Sequence record: LC765218.1
Origin: Pseudomonas phage BRkr
Reading direction: 5' to 3' (one strand)
DNA: 64,000 bases
The notes below the pieces were generated by a model. The model did not search any database. It was not told where the DNA came from and was given only the letters and a program-made list of their open reading frames with translations. Positions 1 through 64,000 of this stretch are shown here, one piece after another (within the stretch, counting starts at the first letter, position 1; each line of letters opens with the position of its first letter). Both the position numbers and the translations under genes were made by a program.

Positions 1-33
1 GTTCTTTATCAGCCACTTCCAGTCTACTCATGG
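1..33 (-). CDS. partial ORF; N-terminus in window (MSRLEVADKE...), continues beyond the window start
   Basis: ATG on the minus strand at 31-33, diverging from the 152 plus-strand gene; only 11 codons visible. Confidence 0.2.
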
Positions 34-151
34 TGCTTTCAATAATGCAGAAGTAGTTGTTATTAACCCAACTAATATCACCGTACCTGAAGCTTATAAC
101 AAGAACGTAGTTATCAAGTGAGTACAAGGTAATCTGTTTGGAGTCTATCAA

Positions 152-496
152 ATGACCGAAAAAGAGAGAGTAGAGTTGCTGGAGATTATCTTCGATAACT
201 TCTATTACCTACTTATACCACATTACCGACATGATCTTTCAGCCATCACTAGTCGGTTTGAATATGTGTTTAAAGAGCAAGCGAGATTGTTGTTGGGGGA
301 TCTACGTATAGAAGTACCTCATATTAGGTCTAAAACGCTCTTTACGGTGGCGATCAATGAAACACGTGTCCTTGTAGTAGAATGGGAAGAAGGTGTTAAG
401 GTGGAGCTCCTAGAAGGTTTAAATGGACAACTCTGGCGCTCCCTGTTGAAGGCTATAGTTGGTAGTTCATCGTACGTCCTAAGAGCATCGTGTTAA
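152..496 (+). CDS. hypothetical early protein (114 aa)
   Basis: ATG with GGAG SD; followed by terminator at ~504. Confidence 0.5.
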   Translation: MTEKERVELLEIIFDNFYYLLIPHYRHDLSAITSRFEYVFKEQARLLLGDLRIEVPHIRSKTLFTVAINETRVLVVEWEEGVKVELLEGLNGQLWRSLLKAIVGSSSYVLRASC

Positions 497-500
497 TATA

Positions 501-534
501 AACGCCTCCCTTCTGGGAGGCTTTATGTTGTCTT
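501..534 (+). terminator. rho-independent terminator (gcctccc-ttct-gggaggc + CTTTATGTT)
   Basis: GC hairpin followed by T-rich tract, immediately after the stop of 152..496. Confidence 0.7.
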
Positions 535-555
535 ACATTTAAAGCATTTTAAACC

Positions 556-572
556 CTATATTACAAATGTGA
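556..572 (+). promoter_or_regulatory. phiKZ-early-like promoter motif CTATATTACAAATGTGA
   Basis: The same 17-mer recurs at 7504 and 52638 upstream of plus-strand genes; TATATTAC core. Confidence 0.45.
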
Positions 573-601
573 TAAAACTACCTATGTAAAAGGAAATTAC
601 C

Positions 602-913
602 ATGAATATTCAAACCAATGTACTCCTTGAGTGTGGTTACCGTGATGGTGACAAAAACAAATCGATAGCAATCTATCGCTTCGAGCAGACTCTTCCAGGA
701 CGAGACCTTTCTTATTTTGCAGTAAGTAGTATCGATCCTAAAGAAGACCTCGATAAGTTCTTGGTATATGCCAAGTTCTTTAACACTCGCTCTGTTTCAA
801 CTGCATACTTGCACGCGTTCATGAAATATGATTCTGGTCAGGATCTCACTGAACAAGATTATCATGACATGAATGTAGGTAAGTGCTACGAAGAGCTTCT
901 CGCTGACGTTTAA
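602..913 (+). CDS. hypothetical protein (103 aa)
   Basis: ATG, AAAGGAAA SD. Confidence 0.5.
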   Translation: MNIQTNVLLECGYRDGDKNKSIAIYRFEQTLPGRDLSYFAVSSIDPKEDLDKFLVYAKFFNTRSVSTAYLHAFMKYDSGQDLTEQDYHDMNVGKCYEELLADV

Positions 914-928
914 CGTCAAGGACTAGTC

Positions 929-1285
929 ATGTTTAACGTAGACAGTATCAATCGGTTAGCTAAGCGTATACGCCTTATTAAAGGGTGTCCCGCTCGGATG
1001 TTTGTTACACTGAGATCAGAGCATGGGCATTACTATGATCTTGATATCAGTGGTGACGCTTTCATCTTTGTAATGCGTAATGGCCGACCAGATGCTACTG
1101 TTTACGGTCATTATAAAGAGGATGTTGGTGGGTACATCCAATTGACTCAATGGACATGTACGCTGACTGACGACGAAGTTGGAGACCTTCTCCACACAAT
1201 AGATCGTACTATCGCACTGCATACAGAATGCAATTACATTGTACTTGCTAACAAACATCTTTTTAAGGATACATTTCATGTTTAA
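929..1285 (+). CDS. hypothetical protein (118 aa)
   Basis: ATG; compact spacing. Confidence 0.5.
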   Translation: MFNVDSINRLAKRIRLIKGCPARMFVTLRSEHGHYYDLDISGDAFIFVMRNGRPDATVYGHYKEDVGGYIQLTQWTCTLTDDEVGDLLHTIDRTIALHTECNYIVLANKHLFKDTFHV

Positions 1286-1973
1286 CAAAGATCTCTCGCG
1301 TGACGTAGCAATTGGTGTAACGTACTCCATCGATTTCCTTTGCCAGGTTTATGGCGTCAAGAATTCGCTGGATATGATTTCTTCTGAAGGTTCAAACCAG
1401 TCTCTTATCGATATCGCGCACGTACCTATGTTCCACCGTAGGGTTCCGATGAACCTGGTTCGATCGACTTCCAACTCCACTGGTTGGAAATATCATGAAC
1501 GTGATACCAATGAAGAGACCTGGAAAATGATGGACCTTACGGATGAAAAATTCCGTGAGTTCGTAATTCCTCTGGATGCTTATAATAAGATCCTGAAGTC
1601 CACTCCACCGACTGGCGTATGGGCAGCTGTATCGGGCCTATTCAATTCCATGTCGGCTTCCGAAGCATGCGATATTCTTTTCGGTAAATCTACTTACGGT
1701 GAAGCCTTTGCTGTCTCAGAGGAACGTCGTCGTAAAGAGGCAGAGGAAGCCGCCAAAAAGGCTGTATATCGCACGATAGTGAAAGAGCTGCATCGTCAGG
1801 TCTCTGAGACCCAAAACGTCATAGACGCCATGGGGAGCTCCTCTTTCATTGAACGCTTGCTTCGCACTGGTGAATACGGTGACGTCTACCGTATTGTTTT
1901 CATCGATCTGTACACTCAACACTTCTGTACTCCCCCGCGGGATAACGAGTGGAAAGGTACGGCACTTTTCTAA
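1278..1973 (+). CDS. hypothetical protein (231 aa; internal ATG of table ORF 1239)
   Basis: AGGA SD 9 nt upstream of ATG 1278; 8-nt overlap with the previous gene. Confidence 0.5.
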   Translation: MFNKDLSRDVAIGVTYSIDFLCQVYGVKNSLDMISSEGSNQSLIDIAHVPMFHRRVPMNLVRSTSNSTGWKYHERDTNEETWKMMDLTDEKFREFVIPLDAYNKILKSTPPTGVWAAVSGLFNSMSASEACDILFGKSTYGEAFAVSEERRRKEAEEAAKKAVYRTIVKELHRQVSETQNVIDAMGSSSFIERLLRTGEYGDVYRIVFIDLYTQHFCTPPRDNEWKGTALF

Positions 1974-2009
1974 TCAACATAAATTCAAACCCAACGAAAG
2001 GAATATACA

Positions 2010-2402
2010 ATGACTACTCTTGCTCAGAAATACGCTGGTCACCTCGTTAACCTGACCGCGACGGCTGGTAATCTGGCTACCCTCACTCGCGATATCCTGA
2101 ACAACGCCGACAACCGTTCGTTCATGGATGATGTTCGTGAAGCGTCCGATATGTCTCTGTCTCACCTGCAACAGCTCGTGGAGATGGACATGAAGACGAT
2201 TGAACGTAACATGGCTCTTCTCAAGGCTGCTCTGTACGTCCAAGACGTAGAGCTGGCCAACGGTAAGGGCGACTGGCGTGAGGTTGCCGATACCGATCAC
2301 ACCATCAAAGCGGTGGTGGCGCTTCGTCGCAATATCACCGAACTGTCCGTATCGGAAGCGAAGGCGGTCGTCGAAGGTTACAAAGCTGGTATCTTCAAGT
2401 AA
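2010..2402 (+). CDS. hypothetical protein, 130 aa, strongly codon-optimised (probably highly expressed)
   Basis: AAAGGAATATACAATG start; CTG/CGT/GGT/ACC/AAC codon bias far above neighbours; strong terminator follows. Confidence 0.65.
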   Translation: MTTLAQKYAGHLVNLTATAGNLATLTRDILNNADNRSFMDDVREASDMSLSHLQQLVEMDMKTIERNMALLKAALYVQDVELANGKGDWREVADTDHTIKAVVALRRNITELSVSEAKAVVEGYKAGIFK

Positions 2403-2417
2403 GTTGTAAATAGACAT

Positions 2418-2460
2418 AAAGCCCTCTCCCGAAGGAGAGGGCTTTATGTCAATAAAATTT
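2418..2460 (+). terminator. rho-independent terminator (aaagccctctccc-gaa-ggagagggcttt + ATGTC)
   Basis: Perfect 10-bp GC stem plus T tract. Confidence 0.75.
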
Positions 2461-2466
2461 TTTTCA

Positions 2467-2483
2467 GATCTATATTACCTAAT
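2467..2483 (+). promoter_or_regulatory. promoter motif AGATCTATATTACCTAA (class 2 of the TATATTAC family)
   Basis: Near-identical motif at 44642; upstream of the 2528 ORF. Confidence 0.45.
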
Positions 2484-2527
2484 TGAGCCGTATCTAAGGA
2501 TACCGTTCGTTTAAAGAGGTGACTAAC

Positions 2528-2671
2528 ATGAACTGGAAAACTTTGGCCGCTATTAGCATCGGCGTATTCATTGGTGCTACCATCGTATTCGGAGGAGATC
2601 TATTCGCGACTAATCAGAATGATGAAACTACTGTCGATGAGGCAGATGCAACTCCAATCAACGTAGAATGA
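2528..2671 (+). CDS. small membrane protein (47 aa, one TM helix), not in the ORF table
   Basis: ATG at 2528; hydrophobic LAAISIGVFIGATIVFGG segment; stop overlaps ATG of the next gene (ATGA). Confidence 0.4.
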   Translation: MNWKTLAAISIGVFIGATIVFGGDLFATNQNDETTVDEADATPINVE

Positions 2672-3108
2672 CTTACCGCAGCATAGAGGTCCTTAGGAGC
2701 CACTTTGCTGTCGATCATTTAACGGATCTGTTGTACATAGATTCGGTAAGAGAACAGATTGAACATTTCCGTTTCTATTACCGTGGTACTGAAAGACATA
2801 TCTGTAAAGAGAAAGGCGAGTATTGGTGTCTTCATAGAGGACGTAATGGGGAGTGGGTTAAAGAGCAACTCACTGAAACAATCCTTTCTGAATTTAAGGT
2901 ACTCGATCACGAATGGCGTATACTTGCTGGCATTGAGTTAGATGATACTACTGAAGTAAAAGAAGAACAAAAGGAGTATTATGATTACTTGAAACAAAAT
3001 GAAAAGAAAGTAAAAGAGGAGAGTGCTAGTGAATTGATGGCAGCATTGTTCATGGGAACAATGTTTACTGTAACAAGTTGCCACATCTATCGGATGTGGA
3101 ACAAGTAG
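2668..3108 (+). CDS. hypothetical protein (146 aa)
   Basis: ATGA overlap coupling with the upstream small ORF. Confidence 0.5.
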   Translation: MTYRSIEVLRSHFAVDHLTDLLYIDSVREQIEHFRFYYRGTERHICKEKGEYWCLHRGRNGEWVKEQLTETILSEFKVLDHEWRILAGIELDDTTEVKEEQKEYYDYLKQNEKKVKEESASELMAALFMGTMFTVTSCHIYRMWNK

Positions 3109-3235
3109 TTTGAGTGATGTTTGTTCATGGGAATATTTACCTGATAGGTAAGGATATGTAGGACTAAGAATAAGGAGGGGACTCTTTATATTCTTTTATC
3201 CTACAGTTCTTTTAAATAGACCTAGGTAAATACTC

Positions 3236-3871
3236 ATGAGCAACATCCCTTTCTACTGGACTGTAAAAACAACCGGTTTAACCGAATCCGAATTAATCAA
3301 CACCGTACTTCGTCTTCATGAAGAAGTTGACAGTGTAAACGATACTATCATCGATGGTACTCTAGTAGACCTCGATGTATTGTTAGAAGTTAAAGGACAA
3401 GATGATCTAGTTGATGATGCTATCATTGATTGGATCCGTGATAACTATAAAGCAGGCGATAACATCGTTCTGAAAGTAAAAACTAATCGATTTGTATTTG
3501 GTTGGTTTGCACAAGGTATTGTTGATATTGGAGCAATTCTCCAGAAATATGAACAAGTCCCTGACATGCCAATGGTATTCGATACCTTTAAGCTGAAAGA
3601 TTACAATAAAGAGAAACCCCGTAAGAAAGGTTTCTTTGAACAGTTTAAAGAAAGTATAAATCCGTTGGTTGAATTAGCATATCAGAATAAAGGCTCTATT
3701 GCTGGAATTGCACTCGTTGCAGGTAGTGTACTCTTTGCAAAAAAGTTACAAGACGATCTGGTCAAAACCACAGAAGAAACCGTCCGTAAGACAATGCAAG
3801 AATTTGAACCACCAATCGTCGAAATCCATATCGATGAGTATGGTACATTTGAAGACGTTATTGTTGATTAA
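3236..3871 (+). CDS. hypothetical protein (211 aa)
   Basis: ATG; ends at the bidirectional terminator. Confidence 0.55.
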   Translation: MSNIPFYWTVKTTGLTESELINTVLRLHEEVDSVNDTIIDGTLVDLDVLLEVKGQDDLVDDAIIDWIRDNYKAGDNIVLKVKTNRFVFGWFAQGIVDIGAILQKYEQVPDMPMVFDTFKLKDYNKEKPRKKGFFEQFKESINPLVELAYQNKGSIAGIALVAGSVLFAKKLQDDLVKTTEETVRKTMQEFEPPIVEIHIDEYGTFEDVIVD

Positions 3872-3877
3872 GACAGC

Positions 3878-3910
3878 ATATTGCCCAGCCTATGGAAGGC
3901 TGGGCAATAT
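3878..3910. terminator. bidirectional terminator between convergent genes (atattgcccagcc...ggctgggcaatat)
   Basis: 13-bp inverted repeat between plus gene 3236..3871 and minus gene 3915..4427. Confidence 0.65.
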
Positions 3911-3914
3911 GTCG

Positions 3915-4427
3915 TTAAGAGAGACCAAGTGCGGCTTCTTCCTCACGTGCTTTCTTTTCAGCAACCGCGCGCATGCGTTCGTTGAACTCTTCAGATGTCT
4001 CGTTAATGACACCAATTTCACCTTCGCCGGCGGCGTGTTCAAACTCACCAAGATCTTCATTATCGATATCTGGTTCTGAACCGCGGTTATCTTCACCAGG
4101 TACGGCAACGAACGGGTTCTTGTTCTTAGCTTGCCTAATGAACTCTGCCATCGATTCAACCAGATCACGTGCAGACTTATTACCTTCTGCTTCGATCTGT
4201 GTACGACGATTCTGGATAGTCGTGCGATCCATCGAGTCCATAACTTTCAACATCGAATCAATAGATTCTTTGTCGGTTGGAATAGTACCATCCACACGGG
4301 AGGTCATTACACCATGAAGAATCCGATGCTTAACGTTTTGTGTAAGTTTTAGCTGGTCTTCATAAGAAAGCTCAGAGTACAAAACCTCTGGTTCTGTCGG
4401 AATAAATTCCGGGATCGGAGTTTCCAT
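3915..4427 (-). CDS. hypothetical acidic protein (170 aa)
   Basis: ATG with GAGGTAG SD on the minus strand; lone minus-strand gene within the plus-strand block. Confidence 0.5.
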   Translation of the reverse strand: METPIPEFIPTEPEVLYSELSYEDQLKLTQNVKHRILHGVMTSRVDGTIPTDKESIDSMLKVMDSMDRTTIQNRRTQIEAEGNKSARDLVESMAEFIRQAKNKNPFVAVPGEDNRGSEPDIDNEDLGEFEHAAGEGEIGVINETSEEFNERMRAVAEKKAREEEAALGLS

Positions 4428-4502
4428 TTTACTACCTCACTGTTGAGAAATACTCAACGGAATAACAATATGCCATAAAATGCGGATTAGGGAGTTTTCT
4501 AT

Positions 4503-5045
4503 ATGATTAATACGCTACGCCGCTGGTTACGGGTGTTCCAGCCAGTATCCAAAAAACAACTGTATTCAGCACTGCTTGATCAGTTTGAAGACGAGGGCGT
4601 GCGTCGTGATAATTATCCCATCATGCTTGCAGAATTATGGAATAGAATCGATGTCAAAGACTTCGGTGAAATTTCACCTAGAGACATGATGGCAGTAAAC
4701 ATGGAGCTGCGACATACTAACGTAACTTATCTGATTGAACAGATGAATGTCATTAACACAATGGTATCCACCGGCGATCAAGCAGCTTTAGAACAAATTA
4801 GTAAGAATGAATTCACCCAATTCAGTAGAGTTAACTTAGATGAATACTTTGCTGATGCAAGAGGTTATTCTGTAGATATAGTCGACTCTTTAGAAAAGCT
4901 TAAGACGTATCTTGATAAGCATGCAATGATTCTTGAAACACAAACCGCGAGCTTCTATAGAAGAGTTTTAGGAAGAGTGTATCATGATATCCTTGTACTT
5001 ACCCAAACGCTTGTTGATACCATGAAGGAAGAAACTATGAAATAA
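4503..5045 (+). CDS. hypothetical protein (180 aa)
   Basis: GGGAG SD, ATG. Confidence 0.5.
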   Translation: MINTLRRWLRVFQPVSKKQLYSALLDQFEDEGVRRDNYPIMLAELWNRIDVKDFGEISPRDMMAVNMELRHTNVTYLIEQMNVINTMVSTGDQAALEQISKNEFTQFSRVNLDEYFADARGYSVDIVDSLEKLKTYLDKHAMILETQTASFYRRVLGRVYHDILVLTQTLVDTMKEETMK

Positions 5046-5098
5046 ATAGAGTTGCGAAACGAAACCTTCTCTTTAATCACCGTAGGTGTAAATGAAAA

Positions 5099-5854
5099 AT
5101 GGATTCTGTACAAGACCTTCTTTCCGATCCCCTTAAGGGAACGTTGCGAGCATCCGATATCCCGTGTTATCTGTTTCGTGAAGTTCTATTGTGGCGTAAG
5201 ATTAACCAACGTACATGGAACCGGCGGCAAGAAGCTTTCTTTGAGAAACCTTGGAATAAAAATAATCAAGACAAGGGTAACCTGAATAAAGCTCTTAAGT
5301 CAGACACGATGCAGTGGTCCGCTTTCAGAAAAGCAATTGACTTCCTGAACCCAGTCCACGCAACACTGGAGATTAAACTGACATGGCGTGACGATCGTGT
5401 TAGTTCGTATGTCATCACGATGGATCCCGAAGAACGGGAAGATGTTCTGACGACCAACAGTTTCCCTTGGCAGGATTGTAAGATATTCGAGAATGCTAAA
5501 CCCGCAGGTACATTGATGGCGCATCTTTTCAGGCACGTTGTTGCAATGGAAGGGAAAGATAAACCAGATATTAAACTCTGGTGGGAGAAGCTTTTTGATG
5601 ATTACACGAAGAATCCCGTTAATGTAGTTGGATTGACTCAGAAAGAAGTGAACCAAAATGTAAACACGTTACGACGTGCTCTGCTTGATCCGAGGGTATC
5701 TTTGAATAACTTCCGTCGTGGTATCCATTTGCTACGCGCAGTTAAGGAAGAATATATTCTGACCCTCCGTTGGTCCGATGATCCAGTTGTCCGTGAATCA
5801 CTTCCGGACTCTGTTCACAAGATCACTATAACTGACCCTGTAGTTGTGGAGTAA
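5099..5854 (+). CDS. hypothetical protein (251 aa)
   Basis: ATG; long ORF. Confidence 0.5.
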   Translation: MDSVQDLLSDPLKGTLRASDIPCYLFREVLLWRKINQRTWNRRQEAFFEKPWNKNNQDKGNLNKALKSDTMQWSAFRKAIDFLNPVHATLEIKLTWRDDRVSSYVITMDPEEREDVLTTNSFPWQDCKIFENAKPAGTLMAHLFRHVVAMEGKDKPDIKLWWEKLFDDYTKNPVNVVGLTQKEVNQNVNTLRRALLDPRVSLNNFRRGIHLLRAVKEEYILTLRWSDDPVVRESLPDSVHKITITDPVVVE

Positions 5855-5858
5855 GAGA

Positions 5859-6236
5859 ATGGATAACTGTATTGACCTGAGCTCTCCCCTTTGCCCTGAT
5901 GTCCTTCAGTTCCATTCATCCGTGTTGAAACATACGGTTACCGGAACAGCTTTTTACAGCTGGAACGGTTTCCGTTTGTATCTTATTACAGGAAAGGTTC
6001 ATCCCAAATATCTAGATGGTATCAACCTTGAAGAAGCTGGGGTGGAAAGTAGATACAAGTTCGTTCCAGATCTGTACGAAAAGATGGAGGAAACTCTTCG
6101 TGTGTGCATTGCCAAGTACCCCCTCCTAAAACTTAAACTTAATAAAAACACACAGATTGTGTGGCGTGCTCACGGTATTACCCCAGCTGAAGAAGAATGG
6201 GTCAATATCGTTAAACGTGTTGCTTCAAGTATGTAA
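5859..6236 (+). CDS. hypothetical protein (125 aa; ATG downstream of the table TTG at 5844)
   Basis: AAGAGA SD upstream of ATG 5859. Confidence 0.45.
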   Translation: MDNCIDLSSPLCPDVLQFHSSVLKHTVTGTAFYSWNGFRLYLITGKVHPKYLDGINLEEAGVESRYKFVPDLYEKMEETLRVCIAKYPLLKLKLNKNTQIVWRAHGITPAEEEWVNIVKRVASSM

Positions 6237-6251
6237 AGTGACTGCCTTGGG

Positions 6252-6272
6252 TTCTCCCTTCGGGGAGAGCCT
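6252..6272 (+). terminator. hairpin (tctccc-ttcg-gggaga); a T9 run follows ~25 nt downstream
   Basis: Non-canonical spacing between stem and T tract. Confidence 0.4.
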
Positions 6273-6317
6273 AATGGCAATCATTGTATGACTCTTATTT
6301 TTTTTTGGTGAAATTCA

Positions 6318-7442
6318 ATGGTACAATTAGCGATCCCTTCATTTACTGGTTTACCAGATGCGGCTGTCAAAGAGGTTGATGCCTATACAGAACAAAGCGC
6401 TGAATTAAAAAATCAGCTAGCCTCTAAGGTAACAGCATTTGGTGTAGGTGCAGACGAACTCATTCAAAAATCACTTGGTGTTGTTAAAGGTATCGGTAAC
6501 AAGATCCTTAACAACGGTATTGATCTCAACATGGCTAGAACACGAATTGCGGATGCCCTAAAAGGGTCACGTAGTTCCATTGTAAGTCTAGCTACGGACG
6601 TTGAACGATCGATTATGGAAGAGTTAACCGGAGAAGATACCGGTACAGGTTATGTTCGTAAAGCAACGGATATGATCGATGGCGTTAAAATGGTTCTCAA
6701 CCAAAAGGATTATTATTTTAAAGATGGGAACTTTAGCGGAGTTAATAGTATTATTGGGTTCATGGGTGACCTGACTAATAACTCATTGCTCCGTGTATTC
6801 GATCTTGGTGCTGAAGCAGCACTGATGAAAGGGATTATCGAAGAGGTTACAGCTTGGGGTATACCCGATCTAGTTGATGAAACCTTTGGAGCCAAGTGGA
6901 CGGATAACAAGTATGAATACGACTATGATGATGATTTCAGATTCTCTGTTGTTAAGCGAGCTTCTGCTAGTATTAGCCCTAGTACTGATCTTGCCACAAT
7001 CGAAAGGTTAATGCTGCATGGCGGTGTTTCAGCACTGATCGCTGAGAACCCAAATTTTCCTGCGCAGTTACTACAGAATTACGTGTTCCCTGAAGAATGT
7101 GTACCTGGTGGTCCTTTCCCTAAAATGATTCCTGACCCGAATAATCCAACTGGACCTGAGATCCCAGATCCAACTGATGCACAGGAACGTCCTAACTACG
7201 CCGACCAAATGGCTACTTTAGTACGCATCCTTAATCAACTCAAACCAGACTGGTTCACTACTCGGCGCCAGGGTCAACCCGTGTGGAATCTTTACTTCCT
7301 AAGTCACGCTTCTGAAGATGCGACCACATTGATTCTTAGTAGTGAAACTCATCGTGAAGCAATGTTGACAGCTCCGTTCTACAAGATGGAAAACCCAATA
7401 GAGCTGATCAAGTCGTTCTATCCTGATGCTGCTATTCAATAG
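6318..7442 (+). CDS. hypothetical protein (374 aa)
   Basis: ATG; long ORF; terminator follows. Confidence 0.55.
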   Translation: MVQLAIPSFTGLPDAAVKEVDAYTEQSAELKNQLASKVTAFGVGADELIQKSLGVVKGIGNKILNNGIDLNMARTRIADALKGSRSSIVSLATDVERSIMEELTGEDTGTGYVRKATDMIDGVKMVLNQKDYYFKDGNFSGVNSIIGFMGDLTNNSLLRVFDLGAEAALMKGIIEEVTAWGIPDLVDETFGAKWTDNKYEYDYDDDFRFSVVKRASASISPSTDLATIERLMLHGGVSALIAENPNFPAQLLQNYVFPEECVPGGPFPKMIPDPNNPTGPEIPDPTDAQERPNYADQMATLVRILNQLKPDWFTTRRQGQPVWNLYFLSHASEDATTLILSSETHREAMLTAPFYKMENPIELIKSFYPDAAIQ

Positions 7443-7451
7443 CGACATAAA

Positions 7452-7480
7452 GCCCTCCCCAAAAGGGAGGGCAATATGCC
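7452..7480 (+). terminator. hairpin gccctccc-caaaa-gggagggc
   Basis: 8-bp GC stem after the stop of 6318..7442; weak U tract. Confidence 0.5.
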
Positions 7481-7503
7481 GTCTTAATCTAACTTAATTG
7501 AGA

Positions 7504-7520
7504 ACTATATTACAAACGTG
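7504..7520 (+). promoter_or_regulatory. promoter motif CTATATTACAAACGTGA; followed by a 5' hairpin gagatg-ttcgag-catctc
   Basis: Second copy of the 17-mer class; upstream of 7610. Confidence 0.45.
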
Positions 7521-7609
7521 AATTGGGTGAGATGTTCGAGCATCTCCCCCAGTTTGCGATACGTCTGATTCGGTTAAACTCAGACTTTCTTCACATGGGA
7601 TAGAAACCT

Positions 7610-7921
7610 ATGAAAAAATGGCCTTTCATTAACGAGAACTTCCGAAGACTAGTAAGAATCTTCTCGATAGATGAAGGGCGGGAATATTACCTTACACCTG
7701 AAGGTTTGACACTGGATGATGTGAGTAATACTCTCGCATATAATTCGGTAGATAAGTATAAACTTGCTTTGAACAAAGCTCGTGAACTTATAGCCCAAGG
7801 TGTGTTCGGGAGATCGGTCTACCTGGACGGTCAAGATGTAACTGAAGAACAGATCAATGGTAAACCACAGTTAGTCCGTTGGCCACCTGTTAATGAAGAA
7901 GCTTATGGCTTCGTAGCATAA
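7610..7921 (+). CDS. hypothetical protein (103 aa)
   Basis: ATG; terminator follows. Confidence 0.5.
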   Translation: MKKWPFINENFRRLVRIFSIDEGREYYLTPEGLTLDDVSNTLAYNSVDKYKLALNKARELIAQGVFGRSVYLDGQDVTEEQINGKPQLVRWPPVNEEAYGFVA

Positions 7922-7927
7922 AGGCAT

Positions 7928-7970
7928 ATCGCCCTCTCCCGAAGGAGAGGGCTTTATGTTCCATTTTTTT
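7928..7970. terminator. terminator gccctctccc-gaa-ggagagggc + CTTTATGTTCCATTTTTTTTT at the convergent junction
   Basis: Same stem as the 2418 terminator; lies between plus gene 7610 and minus gene 7970..8803. Confidence 0.7.
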
Positions 7971-8803
7971 TATCGCATGTAAGCAGGTACACGAATCGGC
8001 TTCTTACGCGACCAACCTAGTTGTTGAATTAGATCAGTAACGTCTAGATTAGGATCAGATTCCATACCGATATTAGCACGCTTCTGTGCTTCATCCTGCA
8101 TCTTCCAAAGGGTAGCAGGTGTGATGATAACTTCGGTATCGGAGAAACTTTCCAAAGCAGGGGAGGTATATTTGTTAGCAATATAGATACCGCCCTCACC
8201 GACGAAGTCCCAGGTGGAAATTTCCCGTGTATACTTAATACCACGCATTACGTCGTCCTGTGTGATAGAACGAACGGAACAATAGGTATTGATACTTGGG
8301 TTATCCAAAGACTCTTTAAAAATGTGACCAAACGGACCGTAAGGTTTAACCTCACCGACGACCATTTTAACAGTCTTACCATTTTCATTCTTACCGGGAA
8401 CAATAGTCAATGCACGGATATGTGCACAAACCCGGTTATCGTCGATCATACGAATACGTTGCAGGTATTGACGATCATCCATCGGTTGACGAACAACACG
8501 ACCATCGATCATCAGGTCTGTAAACGGTTCAGGGTGTTTGAACTCCATGAAGAGAACACCTTTCTTAAGGCGACGCATCAGGGAAGAGTTCGGATCAAAC
8601 ATCGCAACGCCACTGGCTTCGTCATAGAACATACCAGCAGAGTTATGTGTACCATAGGCACCCAGAACTACAGTGTAATAACCGTCCGCATTCGGCGCAA
8701 GAATTCCTTTTTTGTCCGTACCCGCTAACATAGTGCAGCCGATACGTACTTGATTCTGCGGAGAATTTTGGACACCAAAAGAAGATTGTGCCAAAGGATG
8801 CAT
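7970..8803 (-). CDS. hypothetical protein (277 aa), distal gene of the RNAP-containing minus-strand operon; by position could correspond to the phiKZ gp175-177 region (unverified)
   Basis: ATG with ACGGAG SD; no motif recognised. Confidence 0.5.
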   Translation of the reverse strand: MHPLAQSSFGVQNSPQNQVRIGCTMLAGTDKKGILAPNADGYYTVVLGAYGTHNSAGMFYDEASGVAMFDPNSSLMRRLKKGVLFMEFKHPEPFTDLMIDGRVVRQPMDDRQYLQRIRMIDDNRVCAHIRALTIVPGKNENGKTVKMVVGEVKPYGPFGHIFKESLDNPSINTYCSVRSITQDDVMRGIKYTREISTWDFVGEGGIYIANKYTSPALESFSDTEVIITPATLWKMQDEAQKRANIGMESDPNLDVTDLIQQLGWSRKKPIRVPAYMR

Positions 8804-8818
8804 TTCTGCAACTCCGTG

Positions 8819-9541
8819 TTATGTCCTCAATAGCTCTTCAATCACTTCTACTTTCTCACTAGGGTTCACTAGTGCAGAGTTGATAGCGTCGCTGAAGTAA
8901 GCACCATTAAGTTTTGAGGTGGTATCTGAGGTGTTCCAAATAACCGATCGGAAAGGTACGGTTACTGGAGGTTTATTTTTAACATCATCATGCCGCGACA
9001 GAATGTGGCGGTATAGTCTTGTCATATCATCCGGATCACGAGCGATGGTTGAAATGATAAGCTCGATAATCGAACGACCACCAATAAATGTATCTGCATG
9101 TTCTTTTGCAGTTTCGAACATTTTCGCCATGTCATAATAGTTCATATACCAAGGGATGTTCCCTTTGGATACGAACTCGTCGTACATGTAATATGTTAGT
9201 GTGTCGTTGACCACAAGATGTGTCGAATAGAAAACTTTATCACCTTTCTCGAAACTAAATTCGTAATAAGGTTCACTCTCTACAACAACACGCTCAGTAG
9301 AGTTTGGAAGAATGCGCATCATCGCGATTGTATTATTAACCGCGTAAAACTCTTCATTCATGATGATAGGAAAGAATCCAAATATGAATACTTCACTACC
9401 TAATACAGCCAAGTTCTTAGCAGCAAAACGTTCTGGAATTTGAATCTTACAGGGAAGGTTTGTAGCAATACCACCATCTTCCAATTCAATCAGATTTGCA
9501 TTTACGCGTGCAACATCACGTGTTAATTGCCTAACGTTCAT
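8819..9541 (-). CDS. hypothetical protein (240 aa)
   Basis: ATG with AAGAGA SD. Confidence 0.5.
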   Translation of the reverse strand: MNVRQLTRDVARVNANLIELEDGGIATNLPCKIQIPERFAAKNLAVLGSEVFIFGFFPIIMNEEFYAVNNTIAMMRILPNSTERVVVESEPYYEFSFEKGDKVFYSTHLVVNDTLTYYMYDEFVSKGNIPWYMNYYDMAKMFETAKEHADTFIGGRSIIELIISTIARDPDDMTRLYRHILSRHDDVKNKPPVTVPFRSVIWNTSDTTSKLNGAYFSDAINSALVNPSEKVEVIEELLRT

Positions 9542-9610
9542 ATAAGTCTCTTCTTAGAAAAAGGAAAGTTGACACACTCCGGTACCCCGAAGGATACCGG
9601 AGGTTATCAA

Positions 9611-11317
9611 TTATGCTTGTTCTTCTTCTTCAGTTTCAGACTCAGTTTCTTCTTCACTGGCTTCTTCCTGCTCTTCTTCGACTTCTTCAGTCTCAGATTC
9701 AGTAGGAGTTTCATCAGCGTAAGGATCTTCTTCGTCTTCTACCTCCGGAGTTTCAGCCAGGGGACCTTCACCTTCTACTGCATCACCGACAGCATCGGCA
9801 ACTTCTTCACTAGTTGGTTCAGTGATTTCCTCTGGCACTTCTTCTGGTTCAGGAAGAGTTGCATTCGGATCAACATCAGGATTGAATGTTTCTACTTTGA
9901 TCTGCTGTGCTTGGAAAATAGCAATCAGCGAAATCAGAGCTTGAGTATTCAATTCACGTAGTTCTGCACCGGGGAAGTTTTGGCCATATTCATCGATAGT
10001 ATCGAGATACAGCTTATACATCGGTTCGATGTAGTAAGTACGGCAGATAAGATTACTGAATACGCAGTATGGATTATCCAGATCTTCGCGCCGAACGAAA
10101 CGCATGGCGGTAGCCAGTAGTTCACGTACGTTACCGATATTCATTTCACGTAAAGGACCTTCACCACAGTGTGCGAGGAAGGTATCAATAACGTCCTGCC
10201 GACGACGGCTCTCAGCGTAGTCGAGTGCCGCTTGTTTGATTAGCGGATATGTAGCGGTCCAGCGTTTGATGTAATGATCAGCACGTGCGTCAATGCCCTG
10301 TGCATGTACGACATTACCGCCATCAATAGCTGCACCAAGCAGAGCTTCAACAGAACCACCTTTAACGAGCCAGCTCTCAGCAACGTCACCGTTAAGAGTA
10401 ACAAGTACACGACGGTTTTCAACTGGGCGATGAGCTTCATAACGAAGTACAAGAGTATTAGACTCTCGCATTTCAAGACGATTCTCATACGCACGGATGA
10501 TGTAGAAACCAAGCATCTCATGGAGTAGACGAACCGTTTGTTCCCATTCTTCCGATGTTACGGATTCACCAGGTACTTCTTGTGGGTTCTCGATGTAATG
10601 ACCACAGATGAAATAAGCTAGAGTCAGTTCATCAAGATTAAACGGGAAAGCATTAGGATTGATAAAGCTCAGGTTAGAAACAGTCAAACCACGTGCAGTA
10701 CCAAATAGTTCACTCCAAACGTTTTCTACCCGTTGTGCCGGAATCTTAAGAGCCCATTCGGTAACTTGCTCTTGATCCAGGTGCGGGTTATTGATGGATA
10801 CCATCTCGATGATGGTAGCAGCATCAACCGGGCGAAGCATAAAGGTGCGATATTCCGGTAGAGGACGCACTTTAGCATAGCGAGTTTGGATGTGGTTAAC
10901 TAGACGAGGATCGTTATGAATCGGGTCGTAGTTGAAAGTGCTGACATCGCAATCCGCTTGAGAACTTACGTTCTGACGGGAGGCATAGTCAGTGGCCATT
11001 GCTTTAATAGCCGGAATGATAACGTTTTGAGTATTGAATTGAATCTTGGCAATAGCGGTATGCATATTGCTGATGATCGCTTCACGTTCTTCATTAACGT
11101 TCTCGGGTGCTTCAACGTTACTTTCGACAAAATGAGCTTCAACGGAAGCAGCCAGTTCATCGGACATTGCAACTTTATTACCTTCGGTTTCACAGTTGAA
11201 ACCGTCAGCATATACAGCTAGAGGGAACTCGGGGTTCGGAATTGTCAGAACACGTTCCTGTTCAGTGAATGCTTGAGCTGCATCGCGAACAGCGTCCAGA
11301 GTTTCGGGATTAAACAT
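9611..11317 (-). CDS. hypothetical protein (568 aa) with a ~70-aa poly-acidic (E/T/P-rich) C-terminal tail
   Basis: TAGGAG SD + ATG; C-terminus EEVEEEQEEASEEETESETEEEEQA. Confidence 0.55.
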   Translation of the reverse strand: MFNPETLDAVRDAAQAFTEQERVLTIPNPEFPLAVYADGFNCETEGNKVAMSDELAASVEAHFVESNVEAPENVNEEREAIISNMHTAIAKIQFNTQNVIIPAIKAMATDYASRQNVSSQADCDVSTFNYDPIHNDPRLVNHIQTRYAKVRPLPEYRTFMLRPVDAATIIEMVSINNPHLDQEQVTEWALKIPAQRVENVWSELFGTARGLTVSNLSFINPNAFPFNLDELTLAYFICGHYIENPQEVPGESVTSEEWEQTVRLLHEMLGFYIIRAYENRLEMRESNTLVLRYEAHRPVENRRVLVTLNGDVAESWLVKGGSVEALLGAAIDGGNVVHAQGIDARADHYIKRWTATYPLIKQAALDYAESRRRQDVIDTFLAHCGEGPLREMNIGNVRELLATAMRFVRREDLDNPYCVFSNLICRTYYIEPMYKLYLDTIDEYGQNFPGAELRELNTQALISLIAIFQAQQIKVETFNPDVDPNATLPEPEEVPEEITEPTSEEVADAVGDAVEGEGPLAETPEVEDEEDPYADETPTESETEEVEEEQEEASEEETESETEEEEQA

Positions 11318-11329
11318 GTTGACTCCTAA

Positions 11330-11524
11330 TTAACCGAGGAATTTGCACATACGGGCAACGATAGCTGCCTGAATATCTTCTTTGGTCAGATACTCACCTT
11401 CTAGAGTAGCTGCCGAGGTGTCACCGCCGATGGAGCGAAGCAAAGCTTCGGCTCCAAGTTCGGCAGCAGCAGTCAGAACAGCGATGTTCTGACTGAGTAC
11501 TACGTTGTTACTTTGATTTTGCAT
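11330..11524 (-). CDS. small acidic protein (64 aa); its start overlaps the last 17 nt of the RNAP beta-like gene
   Basis: ATG embedded in the ...ACAAATGCAAAATCAAAGTAA stop region; translational coupling is plausible. Confidence 0.35.
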   Translation of the reverse strand: MQNQSNNVVLSQNIAVLTAAAELGAEALLRSIGGDTSAATLEGEYLTKEDIQAAIVARMCKFLG

Positions 11525-14500
11525 TTGTGGTTCCTCGATAGAGAGCAGCTACGTGCTTGGAAAGAGCTTGCTGCAAGATTGTAGTGGTCGCAATCAGTTT
11601 AGGGGACATGACCATCCGTTCTTCAACCGAAGTGTTGCCGAAGATCAGACCAATCGGAGTACCGTCTTCACATTCGTTACGGCCATCCATTACCCGAGAG
11701 AATACAGTTTTCATCTGGTTCGCTACTACACCTTTGTCACCAGTACCACAAGGGATATCATGGTCGATGTAGATTCGGATAACCATGTTGTCAGGTTCAA
11801 GCATTTGACCTTTAACACGGAAGGATGCGTCGACTTCACCTGTGAATTCTGGTTCGTTCAACGACTTGGCCCTATCGGCTCTCTCTTTATCAGATGCTCT
11901 GGCTATCTTCTGAAGATTACTGGACATGTCTTCAATGTCACCATGATAGTAACATTCGATTTTAGAGATGGTCCCTACGACTTTAGCACGGGGTGCATTA
12001 GCCGAAAGTTTCTTCAGTGTTTCAATAGCAGCGGCACCAAACAGAGAGTTCTCGGCCATTTCGGGGTCTTGAATAGTACATAGAATTGAATCCAAGTCTA
12101 CGTGTTCTCCAACTTTGACCAAATTCTCAATCGACTGATCAAATCGAACAGTAATGTTCTTGATGTCAGTTGTCTGAGTATTAAGCTTAATAGCCACGTC
12201 TTTACTAATAACAGATCCGTCTTCAAGTGTATCAAGGTTATCGCAGAATGCAACACGAACCATGACACCAGCTTTCCAAAGAACTTGTCCAGGGGTATAA
12301 CGATCTTCGGTAAAATACTTACTATTGAAAGTAAGCGTATCACCGCGTTTGAACTTATCACCCTTCTTAAGTGTGGTAACGAGAGTATGCGGATAGTTTA
12401 CACCCGCAGCAGTACCATGGACGGTTCCAAGCTGAGAACTAAAGATCTCACCGTCAGCATATTTAACTGTAATGCCATGACCGTCTACTGCAATCACCTC
12501 TCCATCTTGTTCGGCGGCAGACGCAAAGATCGAACTGGTACGTTGAGCGATAATCTGCTCATAACCAGTGCGAAGAGGAGTTACCTCATAGCCATCTGCA
12601 TAGATACCTTGCTGTTGCTGAATACTAACGAAGTTAATCCGTTTCGGATCATCGTTTGTTGTAGCAACCCCGGTGAGAGCACCGGTAGATAGCATCTTAG
12701 CGGCGCCATCCTTACCTTTCTCAAACAACCGAGTTGTACCACGCATGCTGTTGAAGTTAGCATCAGGAGATAGATAAGCGATTACACCCACATCACCAGA
12801 GTCTACAGTGGATTCAGAAACTACACCCACGTCAGATTCATGGTAGATACGTGTACGGGCAACCATTGAAGTCGACCCACGACCACCATCACCACGATAA
12901 GTCATGGCTTCTTGCTCACGCAAGTTAGCGATTGGGTTAGAATCTTCAATAGTAGCTACGGTTGGGTCAGATGCAATCTTACGCCAAACTTCGTGTTGGT
13001 CCATCACGATCTGTTGATCCGCAGAACCTTCACGGTTGTTGTAGATACGAACAGCGCGGTTCAGACTACCGTAGATAGTTCCTGCCATGCGTTCATAACC
13101 ACGATAGCGCATATATGCACCATCTACTTCTGCTGGTGACCAGTCATTAGTTAGCAACTCTACGGAACGATACAGTAGCCCTTGGAAATCAGTAGGCTCT
13201 TTCATTTCTTCCAGAAGACCTTTTGTGATCGGGTCAACGAAAGAAGTAAACAAGCCATCGATTTCACGAGTGTATCGGGCAGACATACCAGCTTCTTCTA
13301 ATAGACGGAAGTAAACATCACGCCGGTCAAAGTCCCATCGAGAGAACTTCTTCAAAGATTGATGGTAACGTTTCAGCCCGGACAACACCAATGTCGCACG
13401 ATAATCTTGACGACTGAATACAAGGATCTCGTCAGAGAATGCCAGTGTATAATCATCAGGACTAACACTAATGCGAGTGCCACGCGGATGGCTCTGGTAT
13501 TGAACTCCAAGTGTATCAAGTAGAGTGGACAGGCCTTGGCGATAACCAAGAATGAAACCAAGTGGAAGCTCTTTGTTAGCAACTGAAACTAGAATAGCTT
13601 CAAGAGGAGCTTTAACCTGATTAAGACCTAGGATATCTACCATGGTGCCCATGGGTTCAAGTTCATTACCTTCTTTAACATAGAACTGAGACGAGCTGTC
13701 AACTAGAATAGGTAACCGATTATGGGCGCCTACTACAACCATCCCATCTTTCTCTAATGCTTCTACCGAAATACCGTAAGTCTTTTGGAAATATTCGGCA
13801 TGGTCATCGAACTTAAAATAGAACTCATTTGCTCCGTTCTTGAAAGAACGATAAGCTCTACCCAATGCAGAGTACACTCGCGGTAGAACGAACATAGACT
13901 GGTCTAGTTCTGCATAACGCACCTCAGTTACAGAGACATCGTTATTATCTCTTGCCCTAACACCAATCTGTCGAATCAACCAAGTATCGTAGTTGTTTTC
14001 TGCTCGTTCAGAACGTGTAACGAATGTCTTATTGTAATAACTTGTCAGAGCAACTTTAAGTGGGTTTACTTTACGGATTGGAATATCCGCACGTTGCAGA
14101 CGCTGACGATAAGTTACACCATTAGAACGGAAACGTCCATCGCGATCGATAACTGGAATACGGAAGCGCAGTTGAGAAGGTCGGCCACGAATAGGCTTGA
14201 CTGTTACAGTGAACGACTGATAATGGTTCATCGCGTCACGTACTTCTTCCATACGAACATCAGTTACTGCGACACCTTGTGCTTGAACAGACAAGATAGA
14301 TTGCATGATGTCTTTAGGTAGAAGAGTCTTCGTGTACTTACGCATCATCGATTTGTGAATAGAACCCAACATCGATTTATCAGTAATCGTGGATTTATCA
14401 GCAAACTGTTCGACTGGTACTTTAAAGTCTTCTTCTTCATAAACCATCGCCTCAGCGATAGTTTTACCAGATCCAAATGGATCAGGAATAGACTTGTACA

Positions 14501-15869
14501 TAGAAGCATCATCAACGGCTTGTTCAAACGAACGACCAGAGATCATGCCAACTTGATACAGTTCAAATGCTTTTTGTCCAACAGGGTCTACTAAAGCGTC
14601 ACCGCTGCTAAAAGCAGGTACGACCGATTTAGTTACCGGGGCTGTCTCTACTTTGAGAGTTGGTGTTTTATTGATCGGCGCCGTTTCGAGCGGATCTTTC
14701 TCGATGACGAGAGTAGTTTTCTCAAGCTCAGATTCAGGCGGTGGATCATAAACAACTTCGAGCATCCCGAGATCGAGTAATGTGCTAACATTAGATCCAG
14801 TTGCATTGGAATCATCGATCGCATCAATGTCGTTAGCTTCTTCAGTTTCTTCAGCACGTTCTGTAACTTCTTCGACTTCTTCGTCGTCTGTGTCAACCTT
14901 ATCTTCGGGTTCGATCAGGTCAGTGATCTTTGGAGTTTCAGGTTCGACTTCCATTAGAGTGTCGTTACCATTATTGAACTCAACCAAAGTAGTCAACAGG
15001 CTGATAACTCGACGTTGCATTACATCCGGTTTATAGAAAACTTCAAGACCGAGTTCATCCACAAAACTTTCAGTAGCTACTGTCTCTTGTTCCGCTATTA
15101 CTTCTGGAGCATCACGCCATGCTTCAAGTTGTCCAAGGTTAATAACAAAGAAGTTATTCTGGACACGAATCAGGAAGTTAATCTTTTCGTAAGCTTCTTT
15201 AGGTACGATCGACATATAAGACGAAGATCGATTATCACCAAGGAAACGATAAAGATCGAAAACGTTTAATACAGCGTTAGTACGGAATTTCTCAAGTAGT
15301 GCCTGAGTGGTACCGCGCTCTAACATCTTAAATTCATTAAACGTTGGCATGAATTCCGGAATATGGAGTTCGATGAACTGATTCCAACCAAAGCGTTTAT
15401 GTACATCGACAACACCTTTCCAGAAGGTAGCGGTGTTGTTACTCCAGCGATACCAGTTAGATTTGAAATTAGCTTGGTACTTCCAGAGTGGGTTTAGCAT
15501 GCTGTAGTTAAACACAGCAACGTTTTGAATATTGAGTTTTACAGCCGCATCTTTACGCAGTGGTTTGAAGAAACGGTGTTGGCGACGGAAATCAGCTTCA
15601 AGGGTAGTCGGAATAAGAGAAGTACGCCGAGCGTTACCATCGAGTGTTTCTAGCTGTGTAATGTGTTCAATGAACACCTTTCCCTGCAACTTAGCAAAGA
15701 GGGGGTCCGATTGACTCGGACCCTTTACAGCAGCGTTGTCATCAAGGAACTGATACACTACCTCTTGGGGTAGCTCTAGCTTCGTCAACGGGAACAGACG
15801 AGGACGCAGTAGTTCGCCTGAGTTTCGAAGACTGTAATTCTTCAGAAACTGATGAATTTTCAAACGCAT
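11508..15869 (-). CDS. multisubunit RNA polymerase beta-like subunit (C-terminal-half homolog, 1453 aa; phiKZ gp180-like virion RNAP subunit)
   Basis: C-terminus VIRIYIDHDIPCGTGDKGVV...CEDGTPIGLIFGNTSVEERMVM aligns with E. coli RpoB [28 protein letters not shown]...[23 protein letters not shown] with identical spacing; ANLREQEAM resembles the RpoB ANMQRQAV segment. Confidence 0.8.
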   Translation of the reverse strand: MRLKIHQFLKNYSLRNSGELLRPRLFPLTKLELPQEVVYQFLDDNAAVKGPSQSDPLFAKLQGKVFIEHITQLETLDGNARRTSLIPTTLEADFRRQHRFFKPLRKDAAVKLNIQNVAVFNYSMLNPLWKYQANFKSNWYRWSNNTATFWKGVVDVHKRFGWNQFIELHIPEFMPTFNEFKMLERGTTQALLEKFRTNAVLNVFDLYRFLGDNRSSSYMSIVPKEAYEKINFLIRVQNNFFVINLGQLEAWRDAPEVIAEQETVATESFVDELGLEVFYKPDVMQRRVISLLTTLVEFNNGNDTLMEVEPETPKITDLIEPEDKVDTDDEEVEEVTERAEETEEANDIDAIDDSNATGSNVSTLLDLGMLEVVYDPPPESELEKTTLVIEKDPLETAPINKTPTLKVETAPVTKSVVPAFSSGDALVDPVGQKAFELYQVGMISGRSFEQAVDDASMYKSIPDPFGSGKTIAEAMVYEEEDFKVPVEQFADKSTITDKSMLGSIHKSMMRKYTKTLLPKDIMQSILSVQAQGVAVTDVRMEEVRDAMNHYQSFTVTVKPIRGRPSQLRFRIPVIDRDGRFRSNGVTYRQRLQRADIPIRKVNPLKVALTSYYNKTFVTRSERAENNYDTWLIRQIGVRARDNNDVSVTEVRYAELDQSMFVLPRVYSALGRAYRSFKNGANEFYFKFDDHAEYFQKTYGISVEALEKDGMVVVGAHNRLPILVDSSSQFYVKEGNELEPMGTMVDILGLNQVKAPLEAILVSVANKELPLGFILGYRQGLSTLLDTLGVQYQSHPRGTRISVSPDDYTLAFSDEILVFSRQDYRATLVLSGLKRYHQSLKKFSRWDFDRRDVYFRLLEEAGMSARYTREIDGLFTSFVDPITKGLLEEMKEPTDFQGLLYRSVELLTNDWSPAEVDGAYMRYRGYERMAGTIYGSLNRAVRIYNNREGSADQQIVMDQHEVWRKIASDPTVATIEDSNPIANLREQEAMTYRGDGGRGSTSMVARTRIYHESDVGVVSESTVDSGDVGVIAYLSPDANFNSMRGTTRLFEKGKDGAAKMLSTGALTGVATTNDDPKRINFVSIQQQQGIYADGYEVTPLRTGYEQIIAQRTSSIFASAAEQDGEVIAVDGHGITVKYADGEIFSSQLGTVHGTAAGVNYPHTLVTTLKKGDKFKRGDTLTFNSKYFTEDRYTPGQVLWKAGVMVRVAFCDNLDTLEDGSVISKDVAIKLNTQTTDIKNITVRFDQSIENLVKVGEHVDLDSILCTIQDPEMAENSLFGAAAIETLKKLSANAPRAKVVGTISKIECYYHGDIEDMSSNLQKIARASDKERADRAKSLNEPEFTGEVDASFRVKGQMLEPDNMVIRIYIDHDIPCGTGDKGVVANQMKTVFSRVMDGRNECEDGTPIGLIFGNTSVEERMVMSPKLIATTTILQQALSKHVAALYRGTTNAKSK

Positions 15870-15871
15870 GG

Positions 15872-17524
15872 TTAAATCCTACTTTTCGGTTCCCCAGTCA
15901 TATACCGGAGAGTTAGATTAAGCGTGTGGATGTTGACACTGAATGCAAGACCACCACCAGCCTTGATATAAGCTAAACGAGATTTAAAGAATCGATCGGA
16001 TTCTTCAATAGCCTCTTTAGAATACACGGCGTTGAATGACACAGTGTCACCGTCGAAGTCCGCACCAAGAGGAGCAAGAATAGACGGGGAAATAGACGTG
16101 GAGTCATGCCATTGCGCCGGTTCGTTAATAGTGATGATTGGATATTCTAATGCGATCTCAGCATTAGTATCTCGTTCCCAGTCCCAACCAAGTGGGTAGC
16201 GCATCTCACCTTTAACAGTTGTCTTCACGTACATCTTTACAGGAATAGAACTGTTATAGTTCTCAACAGGGTAACGAGTAACGAATGCGGAGTTTCTTTT
16301 CCACATAGGTAATCCGCTTAGGTAAATCAATTCAGCATAGGAAATAGGACGCACGAACTTCTTGTCGAGCTTCTTCGGCATTTCTTCAATATCCCTAAAG
16401 ATCTTGAAGTTTTGCTTGTCATCAAGATAGACCAATGCCAAATAATGCCCAGCGATCTCAATTGCACGAGAACGCTTTTCGATGACCTTTAGTTCACCAA
16501 TAACGCGTTCAAGACCTTCGGGAGTTCCCCATATGTCCATCTCTTCGTTACTAATATTAACCCATTCCAGTTTCAATGTCTTCTTATTGATAAGCTCAAC
16601 ACGAGTAGAGAGACTATCGAAGACTTGACCGACAACACCATTGCGTAAATGGTAAATAGTCTTTGGTTTAACGGATACAGCTGCTTGATAAATACCAATT
16701 ACGGCATCTTTGAACTTAGGACGGTTTGGCTGATCAAGATCAGCAGCATTGGTATCAAGCGAACTAATAACGTTACGAGTACCATTAAATACTCGACGAG
16801 ATGCCCATTTCTGTTGAATATAACCACCCTTGCCAGATAATAGGTTTTCGTAATGGTTATAAATCGCAAGAGCAGTCAACTGCATCGAAGTACGCTTACG
16901 ATCATAAATACTCAGATCGTCATTAGGTCCGAAATATTCAGGGACACCATAAGACTGGTTAAGCAGATATCGATAGTGTTCGTTAACTTCGTCCATCGAT
17001 ACACGGCCATCAACATCAATCTCGGCCTCACGATATGCAGCTGGAATAACGAGCATGTTTTTGAATGTACAGTTTTTCATGTACTTCTTCATCAACTCTA
17101 CCCGTACTCGACGAATAGATGATTTAGTTTCACCGAAATCGATCTTCTTCCAGTTATCAAAGAAAAAGGCGTAACCGGTTTTACCTTCAAGCTCATTGGA
17201 ACGTACGAAGTCTTTAGCAACTGGATCAAATACAGCGAATGATTTACCAAGAATGATCTCTTCGTAGAAAGCCTTTAGTTTAATAAGGTTACGATAGATC
17301 ACAGGGTGGATAATCTCAAGACCCATGTTGATATAACCGAATCGACCTTCACGTTCAGTAGAGCCTACTCGTCCGAAAATCTCTACGGAGAATAAACCTT
17401 TCTCATGAAAGTTACCACCGGTACCTTCGAAGATCTCGTGGCTAGTTACTTGTCCCAACATCGAAAGCTGTGCTTGGGTCGGAATCAAAAGATCAATGTT
17501 GAATGGGACTAGTGCCTTCTTCAT
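15872..17524 (-). CDS. multisubunit RNA polymerase beta-prime N-terminal-like subunit (550 aa; phiKZ gp178-like)
   Basis: GLFSVEIFGRV / RFGYINMGLEIIHPVIY (RpoC GLFCARIFGPV / RMGHIELAAPVAHIWF), RRVFNGTRNVISS (RpoC KRVDYSGRSVITV), and LGADFDGDTVSFNAV (catalytic NADFDGD); 2-nt gap to the downstream beta-like gene. Confidence 0.8.
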   Translation of the reverse strand: MKKALVPFNIDLLIPTQAQLSMLGQVTSHEIFEGTGGNFHEKGLFSVEIFGRVGSTEREGRFGYINMGLEIIHPVIYRNLIKLKAFYEEIILGKSFAVFDPVAKDFVRSNELEGKTGYAFFFDNWKKIDFGETKSSIRRVRVELMKKYMKNCTFKNMLVIPAAYREAEIDVDGRVSMDEVNEHYRYLLNQSYGVPEYFGPNDDLSIYDRKRTSMQLTALAIYNHYENLLSGKGGYIQQKWASRRVFNGTRNVISSLDTNAADLDQPNRPKFKDAVIGIYQAAVSVKPKTIYHLRNGVVGQVFDSLSTRVELINKKTLKLEWVNISNEEMDIWGTPEGLERVIGELKVIEKRSRAIEIAGHYLALVYLDDKQNFKIFRDIEEMPKKLDKKFVRPISYAELIYLSGLPMWKRNSAFVTRYPVENYNSSIPVKMYVKTTVKGEMRYPLGWDWERDTNAEIALEYPIITINEPAQWHDSTSISPSILAPLGADFDGDTVSFNAVYSKEAIEESDRFFKSRLAYIKAGGGLAFSVNIHTLNLTLRYMTGEPKSRI

Positions 17525-17591
17525 TTCAAATTTCCTCTTAGGGGTTACAAAAAGCTAAACGATATGATTGTTTATATCGATGGAGTTGACC

Positions 17592-20500
17592 ATGGCTACA
17601 AAAAAGACCAAGCTGCCAAAACCTGCTGGGATGAATGCCCAGAACAGAATTGGTGTACTTGACCTTAATGAGCTGGACGACCTGTTTGATGATGTCGGTG
17701 AAACCACCAAACCTGGTGATCCAGTAACCGATTTCAAATCTGGTCTGAAAGAGGGCTTCCTCGGTGGATTGAAAACCAAAGACATCGTAAGGAATTTCTT
17801 ACGAAGCGCAGCGCCTGATGGTTTCGCGCGTCTTTTTGGTGCCTATGATGATGTAATGGCTTCGGTAACCGATATCAAAGATACGGTCGAAAGAGTCAAT
17901 GCATCCGACCTAGATTACCTTGGTCGTAAAGCACAGGATTATCTACCCCAGTTAAAAGATCGCATTCCAAATGCCTTATACGAAAATATCTCTGATACGC
18001 TCACCAGAAAGGTTGAACAATATCAGTACGAAGTGGATTCCCAAAGGGACCAAATCGCTATTCGTCGTCGTCGGCAAGAAAATGATGATGCAAATGTAAT
18101 TAAAGCTGCTCTCGATCAGAATACGCTGGTAAGCAGAGAAAACTTCCAACGTAGTGAACAGGGTGCAGTTGCCCGCGCTGCCGTTGAAAGAGCAGAACGT
18201 GGAATTCGTGATAAAGTAAGTGCTGGACGCTTTGACTTTATGTCCCGTTCGATGGGGATGGCTGTAGATAGTCTAACTCGTCTTGTAGGATATAACGAAC
18301 AAGTTAATTATGGAATTCAACGTAAAGGCCTTGAACTTCAGTTCCGTACCTACATGGGTATTAGGGATCTTGTTAAAGTACAAGAAGCTAATCTTGAATT
18401 GCAGAATAAGGCTTATGAAGCATTAGTTCGTAATACCGGCTTACCAGACTACAAGAAAGGCAATGTTGGCGATCTAACCAGTTTTGGTTCAGGTCGCGGC
18501 CGGGGCAACATGCTCGGACGCCTAGCTGGCGGAGCTGCACAGGGCCTTCATGGCTTCTTGGGTAGTTATGGTAACAAAGTAAACGAACGTGTTGCCAGCG
18601 GCCTGGGCGGACGTCTATCGGAGATCGTAGCCGGTCTACGCATGGGCGATATGGCTGGTTCATCCGTTTGGGATAATCGCTATAAGTTCGCTGGTCAAAT
18701 CGCAGGTGAATACGGTGCCGATATCCTTAAGTCGTCTATTGTTCCATGGGCAGGTCGTAAAGTTCGTCCGACTATGGAAAAACTATCCAACCGTTTTGGT
18801 GGACGCCATCATCAGGTAGGGTATGCCCTAGACAACGTTCCAGCATATCTACAAGAGTTCGTTAATAACTACCAAAACACTTATGGTTTCCGTGGCGTTA
18901 TCCGTGATGCTATTATGCCATTCGTTCCTCAGTACCACATGAACGATCGTTTGGAAAACGGAAACTATCAAACAATTGATCAAGGCACGGCCTTTAACCA
19001 ATTGACGCAGCGTAGTATCGTTGAAGTCATCCCAGGTTACCTGTCTCGCCAGCTTCAAGAATTGCGAATGATTCGCACTGGTCGTGATGATATCGAGCGT
19101 GAAGTATTCGATATTACAACTGGTCGATTCGAAGTTCAATCGCTGTCGGATGATCGTCTTCAGAAGAAGATTATTCCAGCAGCAGCAATTCGAAGTGCGA
19201 GTGGTGCCATTAATGACACATTGAACTTGATGGATGAAGAGGGTAAACTTTCTCCAGCTGCACGTAAGGCACTTGGTGAACGTATGCTTCGCGATGCATC
19301 TACAAACCGTAGATTTGATCCAGAAGCTTACCTTAAATCCGGCGGTTATATGGATGGCTTAGATGCCACCACCACAGATGAAATTCAAAGGTTCTTCAAG
19401 AGTAAGTTCCAGTACGACGATAAAGGTAAAATGGCGGATAACGCTGATAACCATCGTCTACGTGATGAATACTCGCGTGCCTTCCTCGATATTCGTTCTG
19501 TAAGTCGTGACCCAGTTAAAGAAGTACATCGTCTAATTAATGCCGGTCAAACCGAGCCTCTTCGGATGCTTGGCATTATCATTACTGAACAAGGTCAAGA
19601 TAGAATAAACTATAACCGTATTTGGGAAATCATGCGCTCCGGCGTGACTGATACAAACCCATGGGTTAATGGTGACTATCAACCTGAAGCTTCTGGTGAT
19701 ATGAATGATAAGAACTTCTTTGGTCCTGCTTACCCAGGTGCAGCTAAAGCCAATGCGCTTAATGCAATGCACCGCTTCCGGAATAAGCATGCTCCACAGG
19801 AAGATCGAATCAAGAAAGAACTATCTCGCTACAGCCGTATTGCACAGGGGAAATTCCAGTACCTGAACAATAAGCACGGCGCCGGTATACATGACTTTGC
19901 TAACAACATGCGTAATGGTCAATTTGGTCCTTACGTTGCTGGTCTGCAAGGAGCTTGGAATGATGCGAGTGTAATGGGTCAAGATCTCTATTCTAAGACA
20001 CGTGCTAAGTTTGGAGAACACATGGATCAGTTCCAGAATGATCCAACCCAATATGCAATCGGTCAGAAAGATAAGATCATTGATGTGTTCACGAAGTTTA
20101 ATCCAAATGAACCCATCATTAAAGGTATTGATTTTGTTCAAGGTAACCTTGTTGACTTTAATACTAAAAAGATTATCGAATCTGTACACGACATTACCGG
20201 TAAGGTTGTTTCTACAACTGGCATGACGGTTCTAACAGCATCTGAAGTTGCCCAGGGTCTGTTTGATAAGAAAGGAATGCGTCTTGAATTACCTGCCTTC
20301 ATGAGCAATGCAGCGGACAAAATCCGCGGTGCTCTAATGGGTGGACAAACTCCTCCTGCTCAACAGTTTGCTGAAGGTGAAAACGCACAGCAAAAACAAG
20401 CAGCTGAAGATGATAAGCATGACTGGTATTTGGATGGTGAGCAAGAACCTACTATCTCTGCTCGTGGTCTAAAGAACGGTGAATACTTCAACGCAGATGG

Positions 20501-23500
20501 TGACCAGATTAATTCGATGCAAGACATCAAAGGTGATGTACTTGATAAGAATGGATCTATCATTGCAACTGCTAAGGAACTAGCTTCTGGTCTATGGTCG
20601 CGTGCTACTCGTAAACGTTGGCGTCTTACTAAGACAGGTCGGCGTCTAGCAAATGTAGCGGGTTGGGGTGCCAAGTTCATGGCAACGAATACATCTACCT
20701 TAGCGTGGAACGCACTGAAGTTTGGTGCTAAGACAGCGATCGGTATGGGTTCGGCCCTATTCAACTTCGCGATTGAAACTCAGAATGCTTATTTACCTGG
20801 TGATGATGTACCTGTACTCGAACGAAGACTAGTTAATGCTGGTAAGTACTTCGATGATAAAGGTCGCGTAATTGAAAACTTTGGCGATGTGTATGGCACG
20901 ATCTTTAACGAGAGAGGCGAACCTGTAATAGAACCATCTCTGTATAAAGACCTTAAGAACTACGACGGTACCAAACATATATTAGCTAAGAATAAAGGTA
21001 TCATCCGTAAGACTGTATGGCGTGGTATTCGCGCTGCTCGTTCGAAGTATATCGATGCTTCCATGAAGTACATGGGTTGGGCATTGAAGAAGACGGGTAA
21101 GTTCTATGGTGGTGCAGCTAAGAAAGTGTTTGGTGGTTTCGCTAAAGCGGGTGGTAACGTTCTTGGACGTATCTTTGAACGAGTACCATACGAAGACTTC
21201 GAAACAACTGATCAAGTACTATTGGGTCGCATTCTTGAAACTCTTCAAGCACAAGTTCCAGAAAAGCTCCGAGCTGGTAGTTGGCAGGATAAAGCAGAAA
21301 AGGCCAAAGAAGGCGCTGCTGGCTTGATGGATAAATTGAAGGGGAAAGGAGATGGGGATACTGATAAAGCTGAAAATAAAGTCCTGAAGGGGTTATCCGA
21401 TGGACTGAAAGGTATCTTCAGTAAACTTACCGGTACCGAAGGTGAAGAAGGCTCTGGTGCGTTCGACGTGCTTATGGGCGGTGGTATGAAAGGTGGCGCT
21501 AAAGGTCGTTTAATGGGCCTTGCTAAACGCGCAGTTCCTTGGCTCCTTGGAGGTACCGCTGCTGCTGTAGGTACAGGCGCCATGGCGTATGGTTATAGTA
21601 AAGATGGAATGGATGCAAAGCAGACAGGTATCCTGACTGCGATGAGTCTTAATTCACTTGGACAATTAACTGCACGTTATATCCTGAAACCTATCTTTGG
21701 TCAAATGAATGATCAGAGGGCAGAGTTCCGTCGTCTTCGGATGCTGCAATACGGTATCACTGATCATGATCAGCAACAGAAAGTCTCTGCGCTTGAAGAT
21801 GCTTTTGATCGCGTAACTGAACGGACAGAAGAACCTGACTTTAATATCAGTGGAGTTGGTGGTAAGGCTATTCTTGACATTCTTGGCATTGACGTTAAGA
21901 ATGAAGTCCAAGTAATGCGGATGTCTCGCTGGTTGGAAATGCGTTTCCGTCCTGTCTTCCTGACTTGGGTTAAGGCATTAGCTAAACTCAAGAAGAATGA
22001 AGTTAAACTCGTTGATATCGATAGTAAGTTCCCACAAGAACTGAAAGGACCATTAGTTAAAGCTGTTAAGATTTCTGTATCTGGTGATACACCGATGCAG
22101 TATCGTGTCGATCCATTCTCTGAAGAAGGTGAATTGGAAGATACCATCCCAGCAGCCGATCAACTATGGAAAGCTCTATACGTTCGCTATAAAGCGGGTG
22201 AGAAGAAAGAAGATGCTGTACCGGCTACAGCGGCTAATACCGAAGTAGCTACTAAAGCTCAGGATATCGCCAAGAAAGCGGCAGATACTGCAACTGGTAA
22301 AACTACACCGAGTCCAATGGATCCTACTAAATCAGCAATGCCTTTGGCTGCTGCTAAGAAAGCTTTCCCTGGTCTAGGTGGTTCAACTGGTGCACCCATA
22401 GTCGCAACCTCGGCAGCTACCACTAAACTAACTGCACTCCAATCCATCCGGATGCGTGCTTACGGTTTAGAAGTACTGAGTTTCTACAATGTCTATCCTC
22501 TTCTAAATGCTGAGGCAATGGTATTTGATGGTCTATCTATTCAGGGTGGTATTCCTGAATTCCGTGGTGACCTAGAATCTATCATGCAAGAAACAGCACC
22601 GCTGTTTGGTAAGGATATCGTTGGTAGTGACGAAGATCGTTCGGCTTACTACGATTGGTTCGTTGGTCGATTCATGCCTGTTGCTCGTGCTTACTACGGA
22701 GCAATGCGTAGTTCGACTCAAGGAACAACCATTGCGAACATGGAATCTAAACTTAAACCCAGCGATGCCGTTATCGTGGGTAATGCTGTACTGGGCGTCA
22801 CTGATTTTGATGGCTCTAGCGTATGGCAGGTTGATTCCATTTTCCCAATTAAGGGAAGTAAAGACGATCTCAAGAAAATGGCTGAAGCTGATTTGGAACA
22901 ACTGAAGAAAGATGCAAGCAAAGACATCATGTCTACGCCGACTCAATCTGCTGGTGACCAAGCAGCTGGAACACAAAGTGCAGCCGCAGGTGGCAGCTTT
23001 GCCGAGAGGGCAATGGCTTCTATCTCGAATACTTGGGAGTCTACTAAAGAAACAGTGAGTAATGCATGGAATAATACCAAGGCAGCTGGCGCTAAAGCAA
23101 TGGACTACATGTCCGACGCTACAGCGACTGCGCAATACAAGCTTGGTATGGCTGGTGAGGTATCTGCAACAGGTCGTACATACGGAACTCTGACGAAGGG
23201 TAACGGTGGCGCTTGGGAACAGATTCCATATCCGAAAGCTAACAAGTCTCGTCAAGCTGCTGCTGAAACATTCCAAGCAGTTGCTGCGATGGTCGGTATT
23301 CCTGTAGAACTGCTGTTCATCTTTGCATCACTTGAGTCTGGTTTTGATTATACTGTCAAAGCTAAGACATCGTCTGCAACCGGATGGTTCCAGTTTATCA
23401 ATAGTACCTGGGACGCAATGTTGGCGAAACATGGCTCCAAGTTCGGTATACCTCCAGACGACGCCCAGCGTAGTTTACGTGTTGATCCACGTATCAACGC

Positions 23501-24362
23501 CTTAATGGGTGCATGCTTCCTTAAAGATAACTACACTTACCTCAAAGATGCATTAGGTCGTGATCCTACGGACGTTGACCTATATATCGCACACTTCATG
23601 GGTCCAGGTGGTGCTCGTAAGTTCTTGACTCGTAATCAGGATACTATCGGCGCATCTGTTTTCCCAGAAGCCGCATCTGCTAACCGACCTATCTTCTACA
23701 AGAAAGGTGGACAACCCCGTACACTCGGGGAAATCTATCAAATGTTCGAAGAGAAGATCGCGAAGCATCGCGGTGGGGCTGAAGGTAGCTCTGTAGCTAC
23801 ACAGGAAGCTGGTAAGACAATGACCACTGATGAGGCAACAGAAGAACAAGCTAAGGCTAATGCCAAAACATCTGCTGCTGAACTATGGAATACTGATGAT
23901 AGTAACAATGCAGGCAATGCAGCTGTTGCTCGCGAAGAAGCTTACAGTGCCACTGGTACTGCTGCCCAAACGCCGGTACTTCCAGGTATTACCCCAATGA
24001 ACCCTGTGGGTGGGACAACTACTAGCGGTGCTAATCCATCTGCTGATAGTGGCGGTAATGTGGTCCAAGCTCAACAAGAAGCAGCTCTTCAAGCAGCACA
24101 GCAGTATAATTCGACTCGTCAAGCTGAAGTACGTCGTAATAACGAGAAGGCTCAACAGATCGATGATATCCAAGCTGAGCAGCTTAAGACGTTAATTGAG
24201 ATGCGTGATCATCTCAAGCGTTTGGTACAATTGAACGAACAAAAGGACAGTGGTACCAAAGAAGCTTCGAAAACCCAAGCCGGAGGAAATAATAGTATGA
24301 CCTCCACGTTAATGAGATCGACCTCGGCTCAAAATCGACCGTCGCCGCTCACGCTAACTTAA
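17592..24362 (+). CDS. giant virion protein (~2256 aa) with a C-terminal lytic transglycosylase (SLT) domain; phiKZ gp181-like
   Basis: GGAG SD before ATG 17592; SLT motif [38 protein letters not shown]...[14 protein letters not shown] at ~23290-23700; Gly/Ala-rich and coiled-coil segments. Confidence 0.8.
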
Positions 24363-24370
24363 TCAATGGA

Positions 24371-24396
24371 GCCTCCCTTCGGGGAGGCTTTATTTT
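24371..24396 (+). terminator. terminator gcctccc-ttcg-gggaggc + TTTATTTTCC
   Basis: Immediately after the stop of the giant gene. Confidence 0.7.
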
Positions 24397-24417
24397 CCGT
24401 TAAGAAGGGAAATCAAA

Positions 24418-26394
24418 ATGGCAACAGATGTTAAGCCTATTTGGTTGCGCCAAGCTTTCTTATTGCCTATTAATGACAATAAGAACTCGTATGGTTCTCA
24501 GACCAAACGGCGTTATGCTAACTCGGCTGCTTTCAAATTTACAAATACGTCGCTGGGTGGTAGTTTTGCTATCAACCCTCTCCCACAATACACACGCTAT
24601 GCTGATATTCGCCAGCCTGGCCGAGGCCGCACCTACGAAGATCGTTTCTTAGGTATGGGTCGTTACTATTCAGAAGCACACGACGATACTAAACAAGAAG
24701 TCCATATGTCGTTTGGTGTTCCACGTTATTCAAGCTGGACCTCGTTCTTTACGAACTTCTATGATCGTTCGGCGGCGGGCCTAGCTAATACTGGTGTTAC
24801 ATCTGACCTTTGGTATAACTTAGGTAACGTGACTGGTTATTTCATCACTCTACCGCTACAACCATTTATTCTTGGGGTAACTGGCGTATCTCGTGTTATT
24901 AGTTTCTTGACTAAATCACAACCATCGAAGTGGTTCTATTTTAAACCGACTATGCATGCATACTGGTCGTCTGTGAATACGCTAGCTAACGAGTTCGCTA
25001 TCGCTATGGGCATGGTCCCGCGTATTCTCGATGATTCTCAACGTCCTCTAGAAGACCCAGGCCATCGAGTAGGATTAGATGATGTTAAACGTATGCACGA
25101 AATCTTCCCAGGTTTCTTCCGCCCAGATGGCGGCGTCGATGTAATGTCTTTGGCTGGACGTACGCAACGTATGTCTGACCAAGCTCAAAAATCAATGCGT
25201 GCAATGGCAGAGAAGGCGCGTACCCTTGCCGAACTTCGGGCTGGTATTGAATCTGAAATGGCCAAAGCTGTAACAGACCCTAAACCAGGCGCTGACGCAC
25301 GTGACTATTTCTTGAAGTATCTGGAAGCTGATAAGAAACCATCCGAAAAGAATGGTGTTATTGATACCGAGAGTTTTAGCAGTTGGGGTGAATTGAAGAA
25401 CGTATATGACTTCGTTGTAGGCGCACAGCGCGACGGTTCTCAGTTCGTTACATTCCGTGTTGACTATAATGGTGAAGTATCTGAATCCTTTACTAACACT
25501 ACACGAGATGTAGGTGTTGTACAAACACTTAATACGAAGGTAGGGGAAGGTCGAGCTGCATCGTTTGACTTCATGGGTGGTAACATCACGGAAGGCGTTG
25601 GTGCGGTTACAGACATGCTTAAAGGATTTATTTCCGGAGCACTAGACTCTGTTAACTTATCTGGACTTGAGACATTAGCAGGCGCGGCTTTCGTAGATGC
25701 ACCAGAGTACTGGGAATCAGCGATGGCTTCTTTACCATCTGCTTCGTATACTGTTCAATTGATCTCCCCTTATGGAAATAAAATATCCAGGTTCATGAAC
25801 ATATACGTACCACTAGCCATGATTCTCCCAATGGGATTACCAAGGTCAGCTGGTCGAAGTGCTTACACCTCTCCGTTCATCTGTCAAATTTTCCATAAAG
25901 GTCGAGTACAGAGACAACTGGGGATCGTGGATAGCATTCAGATCCGTCGCGGTGTCGGTAACGTTGGTTGGAACGCTGAACACGAAATGCTTGGTTGTGA
26001 AGTAACCTTCAGTGTTAAAGATCTATCTAAGCTAATGCATATCCCACTGAAGGCTGGCTTTGCTAGTCCGAGTTGGTTGGGTACTGCTGGTCGTGCTATT
26101 TCGGCTACAGCCGGTGAAGCCGTTGCAGGTGATGGTGGTATTGCTACTGCGCTAGCTCTTACTGATGGAGCGGTGTGGGATGAACAAAGTCTGTTCCAAG
26201 ATTACGTGTCGACTCTAACGTCACAATCCTGGGCAGATTTCTATTACGCTGGTAAACGTTTGAATCTTAACCTGACTCGTGCAGTTCAAAGCTTCAAGTC
26301 TTGGCGTAGTCCTTCGAACCTAATGTCTTGGGTTCTCGATGGTGAGGTCGCCCGTACGGTCTCTGCCTTCGCTCAAACTTCTGATCGCTTTTAA
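24418..26394 (+). CDS. large conserved hypothetical protein (658 aa), likely virion or early structural
   Basis: AAGGGA SD; long ORF directly downstream of the gp181-like gene. Confidence 0.6.
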
Positions 26395-26410
26395 TATAGG
26401 AAACGCAATA

Positions 26411-26881
26411 ATGTCTATCGTTCGCAAAATCGCTCTGAAACTCCTTGGTGTTGAATCCGTACCGGAACTGGCTCGCTCTGAGATCAAAGGTAATGACCTG
26501 GCTCAACTCGCGTCGACTCTTCCGGTAGATACTCTGACCAATCTGCTGGTTGGTAAGTCCGGTGTTCGTAACTTCGCCGAACTGGCTTCTGGTTATCTGG
26601 AAGCTGAACAGTACCGTGGTCAGAACCTGGAAGCTGAGCTTCGTAAACTTGTTCGCAAATATACTGCTGGTGCTCGTATCAATTCTTCCATTGAGAACAT
26701 CGCAGTCAATGCACTGATCGGTGGTGTAGCCGAAGTAGAGAACAGCAAAGAACGTAATATTCTGAAGCGTAAGGCTGCTGCCATGGTCGCTATTCGTGCA
26801 CAGATGCCGGGTATCGCTAAGGCTGATGGTAACTACGCTGTAGAACTGCTTCTGCAAATTGTTAAAGTCCGCTACTCTTAA
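26411..26881 (+). CDS. hypothetical alpha-helical protein (156 aa), strongly codon-optimised
   Basis: ATG 26411; CTG/CGT/GGT/ATC bias; internal M of table ORF 26339. Confidence 0.6.
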   Translation: MSIVRKIALKLLGVESVPELARSEIKGNDLAQLASTLPVDTLTNLLVGKSGVRNFAELASGYLEAEQYRGQNLEAELRKLVRKYTAGARINSSIENIAVNALIGGVAEVENSKERNILKRKAAAMVAIRAQMPGIAKADGNYAVELLLQIVKVRYS

Positions 26882-26890
26882 GGTGAACTG

Positions 26891-27472
26891 ATGAAAGGTC
26901 TGGACTGGGCTCTTAGTGTAGAGAGCCAAGATGGTGTCGCCCAACCGGTAGATGCTAGTAATGTCGAATCTGAAACTGAGGTTAAAGATCTCGACCAAGG
27001 TAATCTGGATGTGGATAATGCTAATGCTGAATCCCAACCGGACGATGTTAAGGCTAGTACTACGGTAGATATCTCCGTTGAACAACTAGAAGATGGTCAG
27101 GTATCCGGTAGTTCCGGTGGTAAGACTATTGATGCCTATGGTGTCGATGAAATGTCTGGCGCACCAAAACGTATTGTGATCTCTGGTTTCGATGCATCTA
27201 CAAACAAAGCTGCTGAACCGAGTGATAATAAACTCGAACTGGTTATCCTGCTTCAAAACGGAGTAATCCCTGAAGTTGGTATTAACGGGGTAACTGTTGA
27301 AGATCTGCTGACTGCTTCGATCATTGTATTCGAAGGTTTCCAATCGGGTAAGTTTGCCTGTGAAGAAAATGCCAAAGCACTGTTCCATATGAACGCTGCT
27401 CGTGAACTGATTCGTGCTCGATTGGAGCGCCGTCAAGCACAAGGCACTGAAGGTACCTACGAAGGTAACTGA
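26891..27472 (+). CDS. hypothetical acidic protein (193 aa)
   Basis: ATG; terminator at 27480. Confidence 0.5.
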   Translation: MKGLDWALSVESQDGVAQPVDASNVESETEVKDLDQGNLDVDNANAESQPDDVKASTTVDISVEQLEDGQVSGSSGGKTIDAYGVDEMSGAPKRIVISGFDASTNKAAEPSDNKLELVILLQNGVIPEVGINGVTVEDLLTASIIVFEGFQSGKFACEENAKALFHMNAARELIRARLERRQAQGTEGTYEGN

Positions 27473-27479
27473 TATAAAC

Positions 27480-27510
27480 GCCTCCCTTCGGGGAGGCTTT
27501 ATGTTCCATT
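27480..27510 (+). terminator. terminator gcctccc-ttcg-gggaggc + TTTATGTTCC
   Basis: Canonical. Confidence 0.7.
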
Positions 27511-27523
27511 AAAAATAATTTCA

Positions 27524-27538
27524 AATCTATATCACAGG
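27524..27538 (+). promoter_or_regulatory. promoter-motif variant AAATCTATATCACAGG
   Basis: TATATCAC variant of the TATATTAC core, upstream of 27656. Confidence 0.35.
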
Positions 27539-27655
27539 TATGCATTAGAGATTAACATCTTGAGGGTATTACCATGTAACAGCTAACAGATTATTCATTT
27601 GTGAAAACGATACCATGAACAACAAGTTAATTCCTTTAACAGAAGGTAATAAAAA

Positions 27656-28150
27656 ATGAAAGAACAGAACATCGACCACAATAAACCTTATACTTACGTG
27701 GTCAGTGATACTGAAGGCAATACGCGTGTACATACTACCATGGGTAGCACCCTGAAAGAACAGATCGACCATGCTGTCGGTACGGGTGGTAAAGCCAAGG
27801 TAGAACATATCGAGGAAGGCATCCGCAATATGCCTCATTCGTCCGAGTCTACTCGTCTCCTTCGTGCAACTATTCCAGGTTTCTACAAGATGCTTGAAGG
27901 CATCATGTCCAAAATCGGTAAGGCCCTTGCTGAGCCCGATAACTGGGAAACTGGTAACAATGGTCGACTGGTTTTCCATATCGAGACTCTATTTGGAGCC
28001 GATAAGAAATTCTGGCCGTTGATTACCCAGAGTGTTTACGAACGTCTGCAATACGACGGTTACGTTGGTGTAGATGTGGAGATAATGGAAAAAGAAAATC
28101 AACCGGTCAAGTTGATTACTCGTTTCGGTATTCCGGCGCGTATGACCTAA
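27656..28150 (+). CDS. hypothetical protein (164 aa)
   Basis: AAGGTAATAAAAAATG. Confidence 0.5.
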   Translation: MKEQNIDHNKPYTYVVSDTEGNTRVHTTMGSTLKEQIDHAVGTGGKAKVEHIEEGIRNMPHSSESTRLLRATIPGFYKMLEGIMSKIGKALAEPDNWETGNNGRLVFHIETLFGADKKFWPLITQSVYERLQYDGYVGVDVEIMEKENQPVKLITRFGIPARMT

Positions 28151-28159
28151 GGAATCGTT

Positions 28160-28360
28160 ATGGCTCTCTCTGATTGCTCCTGCTGTTGGGAAACTCCTTG
28201 TCGTGCTGGTGGAGCTAAGTTCGATGAATCGGACATGCGTATGATGCCTCTACCTCGACTTGGAGAACTGGTTGCAATGTCCAGGCGTATCTTCGATGAG
28301 CGTAATACGATGGCTTCTCTTACAGCCTCTCATGATCGTAAGGAACTTACAGCAGAGTAG
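28160..28360 (+). CDS. small hypothetical protein (66 aa, Cys-containing)
   Basis: GGAATCGTTATG. Confidence 0.35.
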   Translation: MALSDCSCCWETPCRAGGAKFDESDMRMMPLPRLGELVAMSRRIFDERNTMASLTASHDRKELTAE

Positions 28361-28424
28361 GTTGTTCCGAACCGCACCTCAAAATCATAATTAACACATC
28401 AAACTTTCACAAGGAAATACTCAC

Positions 28425-28844
28425 ATGTCTAAAGATCTGAAGAGCTTTGCATTCATCGAAGAACACAAACTCCGCGAGAAGGTGATTCTCGGTGAAGCCA
28501 ATACCTTCGACATCCCGAACGATCTCTATGAATCGGTGGTTCTGGGTGGCGCCGGTATCAGCCTTGAGCAACTGAAGAAGAAAGAACGACTGGAAGGTGA
28601 ACTTCTGGCCGGTGTTACTCTTGTTGCTGGTGAACAAGCCGCAGCTCGCATGAAAGAAAATCCGGATCTTTCTGAGATCGGCTTTAACTACAATATGGGT
28701 ACCACCAACTCTCAGGTAGCTGGTATCTTTAGTCGTGATGGTAAAGACCATAGTGTTGTTACCGTATCGACCAAGACTAACTCGGCTGAGATGAAGCGTG
28801 TTTGCGCTCACATCAACCAGCTGTTCGAAGAAGTAAATACCTGA
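28425..28844 (+). CDS. hypothetical protein (139 aa), strongly codon-optimised
   Basis: CAAGGAAATACTCACATG; optimal-codon bias; terminator follows. Confidence 0.6.
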   Translation: MSKDLKSFAFIEEHKLREKVILGEANTFDIPNDLYESVVLGGAGISLEQLKKKERLEGELLAGVTLVAGEQAAARMKENPDLSEIGFNYNMGTTNSQVAGIFSRDGKDHSVVTVSTKTNSAEMKRVCAHINQLFEEVNT

Positions 28845-28850
28845 TCGAAT

Positions 28851-28880
28851 GGGGCTCTACGGAGCCCCTTTCCATCTAAT
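28851..28880 (+). terminator. terminator ggggctc-tac-ggagcccc + TTTCCATCTAATTAATTTTT
   Basis: 8-bp stem. Confidence 0.6.
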
Positions 28881-28908
28881 TAATTTTTATGTAAATACAG
28901 GAAACAAG

Positions 28909-29976
28909 ATGACCAAATCTGCTAGCCGTAATTTCATCGTACTGGAAGGCCCCGAGTTCTCCGGTAAATCGACGCTGCATCGTGCTCTTATTGAACGACT
29001 CAAAGCTGATGGTATCGACCACGTGGCTCTTCGTGAACCGGGTGGAACGGAAATGGCTGAAGAGATTCGCACTGTTCTATTGAAACATCGTGAAGAAAAG
29101 ATTGACCCAGTTTCAGATATTTTCCTGCATATGGCATATCGCCGACAGAATATCCAGAATATCGTCAAGCCATCTCTGAATGAAGGTAAATGGGTTGTAT
29201 CTGATCGCTTTGTTTTCTCTACTTGGTGCTTGAACGTAGCTCCTTATCTGGACACCAATCCGAATCTGGCAGATCTGTTCATGGGTGTAATGCCGCATGT
29301 TATCGGTGATGGTGTTCCTGAACCGCTGTGCTTCTATCTGGAAACTCCTGAGGAAGTACGGAAAGAACGTATGGTTAACAGTGGTCGTTCTCTGGATCGT
29401 TATGAAGATGACGAAGTTTACCAAACTCGTGTTAACAACGCATACGCTCAGATTAAGTTTAGTCCTTCGACTAAGGTAATTGACGGCACGGCTCCCATTG
29501 ATGAACAAGTTCAATTCATCATTGAAACTGTTCAAGCCCACGAAGCTCTGCGAGCTAAAGATGAGCTTGAAGAGAAAACCGAGAACAGCGGCCATCTTCC
29601 TCCGGAAACCATCCCTGGTGAAGAACACGATGAAAGCGGTGATGTTGTACAACAATCTTCTGTTGACGAAGAACCTGTTGAACCGGCTGTCTTTGATCTG
29701 GAAGTGGCACTGGAGCAATACGCTGAAACCCAAATTATCAAAGAGGTGATTTTGGGTCGAGAAGAACTCCTGCCGTATTACAAAGACCTGGCCAAGAAGA
29801 TTGTACGTAAGATCTTCGAAAAGACCAATGACGAGACTATCTTCCATCCAGCGCGTGTTGGTGAGTTGAACCGCGAAATCCATTCTCTGTTCCACTTCCA
29901 TGAACGTCTGCAAGACTGGAAAGATCTGATCAACAAAGACGAGCCGGTTGAACCTGAAACCGCTGTAGCAGAATAA
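28909..29976 (+). CDS. tmk: thymidylate kinase with a ~150-aa acidic C-terminal extension (355 aa)
   Basis: P-loop FIVLEGPEFSGKST...LREPGGT resembles E. coli Tmk IVIEGLEGAGKTT...TREPGGT; DR(F/H) and lid regions conserved. Confidence 0.75.
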   Translation: MTKSASRNFIVLEGPEFSGKSTLHRALIERLKADGIDHVALREPGGTEMAEEIRTVLLKHREEKIDPVSDIFLHMAYRRQNIQNIVKPSLNEGKWVVSDRFVFSTWCLNVAPYLDTNPNLADLFMGVMPHVIGDGVPEPLCFYLETPEEVRKERMVNSGRSLDRYEDDEVYQTRVNNAYAQIKFSPSTKVIDGTAPIDEQVQFIIETVQAHEALRAKDELEEKTENSGHLPPETIPGEEHDESGDVVQQSSVDEEPVEPAVFDLEVALEQYAETQIIKEVILGREELLPYYKDLAKKIVRKIFEKTNDETIFHPARVGELNREIHSLFHFHERLQDWKDLINKDEPVEPETAVAE

Positions 29977-29984
29977 AAGGAAAC

Positions 29985-30218
29985 ATGATGTCTGAGACTC
30001 TCTCTGTGAAACGTTACATCCAAGCATCGGAAATCGACGATACTCTGTCCGACTATATCGGTCGTACATTCATCGTTAAGCGCAACGGTATTACCACCGC
30101 TGTCACGTTGGATAAAGTTAAAACCAACAAGATCTATCTGAAACGCATGGGTGACCGTCAGGATGGTTTCTCCCTACCTCGTGCAGAGTTTGGTAAGTAC
30201 TACCAACTTGCTCCTTAA
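29985..30218 (+). CDS. small hypothetical protein (77 aa)
   Basis: AAAGGAAACATGATG. Confidence 0.4.
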   Translation: MMSETLSVKRYIQASEIDDTLSDYIGRTFIVKRNGITTAVTLDKVKTNKIYLKRMGDRQDGFSLPRAEFGKYYQLAP

Positions 30219-30230
30219 GTTGTAAACACA

Positions 30231-30262
30231 GGAGGCTCCTTCGGGAGCCTCTTTATGTTATC
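30231..30262 (+). terminator. terminator ggaggctcc-ttcg-ggagcctc + TTTATGTTATC
   Basis: Canonical. Confidence 0.7.
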
Positions 30263-30277
30263 AAGAGGAAACTTCAA

Positions 30278-30997
30278 ATGCGCTTTACCAAGATTATCGC
30301 CCTCTTTCTAATGTCATTTGCATGCATTGTGTTTGGCCAAGAAGTGAAAGACCCGCTGATATACGCACAAACACCTTTATTCTTTTCTACCTTCACTCCA
30401 AAAGTTGCACCTTGTTTCTTTAACAATGACTCACGCCATGGGGTGTGTGGATGGAAGACATGGCCAGATGAGATCACAGTAGCCGTTACGCGTCGCTCTA
30501 AACCTACTGAGGTCTACAGCTATGTAACTAATGGTAATGTAGAAGTAGTATGTATTGATGAATATTGTCGGGATGCATACGGACAACTCGTTGGTGTAGT
30601 ACGTGGACATTCGGGTACTACCTATTGGGAACTTCCTCGTGGTTATTACTTAACCATGGTTAATAACTCATTCACCGCTATTAAATTTGGTAATGGGTCA
30701 TTGAAACATGAGTTCCCAATTCGTGATCTTCTGCCTTCTAAATACAACGATAAGAAAGCAGATGGTGAAACTCTAGATTTACGTTTTACTGAAGCACTTT
30801 ACAATGTGTATTGTAATGTAGAGATGGAGCGTTGTAACTATCTTGGGAAAGAGTGGACTCTACTAGAGCTGGCTCAATTGGTTCCCTTTGTTAAGACTGC
30901 AACATGTGACGAGTATCTTTGTTACATCGATAACCGTAAATCTCAAGTAGCTGGTATCAACCCCGCGCGACGTGATATTTACGATGGCATCAAATAA
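30278..30997 (+). CDS. secreted cysteine-rich protein (239 aa; N-terminal signal peptide, 10 Cys)
   Basis: MRFTKIIALFLMSFACIVFGQEV signal-like N-terminus; GAGGAAACTTCAAATG. Confidence 0.55.
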   Translation: MRFTKIIALFLMSFACIVFGQEVKDPLIYAQTPLFFSTFTPKVAPCFFNNDSRHGVCGWKTWPDEITVAVTRRSKPTEVYSYVTNGNVEVVCIDEYCRDAYGQLVGVVRGHSGTTYWELPRGYYLTMVNNSFTAIKFGNGSLKHEFPIRDLLPSKYNDKKADGETLDLRFTEALYNVYCNVEMERCNYLGKEWTLLELAQLVPFVKTATCDEYLCYIDNRKSQVAGINPARRDIYDGIK

Positions 30998-31007
30998 CAA
31001 TATAAAT

Positions 31008-31047
31008 GGAGTCCCCAAGGGGACTCCAATACCTTCTTTCTTTTTTT
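31008..31047 (+). terminator. terminator ggagtcccc-aag-gggactcc + T-rich tract
   Basis: Canonical. Confidence 0.65.
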
Positions 31048-31084
31048 GCTCTCAATCCTATAATCCAGCATTCGAGATACGATC

Positions 31085-31567
31085 ATGGTTAAAGTAGTAG
31101 TCATCAAAGGTAGTCCCAAATTTGGGAAAATTGAACTATCTGAAAAGTATTACGCTGAGGTTACTTCTTTCCTGAAGGATCTCGGTTGTGAAGTTATTGT
31201 CCGCGATGTTAGTGAAATGTACGCATGGGAAGCTGATGTTAAACTATACGTAGCACACGGTCGCGCTTGTAGATTAGCAGCTGAACATAATGCTACTGCA
31301 TCCGATGTACCATTCTTAGAATTCGGTAGCTTAAATGGAATTATCCATCCGATTGATAAAGCTTGGCAAGAGGGTTCTCGTCAAGGTCTTCCACCAGATG
31401 AACATTTTGAATTTATTCCAGAACAGAAGGAAGTGCTCGGTCGTTTGGTACATGACTTAATGGCACCTACTCCAACTATTTCCGGTATACAAACATTGCG
31501 TAATCTGGAAGTACGTCGACAAGGGAGACGTCAGAATATCTCTGGTTTTAATGTTCGTCGCAGTTAA
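31085..31567 (+). CDS. hypothetical protein (160 aa); N-terminus MVKVVVIKGSPK is reminiscent of a flavodoxin-like fold (tentative)
   Basis: ATG; weak motif only. Confidence 0.45.
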   Translation: MVKVVVIKGSPKFGKIELSEKYYAEVTSFLKDLGCEVIVRDVSEMYAWEADVKLYVAHGRACRLAAEHNATASDVPFLEFGSLNGIIHPIDKAWQEGSRQGLPPDEHFEFIPEQKEVLGRLVHDLMAPTPTISGIQTLRNLEVRRQGRRQNISGFNVRRS

Positions 31568-31634
31568 ATACTTAAGTTGTAACCATATGTAGCAAAGACT
31601 ACAAAGCCTCATACCCACCGCCCGGAACATCACC

Positions 31635-31997
31635 ATGGAAATATTCTCCCTTATCGAACTTCTCTTCGTATTACTCGTCGGTCATGCTGTTTGCGATTAC
31701 GCGCTACAGAATGATTTTATGGCCGCTGCAAAGAACCATACTACTGAACTAGGTAAGACCTATTGGCTCTACGTTCTTCCAGCACATGGTCTTATTCATG
31801 GAGGTTGGGTATACGTAGTAACGGGTAGTTTTGTTCTAGGGGCGGCTGAAACAATTATCCATTGCATCACAGATTATCTGAAATGTGATGGTAAAATTGG
31901 ATTCCATACTGACCAATGGATTCATATTGGGTGTAAGGTACTTTGGGTAATTCTACTAGCATATCAGTTTGACTTCCTGCAACAACTCCCTGTATAA
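31635..31997 (+). CDS. multi-pass membrane protein (120 aa)
   Basis: Three or more hydrophobic helices; terminator follows. Confidence 0.5.
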   Translation: MEIFSLIELLFVLLVGHAVCDYALQNDFMAAAKNHTTELGKTYWLYVLPAHGLIHGGWVYVVTGSFVLGAAETIIHCITDYLKCDGKIGFHTDQWIHIGCKVLWVILLAYQFDFLQQLPV

Positions 31998-32102
31998 ACG
32001 CATAGCTCGCCTTAGGGCGGGCTTTATGCCTTATCTGATGAAAGTATAAGGATATATATTTTCGTGTTGTGGAAGAGACCGTGGCCCCTATAGGAGGGGA
32101 AG

Positions 32103-32591
32103 ATGGTTATTAGTCAGAATACTGCTACTGAGATTGATTCTCAAGTTGCCAAAGGTTTATCTATTGGGTATTTCGGTAAAGGAGATGACTTATCTCTTAT
32201 TCCCCGTATGATCGGTGACTGGAATATCAGAACAATAGAGGAACAGAGGTCACCCGGAACAGGGTATATTGTGGCGGTTCCATCGAATACACGCACTCGA
32301 CTTATTTATGCTGCTGGTCGAATAGCGTGGTTAGTAGCTTTAGGTTACTCTGAGCAAACAGCTCATGTTTATCTTAAAGCTAGTTCTACCGTTGCAAAAC
32401 GTTGGGATCATGAGGTGGCACAGTTTGTACTAACTAACTACGGAATTGATACATTTATTCTAGAGCAAGCCTTATCCAGTGATAACCCAAAGAAATATCT
32501 AGAATCACAAGGATATTATTCTAGGGTATCTCGTGGTAAGATTATTGCTAGTTGTCAGATTCTTCGCAATATCCGTGGTCTATCAAAATAA
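32103..32591 (+). CDS. hypothetical protein (162 aa)
   Basis: GGGGAAGATG. Confidence 0.5.
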   Translation: MVISQNTATEIDSQVAKGLSIGYFGKGDDLSLIPRMIGDWNIRTIEEQRSPGTGYIVAVPSNTRTRLIYAAGRIAWLVALGYSEQTAHVYLKASSTVAKRWDHEVAQFVLTNYGIDTFILEQALSSDNPKKYLESQGYYSRVSRGKIIASCQILRNIRGLSK

Positions 32592-32594
32592 CTG

Positions 32595-32620
32595 GAGCCT
32601 TCGGGCTCCTTTTATTTCGC
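32595..32620 (+). terminator. terminator ggagcc-ttcg-ggctcc + TTTTATTT
   Basis: Canonical. Confidence 0.65.
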
Positions 32621-32667
32621 ATAGTCCCTTATTCTTATGACTTCCTTATCGTAAAGGTTCACTCCCT

Positions 32668-33099
32668 ATGAGATTCTTTTGTGACGCTGAATTTGACGTA
32701 CCAACTGATAGTTTGATTTCTCTTGCTATTGTATCTGAAGATGGCAACCGAGAGTTCTATGAAGTACTCGAACATAAGCATATTCAAGACGACTGGGTAA
32801 AGGCAAACGTCATTCCTATTCTTCAAAAAGATCCTATTTCGTTTGAAGAATTCCAGATCCGCCTTGAGAAATTTGTATCGCAATTTGCTGGTATGAATAT
32901 AATCGTTAACCACCCCAATGACGTTATTTATTTTAACAAAGCTCTATTAGGGGAGAAGGGGAAATGGATTATGATTCAACCATTGACTTTTGATATTGAT
33001 GATCGTCTCAGTGGTAAAGGATCTAAACTTTTGCACAATGCGCTATTCGATGCCAGGGCGACACGCGAGGACTGGTTTAAAAAGAATGGCTATACATGA
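32668..33099 (+). CDS. DEDDh-family 3'-5' exonuclease (DnaQ/RNase T-like, 143 aa)
   Basis: Motif I CDAEFD (DxE) near the N-terminus and motif III HNALFDARAT (H-x4-D) near the C-terminus. Confidence 0.6.
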   Translation: MRFFCDAEFDVPTDSLISLAIVSEDGNREFYEVLEHKHIQDDWVKANVIPILQKDPISFEEFQIRLEKFVSQFAGMNIIVNHPNDVIYFNKALLGEKGKWIMIQPLTFDIDDRLSGKGSKLLHNALFDARATREDWFKKNGYT

Positions 33100-33120
33100 A
33101 ACCATTTTGGATAAATAGAA

Positions 33121-33792
33121 ATGACAACTGTACTTGAACAGATGACGGGTAAACCCGGTCGTAAATGCCGAGGCGAATCTCTTTTACGTCTTCTGATCTC
33201 CACGAGTTATCCACAGACAATTCTGTCGGATCTAACATTTGCTTTTACTAAGCACTCTGGAACAGATGACGAAGAGTCGCTTGAAAAACTTGCAGTACTA
33301 ATGCGAAATATCGAAAAAGAATTTGATATGTTCGACTTCATCCGCTGTATTGAAATTAGACGAGATGGCGATGTTATTAACATCATTGTTAAACGACTTG
33401 ATTTTGATCCAACCATGCGTGCACTGAATGATAGTGTTGATACGCATGAACACATGGCTAGCTCGTGCGTAACTCTATCCAATGCAGATGACCGCCTTGA
33501 AGATGTTGAGCAACTAGCTATTAAACTGCTGGAAGTATTCTATCGTTCTCAAGTTAAAGTTAAACGTGGTACAGAAATTGCGACTACAACTTGGAAATGT
33601 CGTTATCGTGAATCTGATCGTCGTAAATCGAAAGCTGAGCAAACTGCGATCGATACTAACCTTGACTTTGAAGGTGTAGTAGAAACAATCGCTGCTTCGC
33701 TCTGTAAGCGCCGTTTCCATTTAGTCCTTACACAGAATGCCTTTCTGCTTCTGGATCAACGTAAACGCATCTGGGGCGTTAGCAGGGGATGA
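33121..33792 (+). CDS. hypothetical protein (223 aa)
   Basis: ATG; ends at the bidirectional terminator. Confidence 0.5.
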   Translation: MTTVLEQMTGKPGRKCRGESLLRLLISTSYPQTILSDLTFAFTKHSGTDDEESLEKLAVLMRNIEKEFDMFDFIRCIEIRRDGDVINIIVKRLDFDPTMRALNDSVDTHEHMASSCVTLSNADDRLEDVEQLAIKLLEVFYRSQVKVKRGTEIATTTWKCRYRESDRRKSKAEQTAIDTNLDFEGVVETIAASLCKRRFHLVLTQNAFLLLDQRKRIWGVSRG

Positions 33793-33796
33793 CAAC

Positions 33797-33828
33797 ATAA
33801 AGCCTCCCCGAAGGGAGGCGTTTATGTC
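33797..33828. terminator. perfectly bidirectional terminator (ataaagcctcccc-gaa-gggaggcgtttat); gives the hairpin+CTTTATG pattern on both strands
   Basis: Between plus gene 33121..33792 and minus gene 33830..36880. Confidence 0.75.
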
Positions 33829-33829
33829 G

Positions 33830-36800
33830 TTATTGTACAGGTACTGGATTTCCATTAACTGGAATCATCCAACGTTTTGTTGGATCTTCAAAACTTTGAA
33901 GAATCCTTGGTGCACCGTAGATGTCTTTTACCTTAGTGTTAGGTAAGATAGTCCAGGTATCATTAAACCAAGCATATACCGTATTGGTTTTCATATCGCA
34001 AACAATATTTCTCTTTAGACTACTCTCGTAAGTAATGTCTTTGAAATAAGAGTTAGCCTGCGACAAACTACCAAAACCATATTTCTTACCACCTTTGAAA
34101 ATACTTAATTCAGGATGGTCATTTAGATTAATACTCATGTCATAGGCTGGATTAAATGTTGTTCCATTCCAATCCGAACATTTAACATTAAACAGGTCAC
34201 CTGTTCTGATTACCTTAACACGTATGAATCTACCGCTCCAACCTTTAGGTGGTGTTGCTTCCCTAACTGAATATTCCTTATACTCAGTGGGATTCGCATT
34301 CCAAGTCGTATGCTTGCTAAAGTCCTTTACAATGGACTGAACTGGCCATACTGGTCTATTAGACCAATCTCCACTTGGACCGGATATTACTAAGTCAAGT
34401 GTATGGTTACGTCCAGCAGCTTCATCACGATTAAATGCTAGAATAACCGTGTTAAAGTCGTCGTCAGCATCACTTGATGTAAGAGTGACTTCAAGTTCAT
34501 ATGACTCTGGAGCTTCATCAGAAATGAATCCATTATAAAGACTAGTATTGATTGGTTGAACCGCAGCCTGTAATGTATCATTCCAGTACCAACTAGCGGC
34601 ATCACCTTCTGCACCTACACCACCAGGGAATAGTTTATCATTATTAAACCTATCCCAACTCTCGAAGATTTGTTTTGGCGTCGGAGGTTTTAACCTTTCA
34701 AGAGTCTCTAACGTTTCGGCTGTAGTTGCATAAGCTAAACCCTGAACATTAGTTTTCTGTAACTCACCAGTGAAATAACTAATAAGATTCTTAAAGTGAG
34801 AACCTACACTTAAAGTATTATTTAGAATATTGTAAACTGGTCGGAGTTGATGAATATCTTCAACTAGTTTGTGGGGCACTTGGATAGGAGTAACAGAATA
34901 GATAGGTTCACCCGTTTCTGTAGTACCTGTCTTAAATCGATCAAGATACGGCTTGGTATTTTCAGCGCGACCATATCGGTTAGCAATAGCAGGCGTATAA
35001 CGTTTGATCGGTAATCGGGATTCGTACTCAAACGGCTCTACGATTTTAACTCGTATTTCATCGTTATCATTAACATAGATTCCGTCTACTGGATAGATCG
35101 TCTGATGACTACCTGTTTCAGTAGAGTACCAAGCCTGACCAACTTTTGTTTCCCTTGCTGCCGCCGAACCTTCAGAACGGTAAATATCTGCTATAATACT
35201 ACCAACAGAAGATCCATCGATTTCTATTGTAATGTCAGCAATATCAGACAAGTCGGTATCGAGCAGGGTGATATTATTACCTTCTTTATCTTTGAAGATA
35301 ACATAGTCACCTGTACCAATGAGGTATGCGAAACTCATCGACTTAACGCTACCGTCCGTTAACCGTAGCAAGAAGTTAACAGTATGTTTTCCAGGGTTGA
35401 AGGTTAATGTCACTGGATCCTTCTTTTGGAAAACAACTTCTTTAACGACTACACTCGACTCACTACCACCAGCTACGATAAAATCGCCATCAGTTAGATC
35501 ATTGTAGAGAACATGATCGCCGTAAGTCGATCGTATAAATCCAACGTTAACATTCGATCTATCGACAGAACCACTGAAATATGCGTTGAAGTTTACAGCA
35601 AGTTGGTTAGCAGTAACAAAGAAACAGTTAGATGCAGTTGGAACCGGATACGCTTCTTCGATGCTGTTAATAACTGGACCATGGTCTGTAAATATGAAAA
35701 TGCCATTACCAGCTTTCCGATATGTAAGAATATCCTGAATCGCAGTTTGCGTAAACTTACCGTTAACTGATTGATTCGGATCACTTAAAGAACCAACAAA
35801 TACCAACCCTGCGTAATTGTTTAATTCCGTTAAGGTTGGATTTAAATGGGTTCCATCATAATCGGTCTGATCTTTCAGAGTGCATGTAAAACCACCAGCT
35901 CCCGCAACCTTAGTAATGTATTCATTGAACGCGGTCTTCAGTACATAGTTACCAGTAGTTGCATCACCTAGGACAAGAATGTTTTTATTACCGCTAGCGA
36001 CTTTCGCAGGGTTAGCAATAAAATCAAGACAGTTCTTAAAATAGGTTTGACTAGAGTTTAGGTTTTTACCTGGACCAAGATAGCGTTTACGGGTAACAGT
36101 CCAACTACCTATCCAATCCTGCGGTGTTGTTGGATTAACCACAAGACTGTTCGTCATGATAGCGAAAGCAACAGTTGTTCCGTTAAGGATCCGTGCATTT
36201 CTCAGCTGCCCACGATACTCTTTTACAAGGGTAGGATCTGCTTCATTTTCAAATGCCACGGTCCAAGTCGATAACCGCTTACCAACAATGGCTTCCAATG
36301 GGACTGTACGTGTTACCCATTTGTTTTTCCATTCTGGCCTATCTCTACACATAACTGGATGTGTTGCAGTGGCGGGGTTACCATTGTCTTTGATTACAGG
36401 ACTGTAGTTCCTAAATCGAACAGGGTTATTACCAGTTTCATCATAAACAGTACAGTCTAAACCAAAATATGCATCATCGAACACATAGTGATCGTAAACA
36501 AGAACATCTCCACTTTTAACTGTGTAAGTGTTATTGTTAATTACTTCATAGTAGCAAAGGTCTAGACCGTTTGCATCAGGTTGTAGTCTAGCAGAGAAAT
36601 CTAGAACACCCTGAGTCATGGAAATGTTTGCTGCCTGTGGATTCATGAACTTTGGAAAACCACCATCGTAAACAACGTTGCCGTTACCATCTTGGGTAAC
36701 GGCAATGAATGGAGTAGGCGGGCTTAAAGAATCGTAAGCGATATACTCAGAAACGACCGGCGGTAAACCATTAACAGAATACGCGACACCATTAGTAGCG

Positions 36801-36880
36801 ACATTAGAATCAAATGTCCATTTTACAACCTGGGTACTAGGATAGGCCCCAGGTTTTTTGTCTGGATTAGCATATGCCAT
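33830..36880 (-). CDS. tail fibre / host-recognition protein (1016 aa)
   Basis: Long beta-rich Asn/Thr/Gly/Ser composition typical of fibres; sits in a minus-strand block with other putative virion proteins. Confidence 0.55.
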   Translation of the reverse strand: MAYANPDKKPGAYPSTQVVKWTFDSNVATNGVAYSVNGLPPVVSEYIAYDSLSPPTPFIAVTQDGNGNVVYDGGFPKFMNPQAANISMTQGVLDFSARLQPDANGLDLCYYEVINNNTYTVKSGDVLVYDHYVFDDAYFGLDCTVYDETGNNPVRFRNYSPVIKDNGNPATATHPVMCRDRPEWKNKWVTRTVPLEAIVGKRLSTWTVAFENEADPTLVKEYRGQLRNARILNGTTVAFAIMTNSLVVNPTTPQDWIGSWTVTRKRYLGPGKNLNSSQTYFKNCLDFIANPAKVASGNKNILVLGDATTGNYVLKTAFNEYITKVAGAGGFTCTLKDQTDYDGTHLNPTLTELNNYAGLVFVGSLSDPNQSVNGKFTQTAIQDILTYRKAGNGIFIFTDHGPVINSIEEAYPVPTASNCFFVTANQLAVNFNAYFSGSVDRSNVNVGFIRSTYGDHVLYNDLTDGDFIVAGGSESSVVVKEVVFQKKDPVTLTFNPGKHTVNFLLRLTDGSVKSMSFAYLIGTGDYVIFKDKEGNNITLLDTDLSDIADITIEIDGSSVGSIIADIYRSEGSAAARETKVGQAWYSTETGSHQTIYPVDGIYVNDNDEIRVKIVEPFEYESRLPIKRYTPAIANRYGRAENTKPYLDRFKTGTTETGEPIYSVTPIQVPHKLVEDIHQLRPVYNILNNTLSVGSHFKNLISYFTGELQKTNVQGLAYATTAETLETLERLKPPTPKQIFESWDRFNNDKLFPGGVGAEGDAASWYWNDTLQAAVQPINTSLYNGFISDEAPESYELEVTLTSSDADDDFNTVILAFNRDEAAGRNHTLDLVISGPSGDWSNRPVWPVQSIVKDFSKHTTWNANPTEYKEYSVREATPPKGWSGRFIRVKVIRTGDLFNVKCSDWNGTTFNPAYDMSINLNDHPELSIFKGGKKYGFGSLSQANSYFKDITYESSLKRNIVCDMKTNTVYAWFNDTWTILPNTKVKDIYGAPRILQSFEDPTKRWMIPVNGNPVPVQ

Positions 36881-36892
36881 TTCAGGCTCCTA

Positions 36893-37294
36893 TTAAGGTA
36901 CGATTTTCTTATGGGGTGCTCTGACAATGACAATGTATGCAACGGTGGCAGACGACGGGTTAGCAATAACCAACGTACCATCATCTTTAATACCCCAGGT
37001 TAATACAGCAGAAGCGTCAATGTAACAATCTTTGGTGAGAGAACCGTTTACAGTATCTCTAATCTTTACTTCTACAGAAGCCGCACGGGGTACCTCTGAA
37101 CCAGCTGGAATCAAAGGAACAAGATCATACGTCCTAGTTCCGCCTGCCGGTACCGTTGTACTCTCGTAAATGATGGCTGCTGCGCCACCACCTCCACCAG
37201 AACCGCCACCAGCGATTAGTTCTTCGATCTTAAGTAGATAACGGTTGATGGCCGCAATCATACCTTTATTTGTTTCACTCATTGTAGACTCCAA
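36893..37294 (-). CDS. small protein with a poly-Gly linker (133 aa; GGGSGGGGGAAA)
   Basis: ATG; stop abuts the helicase gene. Confidence 0.45.
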   Translation of the reverse strand: MESTMSETNKGMIAAINRYLLKIEELIAGGGSGGGGGAAAIIYESTTVPAGGTRTYDLVPLIPAGSEVPRAASVEVKIRDTVNGSLTKDCYIDASAVLTWGIKDDGTLVIANPSSATVAYIVIVRAPHKKIVP

Positions 37295-40200
37295 TCACCG
37301 CAAATATGCGGGAACATTAGATTTGGGTTTAAGGGGTATCTCGAAATCAACTGTCGGAATCTCGATGTCGAATTTTTCGAATGCTTTCTGAAGAACACTA
37401 TGGATTACTTTGTTCTCATCAAACTGTGTTTCATCACCATAGTCTTCCATTGCCTCTCCAATCTCAAATGGAGACTTGATACCCATAATCGCTTCTACTT
37501 GATCCTGACTCCATTTAAGAATATCAGCCGATCGGGTAGAGATATTTGGGATATCCCCAGTATCGAGAGAACACTGGTAAACAACAACTTGAGAATCTTG
37601 ACCTAAACGATAAGCACGAGATATAGCCTGTTCCAGAATATAAGCTCTGAATGGACTATTCAATAGAATCAAGGTATCTGCCATTGTCAGGCGAACAGCC
37701 GTCGATAGAGAAGCATATGTAGCATTGAGTGGATTTAGATCCTTACCCGAATCAAAGCGTTTAACGATTTCAGCCAGTTCATTAGTAGTCTTCCCATAAA
37801 CGGCTAGTGGTTTCATACCTAGCTTAACACAATGTGCATCTGCTGCTTCCACTGCTTCAACAAAGCTAGTAAACATAATCGTCTTCTTGTGAGTAGATTC
37901 TGTAATACCAACCCAGTCGACATACGGGACCATTGCCACGTGGCACTCAATACGTTTACCACCTAACACACGTCCAAGACATTCACCTTGAATCTTAAGG
38001 TTAGTATATTTAATAACCGATTTGATGTCTCTGAACTCATGGATGAATTGCTTTGGAAGGGAAGGTCCAAATACTAATTTCTCGTATTGGTTCGTTGCTT
38101 TAATTTCCTCTCCTGCAAAGCGTGGATCAGGGATCTGTTGAACATACTTGACCAGATCCAAGTACTCTTTGAAGGCTCTTTCCTGTGCGGCTGTTTTGAG
38201 GGTTTTTCGATGGAGTCCACAGAACTCTGCCCAGCGTTTATCATCTTCAGGTCTCCGCTTCTTGTAGTAAGCCCAGCGTTCTTGAATAAATGCTTCCATA
38301 ACCTTTCTAATAGCCGGAAGGGTGAAGTCATCACCATTCGGAATTTTAATTGGATAAGGACGCATGATCGGGGGCTCTAGGTCGAGTTCTTGTTTCTCTA
38401 CCTTGTAGGATACGAGACCTAATCGATGTCTGATTATATCGAGTCCTTTAGATGCTTCTTTACCATACATCTTCTTGAAGCGTTCTTCTACCTGCGGAGT
38501 GAATAGAGGATCTACTATTCGCAGTAAGTTAATCAGTTCAACACCCAATGCTTTTACAGGCGTGCCCGAAGCTAAAAGATTATTACGAGAACCGACCATC
38601 TTTACAATGAGTTGATAAAGTTTAGTCCGTGTAGAGTTAGGGTCATTCATGTTGTGCGATTCATCTAGAATCGTCACAGTACGTTTGCTACCAACTATAT
38701 TACGGTTTCTAAGAAGTTCTACTACCTTATCCATTGCATCGTAATGACAGACGATCCAACGCTGTCCTTTGTAGGGCATATTAGGTTCGAACGTATGCCA
38801 AACTGTTTGCGGCTTATGGAACATCTCTTTCAGGGAATCTAACCAGACTAGATCCAAAGCATTCTTAGGACACATTACAACAATGAGTTCAGCATCAAGC
38901 ATCTCGGCAATAGCTGAAGTAAGATATGTGTTATGTGTCACGACGAAATCATCGGTTACATAAAGGTGATCGGGATGTTCAACCTGAATACATTGACATT
39001 CCACTCGATCTGACAGGTTAACATGTTTCACCTGTAAACGAAGATTATCCGCGTATTGGTGATTGTCGTTGCATCGAGCTATTTTGCGATCAAGGCGGAA
39101 AAGCGCACTGGGGGTATCAAACCGGACAGCTACCCGATAAGACATGTTACCGTACTTCTTGACGCCGTTGTACGTGAATGTAGGCTCTTTGAACGCCAGT
39201 TTGGCAATTCCACCCAGGGAACGAACTAGGTACTGGAACTGCTTGGCTAACATGTAGCTGCAACTGGTGAAACTGAGGTTGCTATTCTCGTCAACTGTAC
39301 CATCCGTGTCCATAAGACCTTGTACAAGAGCCAATCGCTGGGCAGTAGAACTGAACAGGTATTCTTGCGGAATGAATTTAGAAAGGGAATTCGTTCCTAG
39401 CAAATTCATATCTCGAAGAGCACTGATATATGGGTTACGTTCACCTTTCTTGTTGATGACCCCCATGGTAATGGAGTCACGGGCAATAAGATTGAGGTTA
39501 TCCGGGAGAGCTTTACTAAACGTGTCGAATAGCTGAGGATCACCACTGGTAATGGTCACACAACTCGAACTGATCCCACCGGCGCCAAGAATAACTCCGA
39601 GGTTATACGGATCGATCGGTAGATCGACATCCATACCTTCTTCGGACTTACAGAGTTGCACGTAAAGTCGATTCCGGTATGACTTCATAGACATGTAACC
39701 GAACAGGGTGGCGGTGTTGATTACTCGCCAACCATCGCTACCGTCCCTCGTCCAATTATAGCAATAGACTCGCCATAGGTGCTCATCACATGCTTCGGTC
39801 GTGCGACCGTCTTTGAAGGTAACCGTAAAAGTTTGTTTCTTCCCTTGTGGGTAAACGCCGGTGACCTTAGTCGGGGTACCGTCCCAAGCAGTGACCATGT
39901 CACCAACTTGAATATCACCCATACGTTTCCAGCCACCAGGAATTTTAACCATGGCGTTTAGTGGTTGTGCCTTACCCGTACCGGCGGCCGCGGCAATTAA
40001 GTCACCATTTAGATTGTATTGATCTAGCCGATAGGTATAGTTCTTGAAATATTCTAATTGATACGGTTTTGGATCAAATTTTAATCGAGACAGATTAGCT
40101 AGATTAAGTCGCCCTTGTACTGATTTCTCATCAATGGCTTTAGTAGAGGCAAGCCAAGTATTCTGTAAAAGCGCATCTTTAATAGCAGCGATCATTTTTA

Positions 40201-40450
40201 CAGAGGTGTATCGAGAACGGTAATAGACAATGTTTTCCAACATGTACATTACTTCAGGTGCAAAGAACTTATAGAAGCTTAATGAGTTCCGACCAATGTT
40301 GTTGAACAAGTTGGTTGTAATCTTGGAAGTCTTCCAATGCTTACTGATATCTCGGACTATGTCGAAGCCACGAATACCAGAGATGATAATCTCCGTTTCA
40401 GTTTCTTTGACTGTCAAGCCGCCAAATATCGAACGGAATGAGTCTAACAT
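37295..40450 (-). CDS. SNF2-family (SF2) helicase/ATPase interrupted by a 347-aa intein (1051 aa precursor)
   Basis: Motifs I GTGK|T (split by the intein), II TILDESHN, III LLASGTPV, IV KTIMFTSF, V LSTAVRLTMADTLILLNSPF, VI QAISRAYRLGQ (the SNF2 QAxxRxxRxGQ motif). Confidence 0.85.
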   Translation of the reverse strand: MLDSFRSIFGGLTVKETETEIIISGIRGFDIVRDISKHWKTSKITTNLFNNIGRNSLSFYKFFAPEVMYMLENIVYYRSRYTSVKMIAAIKDALLQNTWLASTKAIDEKSVQGRLNLANLSRLKFDPKPYQLEYFKNYTYRLDQYNLNGDLIAAAAGTGKAQPLNAMVKIPGGWKRMGDIQVGDMVTAWDGTPTKVTGVYPQGKKQTFTVTFKDGRTTEACDEHLWRVYCYNWTRDGSDGWRVINTATLFGYMSMKSYRNRLYVQLCKSEEGMDVDLPIDPYNLGVILGAGGISSSCVTITSGDPQLFDTFSKALPDNLNLIARDSITMGVINKKGERNPYISALRDMNLLGTNSLSKFIPQEYLFSSTAQRLALVQGLMDTDGTVDENSNLSFTSCSYMLAKQFQYLVRSLGGIAKLAFKEPTFTYNGVKKYGNMSYRVAVRFDTPSALFRLDRKIARCNDNHQYADNLRLQVKHVNLSDRVECQCIQVEHPDHLYVTDDFVVTHNTYLTSAIAEMLDAELIVVMCPKNALDLVWLDSLKEMFHKPQTVWHTFEPNMPYKGQRWIVCHYDAMDKVVELLRNRNIVGSKRTVTILDESHNMNDPNSTRTKLYQLIVKMVGSRNNLLASGTPVKALGVELINLLRIVDPLFTPQVEERFKKMYGKEASKGLDIIRHRLGLVSYKVEKQELDLEPPIMRPYPIKIPNGDDFTLPAIRKVMEAFIQERWAYYKKRRPEDDKRWAEFCGLHRKTLKTAAQERAFKEYLDLVKYVQQIPDPRFAGEEIKATNQYEKLVFGPSLPKQFIHEFRDIKSVIKYTNLKIQGECLGRVLGGKRIECHVAMVPYVDWVGITESTHKKTIMFTSFVEAVEAADAHCVKLGMKPLAVYGKTTNELAEIVKRFDSGKDLNPLNATYASLSTAVRLTMADTLILLNSPFRAYILEQAISRAYRLGQDSQVVVYQCSLDTGDIPNISTRSADILKWSQDQVEAIMGIKSPFEIGEAMEDYGDETQFDENKVIHSVLQKAFEKFDIEIPTVDFEIPLKPKSNVPAYLR
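38930..39970 (-). mobile_element. intein (residues ~161-507) with a LAGLIDADG homing-endonuclease domain, inserted between K and T of the Walker-A GTGKT
   Basis: N-terminal block A AQPLNAMVKIPGG..GDIQVGDMV (Ala1 instead of Cys); LAGLIDADG-like LVQGLMDTDGTV; C-terminal VVTHN followed by +1 Thr; the exteins rejoin as AAAGTGKTYLTSAIA. Confidence 0.7.
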
Positions 40451-40532
40451 GTGGGTTTATCCTTAAGGGGTAAATTCATAGAATTGGCCTACGTGTAAGA
40501 TTTAGAAAAAGATTACTAAAACAGTAATGATA

Positions 40533-40657
40533 TAGTCAAGGCAGTCGCGCATAGCGCTGCACTTTAAGGGGGTGATCCAGCCGATTCTTTAACTTGATAC
40601 GTTAAAGTATTTGCGGGAGCAAAGACGAGTATCTAACTACGGTGCCTTGACGACTAT
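40533..40657. ncRNA. candidate structured RNA element (an 11-bp interrupted closing stem enclosing three hairpins); strand uncertain
   Basis: tagtcaaggca (40533-43) pairs with tgccttgacgacta (40644-57); internal hairpins gcgc-ata-gcgc, ctttaac-ttgatac-gttaaag, tttgc-ggga-gcaaa; no ORF; lies in a 268-nt gap. Confidence 0.3.
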
Positions 40658-40688
40658 GTTTGGACTCTCTAATCTAAACAGACATATC

Positions 40689-40718
40689 GCCCGGCTCAAT
40701 GCCGGGCTTTATGTTGTC
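40689..40718 (+). terminator. plus-oriented terminator gcccggc-tcaat-gccgggc + CTTTATGTTG, although both flanking genes are minus-strand
   Basis: Matches the plus-strand terminator signature used throughout the window; 6 nt from the stop of minus gene 40719. Confidence 0.55.
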
Positions 40719-41672
40719 TCATCGAATCAAACGTAAAGCTGGATTGAATCCACGGCTACTACCATAAGCTGTAAAAGCATTGTCAAGCTGGTGAGCGATA
40801 GATGTGCTAAATCCACGTTGGATACAACGGTTATCTTCAGTAACAGCTTTATAGAAAATATTCAAGCCATTACCTGGAGCTATAGACGATGGTAACTGAT
40901 TACCATAACGACTGCGTTGATAACCAGAATACAACTGTCCAGTTGGGTTTACTGCTGTATTGAATAGACGTTCGAAGGTATCTAAAGCTAGATCATTCAT
41001 CACATGGAGACTTACCATCGCATCAGTAGCATTGGTGTATACTACCTTATCACCATGTGGGATACATCCAACAGCAAAACTATTACCATTCCTAGAATAG
41101 ATCCTACCCTGCATTACAGCTGGATTAGTGAGAGATGATGGCAAAGTACCAACACCGTCTTCTACCGTATCAAGGAGAACACCTGTCCTATAAACATCCA
41201 TGAATGACATTCCAGAATATGGAACTCTGTTCGGGATGTAATACGTTACACCTTTGAACTGTATTTTCCATGCTTCTGTTGGTTGATCAACAGTATTCGT
41301 GAAGTTAGATGGTAAAGCCAAATTTGTTTTAAAATCAGCCACCTCAAAGACATCTTCGATTGGACATGTTCCGAAGTAGCCAATCCACCAGTCACCGAAT
41401 ACGGGAGTTTCGGGACCAGGTCCTTTATTAGTGTAATCAATAATGCAAATAGCTTTTACATCACTCAATACGAAAGAACCTGTATTGTCCGTACCAATAA
41501 CAAGATAGAAATAAGGTGTATCTTTCAAAGCAGTATCGTCTACAAATTCTCGATCAGTAACATCCAGCTGCTTAAAAACAGCTGGAAGATTATTCACATC
41601 AAATGGTTCTGTAGAACGATAAGCTTTTAAGTCAACAATATCACCTGTAACCGAAAAGCCTACTTTAATCAT
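40719..41672 (-). CDS. paralog 4 of a four-gene tandem family (317 aa; FN3-like N-terminus + conserved C-terminal domain), putative fibre / receptor-binding protein
   Basis: Shares GPGP...GYFG...W(K/H)KF..G..F.(P)...(V/L)Y..G motifs with the three upstream genes. Confidence 0.6.
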   Translation of the reverse strand: MIKVGFSVTGDIVDLKAYRSTEPFDVNNLPAVFKQLDVTDREFVDDTALKDTPYFYLVIGTDNTGSFVLSDVKAICIIDYTNKGPGPETPVFGDWWIGYFGTCPIEDVFEVADFKTNLALPSNFTNTVDQPTEAWKIQFKGVTYYIPNRVPYSGMSFMDVYRTGVLLDTVEDGVGTLPSSLTNPAVMQGRIYSRNGNSFAVGCIPHGDKVVYTNATDAMVSLHVMNDLALDTFERLFNTAVNPTGQLYSGYQRSRYGNQLPSSIAPGNGLNIFYKAVTEDNRCIQRGFSTSIAHQLDNAFTAYGSSRGFNPALRLIR

Positions 41673-41680
41673 CGAATCAC

Positions 41681-42631
41681 CTATAGCTCTAGTTCTAGAA
41701 TTGGCATGAATGCAGCCGCGCTATTTACCAGAGTACTGGAAACGTTTATAAGCGCTGCACCTCTGACCAATATAGACTGGGTTTCACCTACGAATGTACG
41801 CGTCATGAAGATACCCGAACCAGGTGCGCCGCCCGTCATTACAACGTTCGTTGAAGTCGAGTTAACGCGTGTTTTAAGGTTAGGCTTATTGATGTTCGAT
41901 GCATATGCAATTAGACGATCCCATGTGAGGCCAAGTAGATCATTAAACTGATCATAGACAGCCTGTCCAGCAGCTATACTTGCGAGTGATCGTTCACCAG
42001 CAAATGTAGGCAGGCCAACTCTGTAACTATGATTCTTAATAATGACAGTCTTACCTTGTTCGGTTGGCGTACCAACTACAGTCTTAACAGGAGCAGGAAG
42101 ATCATCCCAATGGTCTCCGGACGTTGACCAAGCACAACCCGCATTATAGACATCGGCCCAACGTAGGTTATAAGCCACGTAGCGAATTGGCAGCATGAAA
42201 ATGCGCCCATCTACAACGAACTTATGCCAAATGAAATCCGTTACAGGTGGAATTCTAATATCAGTCAAAAGACTGAGTCCACAAAGATCTGTTATTTCAC
42301 CAGGTAATACAAAATCTGGAACCTCACCAAAATAACCTAATTCATAGTCTCCAGAACGAAGGGTATTTGGTCCGAAACCAGTGTAAGGCATGTTAGCAAG
42401 TGCAACCACTTTGGAATAGGTTACATCACCATTTTCAAAATTAGAACCGATGCAGTAATAGTAGACTTTATTTCTAATAGCTGTTGTATCATCGTATTCT
42501 TTGATGTTTCCTTGCACATTAACTAATACACTAGGTAATGTCGATTCATCGAATTTTGTTTCAGAACGAAAAATATCAAATGTGACTGCTTCGCGATCAT
42601 TGGTCAAACCCCATTGTACTTTAATACCCAT
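41681..42631 (-). CDS. paralog 3 of the tandem family (316 aa)
   Basis: YTGFGPNTL..GYFGEVP..WHKFVVDGRIF..VYNAG..ILELEL. Confidence 0.6.
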   Translation of the reverse strand: MGIKVQWGLTNDREAVTFDIFRSETKFDESTLPSVLVNVQGNIKEYDDTTAIRNKVYYYCIGSNFENGDVTYSKVVALANMPYTGFGPNTLRSGDYELGYFGEVPDFVLPGEITDLCGLSLLTDIRIPPVTDFIWHKFVVDGRIFMLPIRYVAYNLRWADVYNAGCAWSTSGDHWDDLPAPVKTVVGTPTEQGKTVIIKNHSYRVGLPTFAGERSLASIAAGQAVYDQFNDLLGLTWDRLIAYASNINKPNLKTRVNSTSTNVVMTGGAPGSGIFMTRTFVGETQSILVRGAALINVSSTLVNSAAAFMPILELEL

Positions 42632-42633
42632 TA

Positions 42634-43620
42634 TTACACCTCAAAGTCAACGAAGTTACCAGGGATAAGTTCCAGTACAGGGAACCAAATGTTTGAACTT
42701 GAGGTTCTACTTGTATGTTGAGGTACAAAAGCCGAAGCTTTCGTTGCACTCGTATTTCGCGAAATATATGCAAAAGCTTGAGTGGTTGGAGTATCTCGTG
42801 TTAGAATAGCTTTATTATTAACACGTGTAGCCTCATTATCACCGGTTACGTTAACTCGTTCCAATGTTTTATTAGCATAGAACTGACTAGTTATACCAGC
42901 TAAAAATAACTCGACGGTACCATTGCTGAGAGATGGGTCAGAATTACCTAATGCAGTCGCCGCGGATGACGATAGATCACTAACAGAATTAGGATCATCG
43001 TGATCAACTAGAACGGAAGGTAAAGATACCTCAAACTCAGATAGAGCAAAGTTAATTCGCTTGCCCTGAGGAACAGGAGTAGTCACACCAGGGACAGTGG
43101 ATGGTACTGCATTCCTACTGTACACTAGACCCGCATTATAGAGGTCCATCCAGTACAGATCACCAGTAGCGATGGAATATTCAGGTACATAGAAAGTCCG
43201 TCCTTTCCATGCGAATTTATGCCAACGTTGACCAGCATTATTAGCGGCGTTCCAGGACAAACCACAACGAGCGATTAGTTCACTGTCCGAAATAAATTCA
43301 ACAGTGGGAAGAGAACCGTAGTAACCATAATTGATGTTACCTGCAACTAAGCGCTGTGGACCAGGTCCAGTGAAAGGCACCGCATGGAACTGGAATACAC
43401 GAGATTTAGCTACATCCCCATCTTTCGATGATTCAAACATGTAGTAGTAAATAAGTCCATATGTAAGCCCTTCGTCAGCATAACCGTCAACGTCACCATT
43501 GACTTCTGCTATTGGTGTACCAGGGTTGTTTCTATCAATCATTGTTGCCGATCGATAAATTTTAATACTTACGGACGCGTCGTTTGGGTTTACCCAACGT
43601 AGATTGATTGTAAATGCCAT
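42634..43620 (-). CDS. paralog 2 of the tandem family (328 aa)
   Basis: FTGPGPQRL..GYYGSLP..WHKFAWKGRTF..LYNAG..VLELIP. Confidence 0.6.
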   Translation of the reverse strand: MAFTINLRWVNPNDASVSIKIYRSATMIDRNNPGTPIAEVNGDVDGYADEGLTYGLIYYYMFESSKDGDVAKSRVFQFHAVPFTGPGPQRLVAGNINYGYYGSLPTVEFISDSELIARCGLSWNAANNAGQRWHKFAWKGRTFYVPEYSIATGDLYWMDLYNAGLVYSRNAVPSTVPGVTTPVPQGKRINFALSEFEVSLPSVLVDHDDPNSVSDLSSSAATALGNSDPSLSNGTVELFLAGITSQFYANKTLERVNVTGDNEATRVNNKAILTRDTPTTQAFAYISRNTSATKASAFVPQHTSRTSSSNIWFPVLELIPGNFVDFEV

Positions 43621-43632
43621 GTTAAATCATCC

Positions 43633-44583
43633 TCATGTGAAACTAAAGCTATTAATTCTAACTTCAGCTGTTTTATCTATCTTTCGCGATATACTGTTCA
43701 AGTCGATAAGCGTTTCATCTTGTGGGGCATTGCTAATATAAGCAATACTTACAGGAGTTGGTAGTGAAGTAAGCTGAATAATAGGTTGAATTCCACCAGA
43801 GCTGATTTCTGTATTAGTTATAATACTAGCTTCGGCTAAATTACTGTAAGCATTAATAGTCGTTTCTATTGGTACTAGGTGATATTCATCTTTAGGAATC
43901 AGCTCTAATACCGGACGCCAAATACCATTATTCGTTGGGGCATTATTATTTACAGACGTGATACTTGTGTTGTAAAACTGATACATTGGGCGCTGGGCTG
44001 TATTTAATGCCTTTGTCCATGTACCGTTACCAAGACCGATAACACTTGTGGGTCTATTGTCCCAAGACCCATTAGTCACTCGTGTAAATACCTGACCAAG
44101 TTCACTTGTTGGGTCTTCATTATTAGTTGGAGTGAATGGGTTCTCAGTTAGATGACCCATACGGATTCTAAACTGCCAGCTCCCTTCATCGTCAGTAAAA
44201 TGATAGAACTTATCTTGAACGGTATTATATCCACTTGGAATATTTTGACCAATCGTGTTGTCTCCAAATACAAGGCCTTTATCGTAAAGAACCTTCCATG
44301 AGACGTTGGTCATGTAGATAGATAAAGGTGCAAAACAAACCTTACCCATCCAGAAATATTTAACCCATTGTTGATTAGCGAATGAACCTACAATAGAGTT
44401 GGTATAGTCGGCTATATCTGCTTGTTCGATAAACCGTTCACGAAAATAAATATCTTTCGAATCGACTAGACCGAAATACCCAAGTGTCTCATTACCCTTT
44501 ATTAGGAATTTACTTCCTGGTCCAGAAAATGGATACTCTATAGCTTGCTTCTTTTGACTCAATGATAACAGCACTTCAAACAT
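43633..44583 (-). CDS. paralog 1 of the tandem family (316 aa)
   Basis: FSGPGSKFL..GYFGLV..WVKYFWMGKVCF..LYDKG..VLELIP. Confidence 0.6.
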   Translation of the reverse strand: MFEVLLSLSQKKQAIEYPFSGPGSKFLIKGNETLGYFGLVDSKDIYFRERFIEQADIADYTNSIVGSFANQQWVKYFWMGKVCFAPLSIYMTNVSWKVLYDKGLVFGDNTIGQNIPSGYNTVQDKFYHFTDDEGSWQFRIRMGHLTENPFTPTNNEDPTSELGQVFTRVTNGSWDNRPTSVIGLGNGTWTKALNTAQRPMYQFYNTSITSVNNNAPTNNGIWRPVLELIPKDEYHLVPIETTINAYSNLAEASIITNTEISSGGIQPIIQLTSLPTPVSIAYISNAPQDETLIDLNSISRKIDKTAEVRINSFSFT

Positions 44584-44641
44584 ATTAGCACCTTTGCTGT
44601 TAAGGAAGAACTATATGATTGCCTAATAAAAATTATCTTAC

Positions 44642-44656
44642 ATCTATATTACCTAA
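44642..44656 (+). promoter_or_regulatory. promoter motif ATCTATATTACCTAA in the divergent region
   Basis: Identical core to the 2467 motif; followed by AAGGAG SD and ATG 44689. Confidence 0.45.
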
Positions 44657-44688
44657 GAGAACATCTTTTCAAAGAAAGGAGAATATCG

Positions 44689-45471
44689 ATGAATATTGCT
44701 GAAAAAGTAAATGAGCTTATTAAGGAACTAGACAATAACAAATTTTATCTCATTCAGTTCAACCAACGAGTTGATGGAGAGTGCCAACATTTCTATCTTT
44801 GTGATGATATGGCAGGAGCGAGGCTCGACCGAGACCATCGGAAAGCAACTCTATTTAACCCGGTAAAAGATGATATTAGTCTCTTCATTAACCTTGGATA
44901 CTGTTTAGTAACGACTCGTACGCATCAGAGTCTTATTAAGTCAGCCAATATGGATCACCCGGCCTGGGTTGGTGATTGGGACGTAGAGCTAGCTCCCTGT
45001 ATGGTCGAATATGATAATTCGCTCCGTTTAGGTTTCACCGTTAGTAAAGAGGGAGATGTTCAAGCCGGTTATGTTTTCCCACCCGTTCATGTGACGGAAG
45101 AGAAACCTATAATCGTTCATGATAAGGAATCCATGGATTCCATCGTTGAAGAACAGCTTAATGCTCGGGTAACTCCAGATTTCTTTGATGGATTCGATAT
45201 TCTGTCTGTCCAAGATATCTTAACCTTGCTGCGTACTTTCAAATGGCAGAATGCTGATAAGGTTAAATGTGCTGGCCAACATGCAGTTCGACAAAAGAAA
45301 GATATGTTGATTTACGAATTCGGCATCAACGGAGTTATCCATATTGATATCTTGAATGAACTATACAGCGTTCTGAAAGAACAAGGTTGGACTGGTGCGT
45401 CTACTGCTGTATCAGGTATGGCCTCTGGTTCTTGGACCCGTCTCATGTTACATCGAAAGGTAGCTGTATGA
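44689..45471 (+). CDS. hypothetical protein (260 aa)
   Basis: AAAGGAGAATATCGATG. Confidence 0.5.
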   Translation: MNIAEKVNELIKELDNNKFYLIQFNQRVDGECQHFYLCDDMAGARLDRDHRKATLFNPVKDDISLFINLGYCLVTTRTHQSLIKSANMDHPAWVGDWDVELAPCMVEYDNSLRLGFTVSKEGDVQAGYVFPPVHVTEEKPIIVHDKESMDSIVEEQLNARVTPDFFDGFDILSVQDILTLLRTFKWQNADKVKCAGQHAVRQKKDMLIYEFGINGVIHIDILNELYSVLKEQGWTGASTAVSGMASGSWTRLMLHRKVAV

Positions 45472-45884
45472 GGAGAGTAAAATTCTATTCACGGTTAGCT
45501 GCACAGGCATTGACTGACGAAAGCTACATTATTTCTATTCGCTGTCCCGAACAAGACGTAAAATTTGTACGCGAACACAAAGCTGTATTGGTTCTTGTTT
45601 TCGATGATATTGAAGATTATGTAGATAATCGTTATCAAATGTTTGACTACGTGCATGCTGATAAGATTCTTACATTCATCGATAAGATTCCAGATGGCGA
45701 AACGTTAATCGTTCACTGCGAGGCTGGCGTATCACGTAGTGCAGCTGTGGCTAAGTTTCTTCAGGGTATTGGCTGGGAAATCAAGAAAGATCGTTTTTGT
45801 AATGGTAAATTAGACATGGCTAATGGTCGAGTCTACGGTATGCTTCGTACTGTACATTATAGCCGTTCCAAAAATGAAGCTTAA
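45468..45884 (+). CDS. protein-tyrosine / dual-specificity phosphatase (138 aa)
   Basis: CX5R P-loop VHCEAGVSRSAAV; ATGA overlap with the upstream gene. Confidence 0.7.
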   Translation: MRRVKFYSRLAAQALTDESYIISIRCPEQDVKFVREHKAVLVLVFDDIEDYVDNRYQMFDYVHADKILTFIDKIPDGETLIVHCEAGVSRSAAVAKFLQGIGWEIKKDRFCNGKLDMANGRVYGMLRTVHYSRSKNEA

Positions 45885-45913
45885 CGATATGTCTATTCAA
45901 AAGAAGGTGTAAC

Positions 45914-46273
45914 ATGGCATTCCCAACATTTGATGAACTTGTCGATATCATCAAAGCTGATGATGTTGACTCCACAGCAGTCGTAGCTGCATTAGAAGCC
46001 GACATGGCAGATGCTGATAAAGTTAAAGCTGGTCATCGCCTGGTCAATGGAACTAGTACTTTTCAGTTCCACGTCCTTGGTCACATTACTGATTCCGACG
46101 TAATCACCAAACTTATTAAAGATCTGGGTGAAGCTGGTTTCATTATTAAAGACCTCAGTAGTATTACTGGTCGCATGCCACCTAATAGCCAGGACCGAAT
46201 CTTCAATGTTGAAGGTGAAGGTAATTCCTCTACAAAGTGGTCTCGTCTGGTAGTCGCTAAGAAACCTGACTAA
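45914..46273 (+). CDS. hypothetical protein (119 aa)
   Basis: GAAGGTGTAACATG. Confidence 0.5.
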   Translation: MAFPTFDELVDIIKADDVDSTAVVAALEADMADADKVKAGHRLVNGTSTFQFHVLGHITDSDVITKLIKDLGEAGFIIKDLSSITGRMPPNSQDRIFNVEGEGNSSTKWSRLVVAKKPD

Positions 46274-46279
46274 CATACT

Positions 46280-46300
46280 GCTCCCTTCGGGGAGCTTTAT
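46280..46300 (+). terminator. terminator gctccc-ttcg-gggagc + TTTATGCC
   Basis: Canonical. Confidence 0.65.
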
Positions 46301-46327
46301 GCCATCTCTCATTAAAAGGAAAATCAA

Positions 46328-47428
46328 ATGTCTTATCGTGGCCCTAAACTTAATCCTAACCAGCAATATTGGATTGAGCGTTATGTTGAACTAGCTCTGC
46401 GAGCTGGTCAAGCCGGTTCCCCTTGGAAAGTACACCACTATATTCTCAATGAAAAGGGTCTCAATACAGATAGCGAGAAGCTCCGCATCTATTATCCTTT
46501 TGGCGTTGATCGTGAAGAGTATATTAAAGAACGGATTGTCGAGATTAAGAAGAATGTCATTGAGACATTTAACCTTACTGCTTTTTCTATTAGTGGTGGT
46601 TGGGCGCTGCTTGATGCAGAAGGTATCCTCGGTTTCCTTATTGAGGGAATGGAAGGTTCAACTAGCCATGGCTTCACCATTTACTCCACTGAAGAATTTG
46701 CTCAGAAGTTCAAGGAACGTTTTGAGTCTGTATTCGATCAGACCAGACCTCCGAGCATCAAGCGCATTCGATTGAATCGTCAGAAGGATGAACTCTATGC
46801 ATGGAGTGAGGTAATTGCTACGCGTGAATACAATGATAAGCTGATGGCAATGTATCCGTTCCTGACTCGTTCCCCAGCTGAAACTTGGGAGGCATTCGCA
46901 GCATCCGATTCTAATATCCTCCTGTTGATTGGGCCGCCTGGCACGGGTAAGTCTACGTTCATTAACGAAATGGTTCGTGCACGTGGTTATGACGACCGTA
47001 ACGTATACTTGGCAGACCAAGACTCCGTACTGAGTCATGGTGATCTCACCAGCTTTATTCGTGGTGTCGAGGATAACTCGCTGATCATTACTGAAGACTC
47101 TGATAAGATGGTTGCCAAACGCGAGGATGGTAACAGTAATATGGCAGGGCTGTTGAATGCGACTGCTGGACTTGTGTCTACCAAAACCAAGATCATCATC
47201 TCTACTAATCTCCCAACTCTTCGTGATGTTGACGAGGCTCTAGTTCGTCCTGGACGTGCTTTCGATATCCTCACCTTTAAGACCCTTACGGCTGAACAAG
47301 CAAACGATGCTCGTATTGCTAACGGTCTTGAGCCTGTGGATTTCGTTGGTAATAACTTCACTCTGGCTGAAGCATTGAACACTGATGCAGCTAGTTCTCC
47401 CCGTAAAGCAAACCGTATTGGTTTCTAA
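46328..47428 (+). CDS. classical AAA ATPase (366 aa) with a ~190-aa N-terminal domain
   Basis: Walker A IGPPGTGKST; second region of homology ALVRPGRAFD (AAA RPGRFD). Confidence 0.65.
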   Translation: MSYRGPKLNPNQQYWIERYVELALRAGQAGSPWKVHHYILNEKGLNTDSEKLRIYYPFGVDREEYIKERIVEIKKNVIETFNLTAFSISGGWALLDAEGILGFLIEGMEGSTSHGFTIYSTEEFAQKFKERFESVFDQTRPPSIKRIRLNRQKDELYAWSEVIATREYNDKLMAMYPFLTRSPAETWEAFAASDSNILLLIGPPGTGKSTFINEMVRARGYDDRNVYLADQDSVLSHGDLTSFIRGVEDNSLIITEDSDKMVAKREDGNSNMAGLLNATAGLVSTKTKIIISTNLPTLRDVDEALVRPGRAFDILTFKTLTAEQANDARIANGLEPVDFVGNNFTLAEALNTDAASSPRKANRIGF

Positions 47429-47437
47429 GGAAAAAGA

Positions 47438-47902
47438 ATGGCACATTCAGAAGCGTTTGAAGACGCTTGGGATCAAGTGAAAGCAGCGGTAGGTGCTGTC
47501 CCTATCGAACATCGAATAAAGATCATTGAAGCAGCTGTACGCAAGCATAAAGAAACTCTCCGTGAGCGCTGCTGGATCGAAGATGATGAAGATGGTTTCA
47601 CTGGATGGCGTTGGGATAAATATAATAAGACCCGCTACATTGTCTGTGCAGCTAACCGTTACAAAGACTACATTGTAACGGGTTCTCGCCATTACTGTGT
47701 ATCCATGAATGCGCAGATCGATCTTATCGGTATGGACGCACTCAGAGCTTATGCAGCCGATGACTATGAGCAAGGCTTCATTGATCAATACGGTGTATTC
47801 TGGTCTCGGAGTGATGCCCTGGAACACGTGAAGAAAACTGGCCAATTGCGTTACCCTGAACATTGCACACGAGATGAGCTTTTCTCGGAAGGTTTGTACT
47901 AA
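47438..47902 (+). CDS. hypothetical protein (154 aa)
   Basis: GGAAAAAGAATG. Confidence 0.5.
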   Translation: MAHSEAFEDAWDQVKAAVGAVPIEHRIKIIEAAVRKHKETLRERCWIEDDEDGFTGWRWDKYNKTRYIVCAANRYKDYIVTGSRHYCVSMNAQIDLIGMDALRAYAADDYEQGFIDQYGVFWSRSDALEHVKKTGQLRYPEHCTRDELFSEGLY

Positions 47903-48216
47903 TGCTCGTTGAAACTATCGACCTTATAGAAATCGTAAAGTCTTCTAATAAGAAAACCGTTGAATTGCGTGATGCAATCGTAGGAGTACTGCGTGATCTA
48001 CTCTATGAAACCTCTAGCCTTAGAACTCGACTTAGATGTCAGTCAAAGAGAGAGGCTCCTTGGGTTCGTAAATACATTGCTAAGCGTACTGCATACAGAC
48101 ATCGACCTTTCCATTTGTCTGTACAGAGGGAAAACGGAATTACAGTTAGAGGCAGTTCATACAAACGTCGCTATATTGAAGGAACACTTCCGTTCCGCAC
48201 TAGAAGGGGCTACTAA
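47902..48216 (+). CDS. hypothetical Arg-rich basic protein (104 aa)
   Basis: ATG overlapping the upstream stop. Confidence 0.4.
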   Translation: MLVETIDLIEIVKSSNKKTVELRDAIVGVLRDLLYETSSLRTRLRCQSKREAPWVRKYIAKRTAYRHRPFHLSVQRENGITVRGSSYKRRYIEGTLPFRTRRGY

Positions 48217-48638
48217 TGTCGAAAAAGAAACAACGTCAACTCGTTACTGTCACCCTCAATGGCTTGGATATTGAGCTTAAAGATGTAGAGATCAAAAACA
48301 TTGGTCGTGGTAAAGGTGACATGTTTGTTCATCTGGAAGAACGTAATGAACGTTGGACGATCATTCACACAGATAGTCCGGTACAGAATGAAATGGGTGA
48401 TGAGCTAACCATTGAATTCAAACGTGGCGGGGATTTCCTTTTCCTGGAAGCTATTAATCCATCTGGACAGGGCTATGGTTTCGCTATTTCAAAAGCAGCT
48501 AAAATCGTTTCTGCTGGAGCGCCTAAGTTCTTGCATATTGATCAGCTGCCAGACGGATTCGAATACCGTATGAACTGGAGTGGGAATTTCTTTGATGAAT
48601 CTCGCTGCATTCAATCGATCGTAATTAAAAAGCAATGA
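48216..48638 (+). CDS. hypothetical protein (140 aa)
   Basis: ATG overlapping the upstream stop. Confidence 0.5.
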   Translation: MSKKKQRQLVTVTLNGLDIELKDVEIKNIGRGKGDMFVHLEERNERWTIIHTDSPVQNEMGDELTIEFKRGGDFLFLEAINPSGQGYGFAISKAAKIVSAGAPKFLHIDQLPDGFEYRMNWSGNFFDESRCIQSIVIKKQ

Positions 48639-48709
48639 GGTCCTAACATGCCTATCTACAACCAAGTGTTTCCTGGCTTTATTAACATAGAGCCAAAGGA
48701 GGCACTCTC

Positions 48710-48871
48710 ATGTCGCGTAGCAATCATTCCAAACACCAGTCCGCCAAAGAGTTCTGGAGCCGTCGTCCAATGCGCTATTTCACTTCCTGTAAATGGGCTA
48801 AAGTGAAATGCCATCGGATCGAACGAGCACAAGCCCGTAATCTGGTTAGGAAAGAAGTGGACAAGCTGTAA
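48710..48871 (+). CDS. small basic protein (53 aa), not in the ORF table
   Basis: Strong SD AAAGGAGG 7 nt before ATG; MSRSNHSKHQSAKEFWSRRPMRYFTSCKWAKVKCHRIERAQARNLVRKEVDKL; terminator follows. Confidence 0.45.
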   Translation: MSRSNHSKHQSAKEFWSRRPMRYFTSCKWAKVKCHRIERAQARNLVRKEVDKL

Positions 48872-48879
48872 CTAGAAAA

Positions 48880-48910
48880 GGGAGCTTCGGCTCCCCTTTT
48901 TATTTCTTTT
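48880..48910 (+). terminator. terminator gggagc-ttcg-gctccc + T-rich run
   Basis: Canonical. Confidence 0.65.
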
Positions 48911-49659
48911 TGGAAATAGCGATGAACCCATTGATCTTATTCTCGGGTGGATTAGATTCCACTTACATGCTTCAGCAGTATCTTCAAAAAGGTTCGGTGG
49001 ATGTCATGTACATCAATGCTGGTCAAGACGAAGAAAAGATGAAGTTAGAACTCAGGCAACGACAAGTAATCCTTGAAAAGTTTTCTGAGTTCTACCCTTA
49101 CAAAGTACAAGCGCAATATGAACGTCTGAAAAGTACCCAGTTACAAGGTGATAATACCAAATGGTCACAAGTTGCACCGTGGTTATTTGGGGCGCTAGCT
49201 ATAGCTGATTCGGCTCGACATAGCAAGTTGATGATAGGGTATGTCAGTGATGATGGTGCCTACTTCGGATCACATCTACGGTACATCGAAGACGCTTGGT
49301 ATAATCTACAAAAGGTATCTTGCGTTAATGATCCTATTCCAATTGAGTTCCCTTTACTCGGCATGACGAAGGTCGATATTCTTCGTGATCTAGATAAGAG
49401 AGTACTGAACGACATTTGGATATGTGAGACACCTACTAATGAAAAACATTGTGGCAAATGTAAGCCGTGTGTAACCATGACTCGTGTTCTTAGCGATTAC
49501 AAAATTCGACATAAGGAAACTGTATTTGCTACAGCTCGCAGAGCACTGATTCCACATAAGTTTCCAGTGGATAGATACCCAGGTCCGATGGATAAAGATC
49601 ACAACCATTATGTCTTTAACATGGCTGGTCCAGATTACTACAAAATCCCGAGGCACTGA
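48910..49659 (+). CDS. queC: QueC-like PP-loop ATPase (7-cyano-7-deazaguanine synthase family)
   Basis: PP-loop LILFSGGLDSTYML near the N-terminus; C-terminal zinc motif ICETPTNEKHCGKCKPC matches the QueC SCY...CGxCxxC pattern; alternative start at ATG 48922. Confidence 0.7.
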   Translation: MEIAMNPLILFSGGLDSTYMLQQYLQKGSVDVMYINAGQDEEKMKLELRQRQVILEKFSEFYPYKVQAQYERLKSTQLQGDNTKWSQVAPWLFGALAIADSARHSKLMIGYVSDDGAYFGSHLRYIEDAWYNLQKVSCVNDPIPIEFPLLGMTKVDILRDLDKRVLNDIWICETPTNEKHCGKCKPCVTMTRVLSDYKIRHKETVFATARRALIPHKFPVDRYPGPMDKDHNHYVFNMAGPDYYKIPRH

Positions 49660-49660
49660 A

Positions 49661-50137
49661 ATGACAGACAAGAACAAAGACGAATCTATTATTGTACTTA
49701 GTGCGAATGCATTCGAAGAACTGATGGCGTATGCGAGGATAGGCTGTGAAGAAGCTGGTTGCCCTGAGAAAGCAAACTCTCTGCACAAGCATGCACGTAA
49801 GCGCAACACTTGGTTGCGTGATAAACACATGCAAGATACTCAAGAGGCTCGTCGTAACTATGCTAACCTGAAACAACAGGTCAAGCAGTTCGTTGGTGCT
49901 CATGGCGGCACTACTGTTTACATGCGTTATGACGAATTCGTCGTTATCCCGGTTAAGGTACTTGCTGTCTATCTTCCCAACCGAGTTAAGATCCGTGTCA
50001 AAGAACATGGTTTCAATGGCGGCGAGAAATTGGTTGATCTGAGCCAATTGACTATCACCAAACCGGCAGGCACATGGACACCGATGGAACTTGCCCAGCT
50101 TCAATGGGATTCATCGAAGAGTCGCTATCGTGGCTAG
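49661..50137 (+). CDS. hypothetical protein (158 aa)
   Basis: GAGG SD; starts 2 nt after the queC-like stop. Confidence 0.5.
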   Translation: MTDKNKDESIIVLSANAFEELMAYARIGCEEAGCPEKANSLHKHARKRNTWLRDKHMQDTQEARRNYANLKQQVKQFVGAHGGTTVYMRYDEFVVIPVKVLAVYLPNRVKIRVKEHGFNGGEKLVDLSQLTITKPAGTWTPMELAQLQWDSSKSRYRG

Positions 50138-50144
50138 GGGATAC

Positions 50145-50783
50145 ATGGCAATCGTAGGTTCTCGTAACGTACCCGAATGGATCCTTGAGGTAATGATCCG
50201 TCTTGGTCGTACACTCACGGACTACGGTTGGGCTATTAGTTCAGGCGACGCCTATGATTCTGATCGGGCTGGTTGGTATGGTGCAAAGCAGTCGCGTAAG
50301 TATGGTGAGGTAGGCGCTAGGATCTATCTCGCTAGTGGTACAGGTAGAAGCTTCTATCGTATTCGTGATAATGCTTTCTTTATGGATGCGTCTCAGTTCA
50401 CTGATACATGGGCTACAGCTGAAAGTATGGCTGCTTGTGCTCGTGGTAGTTTTGGTGGGTTGAACGATTACGGTAAAGCTCTCCATACTCGGAACGTCTT
50501 CCAGATCCATGGTCATACTCTCGATGAGTTGGTCACTGGTATTTTCTATTATGCCGTCCCTAAGGGGAAACGTGAGAATGAAGTGGTGAACGGTGGTACT
50601 AATACAGCAGTTCGCTTAAGTGTTAATGCTGGTGTTCCTATCCGTAAGAACCTGTACTACGATGATGACTTAAAATGGGTCATCAAGTTCCTAGATAAAT
50701 ACGAGCTTGATTATCCATACGAGCCGATTGACTGGACAGCTATCCATCATCCACAAGACCCGAGGATACTTGATTTTGAATAA
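50145..50783 (+). CDS. DprA/Smf-like Rossmann-fold protein (212 aa)
   Basis: AIVGSRNVPEW...GWAISSGDAYDSDRAGWYGA resembles DprA VAIVGSRNAS...VVSGLARGIDAAAHRGA; AGGGGA SD. Confidence 0.5.
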   Translation: MAIVGSRNVPEWILEVMIRLGRTLTDYGWAISSGDAYDSDRAGWYGAKQSRKYGEVGARIYLASGTGRSFYRIRDNAFFMDASQFTDTWATAESMAACARGSFGGLNDYGKALHTRNVFQIHGHTLDELVTGIFYYAVPKGKRENEVVNGGTNTAVRLSVNAGVPIRKNLYYDDDLKWVIKFLDKYELDYPYEPIDWTAIHHPQDPRILDFE

Positions 50784-51168
50784 ACAAATAAAAGGCGTCA
50801 TATTCAAGAATTCCCCTATTGATCCGATTGAGTTCGGCAAACAACTCAAACGTAACACAGGGGAAACATACAAACTGGAAAAAATCAAAGGTACTCTGAA
50901 TTCAGCTAATGCGTCAGTTCAATGGCAACATGTTCATCAACGCCCATTGGATGAACAGATGATTTTGGCTAATATTGAATTGACTATAATTGAAGAAATC
51001 TTACTGGGTAACGATGTAGAGGGTATGTATGAACGTTTGTTGCAACAAGCTATTTCGCTCGATGGGTCGGAACCGAAGAGCACTGTTTGTGGATGCTTCT
51101 CTTGTAGAAACGTTATCTTCGGAAAAAGAGCTCCCACCTATCAATTGGAGAAAAGCCGTGACAATTAA
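50770..51168 (+). CDS. hypothetical protein (TTG start; boundaries uncertain)
   Basis: No ATG near the 5' end of the frame; overlaps another candidate frame (51029..51337). Confidence 0.25.
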   Translation: MILNKQIKGVIFKNSPIDPIEFGKQLKRNTGETYKLEKIKGTLNSANASVQWQHVHQRPLDEQMILANIELTIIEEILLGNDVEGMYERLLQQAISLDGSEPKSTVCGCFSCRNVIFGKRAPTYQLEKSRDN

Positions 51169-51323
51169 AGCATCTGAGGATTGGGTTCGTCGGAAACTCA
51201 AACTGTCAATGAAAGGAGATGAAAATCCAATCATTGAACTCGCTGAGAAATATGAATTCCGTAAAGCAGAGTTTAATCCGGACCACCTTAAGAAACATTA
51301 CTTTACCACTAACGGAGATTCCC

Positions 51324-51902
51324 ATGCAACGCAATAATGATCCGCAACAAATTATCATGTCCATCGAAGCATACAACAATCTTGTTGCTATGGCCGATAC
51401 CTCGCCGCGTTATAGCACCAAACTGATTCGACGACATGTTCGAAAAATGAATCCTTTCCTGCAACCAGCACATCAGAAAGCGGTTAGAGAAGCAGAGATT
51501 ATTCGCACGAAACGTATTAGGGAAGCACGAGCTTTCTTTGAAGCTAATCATGGTAAACTTCTTTACGCTGAAGTGGACTTGGGTAGTCTTAAGCAAGGTG
51601 ATGATCCCGTTTACTTCCCTTGTGTATCGGAACGGATTGACCGTAACCGTCAATGTATCCGAATTCACCATGTGAATGATACAGGTGAAAATATTCGTAC
51701 ACGAATTGTTACTGCTGATATTTTGACCACTGAGCTCCCGGATGGTTATATCCAAGGTATCTGGCATTTCCGTGACTATCTCGTAAAAGAGAATGGACCT
51801 TATGACCTTCGTGAGCAAGAAAAGCAACGGGAGATTTCACTTAAGAAATATGTAGATTCTCTTCCGGCATACAAAGGCGATGAAATTCTGGTAGAGCGTT
51901 GA
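51324..51902 (+). CDS. hypothetical protein (192 aa)
   Basis: GGAG SD 7 nt upstream of ATG 51324. Confidence 0.45.
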   Translation: MQRNNDPQQIIMSIEAYNNLVAMADTSPRYSTKLIRRHVRKMNPFLQPAHQKAVREAEIIRTKRIREARAFFEANHGKLLYAEVDLGSLKQGDDPVYFPCVSERIDRNRQCIRIHHVNDTGENIRTRIVTADILTTELPDGYIQGIWHFRDYLVKENGPYDLREQEKQREISLKKYVDSLPAYKGDEILVER

Positions 51903-51950
51903 TTTACTGACCATGTTAATAGTGTACGTCTCCAACAGGTAAATTAAAAA

Positions 51951-52595
51951 ATGACAGTTCTCTCTGATAAAACAATTCGTGAATACTGCGAAGGCACAAT
52001 GGTCGGTGCACATGGTCCAATGATAGAACCATTTCACGGTTCGTCAGTGAAAGAAGATAGTCATGGAAAGCGTATCGCTTCCTATGGTCTGTCCTCTGGG
52101 GGTTATGATCTTCGAGCTGGTACTGAGTTTAAAGTATTCAAGCCTCTACCTAAGTTCACTCTTTGGCAACGTTTCAAAGCCTGGGTAACAGGTAAAGAAC
52201 TTGAACACCCTGTACTGGATTACAAGAACATCAGCGCTGATCTGTTTGATACAGTCTACGGTGATAAAGTTGTAGTTCCCCCAGGTGGTTTCCTTCTGAC
52301 TCATTCGAAAGAGTATGTTCGAATGCCTCGGAATGTAATCGCAATGTGTATTGGTAAATCTACCATCGCGCGAGCTGGTTGGAACTGTCTGTGTACTCCA
52401 ATCGAGCCAGGTTGGGAAGGACATATCACGTTCGAGTTCCAGAACACTACTAATCGCCCTAACGTGTTCTATGCACATGAAGGTGTTTTGCAACTGGTGT
52501 TCCATGATCTCGATCAAGATTGTGAAACTTCCTATGCAGATCGTGGTGGTAAATACATGAAACAGGCAGATAAGGTTATTCTGCCTCGGGTATAA
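51951..52595 (+). CDS. dcd: dCTP deaminase (Dcd / dUTPase superfamily)
   Basis: SYGLSSGGYDLR and IEPGWEGHITFEFQN (E. coli Dcd IDPGWSGCIVLEFYN). Confidence 0.7.
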   Translation: MTVLSDKTIREYCEGTMVGAHGPMIEPFHGSSVKEDSHGKRIASYGLSSGGYDLRAGTEFKVFKPLPKFTLWQRFKAWVTGKELEHPVLDYKNISADLFDTVYGDKVVVPPGGFLLTHSKEYVRMPRNVIAMCIGKSTIARAGWNCLCTPIEPGWEGHITFEFQNTTNRPNVFYAHEGVLQLVFHDLDQDCETSYADRGGKYMKQADKVILPRV

Positions 52596-52637
52596 TTTAT
52601 TAAGGTGGTTTGGTTTACATTTAAGCCTTTTTAAAGG

Positions 52638-52654
52638 CTATATTACAAATGTGA
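52638..52654 (+). promoter_or_regulatory. promoter motif CTATATTACAAATGTGA flanked by the inverted repeat GGTGGTTTG / CAAACCACC
   Basis: Third copy of the 17-mer; inverted repeat at ~52607 and ~52660. Confidence 0.45.
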
Positions 52655-52684
52655 ACTACAAACCACCAATAGGAGAATACAAGC

Positions 52685-53152
52685 ATGGCACGCGTTAAAT
52701 TCAACTCGCTTAAAGACCTTATTGCTGCTCAAGGTCCTATTGCAACTGTACCGGCACCCAAGAAAGAAAAGAAGAAGGCAGAGCCTGTAGCTACACCTAA
52801 AACTGCTCTTCCGATGCCTACAGTACCTAAGCGAGTGAAGAACAAGAAGAAAGATCCGGTACATCGTCCTGCACCTGAAAAGGAAATTCGCTACGCCCAA
52901 GTAACGGATTTCCGCGTTAAACCCGAGGGGCAGAAAGAGGTCTCCAAGCCGGACCAATCTGGTTTGTCTGAACTGGGTCACTTTAAAAATAAACTTGATT
53001 GTCTCGGTCTTGAACTGTTTGGTTGTGAAGTTCGCAAGAAGAAAGAATTCGCTGATGAGTTCTTTAATGATGCAACTGAGACACCGACTCAACGGGCAAT
53101 GATCAAAGAGTTCCAAGATCTCTATGATTCTAAGTTCCGTGTAAAGGTTTAA
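52685..53152 (+). CDS. Lys/Pro-rich basic protein (155 aa), possibly DNA-binding
   Basis: PKKEKKKAEPVATPKT...PKRVKNKKKDPVHRPAPEKE, H1-tail-like composition. Confidence 0.5.
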   Translation: MARVKFNSLKDLIAAQGPIATVPAPKKEKKKAEPVATPKTALPMPTVPKRVKNKKKDPVHRPAPEKEIRYAQVTDFRVKPEGQKEVSKPDQSGLSELGHFKNKLDCLGLELFGCEVRKKKEFADEFFNDATETPTQRAMIKEFQDLYDSKFRVKV

Positions 53153-53160
53153 AACATAGT

Positions 53161-53207
53161 GCTCCTACCCAAAGGTAGGAGCATTTGCTTTCTTTTTATT
53201 TTTTCTC
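53161..53207 (+). terminator. terminator gctcctacc-caaa-ggtaggagc + T-rich run
   Basis: Canonical. Confidence 0.65.
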
Positions 53208-53224
53208 AGATCTACATTATCAAA
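53208..53224 (+). promoter_or_regulatory. promoter-motif variant CAGATCTACATTATC
   Basis: Shares AGATCTA + TTA(T/C)C with the 2467 and 44642 motifs. Confidence 0.35.
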
Positions 53225-53243
53225 ATGTATAACTATCGGAGAT

Positions 53244-55839
<2,596 letters not shown>

Positions 55840-55857
55840 CTATCCTAGGAGATTACA

Positions 55858-56109
55858 ATGTTCGCGTCTATTAAAGAATGGTTCCGTAACCATATCCGTT
55901 CTATCCGGATTGCCAAGCTGGAAGAAAAACACCGTAAAGACGTTAAGGCTTTCCTCGATAAGATCGATAAATGGGGTCTGACTGTCCGTAAAGGTCGTGT
56001 AGTTGGAAATGCAAAAGATATCAGCATTTCCAATGATGCACGCGTCGAGCTTGAAGTTGAATATAAGACCATCGTATGGGAACATCAGCAAGCGTTGAAA
56101 GCGCTGTAG
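55858..56109 (+). CDS. hypothetical protein (83 aa)
   Basis: AGGAG SD. Confidence 0.45.
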   Translation: MFASIKEWFRNHIRSIRIAKLEEKHRKDVKAFLDKIDKWGLTVRKGRVVGNAKDISISNDARVELEVEYKTIVWEHQQALKAL

Positions 56110-56144
56110 GTTCCCTTCCATTAGGATCGGTCGAGGTCTCAATA

Positions 56145-56354
56145 ATGAAAAAGCTGCGATTGGTTAAAGTAATAGCTAAACGGGTTCTCTGGGTATTGAC
56201 TTTTATTGCCCGAGTCCAGATAGTTGATCCCATCGTGAAAGCAAAAGCCCGGCGTGCTGGATTCTATAGTAACCCTGTAGATCGTTCGTTGGAATGGAAA
56301 CTTGCAGATGCGAACTTCCATGCTGACTACAACCTTGCACGTGCAGTTAAATAA
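56145..56354 (+). CDS. small hypothetical protein (69 aa)
   Basis: Internal ATG of table ORF 56076. Confidence 0.35.
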   Translation: MKKLRLVKVIAKRVLWVLTFIARVQIVDPIVKAKARRAGFYSNPVDRSLEWKLADANFHADYNLARAVK

Positions 56355-56358
56355 AAAT

Positions 56359-56382
56359 AGCCTGTCCAGATGGACAGGCTAT
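56359..56382 (+). terminator. hairpin agcctgtcca-ga-tggacaggct
   Basis: 10-bp stem; weak U tract. Confidence 0.45.
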
Positions 56383-56398
56383 ATTCCGTGAGGTCCTG

Positions 56399-56887
56399 AT
56401 GATTGGATTATTTAAGATGTGGCGGGGTTTCCGTAAAGTGCATTCACTACATCGTGAAGGTACACAAGCGATGTGGTTTAGACTACAAAGACTTGATCCT
56501 AAGCGGAAGTTGTTCAACCCTAATAAAATGAAAGAGTCTATTGCTCTGATTGACTTCTTGACTAATGTTAGTATTGGACTAGGTGATGAATTCACACGTT
56601 TCCTAATCGAGTCAATTGGAGATAATCGTAACTGCGACATTATTGCAAGAGAGCTCCGCGAATGGCATCGTAATACCGATGTATTGGCGAAGATTTTCTC
56701 GTTAGCATATACACAAGAAAATGCCGCAGCTCAAAGATATGCAATACTATTAGCTAAAGAACTCTCGTCTTTTATGCCGGAAAATGTGTACCTATGGTAT
56801 AGTCGAGTACGTTTTGCTGTTAGGAAACAATTGCATGAACTCGATAAGGGTAGACCAGAACCGTCACCCTGGGAAGCAAATTTGTAA
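56399..56887 (+). CDS. hypothetical protein (162 aa)
   Basis: ATG. Confidence 0.5.
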   Translation: MIGLFKMWRGFRKVHSLHREGTQAMWFRLQRLDPKRKLFNPNKMKESIALIDFLTNVSIGLGDEFTRFLIESIGDNRNCDIIARELREWHRNTDVLAKIFSLAYTQENAAAQRYAILLAKELSSFMPENVYLWYSRVRFAVRKQLHELDKGRPEPSPWEANL

Positions 56888-56973
56888 GCAACACCCTCAA
56901 ACCGAAATGGCATATTACTCCTTCCGGATAGGATGGGGTAATATGTTGTCTATGCTATTTAAAGGAAATAGGA

Positions 56974-57363
56974 ATGTACGAACATAAAGAAGCCATGAAC
57001 AATATGCACCAGCGTATAGCTCTGCACAATGACTACTATAATGTCGTTATCGGCGGTATAAGGATGACCGATGAAAACGGCAATGTATTCGTAGTGGAAG
57101 GTGGTAGGAAGATGAAAGTTCGTCGCAGTAGTATCTTCCTGAAGAAACGAATTGGGAAGAAACGGCATAAAAAGGAACAGGATCAAAATGACATCCTTAA
57201 ATGGATTTATGATCTCAGGATGTATCTGGTCGAAGCAAATGGCGAAGATGAACGTGTAATTATTGACCAGTTCAAAAACAAAATGAAGAGTGTCAACAAC
57301 ATGTACTTTAAGGCGCCGTTAATGAATCATTACGTCAGTGTAGCGATGGGTGACACATTGTGA
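56974..57363 (+). CDS. hypothetical basic protein (129 aa)
   Basis: ATG. Confidence 0.5.
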   Translation: MYEHKEAMNNMHQRIALHNDYYNVVIGGIRMTDENGNVFVVEGGRKMKVRRSSIFLKKRIGKKRHKKEQDQNDILKWIYDLRMYLVEANGEDERVIIDQFKNKMKSVNNMYFKAPLMNHYVSVAMGDTL

Positions 57364-57743
57364 GAGACGTTATTATTGTCGGATCAGGTGACCTAGGGCG
57401 CGCCTCAGCACTTGCTCTAATTGGTTCCATGGCGCTTAAAGCAATCGTGGATATTCCAATTAATGAAACTTACCCACAATATCTAACTGCTGCTGATGAG
57501 GATGACCTTGATAACGTTCAAGGTCATCCCACTTGCTATGGTTGGCGACAATGTCGAAAAATGAACCAGCGTGATAAAGCCTGGGATATTTATTGCTTTT
57601 TCTTAACTGCCTATAAAAATGCCACTACAAAGAAAATGAAACAAAAAGCAATAACGGAGTTTAAACGTAATATGCGTCGTAATGGTGGTAGGCATTTCCC
57701 AACCAGTCGTATGCATGAATATATTGTTTCCGCATTAAAATAA
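57360..57743 (+). CDS. hypothetical protein (127 aa, GTG start, GTGA overlap); N-terminus VIIVGSGDLG resembles a GxGxxG dinucleotide-binding loop
   Basis: GTG overlapping the upstream stop. Confidence 0.4.
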   Translation: MRDVIIVGSGDLGRASALALIGSMALKAIVDIPINETYPQYLTAADEDDLDNVQGHPTCYGWRQCRKMNQRDKAWDIYCFFLTAYKNATTKKMKQKAITEFKRNMRRNGGRHFPTSRMHEYIVSALK

Positions 57744-57789
57744 TCCCAGCTCAAGCTGGGTACTATAACGAGCTATCGAGGACTCAGCT

Positions 57790-58140
57790 ATGCAAACACA
57801 CATTGATTTATTCACAGTGTACAGAGGGAAGTTAAATTCTCTCTTTACCGAAGAAGTGGACCTCACTCTACAACAAGCAATTACACGAGTAGAAATCCTT
57901 TCTGATAATAAAACTACAGATGAGTTTAAATGGTCTATTAGTCGGTCAAAAAACATAGATGGTTTGGTTGACACTATTTTTATTGTTCCGCGTGATCAGC
58001 AAGGCATTGTCGTTGCTTATATTGAACTTCAGTATGGTTCTAACCATTTTGAAACCTTTGTAAGTCCAAGCTATCGAACACGGTTCATTTCCGTAACATT
58101 CGATCTGGAGGTTGATAATGGAATTAACTATACCGCTTAG
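57790..58140 (+). CDS. hypothetical protein (116 aa)
   Basis: ATG. Confidence 0.5.
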   Translation: MQTHIDLFTVYRGKLNSLFTEEVDLTLQQAITRVEILSDNKTTDEFKWSISRSKNIDGLVDTIFIVPRDQQGIVVAYIELQYGSNHFETFVSPSYRTRFISVTFDLEVDNGINYTA

Positions 58141-58450
58141 TTTAGACAATAACTTCGAACATGTTATTTTTAAATACGGTGACCTGACAGATTGTATCTC
58201 TATACTTGACCGTAAAGGTAGGATCGACAATACGTATTCTATCACGGTTGAGATGGATGACCTGTTTGACAACGAATGGTTAGTGACGATTCAATCTAAA
58301 CCAAACTGCCGACGCTTCTTAAAATTCAAACGGTATTGGTTTAGATATAATTCAGCAACAGGTCGTTTTGCTGGAGATCCATTCTTCATAGCCGGTTTAA
58401 GAAAACGCTTTATTCATATAAAAACACCATCTGGCATATCGCTTCCCTAA
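58118..58450 (+). CDS. hypothetical protein (110 aa)
   Basis: GGAGG SD before ATG 58118 (the table's first M is a TTG). Confidence 0.45.
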   Translation: MELTIPLSLDNNFEHVIFKYGDLTDCISILDRKGRIDNTYSITVEMDDLFDNEWLVTIQSKPNCRRFLKFKRYWFRYNSATGRFAGDPFFIAGLRKRFIHIKTPSGISLP

Positions 58451-58480
58451 GGGGAGGCTTTATGCCTTTTTTTATTTTCC
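58446..58480 (+). terminator. terminator cttccc-taa-ggggaggc + TTTATGCCTTTTTTTATTTT
   Basis: Canonical. Confidence 0.6.
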
Positions 58481-58516
58481 TAACCAATCCTGTAGATTAT
58501 TACAATCTGAGGATAT

Positions 58517-58912
58517 ATGAGTACTCGATTAAACTCTGTTTTTGTTGACCTTGAATACTACTTCCGTGGAACTTACTCTGAACGTTTTAAGTCACTTCGC
58601 AAGAATGGCATTGAAGCGTTAGAATTCACTGATGTAGATATAGAAAGGATTATCAACGGTGATACACAAAAAGATGCCGATACACTAAAGTTCTATAAAG
58701 AGACATGGCTAGAGAAACCAAGACATGTCTGCTTTACCATCTTCGAAAAACAAAGAAACCGTGTCTTAGTCGAACTGCATGTAGAGCTCGATAAGAAACG
58801 TATATATTGGAAGAAACCTATTACACGTTGGAACATGCCTAACTTTAAGCTTCGGCTTAAGATAATACAGGATACATCCAAACGTAACTGGTCCGGATCG
58901 GAGCAACTGTAA
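58517..58912 (+). CDS. hypothetical protein (131 aa)
   Basis: GAGGATATATG. Confidence 0.5.
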   Translation: MSTRLNSVFVDLEYYFRGTYSERFKSLRKNGIEALEFTDVDIERIINGDTQKDADTLKFYKETWLEKPRHVCFTIFEKQRNRVLVELHVELDKKRIYWKKPITRWNMPNFKLRLKIIQDTSKRNWSGSEQL

Positions 58913-59337
58913 TGTCAGCGCAACGTGTTATTATCCCAATGTACCATGGTGTAAAAGGGGATTTAAAACAGTTCTTTTATTCACGCGATGGAAACCTGAA
59001 ACTAACTGAGGTGTTTTGGCTAGTACCAGTAGCTGTCTTCACTCCAGATGGATTAAACGTTTTCGAATTCAAGACAATACCTACAACTGCTCGATACGAA
59101 AACAATCTTACGTTCGAGGTTTGGGATAAGCTTCGTAATAGTACGCCTAAACTTGTAGCTACTGTAAAAATCGACACCATTGCAGATACTTATGTTGTTG
59201 AAGTTTCTGAGCGATATATGAAAAACCGTTTCACGATGGAATTCAATTTAATTATCGCAAATCGAGAACCTGATCCAGCTCTGCTGTATCGGAACAATAC
59301 CCATCATGGCGACATTCACTATAAAGGTAAACTTTAA
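58912..59337 (+). CDS. hypothetical protein (141 aa)
   Basis: Overlapping ATG. Confidence 0.5.
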   Translation: MSAQRVIIPMYHGVKGDLKQFFYSRDGNLKLTEVFWLVPVAVFTPDGLNVFEFKTIPTTARYENNLTFEVWDKLRNSTPKLVATVKIDTIADTYVVEVSERYMKNRFTMEFNLIIANREPDPALLYRNNTHHGDIHYKGKL

Positions 59338-59501
59338 TGGGTGATAAGAGTGAACGTATAGCTCTATTAGAGCAGCGTTTAGACGATATGGCGATCCAGT
59401 TTGAATCTATAGTAAAAATGCTAAGTGAATCAAGACGGATCATCGAACGCCAGCAGACAGCATTGGCTAGTTTGCAACGTAAAGTTAATCGCAAGTCCTA
59501 G
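59337..59501 (+). CDS. small coiled-coil protein (54 aa), not in the ORF table
   Basis: TAATG overlap with the upstream stop; MGDKSERIALLEQRLDDMAIQFESIVKMLSESRRIIERQQTALASLQRKVNRKS. Confidence 0.35.
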   Translation: MGDKSERIALLEQRLDDMAIQFESIVKMLSESRRIIERQQTALASLQRKVNRKS

Positions 59502-59509
59502 GAGAGCAT

Positions 59510-60010
59510 ATGTCCGTAAACATTCATCAATTCTCGCACGGCCTATCGTTCTGCACTGCTGTTATTCAGTATCACAAACTCGTGACATTCATACAACAGC
59601 ATACAGAATCTAATTCACTCTCCATCGAGAAAGGGTCAAGTCTATATACGCAGTTTATTGAATGGTTCAATAATAACTGCGAGTGGATTCCATCAGCTGC
59701 AAAGTCGGATCCAGAACTAATTCGTTTTATGGTATCCGCCGATGTTTCTGGTTATGATGACCCTAGATCCATTGTTTACGAAACAACAAGTCAGCTCTAT
59801 GGAATAAATGGTAGGGGTCTTCTGACTGAACATGCTATAAATTCAATGGTTGAAAACGTTAAAGAATATTTCGAGAGTAACAACTCTAATGTCATATTTG
59901 GAGACGAGAATACATTCATTGAACTTATTACAGATGGGACACCCAATGGAACTAAGATGTATTCCATTGTCTTCATCGACGTTAATGAGGCTACCCCAAA
60001 GAAAGAATAA
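59510..60010 (+). CDS. hypothetical protein (166 aa)
   Basis: AGGAGAGCATATG. Confidence 0.5.
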   Translation: MSVNIHQFSHGLSFCTAVIQYHKLVTFIQQHTESNSLSIEKGSSLYTQFIEWFNNNCEWIPSAAKSDPELIRFMVSADVSGYDDPRSIVYETTSQLYGINGRGLLTEHAINSMVENVKEYFESNNSNVIFGDENTFIELITDGTPNGTKMYSIVFIDVNEATPKKE

Positions 60011-60062
60011 GATACGCTGTAGTGTATTATATTCTGACCTAACAACCAAAGGTACCAACGTG

Positions 60063-60428
60063 ATGCAATGTTTTACACACGTAATGCGGCTAATGGTTGT
60101 AGCTGGAATCTTAATGGTTCCACTGCAAGCTGAAGCTACAGAGGTGCGTGTCGATGAGGTTTATTGTGAAGCACTAGCACTAGCTGCTCATGCTACAGCA
60201 GAAGCCCGCGGCCGTTCTGAACCCATTGCAAAATGGAAACAGAACCTCCTTGCCCTAAAGGGATACGGTGTGAAGGACAAAGATAACGTTCTTTACAAAA
60301 TCCTGCCCAAAGCTATTCAAGACGTCCGTGGTATATACGACGCTAAGGATAGTCCGCGAGACGCATACATGGCATCGTTTGATTCATGCATGTCTGAAGA
60401 TTACGGCAAAATGGTCGTGATTAGGTAA
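60063..60428 (+). CDS. small secreted/periplasmic protein (121 aa; signal peptide MQCFTHVMRLMVVAGILMVPLQAEA)
   Basis: Internal ATG of the table ORF; terminator follows. Confidence 0.5.
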   Translation: MQCFTHVMRLMVVAGILMVPLQAEATEVRVDEVYCEALALAAHATAEARGRSEPIAKWKQNLLALKGYGVKDKDNVLYKILPKAIQDVRGIYDAKDSPRDAYMASFDSCMSEDYGKMVVIR

Positions 60429-60439
60429 TGGTACATTTG

Positions 60440-60480
60440 GCCCTCCCTTCGGGGAGGGCTATATGTCGTTTTTTATTTTA
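60440..60480 (+). terminator. terminator gccctccc-ttcg-gggagggc + T-rich run
   Basis: Canonical. Confidence 0.7.
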
Positions 60481-60500
60481 CTTACGCTAAAAAATATCTC

Positions 60501-60516
60501 AGATCTACATCATGTG
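60501..60516 (+). promoter_or_regulatory. promoter-motif variant AGATCTACATCATGTG
   Basis: Same AGATCTA class. Confidence 0.3.
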
Positions 60517-60550
60517 TTTGATCCCCCTACACACCCAACGAGGAAAATCA

Positions 60551-61066
60551 ATGTCTTTTATATCTGCGGAATCTTTCACTAATTGGAAGTTCTATAAGGA
60601 ATTGAGAAAACAGCATCGCAAACATTTACAACTGTGTCGCCACCGAGCAATTTTGTTCTTTGGCGATGTAATAGGTAGACCCAGGTTGCATATTGATGGT
60701 ATTTTATTCAAAGATCTATTTGTCATTCCAGATGTCTTCGTTGTCAGTGGTGGTGACGAGGATTCATTCGATCATCGACTGGAAGAACTGGACAAAGAAA
60801 TATGTGTGATCATGAACAATGTCTTCGTACAGCTTGAAGCGGAAGCTATCAACGATTACTACAAAAGTTCTTCACGAGGTGTTACTATTCGTCCTAATGG
60901 AGAAACTCCAGTAAAAGACGATGTTGTTATTGGTGAAGGGAAAATTTATATCTGTGATGGCAATGGCAATCTAAACTTACTTTCGAACGAACCTGGTGTA
61001 GTCTATGCATCGACAACTCCATGGTATCTTAAGCCATGGAATTTCATAAAGAACATGTTCCGTTGA
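60551..61066 (+). CDS. hypothetical protein (171 aa)
   Basis: GAGGA SD before ATG 60551. Confidence 0.5.
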   Translation: MSFISAESFTNWKFYKELRKQHRKHLQLCRHRAILFFGDVIGRPRLHIDGILFKDLFVIPDVFVVSGGDEDSFDHRLEELDKEICVIMNNVFVQLEAEAINDYYKSSSRGVTIRPNGETPVKDDVVIGEGKIYICDGNGNLNLLSNEPGVVYASTTPWYLKPWNFIKNMFR

Positions 61067-61073
61067 GGTAATC

Positions 61074-61505
61074 ATGTATCCATTCCAGAAACCCAATGAG
61101 CTGCAACCACGTCATGAACTTGATGGTGATGTTATTACCAATCGTTGGGTTCCGGGTGTAGCACCGCGTACTTTAAAAGAACTCAAAGAAGTACATGCTA
61201 ACCTTCCCAAAGGTGATCTTAGTGCTCTCGATGAATTCAGCCGATCGGTTAGTCAATCCATCGATGCTTATCTCATTGAAGATAGCGATGAGTCTAATGC
61301 AGCTGTAAAGAAAATAATCTCGGAATCCAAGACATGGAACATTAGTGTCTATACGGGTACCCAGATCCATCACATACTCACGGCCAATCCCAAAATGGCA
61401 AATGGTCCTGAAGATGTAGGTTACTTCAAGAAATACCGTGATCACATGTCTTCTCTCAATAAAGAAAAGAAACTGATCACTTCTATCACTGAACGATTCC
61501 TTTAA
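61074..61505 (+). CDS. hypothetical protein (143 aa)
   Basis: GAGGTAATCATG. Confidence 0.5.
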   Translation: MYPFQKPNELQPRHELDGDVITNRWVPGVAPRTLKELKEVHANLPKGDLSALDEFSRSVSQSIDAYLIEDSDESNAAVKKIISESKTWNISVYTGTQIHHILTANPKMANGPEDVGYFKKYRDHMSSLNKEKKLITSITERFL

Positions 61506-61519
61506 TCTGGAGACTCAAA

Positions 61520-62317
61520 ATGATCAAACTCACTTCTGCACTGAATCAAAAACTGGTTGAAGCATACTACAACTGGAATGCAGATAACAACATGTACCGC
61601 TTCGACTGTGTTATCGATGTAGGTTATCTGGCAGAACCGCTTCGTAAAATCATGATGCGTTCGAAAGATTTCAATGCCACTAATGGTACCATCGTTCTCA
61701 ATCTGTCGGTAAATGCGTGCCGCCACATTGATTATTCGGGTGATTGCTTCTATGGTGAAATTGCTTTCTCGGGTATGCCTACTCGTTTGCATCTGCCATG
61801 GCATTCTTTCATTGGTGTGAATGTGCAGATCTCTGAGAATGCAAGTGTGTTCTCTTCGTTCCCTAATGTCGATCGGATTTTGTTTGATGCCGAGAATCCG
61901 ACGTATGTTCATCCCTTCCGCGATATTGCTAATGGTGCGCCTGGTACCGTCAGCATTGATATCGTAGATGTAATGGCATGGCTGGCAGAGAAGGGAATCA
62001 CCGATGTTCCCGTAGAGAAAGCGCTTGAACATGTACAGCACATGGTTAGCAACGATGACGATTTGTTCTCTCAGTTCTTGTCCTATGTTTCCGAACGTGC
62101 AAATACTCGGAAACTAAAAGAACTGGAAGAAACTGAAGATTTCATTGCTAATCAACCTGGTGTGGAGGTTAGTCCGATCAAGAAATACCCCGAACTGAAG
62201 GTTGTTGATAAACCTCTTCTCGACTTTGGCGATCTTCCCGGTGCACCAGTTAATGTTGCTCCATCCCGTTATAAAGGCAAGCCGAAGCTTACCGTAATTA
62301 AAGGAGGTAAAAAGTAA
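61520..62317 (+). CDS. SspB-like ClpXP adaptor homolog (265 aa) with a C-terminal LTVIK tail
   Basis: KLVEAYYNW..DCVIDV..GTIVLNLSVNA..FYGEIAFSGMP..LPWHSFIGV parallels E. coli SspB LLRAFYEWL..HLVVDV..GQIVLNIAPRA..VRFNARFGGIP..VPLAAVLAI; C-terminal ...KPKLTVIKGGKK against the SspB ClpX-binding ...RPALRVVK. Confidence 0.55.
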   Translation: MIKLTSALNQKLVEAYYNWNADNNMYRFDCVIDVGYLAEPLRKIMMRSKDFNATNGTIVLNLSVNACRHIDYSGDCFYGEIAFSGMPTRLHLPWHSFIGVNVQISENASVFSSFPNVDRILFDAENPTYVHPFRDIANGAPGTVSIDIVDVMAWLAEKGITDVPVEKALEHVQHMVSNDDDLFSQFLSYVSERANTRKLKELEETEDFIANQPGVEVSPIKKYPELKVVDKPLLDFGDLPGAPVNVAPSRYKGKPKLTVIKGGKK

Positions 62318-62565
62318 TGTCTCTTGCAGGAGCTATTCTCATTAGCACTACTATTGTCTCTGGTATTTATGCTGGTGGTTCTTCTGAAACCACCACTAAG
62401 ATGGAAAGCATTGACTCCTGTTGGAAAGCTGTAGGTGCTATTCAAGATACAACAGCAGCGAATGGAACTAAAGTTAAAGTAGTTCGTACTCAGGCCGGTG
62501 TGGTTCTGGAATACGAATTCGATAATAAAAACATTCGTCGCGAAATGTCATGCGTTTCAATGTAA
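62317..62565 (+). CDS. small membrane protein (82 aa)
   Basis: GGAGG SD; N-terminal TM helix. Confidence 0.45.
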   Translation: MSLAGAILISTTIVSGIYAGGSSETTTKMESIDSCWKAVGAIQDTTAANGTKVKVVRTQAGVVLEYEFDNKNIRREMSCVSM

Positions 62566-62598
62566 TATTATGTAGTTGATCGTAAAGGTCAGCGCACC

Positions 62599-62634
62599 GG
62601 GGCTCCTTCGGGAGCCCCATCTATTTTCTTTTTG
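62599..62634 (+). terminator. terminator ggggctcc-ttcg-ggagcccc + T-rich run
   Basis: Canonical. Confidence 0.7.
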
Positions 62635-62649
62635 TCGTGAGGTATAGAA

Positions 62650-63405
62650 ATGACATCTCCATTCGTAATGTCCCGTATCCATAAAGAGATCGCTGATGGT
62701 CTTTCTCTTGGCACTGTAGATATCGGACGCAAACCACTGGAGTTCGTATTTTGCACCCCCAGTTATGAAGAGTTTCAAGAACTCGTAGCTATCTCTGATT
62801 TTGTCAAGCAACTTGGACATGACCTTAAAGTGTTTCATGGTACGCTTGATGCACTCGGAGACCACGCGGACGAGTTTGACTACTACATGACCGCGGGTAA
62901 CTCATACGGGCATATGACCGGTGGATATGATGGTGCCCTAGCTACCCGTTTTGTTAACATGCAGAAAAATGTGGTTCACGATATCAATCGTTTCCACAAC
63001 GGTGAGTTAAACGTAGGTTCCTGTGCTTGCGTTCAATTCACCAAACTTAATGGTATCACTGCAACACTCCTGTACACTCCTACGATGCGTGTTCCTCGCA
63101 GGCTACCCAAAGGTTCGGATGTTCCGTATCTAGCCTCTAAGGCAGCTCTAGATGGCATTGCTGGGTGTGAATGGTACGGTAAACAAAAGAAAGATTCTTT
63201 CCGTGTCCTCGGTTGCCTGATGGGAACCGGCACTGGTGTTATTCCAGCCCGAGTAGCTGTAACCCAATTTGCAATTGCGTTGTACAACTATACTTACCCG
63301 TCCAATGTAGAGAAGCTGTTTAAGGATGGTCAACGTACTGACAACGCTATTCGTGAAACCTGGAAAGAAGAGGGCGGGTTCTGGAAACTTCGTCTTGAGG
63401 AATAA
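62650..63405 (+). CDS. macro-domain (ADP-ribose binding/processing) protein (251 aa)
   Basis: YYMTAGNSYGHMTGGYDGALA (macro NAAN..GGGV.GAI), LLYTPTM, and LGCLMGTGTGVIPARVAVTQFAIAL (GxGxxGxP..A motif). Confidence 0.55.
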   Translation: MTSPFVMSRIHKEIADGLSLGTVDIGRKPLEFVFCTPSYEEFQELVAISDFVKQLGHDLKVFHGTLDALGDHADEFDYYMTAGNSYGHMTGGYDGALATRFVNMQKNVVHDINRFHNGELNVGSCACVQFTKLNGITATLLYTPTMRVPRRLPKGSDVPYLASKAALDGIAGCEWYGKQKKDSFRVLGCLMGTGTGVIPARVAVTQFAIALYNYTYPSNVEKLFKDGQRTDNAIRETWKEEGGFWKLRLEE

Positions 63406-63407
63406 AC

Positions 63408-63674
63408 ATGGCATCCTTAATTAGCTATACCCCTGTTGAACGCAAACGAGAATTCGATCTGAAGTACAAACACAATAATAACATCCACTTCGTTATCGAC
63501 AACAGTCACACTGGTAATATGCCGGTCGTGGAATCAGTTGCAGATGGGTTTAAAGTCATCTGTACGGATTATCAGAATTTCAATATGCACCGCCGTGACG
63601 AAAGTCCATATTGGGATCATTTCTACGAAGTAGCTGGTATCCCGAAATCCTACGACCCTGAGGAAAAGAAATGA
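63408..63674 (+). CDS. hypothetical protein (88 aa)
   Basis: GAGGAATAAACATG. Confidence 0.45.
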   Translation: MASLISYTPVERKREFDLKYKHNNNIHFVIDNSHTGNMPVVESVADGFKVICTDYQNFNMHRRDESPYWDHFYEVAGIPKSYDPEEKK

Positions 63675-63979
63675 TTAGTTACGTTGCTGAAAGCACCACT
63701 GAAGATTCGCTGGTTAAATACAAAGTCGACTTCGGTACTATTCCAACTCCCCGTAAACTGATTGCCATTAAGCAAAATGATGAAGTTTTCGAACTGGGTG
63801 AAATCAACACTGATGATAACACTTATCAGTATTACGATAAACGTAATAACCTAGTCGTAGCTGTTGTCAAATATGACGAATTCAATAACAGTATTCGTCT
63901 CCTTACCGAACGTAAACACACTGAGAATTATGAATTCATATTCGGTTCTCACTCGGTGAAATTCAAAGGTGAAAAATGA
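63671..63979 (+). CDS. hypothetical protein (102 aa)
   Basis: ATGA overlap. Confidence 0.45.
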   Translation: MISYVAESTTEDSLVKYKVDFGTIPTPRKLIAIKQNDEVFELGEINTDDNTYQYYDKRNNLVVAVVKYDEFNNSIRLLTERKHTENYEFIFGSHSVKFKGEK

Positions 63980-64000
63980 ACAATCCAACTGTAAACGCTT
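63976..64000 (+). CDS. partial ORF (MNNPTVNA...), continues beyond the window end
   Basis: ATGA overlap with the upstream stop; AAGGTGAAAA SD. Confidence 0.3.

What the first reader, a model, noticed from the sequence alone, without database searches (positions are those of the whole stretch)
11508..17524. Split multisubunit-type RNA polymerase: a beta-prime N-terminal fragment (Zn finger deleted) and a beta C-terminal-like fragment encoded as two coupled genes
The 550-aa product carries three hallmark RpoC N-terminal segments, including the absolutely conserved catalytic NADFDGD (here GADFDGD). It lacks the CxxC...CxxC zinc finger between the GLFxxRIFG and RxGHIEL segments. The 1453-aa product ends with a segment that aligns residue-for-residue with the RpoB double-psi beta-barrel region (IY-x9-GDK ... 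GTP-x12-RM). It carries an 8-residue deletion that removes the RHGNKG lysine-containing loop, and it stops about 45 aa later, so the GEMEVWAL portion of beta is absent. The two genes are separated by 2 nt. A 64-aa ORF overlaps the stop of the beta-like gene, and a 568-aa gene with a poly-acidic tail follows in the same operon. The beta-prime C-terminal and beta N-terminal halves are not in this window. Placement next to a gp181-like giant gene matches the virion RNAP (gp178/gp180) of phiKZ-like phages. The deletion and truncation pattern and the associated small ORFs are what may differ from described enzymes.
Basis: partly seen in the sequence, partly recalled or inferred. Interest (0 to 1): 0.8.

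Follow-up and report, generated by a model that had tools for sequence, protein, structure and literature searches.

The report
phiKZ-type virion RNA polymerase genes
These are the already described genes for the multi-piece RNA polymerase that phiKZ-like giant Pseudomonas phages pack into their heads; the general identification is right, but the supposedly unusual deletion and truncation are a miscount and a family-wide, published subunit split.

Summary
The window is 99.5% identical to sequenced Pseudomonas jumbo phages (phiLBG22, HHBS36_1, PS119XW), which are relatives of phiKZ.

**What the genes are**
- The 550-aa gene is the orthologue of phiKZ gp180, the virion-RNAP beta'N subunit. It carries an invariant DFDGD.
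- The 1453-aa gene is the orthologue of phiKZ gp178.
- The cluster has the same order as in phiKZ: gp181 | gp180-gp178-gp177.1-gp177-gp176-gp175.

**Confirmed from the finding**
- The coordinates and motifs are correct.
- The two genes are separated by 2 nt.
- A conserved 64-aa ORF (gp177.1 family) overlaps the end of the beta gene.
- The 568-aa protein has an acidic tail.
- The beta' zinc finger is absent: a 28-residue gap, with a single Cys in the whole protein.

**Wrong in the finding**
- There is no 8-residue deletion. GDK-x7-K aligns without gaps to E. coli and Thermus GDK..RHGNK, and both lysines are invariant. The length difference is 2 residues.
- The 1453-aa protein is not a beta C-terminal fragment. 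It is a phage-specific extension of about 430 aa plus roughly the first 1140 of 1342 E. coli beta positions.
- The missing beta C-terminus is a separate subunit (phiKZ gp149 family), encoded about 17.6 kb outside the window.
- The literature's beta'C candidate (gp176 family, 240 aa) lies inside the window at 8819-9541.

**Verdict:** already known and ordinary for this phage family. The only local difference from phiKZ and PhiPA3 is that neither gene carries a homing-endonuclease intron.

The parts
15872..17524 (-). beta'N subunit of the virion RNA polymerase (550 aa; orthologue of phiKZ gp180 / SPN3US gp240). It ends just after the catalytic double-psi barrel.
   Evidence: phrog_2986 E 1.8e-222. 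75.7% identical to phiKZ gp180. Family profile hits AR9 nvRNAP beta' 7S01_d at E 1.6e-15 and bacterial beta' chains. hhalign places residues 462-547 on E. coli beta' 439-518.
16046..16060 (-). Codons for D489-F-D-G-D493, the Mg-binding catalytic motif (GADFDGD at 487-493).
   Evidence: Invariant in 24 homologues down to 45% identity. phiKZ carries its gp179 intron between GAD and FDGD. The window gene is uninterrupted.
17342..17374 (-). Short linker (residues 51-61, GRVGSTEREGR) in place of the beta' N-terminal Zn-binding domain.
   Evidence: 28-residue gap against E. coli beta' residues 69-96. No Cys here in any of 24 homologues. The whole protein has one Cys, C152.
11508..15869 (-). betaN subunit (1453 aa; orthologue of phiKZ gp178 / SPN3US gp241). 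Residues 1 to about 300 form a conserved phage-specific domain. Residues about 300-430 form an acidic linker. Residues about 440-1453 are homologous to bacterial beta up to about E. coli residue 1140.
   Evidence: phrog_3148 E 0. 62.6% identical to phiKZ gp178 over the full length. The AF2 model of residues 420-1453 has pLDDT 81 and matches whole bacterial beta chains by Foldseek at E 5e-27. hhalign places residues 1060-1422 on E. coli beta 661-1110, E 4.3e-8. No Pfam hit.
11610..11795 (-). First half of the beta double-psi barrel (residues about 1359-1420). It includes K1379 (GDK; codon 11733-11735) and K1387 (NQMK; codon 11709-11711).
   Evidence: Gapless alignment to Thermus beta 822-883 and E. 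coli beta 1044-1110. Both lysines are invariant. After this segment the model shows only one long helix before the stop.
11330..11524 (-). 64-aa conserved ORF (phiKZ gp177.1 family). Its start overlaps the last 17 nt of the betaN gene. Function unknown.
   Evidence: phrog_21542 E 2.6e-31. 57% identical to phiKZ gp177.1. GAGGA lies 7 nt upstream of the ATG.
9611..11317 (-). 568-aa head protein with an acidic tail (orthologue of phiKZ gp177 / SPN3US gp243). It is a head-assembly or ejection protein, not a polymerase subunit.
   Evidence: phrog_3841 E 3.1e-125. 46.8% identical to phiKZ gp177. SVE at residues 58-60 matches the phiKZ gp177 protease site SVE-60 (PMC5694885).
9577..9602 (-). Hairpin (CTCCGGTA-10 nt-TACCGGAG) followed by a T-rich tract, just after the 568-aa gene. 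Possible terminator or attenuator separating two transcription units.
   Evidence: Read directly from the sequence. Function inferred.
8819..9541 (-). 240-aa virion protein (orthologue of phiKZ gp176 / SPN3US gp244). The literature names it as the fifth vRNAP subunit, beta'C.
   Evidence: 66% identical to phiKZ gp176. phrog_2926 E 5.6e-95. 849 family representatives, all about 240 aa. The subunit assignment comes from PMC5105663 and PMC7618050. My own homology tests against beta' were negative or weak.
7970..8803 (-). Prohead maturation protease (phiKZ gp175 orthologue), the last gene of the cluster. It is followed by a GC-rich hairpin at 7931-7952.
   Evidence: phrog_3014 E 1e-91. 58.8% identical to gp175. 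Hairpin.
17568..24362 (+). Divergently transcribed gp181-like giant tail protein with a transglycosylase domain (context). The annotated start in HHBS36_1 corresponds to window position 17592.
   Evidence: phrog_3201 E 0 and phrog_4067 E 3.2e-46. Synteny with phiKZ gp181.

Best explanation
The region is the main gene cluster for the virion-packaged, multisubunit RNA polymerase (vRNAP) of a phiKZ-like (Chimalliviridae) Pseudomonas jumbo phage.

**Composition.** In this family the enzyme is built from five polypeptides that together replace bacterial beta and beta'. They are beta'N, beta'M, beta'C, betaN and betaC. There are no alpha, omega or sigma homologues. The window encodes:
- beta'N (550 aa), which holds the DFDGD barrel;
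- betaN (1453 aa), which has a phage-specific N-terminal extension followed by beta up to the first half of its barrel, including the two RNA-contacting lysines;
- the beta'C candidate (240 aa), according to the literature.

These are interleaved with a conserved 64-aa ORF and a head-assembly protein, and followed by the prohead protease. beta'M and betaC are encoded elsewhere in the genome.

**Mode of action.** This step rests on work with phiKZ, 201phi2-1 and SPN3US and was not tested here. The subunits assemble before entering the prohead. About 10 copies are packed per head. They are ejected with the DNA and transcribe early genes independently of the host polymerase.

**Expression.** Tight spacing (a 2-nt gap, a 17-nt overlap and a 12-nt gap) suggests translational coupling of beta'N, betaN, the 64-aa protein and the 568-aa protein. 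This is an inference.
For: - Near-identity to sequenced phages: 99.4-99.6% over 7.9 kb in five records. The two genes are already annotated 'RNA polymerase beta subunit' in HHBS36_1 and PA1C.
- Orthology and gene order with phiKZ gp175-gp181.
- PHROG matches at E 1.8e-222 and E 0.
- Profile hits to AR9 nvRNAP beta' and to bacterial beta' and beta chains.
- hhalign to genuine E. coli RpoB and RpoC.
- AF2 model with pLDDT 81 that matches full bacterial beta chains at E 5e-27.
- Invariant DFDGD and two invariant lysines.
- betaC and beta'M genes are present in the 99.5%-identical genome at 152460-153134 and 238499-239842. They are absent from the window.
- Literature: vRNAP = gp178, gp149, gp180, gp80 and gp176 (PMC7618050). 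Five-subunit genetics and proteomics in SPN3US (PMC5105663, PMC5694885). Co-immunoprecipitation and about 10 copies per virion (PMC10612078). Review: PMC7598289.
Against: - Nothing contradicts the identification.
- Sequence profiles of betaN residues 500-800 did not hit beta. Homology of that part rests on the fold match and the literature.
- Virion packaging and activity were not tested for this particular phage.
Confidence: 0.95

Rival explanations
1. One reading: a structurally deviant polymerase whose beta-like subunit is only a C-terminal fragment. It has lost the RHGNKG lysine loop and the GEMEVWAL region, so the enzyme differs from the described phiKZ-type vRNAPs.
For: The protein does stop 34 residues after the RM motif. 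R and H of RHGNK are replaced (A-N-Q-M-K).
Against: The alignment to Thermus and E. coli beta is gapless across GDK-x7-K, with only a 2-residue length difference, and both lysines are invariant. phiKZ gp178 is colinear, 1451 aa, and ends at the same place, as do all 18 homologues. The fold match covers nearly whole beta chains. The GEMEVWAL-bearing part is a separate known subunit (gp149 family), which is present in the near-identical genome (PMC5105663).
Confidence: 0.02
2. These genes encode the second, non-virion polymerase (nvRNAP) of the phage rather than the packaged one.
For: Both enzyme sets consist of split beta/beta' homologues. The best solved-structure match of beta'N is an nvRNAP subunit, AR9 7S01_d.
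Against: The genes are orthologous to phiKZ gp178 and gp180, which are head proteins, and lie among head genes including the protease. Three further genes annotated 'RNA polymerase beta subunit' lie elsewhere in the near-identical genome, at 246721-250832 and from 261533. By their position relative to phiKZ gp71-74 and gp55 these are probably nvRNAP subunits, but their orthology was inferred from position and not tested. phiKZ nvRNAP beta'N keeps the Zn-binding domain (PMC7618050), which this protein lacks.
Confidence: 0.02
3. The polymerase-like proteins are catalytically dead relics that serve only as internal head or ejection proteins.
For: The sequences are extremely divergent (about 13% identity to bacterial beta in structural alignments). 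Neither protein has a Pfam hit. The Zn-binding domain is lost.
Against: DFDGD and both barrel lysines are invariant across a large family. The vRNAP subunit genes are essential in SPN3US (PMC5105663). Early transcription in phiKZ is host-RNAP independent (PMC13282480).
Confidence: 0.01

Closest known systems
phiKZ virion RNA polymerase (gp180 beta'N, gp178 betaN, gp149 betaC, gp80 beta'M, gp176 beta'C)
   Same: Orthologous proteins at 75.7%, 62.6% and 66% identity for gp180, gp178 and gp176. The gene order gp181 | gp180-gp178-gp177.1-gp177-gp176-gp175 is the same, as are the protein lengths and C-terminal ends.
   Different: phiKZ gene 180 is interrupted between GAD and FDGD by an intron carrying gp179. 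The window gene is continuous and abuts the betaN gene with a 2-nt gap. The 568-aa protein is longer than gp177 (519 aa), and the tblastn match with gp177 does not extend into its C-terminal ~80 residues, which hold the acidic tail.
Salmonella phage SPN3US vRNAP (gp240, gp241, gp218, gp42, gp244)
   Same: The same five-piece architecture. betaN has an N-terminal region of about 400 aa without beta homology. The cluster beta'N-betaN-(small ORF)-gp243-beta'C-protease is the same (PMC5105663, PMC5694885).
   Different: Only about 30% identical (phiKZ-group values in PMC5105663 Table 6). Processing by the prohead protease differs between phages. Whether it occurs here is unknown.
PhiPA3 vRNAP beta gene (gp211/gp209) with the gp210 HNH intron
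   Same: Close relatives: beta'N is 79% identical (P0002) and the beta exon product 71% (P0143). The conserved NDD|PKR insertion site is the same (residues 1072-1077 here).
   Different: The window gene has no intron. Around the site, 41 of 63 nt match phiKZ, whose gene is cut by gp210 (PMC11620839). Sensitivity of this phage to gp210 is unknown.
Jumbo-phage non-virion RNAPs with solved structures (phiKZ nvRNAP 7OGP; AR9 nvRNAP 7S00/7S01)
   Same: Split beta/beta' homologues without alpha or omega. beta' is split right after the catalytic barrel. AR9 nvRNAP also lacks the beta' Zn-binding domain (PMC7618050).
   Different: Four core polypeptides plus a promoter-specificity subunit. The beta split site is elsewhere (PMC7598289). 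phiKZ nvRNAP keeps the Zn-binding domain. They are not packaged into virions.
Bacterial RNA polymerase core (E. coli and Thermus beta and beta')
   Same: The beta fold along nearly the whole chain. DFDGD and the GDK...K lysines are in register.
   Different: Split into five polypeptides. About 13% identity. The beta' Zn finger is absent. betaN has an extension of about 430 aa. There are no alpha, omega or sigma subunits (literature).

Membership tests
phiKZ-type vRNAP beta'N (phiKZ gp180 / SPN3US gp240; phrog_2986) | Full-length homology to the family. | tested here: met
   phrog_2986 E 1.8e-222 covering residues 1-543. 75.7% identity to phiKZ gp180. 821 homologues.
phiKZ-type vRNAP beta'N (phiKZ gp180 / SPN3US gp240; phrog_2986) | Catalytic DFDGD motif, with the polypeptide ending just after the beta' double-psi barrel. 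| tested here: met
   D489, D491 and D493 are invariant. Residues 462-547 align to E. coli beta' 439-518 and the protein ends at 550.
phiKZ-type vRNAP betaN (phiKZ gp178 / SPN3US gp241; phrog_3148) | Colinear homology, including the N-terminal region of about 400 aa that is not beta-like. | tested here: met
   62.6% identity over residues 1-1451 of gp178. phrog_3148 covers residues 3-1447. No Pfam or PDB sequence match for the N-terminal part.
phiKZ-type vRNAP betaN (phiKZ gp178 / SPN3US gp241; phrog_3148) | Bacterial beta fold with the two conserved barrel lysines, stopping inside beta so that betaC is separate. | tested here: met
   Foldseek E 5e-27 to beta chains. K1379 and K1387 correspond to E. 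coli K1065 and K1073. The protein ends at about E. coli residue 1140 of 1342.
Five-subunit jumbo-phage vRNAP | Genes for betaC (gp149 family) and beta'M (gp80 family) in the same genome. | tested here: met
   Not in the window (no tblastn hit). Present in the 99.5%-identical genome HHBS36_1 at 152460-153134 and 238499-239842. The gp149 family occurs in 292 phage records.
Five-subunit jumbo-phage vRNAP | beta'C subunit (gp176 / SPN3US gp244 family) homologous to the cellular beta' C-terminal conserved region. | tested here: inconclusive
   [not shown]
Five-subunit jumbo-phage vRNAP | Packaged in the virion, ejected with the DNA, and transcribes early genes. | not testable with these tools
   Known for phiKZ, 201phi2-1 and SPN3US (PMC10612078, PMC5694885). 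Inferred here from orthology.
Cellular-type multisubunit RNAP beta' | N-terminal four-Cys Zn-binding domain, described as shared by all multisubunit RNAPs (PMC7618050). | tested here: not met
   28-residue gap over the E. coli Cys70/72/85/88 segment. One Cys in the whole protein. No Cys at this place in 24 homologues.
Bacterial RNAP core | Alpha dimer and omega subunits. | not tested
   The whole genome was not scanned. The literature states they are absent from these phages (PMC7598289).

The most novel reading that the evidence does not exclude
The conserved 64-aa protein (gp177.1 family) has a start codon that overlaps the end of the betaN gene, so it is probably made in step with betaN. 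It could be an unrecognised assembly, packaging or initiation factor of the virion polymerase. No sigma-like or specificity subunit has yet been identified for this enzyme. More broadly, the family-wide loss of the beta' Zn-binding domain may be linked to a different way of gripping promoter DNA or the RNA exit path.
Probability: 0.08. Interest if true: 0.4.

Novelty: already known. Interest (0 to 1): 0.1.

Why it matters
It matters little as a discovery. The genes, their split architecture, their neighbours and even this phage lineage are already in public records and papers.

The check is useful in three ways:
- It removes a false lead, the supposed loss of the catalytic lysine loop.
- It corrects which polymerase pieces are and are not in the window.
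- It points to what is still open for the family. I found no solved structure of any jumbo-phage virion polymerase: no close homologue in the PDB copy and none in the paper search. It is also unknown how the enzyme recognises early promoters, how the beta barrel, which appears here to be split between two polypeptides, reassembles after ejection, and whether the 240-aa and 64-aa proteins are true subunits.

Tried and rejected
- **Single-sequence searches.** Pfam found nothing for either polymerase protein. phmmer against PDB gave no hit for the 550-aa protein and weak beta hits for the 1453-aa protein. Family profiles were needed.
- **Testing the 240-aa protein as beta'C.**
  - Two family profiles against PDB returned only chance hits.
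  - hhalign against phiKZ gp74 and E. coli RpoC gave E 0.26 and 0.35.
  - Foldseek against PDB had a best E of 0.026, to unrelated folds.
  - A profile search of 1.84 billion representatives returned only same-length family members among the 150 shown.
  - This is left as inconclusive.
- **phiKZ gp149 against PDB.** No beta hit, so the betaC assignment rests on annotation and literature.
- **betaN residues 500-800 against PDB.** No beta hit. Only the fold comparison supports homology there.
- **Sigma-70 promoter scan of the cluster.** Fewer hits than in shuffled sequence (11 against 19.4). This is uninformative, because these genes are read by the phage's own polymerase.
- **Rejected readings.** A novel deletion or truncation variant, an nvRNAP, and an inactive relic (see the rival explanations).
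- **Numbering caution.** Alignments A1, A2 and A3 were built from references that dropped the initiator Met, so tool-reported positions from them are one less than true residue numbers. The numbers in this report are true positions, taken.

Full report
**Source of the window.** The 7.9-kb stretch 9611-17524 matches five sequenced Pseudomonas aeruginosa jumbo-phage records at 99.4-99.6% identity over its full length: phiLBG22, HHBS36_1, phiHQ and PS119XW (two records). It matches PA1C at 96.7%. phiKZ-group phages match more distantly. In HHBS36_1 and PA1C the two large genes are already annotated 'RNA polymerase beta subunit'.

**What is in the sequence.** The minus strand carries a tightly packed row of genes:
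- 15872-17524, 550 aa
- 11508-15869, 1453 aa
- 11330-11524, 64 aa
- 9611-11317, 568 aa
- 8819-9541, 240 aa
- 7970-8803, 277 aa

A 2264-aa gene runs divergently from 17568.
- TAA-CC-ATG between the first two genes, with AGGA upstream.
- The 64-aa ORF starts inside the last 17 nt of the 1453-aa gene, behind a GAGGA.
- The 568-aa gene follows 12 nt later, behind TAGGAG.

After the 568-aa gene there is a hairpin plus a T-rich tract (9577-9602). After the 277-aa gene there is a strong GC hairpin (7931-7952). The first four genes are therefore probably one translationally coupled unit. That is an inference.

**Identity of the genes.**
- PHROG profiles match the 550-aa and 1453-aa proteins end to end, at E 1.8e-222 and E 0. 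Both families are annotated 'RNA polymerase beta subunit'. The 64-aa and 568-aa proteins match families of unknown function.
- The phiKZ RefSeq record shows the same order: gp181 | gp180, (gp179), gp178, gp177.1, gp177, gp176, gp175.
- tblastn of the phiKZ proteins against the window gives these identities:

| phiKZ protein | Identity to window |
|---|---|
| gp180 | 75.7% |
| gp178 (over all 1451 residues) | 62.6% |
| gp177.1 | 57% |
| gp177 | 46.8% |
| gp176 | 66% |
| gp175 | 58.8% |

- The literature defines the phiKZ virion RNA polymerase as gp178, gp149, gp180, gp80 and gp176 (PMC7618050). gp180 carries DFDGD and there are about 10 copies per virion (PMC10612078).
- In SPN3US the orthologues are named betaN (gp241, 1401 aa), betaC (gp218, 222 aa), beta'N (gp240), beta'M (gp42) and beta'C (gp244, 240 aa). 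All five must be present for any of them to enter the head (PMC5105663, PMC5694885).

**The 550-aa protein.**
- GADFDGD lies at 487-493, and the three aspartates are invariant in 24 homologues down to 45% identity.
- The family profile hits the AR9 non-virion polymerase beta' subunit (7S01_d, E 1.6e-15) and many bacterial beta' chains.
- hhalign against the genuine E. coli RpoC sequence, fetched, aligns residues 462-547 with beta' 439-518. The polypeptide therefore ends just after the catalytic barrel, which is the published split site (PMC7598289).
hhalign aligns residues 40-81 to E. coli 52-121 with a 28-residue gap exactly over the four-cysteine segment. This pairwise alignment is weak (E 0.0028, probability 10.8%), so the stronger support is the cysteine count.
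- The protein has one cysteine in total. None of 24 homologues has cysteines at this place.
- This is a family trait, not a peculiarity of this phage. The AR9 non-virion enzyme also lacks the domain, while the phiKZ non-virion enzyme keeps it (PMC7618050). I did not find the loss stated explicitly for virion enzymes in the papers I read.

**The 1453-aa protein.**
1. There is no 8-residue deletion.
   - HMMER aligns the family profile to Thermus beta 822-883 without a gap across GDK...K.
   - hhalign does the same with E. coli RpoB 1044-1110: GDKGVVANQMKTVFSRVM against GDKMAGRHGNKGVISKIN, with a 2-residue gap only further on.
   - Counting confirms it: 23 residues separate GDK from GTP here, against 25 in Thermus.
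   - K1379 and K1387 correspond to E. coli K1065 and K1073, the barrel lysines that contact the RNA (PMC7598289). Both are invariant in 18 homologues. Only R and H of RHGNK are replaced.
2. It is not a C-terminal fragment of beta.
   - hhalign covers E. coli beta 661-1110 (E 4.3e-8).
   - An AlphaFold model of residues 420-1453 (pLDDT 81.4, pTM 0.77) matches whole bacterial beta chains (Foldseek E 5e-27, probability 1.0, about 1050-1290 alignment columns).
   - A sequence profile of residues 500-800 alone did not reach beta. For that part I rely on the fold match and on PMC5105663.
   - Residues 1 to about 300 are a conserved phage-specific domain. Residues about 300-430 are an acidic linker with 38 D/E against 9 K/R. 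The literature proposes a head-targeting role for this region. 201phi2-1 removes it at TFE-275, while SPN3US keeps it (PMC5105663, PMC5694885).
3. The early stop is real but normal.
   - All 18 homologues end about 35 residues after the RM motif.
   - After the first barrel strands the model shows only one helix.
   - The missing roughly 200 residues of beta belong to the separate betaC subunit.

**Where the other pieces are.**
- phiKZ gp149 (betaC, 224 aa) and gp80 (beta'M, 449 aa) have no match in the window.
- In HHBS36_1 they are annotated at 152460-153134 and 238499-239842. Three further genes annotated 'RNA polymerase beta subunit' lie at 246721-250832 and from 261533, and by position these are probably non-virion subunits.
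- Window position 1 corresponds to record position 134882, so betaC lies about 17.6 kb outside the window.
- The published beta'C candidate, by contrast, is inside the window (8819-9541).
- I could not confirm its beta' homology independently. HMMER and hhalign gave nothing and Foldseek gave nothing.
- The original authors also reported only E 0.05 and relied on genetics and proteomics (PMC5105663).

**The 568-aa and 64-aa products.**
- The 568-aa protein is the gp177 / SPN3US gp243 orthologue. It is an essential head protein needed to load abundant internal proteins, and it is not a polymerase subunit (PMC5694885).
- It keeps SVE at residues 58-60, the site at which phiKZ gp177 is cut.
- The 64-aa ORF is conserved (phrog_21542; phiKZ gp177.1) and has a good ribosome-binding site. 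Nothing is known about its function.

**Only local difference from described relatives.**
- phiKZ gene 180 is split between GAD and FDGD by an intron carrying gp179. I found its second exon upstream of gp178.
- PhiPA3's beta gene is split at NDD|PKR by the gp210 homing-endonuclease intron (PMC11620839).
- Many metagenomic homologues are truncated at the same two points.
- Both window genes are uninterrupted.

**Verdict.** The claimed unusual features are either a miscount (the deletion) or the normal, published architecture (the split). No close homologue of either protein has a solved structure in the PDB copy, and a paper search found no jumbo-phage virion polymerase structure. The open questions therefore belong to the family, not to this locus.

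Noticed in passing
window 16046-16060 and 12648-12650 (compare L002 10159-11786): Both polymerase genes lack the homing-endonuclease introns that interrupt their orthologues at exactly these conserved sites. phiKZ carries the gp179 intron between GAD and FDGD, and PhiPA3 carries the gp210 intron at NDD|PKR. Around the gp210 target, 41 of 63 nt match phiKZ, so sensitivity to that nuclease is open. Many metagenomic homologues are 489-aa or about 1090-aa truncations at the same points.
   Followed up: partly
[not shown]
   Followed up: partly
window 9577-9602 and 7931-7952: Two hairpins flank the downstream part of the cluster. CTCCGGTA-N10-TACCGGAG plus a T-rich tract lies after the 568-aa gene. 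GCCCTCTCC-TTCG-GGAGAGGGC lies after the protease gene, between converging genes. They are possible terminators for the phage's own polymerase.
   Followed up: no
window 11144-11146 (codon of E60 of the 568-aa protein) and 15042-15050 (GLE 274-276 of betaN): The 568-aa protein keeps SVE at residues 58-60, the site where the prohead protease cuts phiKZ gp177. betaN has GLE at 274-276, close to the position (TFE-275) where 201phi2-1 removes its betaN propeptide. Whether either site is cut in this phage is unknown.
   Followed up: no
window 40719-44583 (- strand): Four tandem genes of 316-328 aa. One is annotated 'virion structural protein' in HHBS36_1. They look like a paralogue array, as is typical of phiKZ-like head or tail gene families.
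   Followed up: no
window 37295-40450 (- strand): A 1051-aa protein with strong helicase/ATPase-type PHROG matches (phrog_62, E 2.8e-137). It is annotated 'DarB-like antirestriction protein' in HHBS36_1 and sits next to a 1016-aa virion structural protein, so it may be a packaged enzyme.
   Followed up: no
L007 36722-38833 (HHBS36_1 248721-250832), outside the window: A single 703-aa gene annotated 'RNA polymerase beta subunit' sits here. By position it is probably the non-virion betaN gene, which in phiKZ is in pieces (gp71, gp72, gp73). The orthology was not tested. If it holds, this lineage is intron-poor in its polymerase genes generally.
   Followed up: no

Follow-up and report, generated by a model that had tools for sequence, protein, structure and literature searches.

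A probable class 3 intein within the P-loop of an SNF2-type helicase of Pseudomonas phage BRkr

RESULTS

Helicase gene and its insert

The window analyzed was a 64,000-nucleotide stretch of Pseudomonas phage BRkr (LC765218.1), in which a single open reading frame on the minus strand encodes a helicase precursor whose Walker-A loop is split by an insert. The features of the locus are listed below, with aa denoting precursor residues unless stated otherwise and a slash marking the insertion point.

37295..40450, minus strand: host gene, 1051-aa precursor, SNF2/ResIII-type SF2 helicase (open reading frame; Pfam SNF2-rel_dom, Helicase_C, ResIII)
39971..40450, minus strand: N-extein, aa 1-160 (collinear with the intein-free HPP-Temi allele)
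39971..39991, minus strand: Walker-A AAAGTGK at the end of the N-extein (GTGK ends at aa 160)
38930..39970, minus strand: intein, 347 aa, aa 161-507; HINT domain split by a LAGLIDADG domain (homology, fold, blocks)
37295..38929, minus strand: C-extein, aa 508-1051, and stop codon (open reading frame, motif positions)
38654..38665, minus strand: DESH, aa 596-599
38558..38569, minus strand: SGTP, aa 628-631
37598..37630, minus strand: QAISRAYRLGQ, aa 941-951

The precursor was 100% identical to BRkr RVBP21_1040 (identity to P0121) and is the ortholog of phiKZ gp203 and PhiPA3 gp233, phiKZ gp203 being named in the PhiPA3 annotation note. It matched PHROG 62, DNA helicase, at 2.8e-137, and shows the features of an SF2 helicase, namely, Walker A, DExH, motif III, motif VI, and three Pfam domains, of which Helicase_C spans aa 850 to 950. 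The three SNF2 motifs that a previous, sequence-only reading had placed downstream of the insert were all located in the C-extein. In public records, the gene is labeled "hypothetical" or "DarB-like antirestriction" or is split into two helicase CDSs.

The insert, AQPLNAMVKIPGG...FVVTHN, lies between the Walker-A Lys and Thr (GTGK/T), with Thr508 following directly. It is in frame and without internal stops, leaving the open reading frame intact across 1051 codons, and its GC content is 47% versus 39 to 42% in the exteins. Its limits, 347 aa between GTGK and Thr508, agreed to the base with those originally proposed. In silico removal gave the contiguous P-loop AAAGTGKTYLTSAIA and a junction peptide predicted to read ...GTGK-TYLTSAIAEMLDAELIVVMCPK. 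The same junction occurs naturally in the sister phage HPP-Temi, which carries a 704-aa allele without the insert reading GTGK/TYLTSAIA, exactly as predicted, with the DNA GGTACGGGTAAG/ACATATCTTACTTC at the junction site. Removal also raised the Pfam ResIII match from a partial, sub-cut-off 20.1 bits to 41.1 bits (cut-off, 22.5), covering profile positions 2 to 162 of 164; SNF2-rel_dom and Helicase_C scored 27.8 and 28.1 bits in the spliced sequence, also above their cut-offs (24.9 and 23.5). Among 120 orthologs, 96 lacked the insert and had a seamless P-loop, and 24 carried one after the same Lys. The insert is thus in frame, missing from orthologs, and restores a conserved host motif on removal, as an intein does; it is real and far beyond chance.

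No second copy turned up in the window by local tblastn with the intein as query, and a search of the phage collection placed it at one site per genome in sister phages. Intein homologs were present in 735 phage records, PhiPA3 gp233 (82% identical) among them, and sit in P-loop ATPases: PhoH, DnaB, TerL, RecG, SNF2, and ABC proteins.

Fold and profile evidence

An AF2 model of the intein was obtained with a pLDDT of 95 and a pTM of 0.92. Foldseek matched it to PI-SceI with TM 0.74 to 0.76 and E values of 1e-14 to 1e-16, to TliVMA and PI-PfuI, and to the class 3 mini-inteins MchDnaB1 and MsmDnaB1 at target TM 0.81 to 0.87. The sequence and fold features expected of an intein are all present, namely, the HINT fold, the four blocks (A, B, F, and G), His-Asn at the C terminus, and a nucleophilic +1 residue, and the original description of the insert as an Ala1/Thr+1 intein ending in HN is borne out. 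Curated profiles, of which Hint and Hom_end had been suggested as a check, performed poorly, with Pfam Hom_end_hint at 18.8 bits (cut-off, 32.1), Hint at an E value of 0.09, and TIGR01443 intein_Cterm at 14.8 (cut-off, 15.6), so HMM libraries would under-call the BRkr intein. Decisive for its identification were the PHROG, PDB, and homolog searches. The best PDB match, 6RIZ, was considered as a natural WCT relative and rejected; it was not counted as evidence because it is an engineered gp41-1 variant (C1A, F65W, D107C).

Splicing blocks and class assignment

The splicing blocks were assigned by alignment with homologs.

39932..39970, minus strand: block A, AQPLNAMVKIPGG, with Ala1 as a non-nucleophilic first residue
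39767..39808, minus strand: block B, GRTTEACDEHLWRV, with Cys61 (B:7), His64 (B:10), and Trp66 (B:12, the W of WCT)
38960..39004, minus strand: block F, VECQCIQVEHPDHLY, with Cys327 (F:4), predicted to start class 3 splicing as the nucleophile and to serve as branch point
38927..38947, minus strand: block G and first C-extein residue, FVVTHN/T, with Thr345 (G:5), His346 (G:6), Asn347, and Thr+1

In an alignment of 120 homologs, with denominators varying by position, the block B His and Trp (118/118), Cys327 (117/117), and the block G Thr, His, and Asn (116/116) were invariant. Ala1 was found in 105/109 aligned homologs and in 23 of the 24 intein-bearing orthologs. The +1 residue, here Thr508, the Walker-A Thr itself, was Thr in 101 homologs and Ser in the other 15 (n = 116), and the −1 residue was Lys or Arg.

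These positions coincide with the catalytic residues of characterized class 3 inteins. A full-length BLASTP alignment with the MP-Be intein, excised from gp11 of Bethlehem between its published junctions, gave an E value of 3e-29 and 28% identity, LAGLIDADG domain included, and paired C61/H64/W66/C327/T345/H346/N347/T+1 with S62/H65/W67/C320/T339/H340/N341/T+1; splicing of MP-Be needs H65, W67, and C320 (PMC2807308). A phmmer search of the PDB matched MsmDnaB1 (6BS8) at 6e-9 and MchDnaB1 (6RIX) at 6e-8, the latter alignment placing H64/W66/C327/T345 on H65/W67/C124/T143, the published catalytic triad plus Trp of MchDnaB1 (PMC7664689).

All class 3 signature residues described by Tori et al. 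(2010) were found: a non-nucleophilic residue 1, Trp B:12, Cys F:4, Thr G:5, and Thr+1. The insert is accordingly very likely to be a class 3 intein at the classic P-loop site GxxGxGK/T of an SNF2-type helicase in a phiKZ-like Pseudomonas jumbo phage. Splicing itself, the block F intermediate, and the need for Cys327 are inferred from homologs, of which MP-Be is 28% identical and the Msm and Mch DnaB1 inteins resemble the BRkr intein in the splicing blocks alone. A class 1 intein does not start to splice as class 3 merely by having WCT grafted onto it (PMC7664689); the signature by itself is therefore no proof of mechanism.

Proposed splicing route and alternatives

By the route of the characterized family members, the precursor would be made as a single 1051-aa chain with its Walker-A loop split. 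With the help of the block B residues His64 and Trp66, the Cys327 thiol would attack the peptide bond between Lys160 and Ala161 to give a thioester, the branched "block F" intermediate. The N-extein would then be moved to the hydroxyl of Thr+1, forming the standard block G branched ester, and cyclization of Asn347, helped by His346, would free the intein. A final O-to-N acyl shift would create a native Lys-Thr bond, leaving a 704-aa helicase whose P-loop is restored. As the sequence-only reading anticipated, ATP binding should require splicing, since the insert parts the Walker-A Lys from the Thr. For annotation, the predicted mature products are a 704-aa SNF2 helicase of the phiKZ gp203 family and a free 347-aa intein.

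The mechanism first suggested for Ala1, a direct attack by the +1 residue as in the class 2 (KlbA-type) route, did not hold up and is very improbable here. [quoted passage not shown] The class 2 route is so far known only from archaeal KlbA orthologs, which share with BRkr Ala1 and the bypass of the first acyl shift but have Ser G:6, Asp F:4, Thr B:7, and Cys+1 and lack WCT (PMC4031507, PMC2807308), whereas the BRkr intein has His G:6, Cys F:4, Cys B:7, Thr+1, and WCT in an SNF2 host. The invariance of Cys327 would also go unexplained if this residue had no role. On these signature residues, class 2 was set aside in favor of class 3.

It is also conceivable, if quite unlikely, that the intein is decaying and has lost splicing, leaving the helicase gene an effective pseudogene or one encoding a non-ATPase protein. 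An endonuclease substitution, D130A, occurs in BRkr only, and a near-identical PA1C record has a frame-breaking 1-nucleotide deletion inside the intein. Against decay, the BRkr reading frame is intact with all splicing residues present; intein differences between close relatives are 22 synonymous versus 5 nonsynonymous, with 0 nonsynonymous in the C-terminal splicing block; and the helicase is kept across hundreds of jumbo phage contigs, with extein dN about 0 among sister phages. The further reading that the insert is no protein-splicing element but an accessory domain native to these helicases, a distinct endonuclease gene, or an intron finds nothing in its favor beyond the public labels ("hypothetical protein," "DarB-like antirestriction," and two "SNF2 helicase" CDSs). 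The uninterrupted frame, the intein blocks (A, B, F, and G) within a HINT fold, and the occurrence of the same element in unrelated P-loop proteins oppose it, and a chance or native-domain origin is effectively refuted by the intein-free alleles and the HINT fold matches.

Relation to known inteins

Among the closest known relatives is the prototype class 3 intein, MP-Be (Tori et al. 2010, PMC2807308), which resides in the terminase-like gp11 ("DnaB") of mycobacteriophage Bethlehem. The two are of similar size (341 aa in MP-Be and 347 aa in BRkr), have a phage ATPase as host, and share a non-nucleophilic residue 1, His B:10, Trp B:12, Cys F:4, a C-terminal Thr-His-Asn, and Thr+1. They differ in host protein and site, in residue 1 (Pro in MP-Be and Ala in BRkr), in B:7 (Ser and Cys, respectively), and in the −1 residue (Gln in MP-Be and the P-loop Lys in BRkr); the motif 1 Asp is kept in MP-Be (LGLWLGDG) and is Ala in BRkr.

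The intein of PhiPA3 gp233 occupies the same GTGK/T site of the same gene, is 345 aa long and 81.6% identical, and shares Ala1, HLW, ECQCIQV, and THN/T with BRkr; unlike that of BRkr, its motif 1, LGVILGDG, has the catalytic Asp intact. Same-site inteins were also found in phiLBG22, phiHQ, PA1C, and SL2, alongside the metagenomic orthologs. None of these records, including those of PhiPA3 and the orthologs, is annotated as containing an intein, and the literature searched contained no report of such an element in the phiKZ gp203/PhiPA3 gp233 helicase.

The Msm DnaBi1 (6BS8) and Mch DnaB1 (6RIX) inteins resemble that of BRkr in their helicase P-loop site, Ala1, WCT, and Ser/Thr at +1, as well as in splicing-domain sequence and fold; in contrast, they are mini-inteins without an endonuclease and have Asp at B:7 (DxxH), where BRkr has Cys. 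The Snf2 intein of Deinococcus radiodurans, described as class 3 with a Snf2-family host (Brace et al. 2010, as cited in PMC5222942), is bacterial rather than phage borne and is likened here by description; according to PMC5222942, its branched block F intermediate was detected experimentally.

The rarity implied by the sequence-only reading was overstated. The P-loop GK/T has been termed a "classic" site for intein insertion (PMC5050341), and by 2010 class 3 inteins had already been described from the P-loops of SNF2 proteins, helicases, and terminases (PMC2807308). The BRkr insert is an ordinary member of a large, well-studied class 3 family and represents no new mechanism or kind of element.

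Possible redox role of a second thiol

Block B of the P-loop class 3 subfamily has the form CxxH, with Cys61 at B:7 (69/75 members), and many members, BRkr included, also carry CxC in block F (Cys325-x-Cys327). A conserved second thiol beside Cys327, the catalytic residue, might engage in a reversible disulfide or else serve as a relay nucleophile, a speculative idea that we consider unlikely. The disulfide, if real, would make helicase maturation redox dependent during infection, as in the "cysteine toggle" of Msm DnaBi1 but within the active site; the Msm redox partner, Cys48, has no counterpart in the BRkr intein.

Homing endonuclease and evolution of the alleles

The HINT domain is split by a homing-endonuclease domain with two recognizable motifs.

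39056..39670, minus strand: LAGLIDADG homing-endonuclease domain, approximately intein aa 101-305 (Pfam LAGLIDADG_3, 4.5e-8; fold like PI-SceI, TliVMA, and PI-PfuI)
39575..39601, minus strand: LAGLIDADG motif 1, LGVILGAGG, aa 284-292, with Ala130 replacing the catalytic Asp (alignment)
39299..39328, minus strand: LAGLIDADG motif 2, LVQGLMDTDG, aa 375-384, with Asp223 intact (alignment)

The sequence-only reading had recognized the domain and LVQGLMDTDG, both of which stand, but LVQGLMDTDG proved to be the second motif, the first one having been missed. The motif 1 Asp was present in 108/117 homologs and in 5/5 close relatives, the change from GAT to GCC occurring only in BRkr. Active endonucleases of this type have two helices, each ending in a catalytic Asp/Glu, whereas motif 1 of BRkr ends in Ala130. 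The domain thus belongs to the fold family but is predicted to have impaired catalysis, and with one of its two catalytic acids missing, the ability to make a double-strand cut has probably been lost. Through its endonuclease, the element would spread, or would have spread, into the intein-free alleles of coinfecting phages.

Comparison with phiLBG22 and phiHQ gave dN/dS values of 0.06 to 0.10, a pattern of purifying selection, and the splicing residues are still under selection despite the endonuclease damage. Between BRkr and PhiPA3, dN was lower in the intein (0.14) than in the exteins (0.26 to 0.30), which points to a later transfer of the intein between lineages; between BRkr and HHBS36, the intein was far more diverged than the exteins (dN, 0.32 versus 0). 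Judged by this divergence, the intein and the host gene have separate evolutionary histories.

Sister phages with protein-identical exteins carry either Ala1 or Ser1 intein alleles. The Ser1 allele, that of HHBS36/PS119XW, retains WCT. The identity of residue 1 is thus not strictly tied to the triplet, which counts against the class 3 assignment. The two alleles form a naturally occurring pair in which the importance of residue 1 in the presence of WCT could be examined. One phage genus offers a natural series of intein-free, Ala1, Ser1, crippled-endonuclease, frameshifted, and mini-intein alleles, which exemplifies the homing cycle and would be suitable material for work on class 3 splicing in jumbo phages that form a nucleus. 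The mini-versions, found in orthologs and 197 to 298 aa in length, have lost the LAGLIDADG motifs and kept HxW, C, and THN.

An intein in the P-loop of the helicase

The helicase precursor matched RVBP21_1040 of Pseudomonas phage BRkr at 100% identity, and its gene was 97 to 99% identical at the DNA level to those of phiLBG22, phiHQ, and PA1C, which are ∼300-kb Pseudomonas aeruginosa jumbo phages. The orthologue in PhiPA3 is gp233, annotated as similar to phiKZ gp203. On translation, the insert proposed by the sequence-only reading was recovered at exactly the same coordinates.

Features of the helicase precursor, from ORF translation
37295..40450, minus strand: helicase precursor ORF, 1,051 aa
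Ending at aa 160, minus strand: Walker-A string AAAGTGK
38930..39970, minus strand: insert of 347 residues (aa 161 to 507), AQPLNAMVKIPGG...DDFVVTHN
Directly after the insert, minus strand: Thr508-YLTSAIA

The motifs DESH, SGTP, and QAISRAYRLGQ were all located downstream of the insert. In the helicase of HPP-Temi (Pawinskivirus), the insert was absent; this 704-aa allele has the junction GTGK|TYLTSAIA and was collinear with the predicted ligated exteins, the parts flanking the insert. The insert was likewise absent from 96 of the 120 best orthologues and present after the same lysine in the other 24, where it measured 197 to 358 aa and ended in THN|T or THN|S. In silico splicing raised a partial Pfam ResIII match of 20.1 bits to 41.1 bits, covering profile positions 2 to 162 of 164, and the SNF2-rel_dom match then spanned the extein junction. 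An AF2 model of the insert, built from 75 sequences, had a pLDDT of 95 and a pTM of 0.92. Foldseek matched this model both to endonuclease-bearing inteins, namely, PI-SceI (TM up to 0.76), TliVMA, and PI-PfuI, and to the mini-inteins MchDnaB1 and MsmDnaB1 of class 3, in which an internal Cys initiates splicing (target TM 0.81 to 0.87). With intein HMMs the outcome was mixed: Pfam LAGLIDADG_3 was significant (4.5e-8), whereas the curated Hint and intein-terminus profiles fell slightly under their cutoffs. The intein-free allele, the distribution among orthologues, the restored host domain, and the fold all agree that the helicase insert is an intein.

From its RNA polymerase beta-like subunits and 2,264-aa tail fiber protein, the window belongs to a phiKZ-like jumbo phage. 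Both are encoded in the regions 11508..17524 (minus strand) and 17568..24362 (plus strand); the former are of the phiKZ-type split virion form (1,453 and 550 aa), and the latter carries a transglycosylase domain. The arrangement agrees with the reported linkage of a Snf2-type helicase to phage RNA polymerase genes (PMC7824862). An NAD-dependent ligase is also encoded in the window. Four tandem ORFs of 316 to 328 aa (40719..44583, minus strand) are mutually diverged paralogues (23 to 28% identity, E down to 2e-28), annotated as virion structural proteins in related phages.

Splicing class

An intein belongs to class 3 when its first residue is non-nucleophilic, in covariation with the triplet Trp B:12, Cys F:4, and Thr G:5 (WCT), and its +1 residue is Thr or Ser. 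In such inteins, Cys F:4 attacks the N-terminal junction to give a block F branched thioester, and transfer to the +1 residue follows (PMC2807308, PMC5222942). The BRkr intein has Ala1, His64, Trp66, Cys327, Thr345-His346-Asn347, and Thr+1. In a phmmer comparison with solved structures, its signature residues aligned with His65, Trp67, Cys124, and Thr143 of MchDnaB1, the published catalytic triad (His65/Cys124/Thr143) plus Trp (PMC7664689). The intein of mycobacteriophage Bethlehem gp11 (MP-Be), the class 3 prototype, was excised at the published junction peptides, and its numbering then agreed with the paper. It aligned with the BRkr intein over the full length (BLASTP E of 3e-29), including all of S62, H65, W67, C320, T339, H340, and N341.

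Among 120 database homologues these positions were near-invariant (Ala1, 105/109; Trp, 118/118; Cys, 117/117; Thr-His-Asn, 116/116). At +1, 101 homologues had Thr and 15 had Ser, and the −1 residue was Lys or Arg, preceded by Gly. Their hosts were varied P-loop NTPases (PhoH, DnaB, terminase, RecG, SNF2, ABC, and AAA), in agreement with the 2010 description of such inteins in DnaB, RecG, SNF2, and terminase proteins, mainly in the P-loop (PMC2807308). The BRkr site also agrees with the Lys|Thr position termed the "classic" P-loop insertion site (PMC5050341). As judged from its sequence, the BRkr helicase intein is a typical class 3 P-loop intein, of a kind known since 2010.

The sequence-only reading, which was right about the nature of the insert, had instead proposed direct attack by the +1 residue, and here it probably named the wrong splicing route. 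Direct +1 attack is the class 2 route, restricted so far to KlbA orthologues, which have Asp F:4, Ser G:6, Thr B:7, and Cys+1 and are without WCT (PMC4031507). Because none of these features is found in the BRkr intein, splicing by this route is considered very unlikely.

Endonuclease decay

Splicing residues were intact in BRkr despite a change in the endonuclease. At intein residue 130, within LAGLIDADG motif 1 (39575..39601, minus strand), the catalytic Asp was replaced by Ala (GAT to GCC) in BRkr only; the five close relatives all had Asp, as did 108 of 117 homologues. The motif DNA read GGCGCCGGT in BRkr, compared with GGCGATGGC/GGT in phiLBG22, phiHQ, and PA1C, a change of two to three neighboring bases. 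The BRkr homing endonuclease has probably lost its activity or retains only that of a nickase. In the PA1C record (locus L001, 3001-6155), a 1-nt deletion at gene nt 976 falls inside the endonuclease domain and splits the annotated helicase into two overlapping "SNF2 domain helicase" coding sequences; either the allele is dead or the deletion arose in sequencing. Several orthologues carried mini-inteins of 197 to 298 aa in which both LAGLIDADG motifs were gone and HxW, Cys F:4, and THN were kept. The element is decaying as the homing cycle predicts.

Selection and mobility

Between BRkr and phiLBG22, the intein differed by 22 synonymous and 5 non-synonymous changes (dN/dS of about 0.06), showing purifying selection among close relatives. 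These 27 differences in 1,041 nt contrasted with 0 in the 1,635 nt of the C-extein. Against PhiPA3, dN was 0.14 in the intein versus 0.26 to 0.30 in the exteins. The sister phages HHBS36_1 (L002, 3001-6150) and PS119XW (L006, 501-3650) had a different, 345-aa intein allele at the same site (∼63% DNA identity). Relative to BRkr, their exteins had the same protein sequence (dN of 0), and the intein had a dN of 0.32 with saturated dS. The histories of intein and host gene are uncoupled, and the divergence patterns are those expected if the intein had homed repeatedly or been replaced by recombination. The GC content (47% in the insert versus 39 to 42% in the flanking exteins), together with the phiLBG22 contrast, suggests recombinational exchange of the intein segment. 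The HHBS36_1/PS119XW allele has Ser1 (SLRLDADIKIPGGW) in place of Ala1, with WCT kept and LGVILGDG intact. Among sister phages, the Ala1 and Ser1 inteins form a natural allele pair.

Prevalence and annotation

By tblastn, intein homologues were found in 735 phage records, 299 mycobacteriophages and 107 Salmonella phages among them; matches included PhiPA3 (81.6% identity) and phage EL, in three places. Public records of the helicase gene carry no intein annotation, and a search of the available literature found no paper specifically on the gp203-family helicase intein. The BRkr element is a class 3 intein in a phage group whose records had left it unannotated. Other inteins have Thr, Ser, or Asp at B:7; block B here (39767..39808, minus strand) has Cys instead (CDEH), and 69 of 75 family members conserve this Cys. 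A CxC, Cys325-Gln-Cys327, lies in block F (38960..39004, minus strand). The B:7 Cys and the CxC could provide a candidate redox-sensitive pair with the catalytic Cys327.

Follow-up and report, generated by a model that had tools for sequence, protein, structure and literature searches.

A QueC-like PP-loop protein of a Pseudomonas chimallivirus belongs to a large phage family that lacks the CDG-recognition residues of QueC

We analysed a 64,000-nucleotide stretch of Pseudomonas phage BRkr (LC765218.1), here called the window, which derives from a nucleus-forming Pseudomonas chimallivirus of the PA1C/PS119XW type with a genome of about 302 kb. Positions 48922..49659 of its plus strand encode a QueC-like PP-loop ATP pyrophosphatase of 245 aa, with the ATG start used in GenBank relatives; the longest form of the ORF (48910-49659) begins at an alternative TTG at 48910. 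The initial annotation had recognized a QueC-like enzyme with an SGGxDS PP-loop and a zinc site, and both features are borne out. The ATP pyrophosphate-binding motif reads SGGLDS (residues 8-13, 48943-48960), and the sequence and the family alignment together give a zinc-ribbon motif, C168-E169-x-P171-x5-C177-xx-C180-xx-C183 (49423-49470), with cysteine spacing C168x8C177xxC180xxC183. The protein matches Pfam QueC with 42.9 bits (E=5.3e-11; gathering score 22), PHROG 1550 'QueC-like' at E=3.5e-32, and canonical QueC in hhalign with 99.2% probability (E=9e-20). It consists of a bare 200-aa catalytic core and a disordered tail, and contains no THUMP, PUA or other RNA-binding domain. Its closest structural neighbours are QueC and Cap9, followed by ThiI, TilS, NcsA and TtuA.

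A terminator-like GC hairpin with a T-run (48880..48905, plus strand) lies just upstream of the QueC-like start. It is the sole terminator-like site within 47800-52000 and is also present in the related phage phiHQ, and a new transcription unit appears to begin with the QueC-like gene. A 158-aa ORF (49661..50137) and a DprA-like gene (50145..50783) follow, and because the three genes are tightly packed downstream of the terminator-like site, they are likely to be co-transcribed in the PA1C lineage. A sigma-70 promoter scan yielded fewer sites than shuffled controls; such a scan carries no information on a phage that brings its own RNA polymerases. The surrounding genes, all on the plus strand as well, include a phiKZ gp208-like AAA+ ATPase (46328..47428), a 140-aa ORF (48216..48638) upstream of the QueC-like gene, and a dCTP deaminase (DCD, 51951..52595).

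The DprA-like gene encodes a single-domain SLOG/Rossmann protein of 212 aa from its annotated ATG at 50145 (longest ORF form, 50091-50783); its PA1C annotation notes similarity to phiKZ gp207. It had been described as a DprA/Smf-like Rossmann protein, and this assignment is valid at the superfamily level only. PHROG 768 'DprA-like' is matched at E=8.6e-43, and the homology matches of both this ORF and the QueC-like ORF are well beyond chance. Foldseek places DprA Rossmann domains on top with a weak E=8e-3, and AF2 models the 212 aa as one domain (pLDDT 92.7). However, Pfam DNA_processg_A gives 20.7 bits, below its cut-off of 29.6, TIGR00732 gives 13.1 bits (cut-off 191), and the profile of the DprA-like family matches DprA (18.6 bits) and the LOG nucleotide hydrolase (17.7 bits) about equally. 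The protein shares with DprA/Smf (PF02481) an SLOG-type Rossmann domain carrying SGxAxGxD and GGTxxTA motifs, but it lacks the N-terminal SAM and C-terminal winged-helix domains. A copy of DprA/Smf has been listed as conserved in phiKZ-like jumbo phages (Iyer et al. 2021).

The adjacency of the two genes, with an unassigned 158-aa gene between them, had been read as a possible sign of a DNA-directed function. The intervening ORF is there as described; its weak phrog_18482 match is common to the gene at 51219-51902 (pairwise BLASTP E=0.15). The adjacency does not bear this suggestion out. DprA-like genes occur in 629 phage records and adjoin a QueC-like gene in the PA1C group only; they are widespread in phages and occur independently of the QueC-like gene. 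In phiHQ, a viable relative, the QueC-like gene alone is deleted and the 158-aa ORF is kept. No homologue of this ORF lies beside the QueC-like genes of other lineages, and we rejected it as a conserved linker. A census of 72 loci in 52 groups, the 629-record distribution and the deletion in phiHQ likewise contradict a conserved QueC-DprA module. The QueC-like gene of the PA1C lineage would lie in a variable island flanked by the conserved gp208-like and gp207-like genes, and this placement, rather than a functional partnership, probably explains its position beside the DprA-like gene. The two genes are not linked in function. It is also an accessory, dispensable gene: in addition to its loss from phiHQ, it is interrupted in Erwinia phage pEa_SNUABM_54.

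The window protein belongs to a family of 585 clusters (50% identity, E<=1e-30), and all 72 family loci examined, from 52 groups, are phage sequences. It scores 317.7 bits on the HMM of this family versus 71 bits on a profile of canonical phage QueC, and it contains every family signature residue (LFSGGxDS[TS]Y, K39, E43, Q83xxxW87, YVxxD111, FP, K150, CExP and CxxCxxC). Among 164 cluster representatives with at most 50% mutual identity, S8, G9, G10, D12 and S13 of the PP-loop are conserved at 96-100%, the signature K39, E43, Q83, W87, D111, K150 and C168-E169-x-P171 at 98-100%, and, within the zinc motif, C168, E169, C180 and C183 at 100% and P171 and C177 at 98%. The matches listed from species-representative cellular genomes, at least 39 loci, are all canonical QueC and include no candidate for a family member in cellular genomes or their defence islands. 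The family is large, sharply defined and found here only in phages, and is the 'singleton QueC-like' group.

That name goes back to Hutinet et al. 2019, who flagged 'singleton QueC-like' proteins in Kuttervirus (ECML-4 type), and these proteins are members of the same family as the window protein. One Kuttervirus protein reaches 88 bits with the family HMM, compared with 30 bits for the canonical profile; it retains K, E, Q..W, YVxxD, K and CExP, and its gene likewise stands alone amid replication and nucleotide-metabolism genes. However, it is only about 28% identical, its zinc motif is slightly changed to Cx8CxCxxC, and it comes from a different virus family with a different host. A 2026 survey of PF06508, which analysed the ten largest clusters only, does not discuss the phage QueC-like group.

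The QueC-like protein shares with canonical QueC both the SGGxDS PP-loop and the C(x)8CxxCxxC zinc motif. However, it scores 32.2 bits on the QueC equivalog TIGR00364 (cut-off 150.3) and 14.4 bits on PRK11106 (cut-off 378), and the residues that recognize 7-carboxy-7-deazaguanine (CDG), which QueC takes as its substrate, have been lost. In the YxQxHxxE motif of QueC, Y35 is essential in E. coli (PMC13329287). The counterpart in the window is YINAGQDEEKMKLE; the Y35 position is occupied by Ala or Gly, the His is missing, and the family retains only the Q and the E. R99 and N100 of the VPxRN motif, the former essential, are invariant in nine canonical QueCs but correspond to a gap in the family profile; the family has Q83xxxW87 instead. 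In the YPDC motif of QueC, Y131 stacks on CDG and D133 reads its Watson-Crick edge (PMC13279940). These two residues have no conserved counterpart in the family and most members carry a two-residue deletion there, although the alignment to QueC is of low confidence in this central segment. Finally, the residue that immediately follows the first zinc Cys, Tyr189 in E. coli QueC, is replaced by the invariant Glu169. All four essential E. coli QueC residues and the CDG-reading Asp are thus missing. The family retains the PP-loop, the catalytic-site lysine and the zinc ribbon, and in place of Y35, R99/N100, Y131/D133 and Y189 it has invariant residues of its own (K39, E43, Q83, W87, D111, E169 and P171).

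The genomic evidence concerns the 7-deazaguanine pathway itself. The initial annotation reported no TGT/DpdA, QueD, QueE or FolE in the window; we also find none of these in the 64 kb, and the statement extends to a complete 302-kb relative. Profiles for QueD, FolE, QueE and DpdA built from control loci, and E. coli Tgt, gave no significant match in a six-frame search of the near-identical phiLBG22 genome, a search in which DpdA was represented by one subfamily profile and E. coli Tgt missed the control DpdA, so that a very divergent transglycosylase could escape it. The annotation of HHBS36_1 lists no FolE, QueD, QueE or DpdA among CDS 1-418 of 420. The earlier proposal that partner genes lie elsewhere in the jumbo genome, together with the genome-wide search suggested for it, therefore comes out negative. 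Across the family, pathway genes were matched at 0 of 71 non-window loci, in contrast to canonical phage QueC loci, which served as controls and do match in the same scan; counting the window, none of the 72 loci is linked to queD, queE, folE or dpdA. A literature search combining jumbo phages with 'PP-loop' found nothing, and the HPP-Temi paper on the PA1C group contains no restriction or DNA-modification data. The QueC-like gene is not evidence for modified DNA in this phage. Annotation pipelines nevertheless call the family 'QueC-like queuosine biosynthesis' or '7-cyano-7-deazaguanine synthase', labels that invite wrong predictions of deazaguanine-modified DNA in these phages.

The neighbourhoods of family members point to replication and nucleotide metabolism. 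Recurrent neighbours are DNA polymerase B, an SNF2 helicase, dCTP/dCMP deaminase, and HD, NUDIX and metallophosphatase hydrolases, and in many large phages the QueC-like gene is linked operon-style to DNA polymerase B, although these associations partly reflect conserved synteny of early-gene blocks. A dCTP deaminase lies 0.7-6.8 kb from the QueC-like gene in 8 of the 52 lineages. The gp208-like ATPase is found at about 1-3 kb in five of the six jumbo-phage lineages that carry it and at 9 kb in the sixth. On an unrelated viral contig of 310 kb, a homologue of the 140-aa ORF immediately precedes the QueC-like gene with a gap of 0 (pairwise BLASTP, 26% identity over 128 aa, E=2e-6); this arrangement is seen in two lineages only, and jackhmmer with the 140-aa ORF gave no match outside the PA1C group.

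Besides preQ0 synthesis, enzymes of the QueC family have recently been shown to have other activities: in anti-phage defence, the N-termini of proteins are modified by Cap9 and QatC. The QueC-like protein resembles Cap9 (type IV CBASS ligase, PDB 9NTO) in its minimal QueC fold and its CE...CxxCxxC motif. However, Cap9 retains the RN and H(x)4YxDC CDG-binding motifs (PMC13329287), both of which are absent from the family alignment, and the QueC-like gene is phage-encoded rather than located in a defence island. The annotated neighbours (hypothetical proteins, the DprA-like protein and dCTP deaminase) include no CD-NTase and no Cap10 (TGT-like). QatC (QatABCD; PDB 9VLK, 9ZEE) is similar in that the PP-loop and a Cys-rich motif are kept and the CDG-recognition site is remodelled, but it measures about 400-465 aa, is extended at both its N- and its C-terminus and carries a C(x)19CGxC motif. 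The window protein scores 23.9 bits on the NCBIfam QatC model NF041925 (cut-off 280) and gives a partial match to the PADLOC QatC model (E=1.4e-4), and no qatA, qatB or qatD neighbours the gene. The canonical CDG motifs are missing from QatC as well, and a deazaguanine substrate is still put forward for it in one paper, so the loss of these motifs is in principle compatible with a deazapurine substrate.

We consider it probable that the QueC-like protein, the product of an accessory gene, is a catalytically active ATP pyrophosphatase with a QueC/Cap9 fold and a substrate other than CDG, and that it is neither a 7-cyano-7-deazaguanine synthase nor part of a 7-deazaguanine DNA-modification pathway. 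From PP-loop chemistry we infer that it would adenylate a carboxyl or carbonyl oxygen of its substrate with release of PPi, and that the activated group would then pass to ammonia or an amine. The substrate may be handled during early or replicative gene expression and, because of the conserved neighbour genes, would most likely be a nucleotide, a nucleobase or a replication-associated protein. Its identification could uncover a novel modification of nucleotides or proteins in jumbo phages. Among the alternatives raised earlier, a different substrate agrees with the loss of the CDG-reading residues, whereas the usual phage DNA-modification pathway is contradicted by the absence of its genes. 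A true QueC that makes preQ0 from host-supplied CDG, with an unrecognized or host transglycosylase inserting the base in phage DNA or RNA, is very improbable. The QueC-level homology in Pfam and PHROG and the intact PP-loop and zinc site would fit such an enzyme; host enzymes may serve jumbo phages whose set of deazaguanine genes is incomplete, as suggested by Iyer et al. 2021, and the DNA of halovirus HVTV-1 is modified without a DpdA of its own. However, the missing essential and CDG-reading residues, a score far under the equivalog cut-off, the contrast with canonical phage QueC loci and the absence of DpdA from the whole genome all stand against it. A duplicate of the host enzyme would bring little, assuming that P. 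aeruginosa has its own QueC, and chimallivirus DNA is shielded in a protein nucleus. The earlier suggestion that the phage scavenges host CDG or preQ0 falls under this very improbable reading.

It is doubtful, though conceivable, that the protein is a ligase akin to Cap9 and QatC that adenylates an acid, such as a nucleobase carboxylate, and couples it to the N-terminal amine of a partner protein from phage or host, possibly in replication regulation or counter-defence. In the largest subclade the upstream gene encodes a protein of about 120 aa with a conserved Gly/Ala N-terminus, located between the SNF2 helicase and DNA polymerase B. The family could then stand next to QueC, Cap9 and QatC as one more functional branch of the QueC scaffold, using ATP to attach a carboxylate, nucleobase-type or other, to the N-terminus of this small partner in replication control or in blunting host deazaguanylation-based immunity, an idea that we regard as rather unlikely. 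The Gly is replaced by Ala in many members, no homologue of the partner was detected in the window or in a PA1C-type genome, where the partner would have to be a different protein, and neither the RN and YxDC motifs of Cap9 nor CD-NTase, Cap10/TGT-like or QatABD proteins are seen. A PP-loop enzyme that modifies phage or host tRNA or other RNA, by thiolation or lysidine-type chemistry, would account for the ThiI, TilS, NcsA and TtuA structural neighbours, for a CCA-adding enzyme about 8 kb away in 17 groups and for the RtcB and RNA ligase of the PA1C-type genome. It is nonetheless quite improbable, since the bare core lacks an RNA-binding domain, the four Cys form a QueC-type zinc ribbon rather than a thiolase Fe-S site, and the window contains no tRNA genes and no sulfur-carrier gene nearby. 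The loss in phiHQ and the interruption in the Erwinia phage might instead suggest a catalytically dead remnant or a decoy, for example one sequestering a defence component, encoded by a dispensable gene. We give this very little credence, because conservation of the PP-loop and about 15 further positions at 96-100% across 164 clusters sharing no more than 50% identity has the pattern expected of an active enzyme; moreover, a Kuttervirus homologue has been seen by proteomics, with one peptide.

The QueC-like protein retains an intact PP-loop and zinc site and has lost the residues that recognize 7-carboxy-7-deazaguanine (CDG), the substrate of QueC, and deazaguanine pathway genes are absent from the genomes searched. 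Its gene is linked to genes for replication and nucleotide metabolism, is dispensable, and is independent of the DprA-like gene nearby.

Three closely packed open reading frames (ORFs) run in the same direction through the interval 48910-50783. The first (48910-49659) encodes the QueC-like protein (MNPLILFSGGLDS...), which has 245 aa when read from the ATG of its GenBank relatives at 48922, and which carries the zinc motif C168-x8-C177-xx-C180-xx-C183. The middle ORF (49661-50137) encodes 158 aa, and the third (50091-50783; annotated ATG at 50145, 212 aa) the DprA-like protein. Matches of the QueC-like ORF to Pfam QueC (E=5.3e-11) and PHROG 1550 'QueC-like' (3.5e-32), and of the DprA-like ORF to PHROG 768 'DprA-like' (8.6e-43), are far beyond chance. 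A strong, GC-rich, terminator-like hairpin with a T-run (48880-48905), the sole such site within 47800-52000, lies directly 5' of the QueC-like start codon. The interval is 97-98% identical to its counterparts in phages PS119XW, phiLBG22, PA1C and HHBS36_1, all with genomes of ~302 kb, and 78% identical to that of Pseudomonas phage HPP-Temi. HHBS36_1 is annotated with a nuclear shell protein (chimallin) and a PhuZ tubulin, which marks the phage of the window as a nucleus-forming chimallivirus. In the PA1C record, the DprA-like protein is labelled as resembling phiKZ gp207, and the AAA+ ATPase encoded 1.5 kb 5' (46328-47428) as resembling gp208 of that phage. Should the two genes be adjacent in phiKZ, as we presume from their numbering, a variable island that holds the QueC-like gene together with five small ORFs separates conserved genes.

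Alignment with nine canonical QueCs (hhalign, 99.2% probability, E=9e-20) supports homology to QueC. The protein scores 32.2 bits on the NCBIfam equivalog TIGR00364 versus a cut-off of 150.3, and by these comparisons is a homologue of QueC, not an orthologue. A profile of its own relatives matches QueC structures in the PDB at 31.9 and 26.1 bits and Cap9 at 27.5 bits, with the matches confined to the PP-loop and zinc-ribbon ends. The canonical signature comprises SGGxDS, YxQxHxxE, VPxRN, YPDC, K165 and Cx8CxxCxxC according to a 2026 survey of PF06508, and Y35, R99, Y131 and Y189 are essential by mutagenesis (PMC13329287). In our alignment of E. coli QueC and eight canonical phage QueCs, R99, N100, D133, K165 and Y189 are invariant. 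In the QueC-like protein and its relatives, the Y35 position is Ala or Gly, R99/N100 have no counterpart (Q83xxxW87 is present instead), YPDC has no equivalent, with a two-residue deletion there in most members, and the Y189 position is an invariant Glu. Structures of Cap9 and QatC show that the Tyr of YPDC stacks on CDG and that the Asp reads its Watson-Crick edge (PMC13279940). With these positions changed, the CDG-binding apparatus is therefore gone; the ATP site and zinc ribbon are kept. QatC likewise lacks these motifs, and what it acts on is a matter of debate (PMC13329287, PMC13279940), so that motif loss alone leaves room for some deazapurine.

Relatives of the protein are numerous. 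A word-indexed search returned just 21 clusters, with contigs as long as 306 kb, and an exhaustive HMM search 585 clusters (50% identity) at E<=1e-30, rising to 1953 at E<=1e-10. Among 164 cluster representatives, E43, Q83, K150, C168, E169, C180 and C183 are 100% conserved, D111 99%, K39, W87, P171 and C177 98%, and the PP-loop residues 96-100%. On the family HMM, members reach 93-318 bits and canonical QueCs 20-55 bits, whereas canonical QueCs score 70-200 bits on the canonical profile; judged by these scores, the two profiles separate the groups cleanly. Species-representative cellular genomes gave at least 39 loci; among the matches listed, all are canonical QueC and fall within the canonical ranges on both profiles. 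Members in GenBank belong to jumbo phages of Erwinia, Burkholderia and Ralstonia (29-39% identity). The 'QueC-like/alpha hydrolase' protein of Kuttervirus scores 88 bits on the family HMM versus 30 on the canonical profile and hence belongs to the family. Since Hutinet et al. 2019 flagged the singleton QueC-like proteins of Kuttervirus, and Iyer et al. 2021 described some jumbo phages that have just part of the deazaguanine system, the group was already known to exist; the PF06508 survey (PMC13329287) does not discuss it. This is a distinct family, detected, among the sequences searched, in phage sequences only, and the gene belongs to a variant of the QueC scaffold that had been noticed before but not characterised. 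Interest in the window itself is moderate; the family would be of higher interest were its chemistry solved.

The complete phiLBG22 genome (302 kb) was retrieved for a search for pathway genes. Profiles of QueD, FolE, QueE and DpdA were made from canonical phage deazaguanine clusters (weak matches of the same IMG/VR scan); Pfam confirmed their sources as PTPS (QueD), GTP_cyclohydroI (FolE) and Radical_SAM (QueE), and the profiles find their own control loci at E 1e-33 to 1e-218. With default HMMER filters, none of the four has a match at E<=1 in the phiLBG22 genome or in the window, and their sole match in 71 other family loci is one marginal QueE (E=0.009, 14.7 bits); with filters off, they return noise alone (best E=0.04). 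E. coli Tgt has no match in the phiLBG22 genome, and it misses the control DpdA as well, so a highly diverged transglycosylase could escape sequence search. The PHROG-style annotation of HHBS36_1 (CDS 1-418 of 420) contains no GTP cyclohydrolase, QueD, QueE or queuine/DpdA transglycosylase. The initial annotation was thus right that the window holds no TGT/DpdA, QueD, QueE or FolE; the partner genes, which it suggested might lie elsewhere in the genome, were found neither in phiLBG22 nor in the annotated part of HHBS36_1.

In two phages the gene is deleted or interrupted. In phiHQ (PV029745.1, locus L103 780-960), a viable Phikzvirus isolate, a clean 704-bp deletion (window 48940-49643) hits the QueC-like ORF alone and leaves a 10-codon remnant (MNPSILIPRH*). 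The hairpin is kept despite the deletion, as are both the 158-aa and DprA-like genes, which are thus independent of the QueC-like gene; phiHQ is a ready-made natural knockout for comparison. In Erwinia phage pEa_SNUABM_54 (locus L003 4986-5810), an in-frame stop lies just past the PP-loop (…GGLDSTVML*KYLQ…) and the deposited CDS begins 3' of it; the stop could reflect a pseudogene, a sequencing error or read-through. Taken together, the deletion and the stop mark the QueC-like gene as accessory.

Neighbourhoods were compared in 74 loci from IMG/VR, to which GenBank and metagenome loci were added; the census set holds 72 family loci in 52 groups (70% identity) and 12 canonical QueC control loci. 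In the largest subclade, which is AT-rich and has many contigs of 150-365 kb, the gene sits inside a tight operon ordered SNF2 helicase (5' in 30 groups), ~120-aa protein (overlapping the QueC-like start in 24 groups, median gap -3 nt), QueC-like protein and 1224-aa family-B DNA polymerase (3' in 29 groups, median gap 6 nt), as at L041 7434-7796 / 7789-8637 / PolB (L028-L069). The polymerase gene shares the strand of the QueC-like gene in 41 of 41 cases, genes for NUDIX and CCA-adding enzymes follow a few kb 3', and the ~120-aa protein has no Pfam or PHROG match. Recurrent neighbours in the chimallivirus-like subclade are dCTP deaminase (8 groups; window copy at 51951-52595), a gp208-like AAA+ ATPase (6 groups), an HD phosphohydrolase (close by in 5 groups, directly adjoining in some), DHFR and a metallophosphatase. 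Kuttervirus neighbours encode topoisomerase II, exonuclease, phosphatase, phosphoesterase and dCMP deaminase. The theme common to these neighbourhoods is a replication and deoxynucleotide-metabolism module. The HD protein (L019, L024, L025, L027, L076, L003 and L013-L015, on chimallivirus-like contigs) matches Pfam HD-CE and HD and, faintly, a cyclic-nucleotide phosphodiesterase.

The DprA-like protein has a different distribution. Its gene is found in 629 phage records, among them phiKZ-like phages (201phi2-1), ~90-kb Pseudomonas myoviruses (CHA_P1) and large Aeromonas and Escherichia phages, with close homologues in PhiPA3 and Phabio, and nearly all phages that carry it lack the QueC-like gene. 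It lies within 10 kb of the QueC-like gene in 3 of 52 groups and is adjacent in the PA1C group alone. The model is confident (pLDDT 92.7); Foldseek ranks Rossmann domains of DprA best, then Moco carrier protein, ShosA, LOG and ThsA-SLOG, all weakly (E 8e-3 or worse). The family profile matches DprA and LOG equally, and the protein reaches neither the Pfam nor the TIGRFAM cut-off. It consists of a single SLOG domain and is closest to DprA. In PADLOC, the protein (50145-50783) also weakly matches PsyrA (E=0.0025) and ShosA (E=0.033), which are DprA-like antitoxins in two defence systems, PsyrTA and Shosta; it could conceivably mimic an antitoxin and so act in counter-defence. No homologue of the 158-aa ORF lies near other QueC-like genes. 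The ORF weakly matches phrog_18482 (E=4e-9), the family of a 227-aa ORF at 51219-51902 (E=6e-72); the two ORFs, at E=0.15 in direct BLASTP, flank the DprA-like gene and may be distant local paralogues.

The proposed arrangement of a QueC-like PP-loop protein near a DprA-like protein, with a 158-aa gene between, is borne out by the ORFs and their Pfam and PHROG matches. The adjacency is real in the PA1C group; as a functional link it fails, being present in 1 of 52 groups, with both neighbours kept in phiHQ. Nor is there support for reading the gene as an orphaned part of a 7-deazaguanine DNA-modification pathway that might work with DprA, given the lost CDG residues, the absent pathway genes and the independent DprA-like gene; the fallback originally offered, an enzyme with a different substrate, is supported. 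PP-loop chemistry is established for QueC, GMP synthase, NAD synthetase and Cap9. By analogy, the QueC-like protein would use ATP to adenylate a carboxyl or carbonyl oxygen, releasing PPi, and an amine or ammonia would then attack the adenylated group; the substrate would be a nucleotide, nucleobase or replication-associated protein other than CDG. The main rival, a protein ligase of the Cap9/QatC type, seems to us improbable. In its favour, Cap9 is the best structural match and shares a CE motif with the family, and in the largest subclade the N-terminus of the small 5' partner of ~120 aa is conserved (29 of 32 members read M-[G/A]-x-x-Y-x-W-x-x-N-P-F-x-D-F-L) and resembles those of CdnD and QatB, which are substrates with an N-terminal glycine. 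The PA1C-type genome has no homologue of this partner, and the ligase is therefore a lead for the family rather than evidence on the window.

Several other features of the region were observed. A 140-aa ORF 5' of the QueC-like gene (48216-48638) has a same-length homologue (26% identity, pairwise E=2e-6) abutting the QueC-like gene of an unrelated 310-kb viral contig (L016 9570-9992); both proteins start M[S/A]KKKQ. In HHBS36_1, a 1049-aa 'DarB-like antirestriction protein' (L001 702-3851) is annotated among virion-protein genes, ~8.5 kb 5' of the QueC-like gene on the opposite strand. Beyond the window, HHBS36_1 (PQ287642.1 60411-67975, L096) has consecutive genes for nicotinamide phosphoribosyltransferase, ribose-phosphate pyrophosphokinase and a nucleotidyltransferase, with an RtcB-type tRNA splicing ligase and an RNA ligase alongside, which looks like a block for NAD+ salvage and RNA repair.
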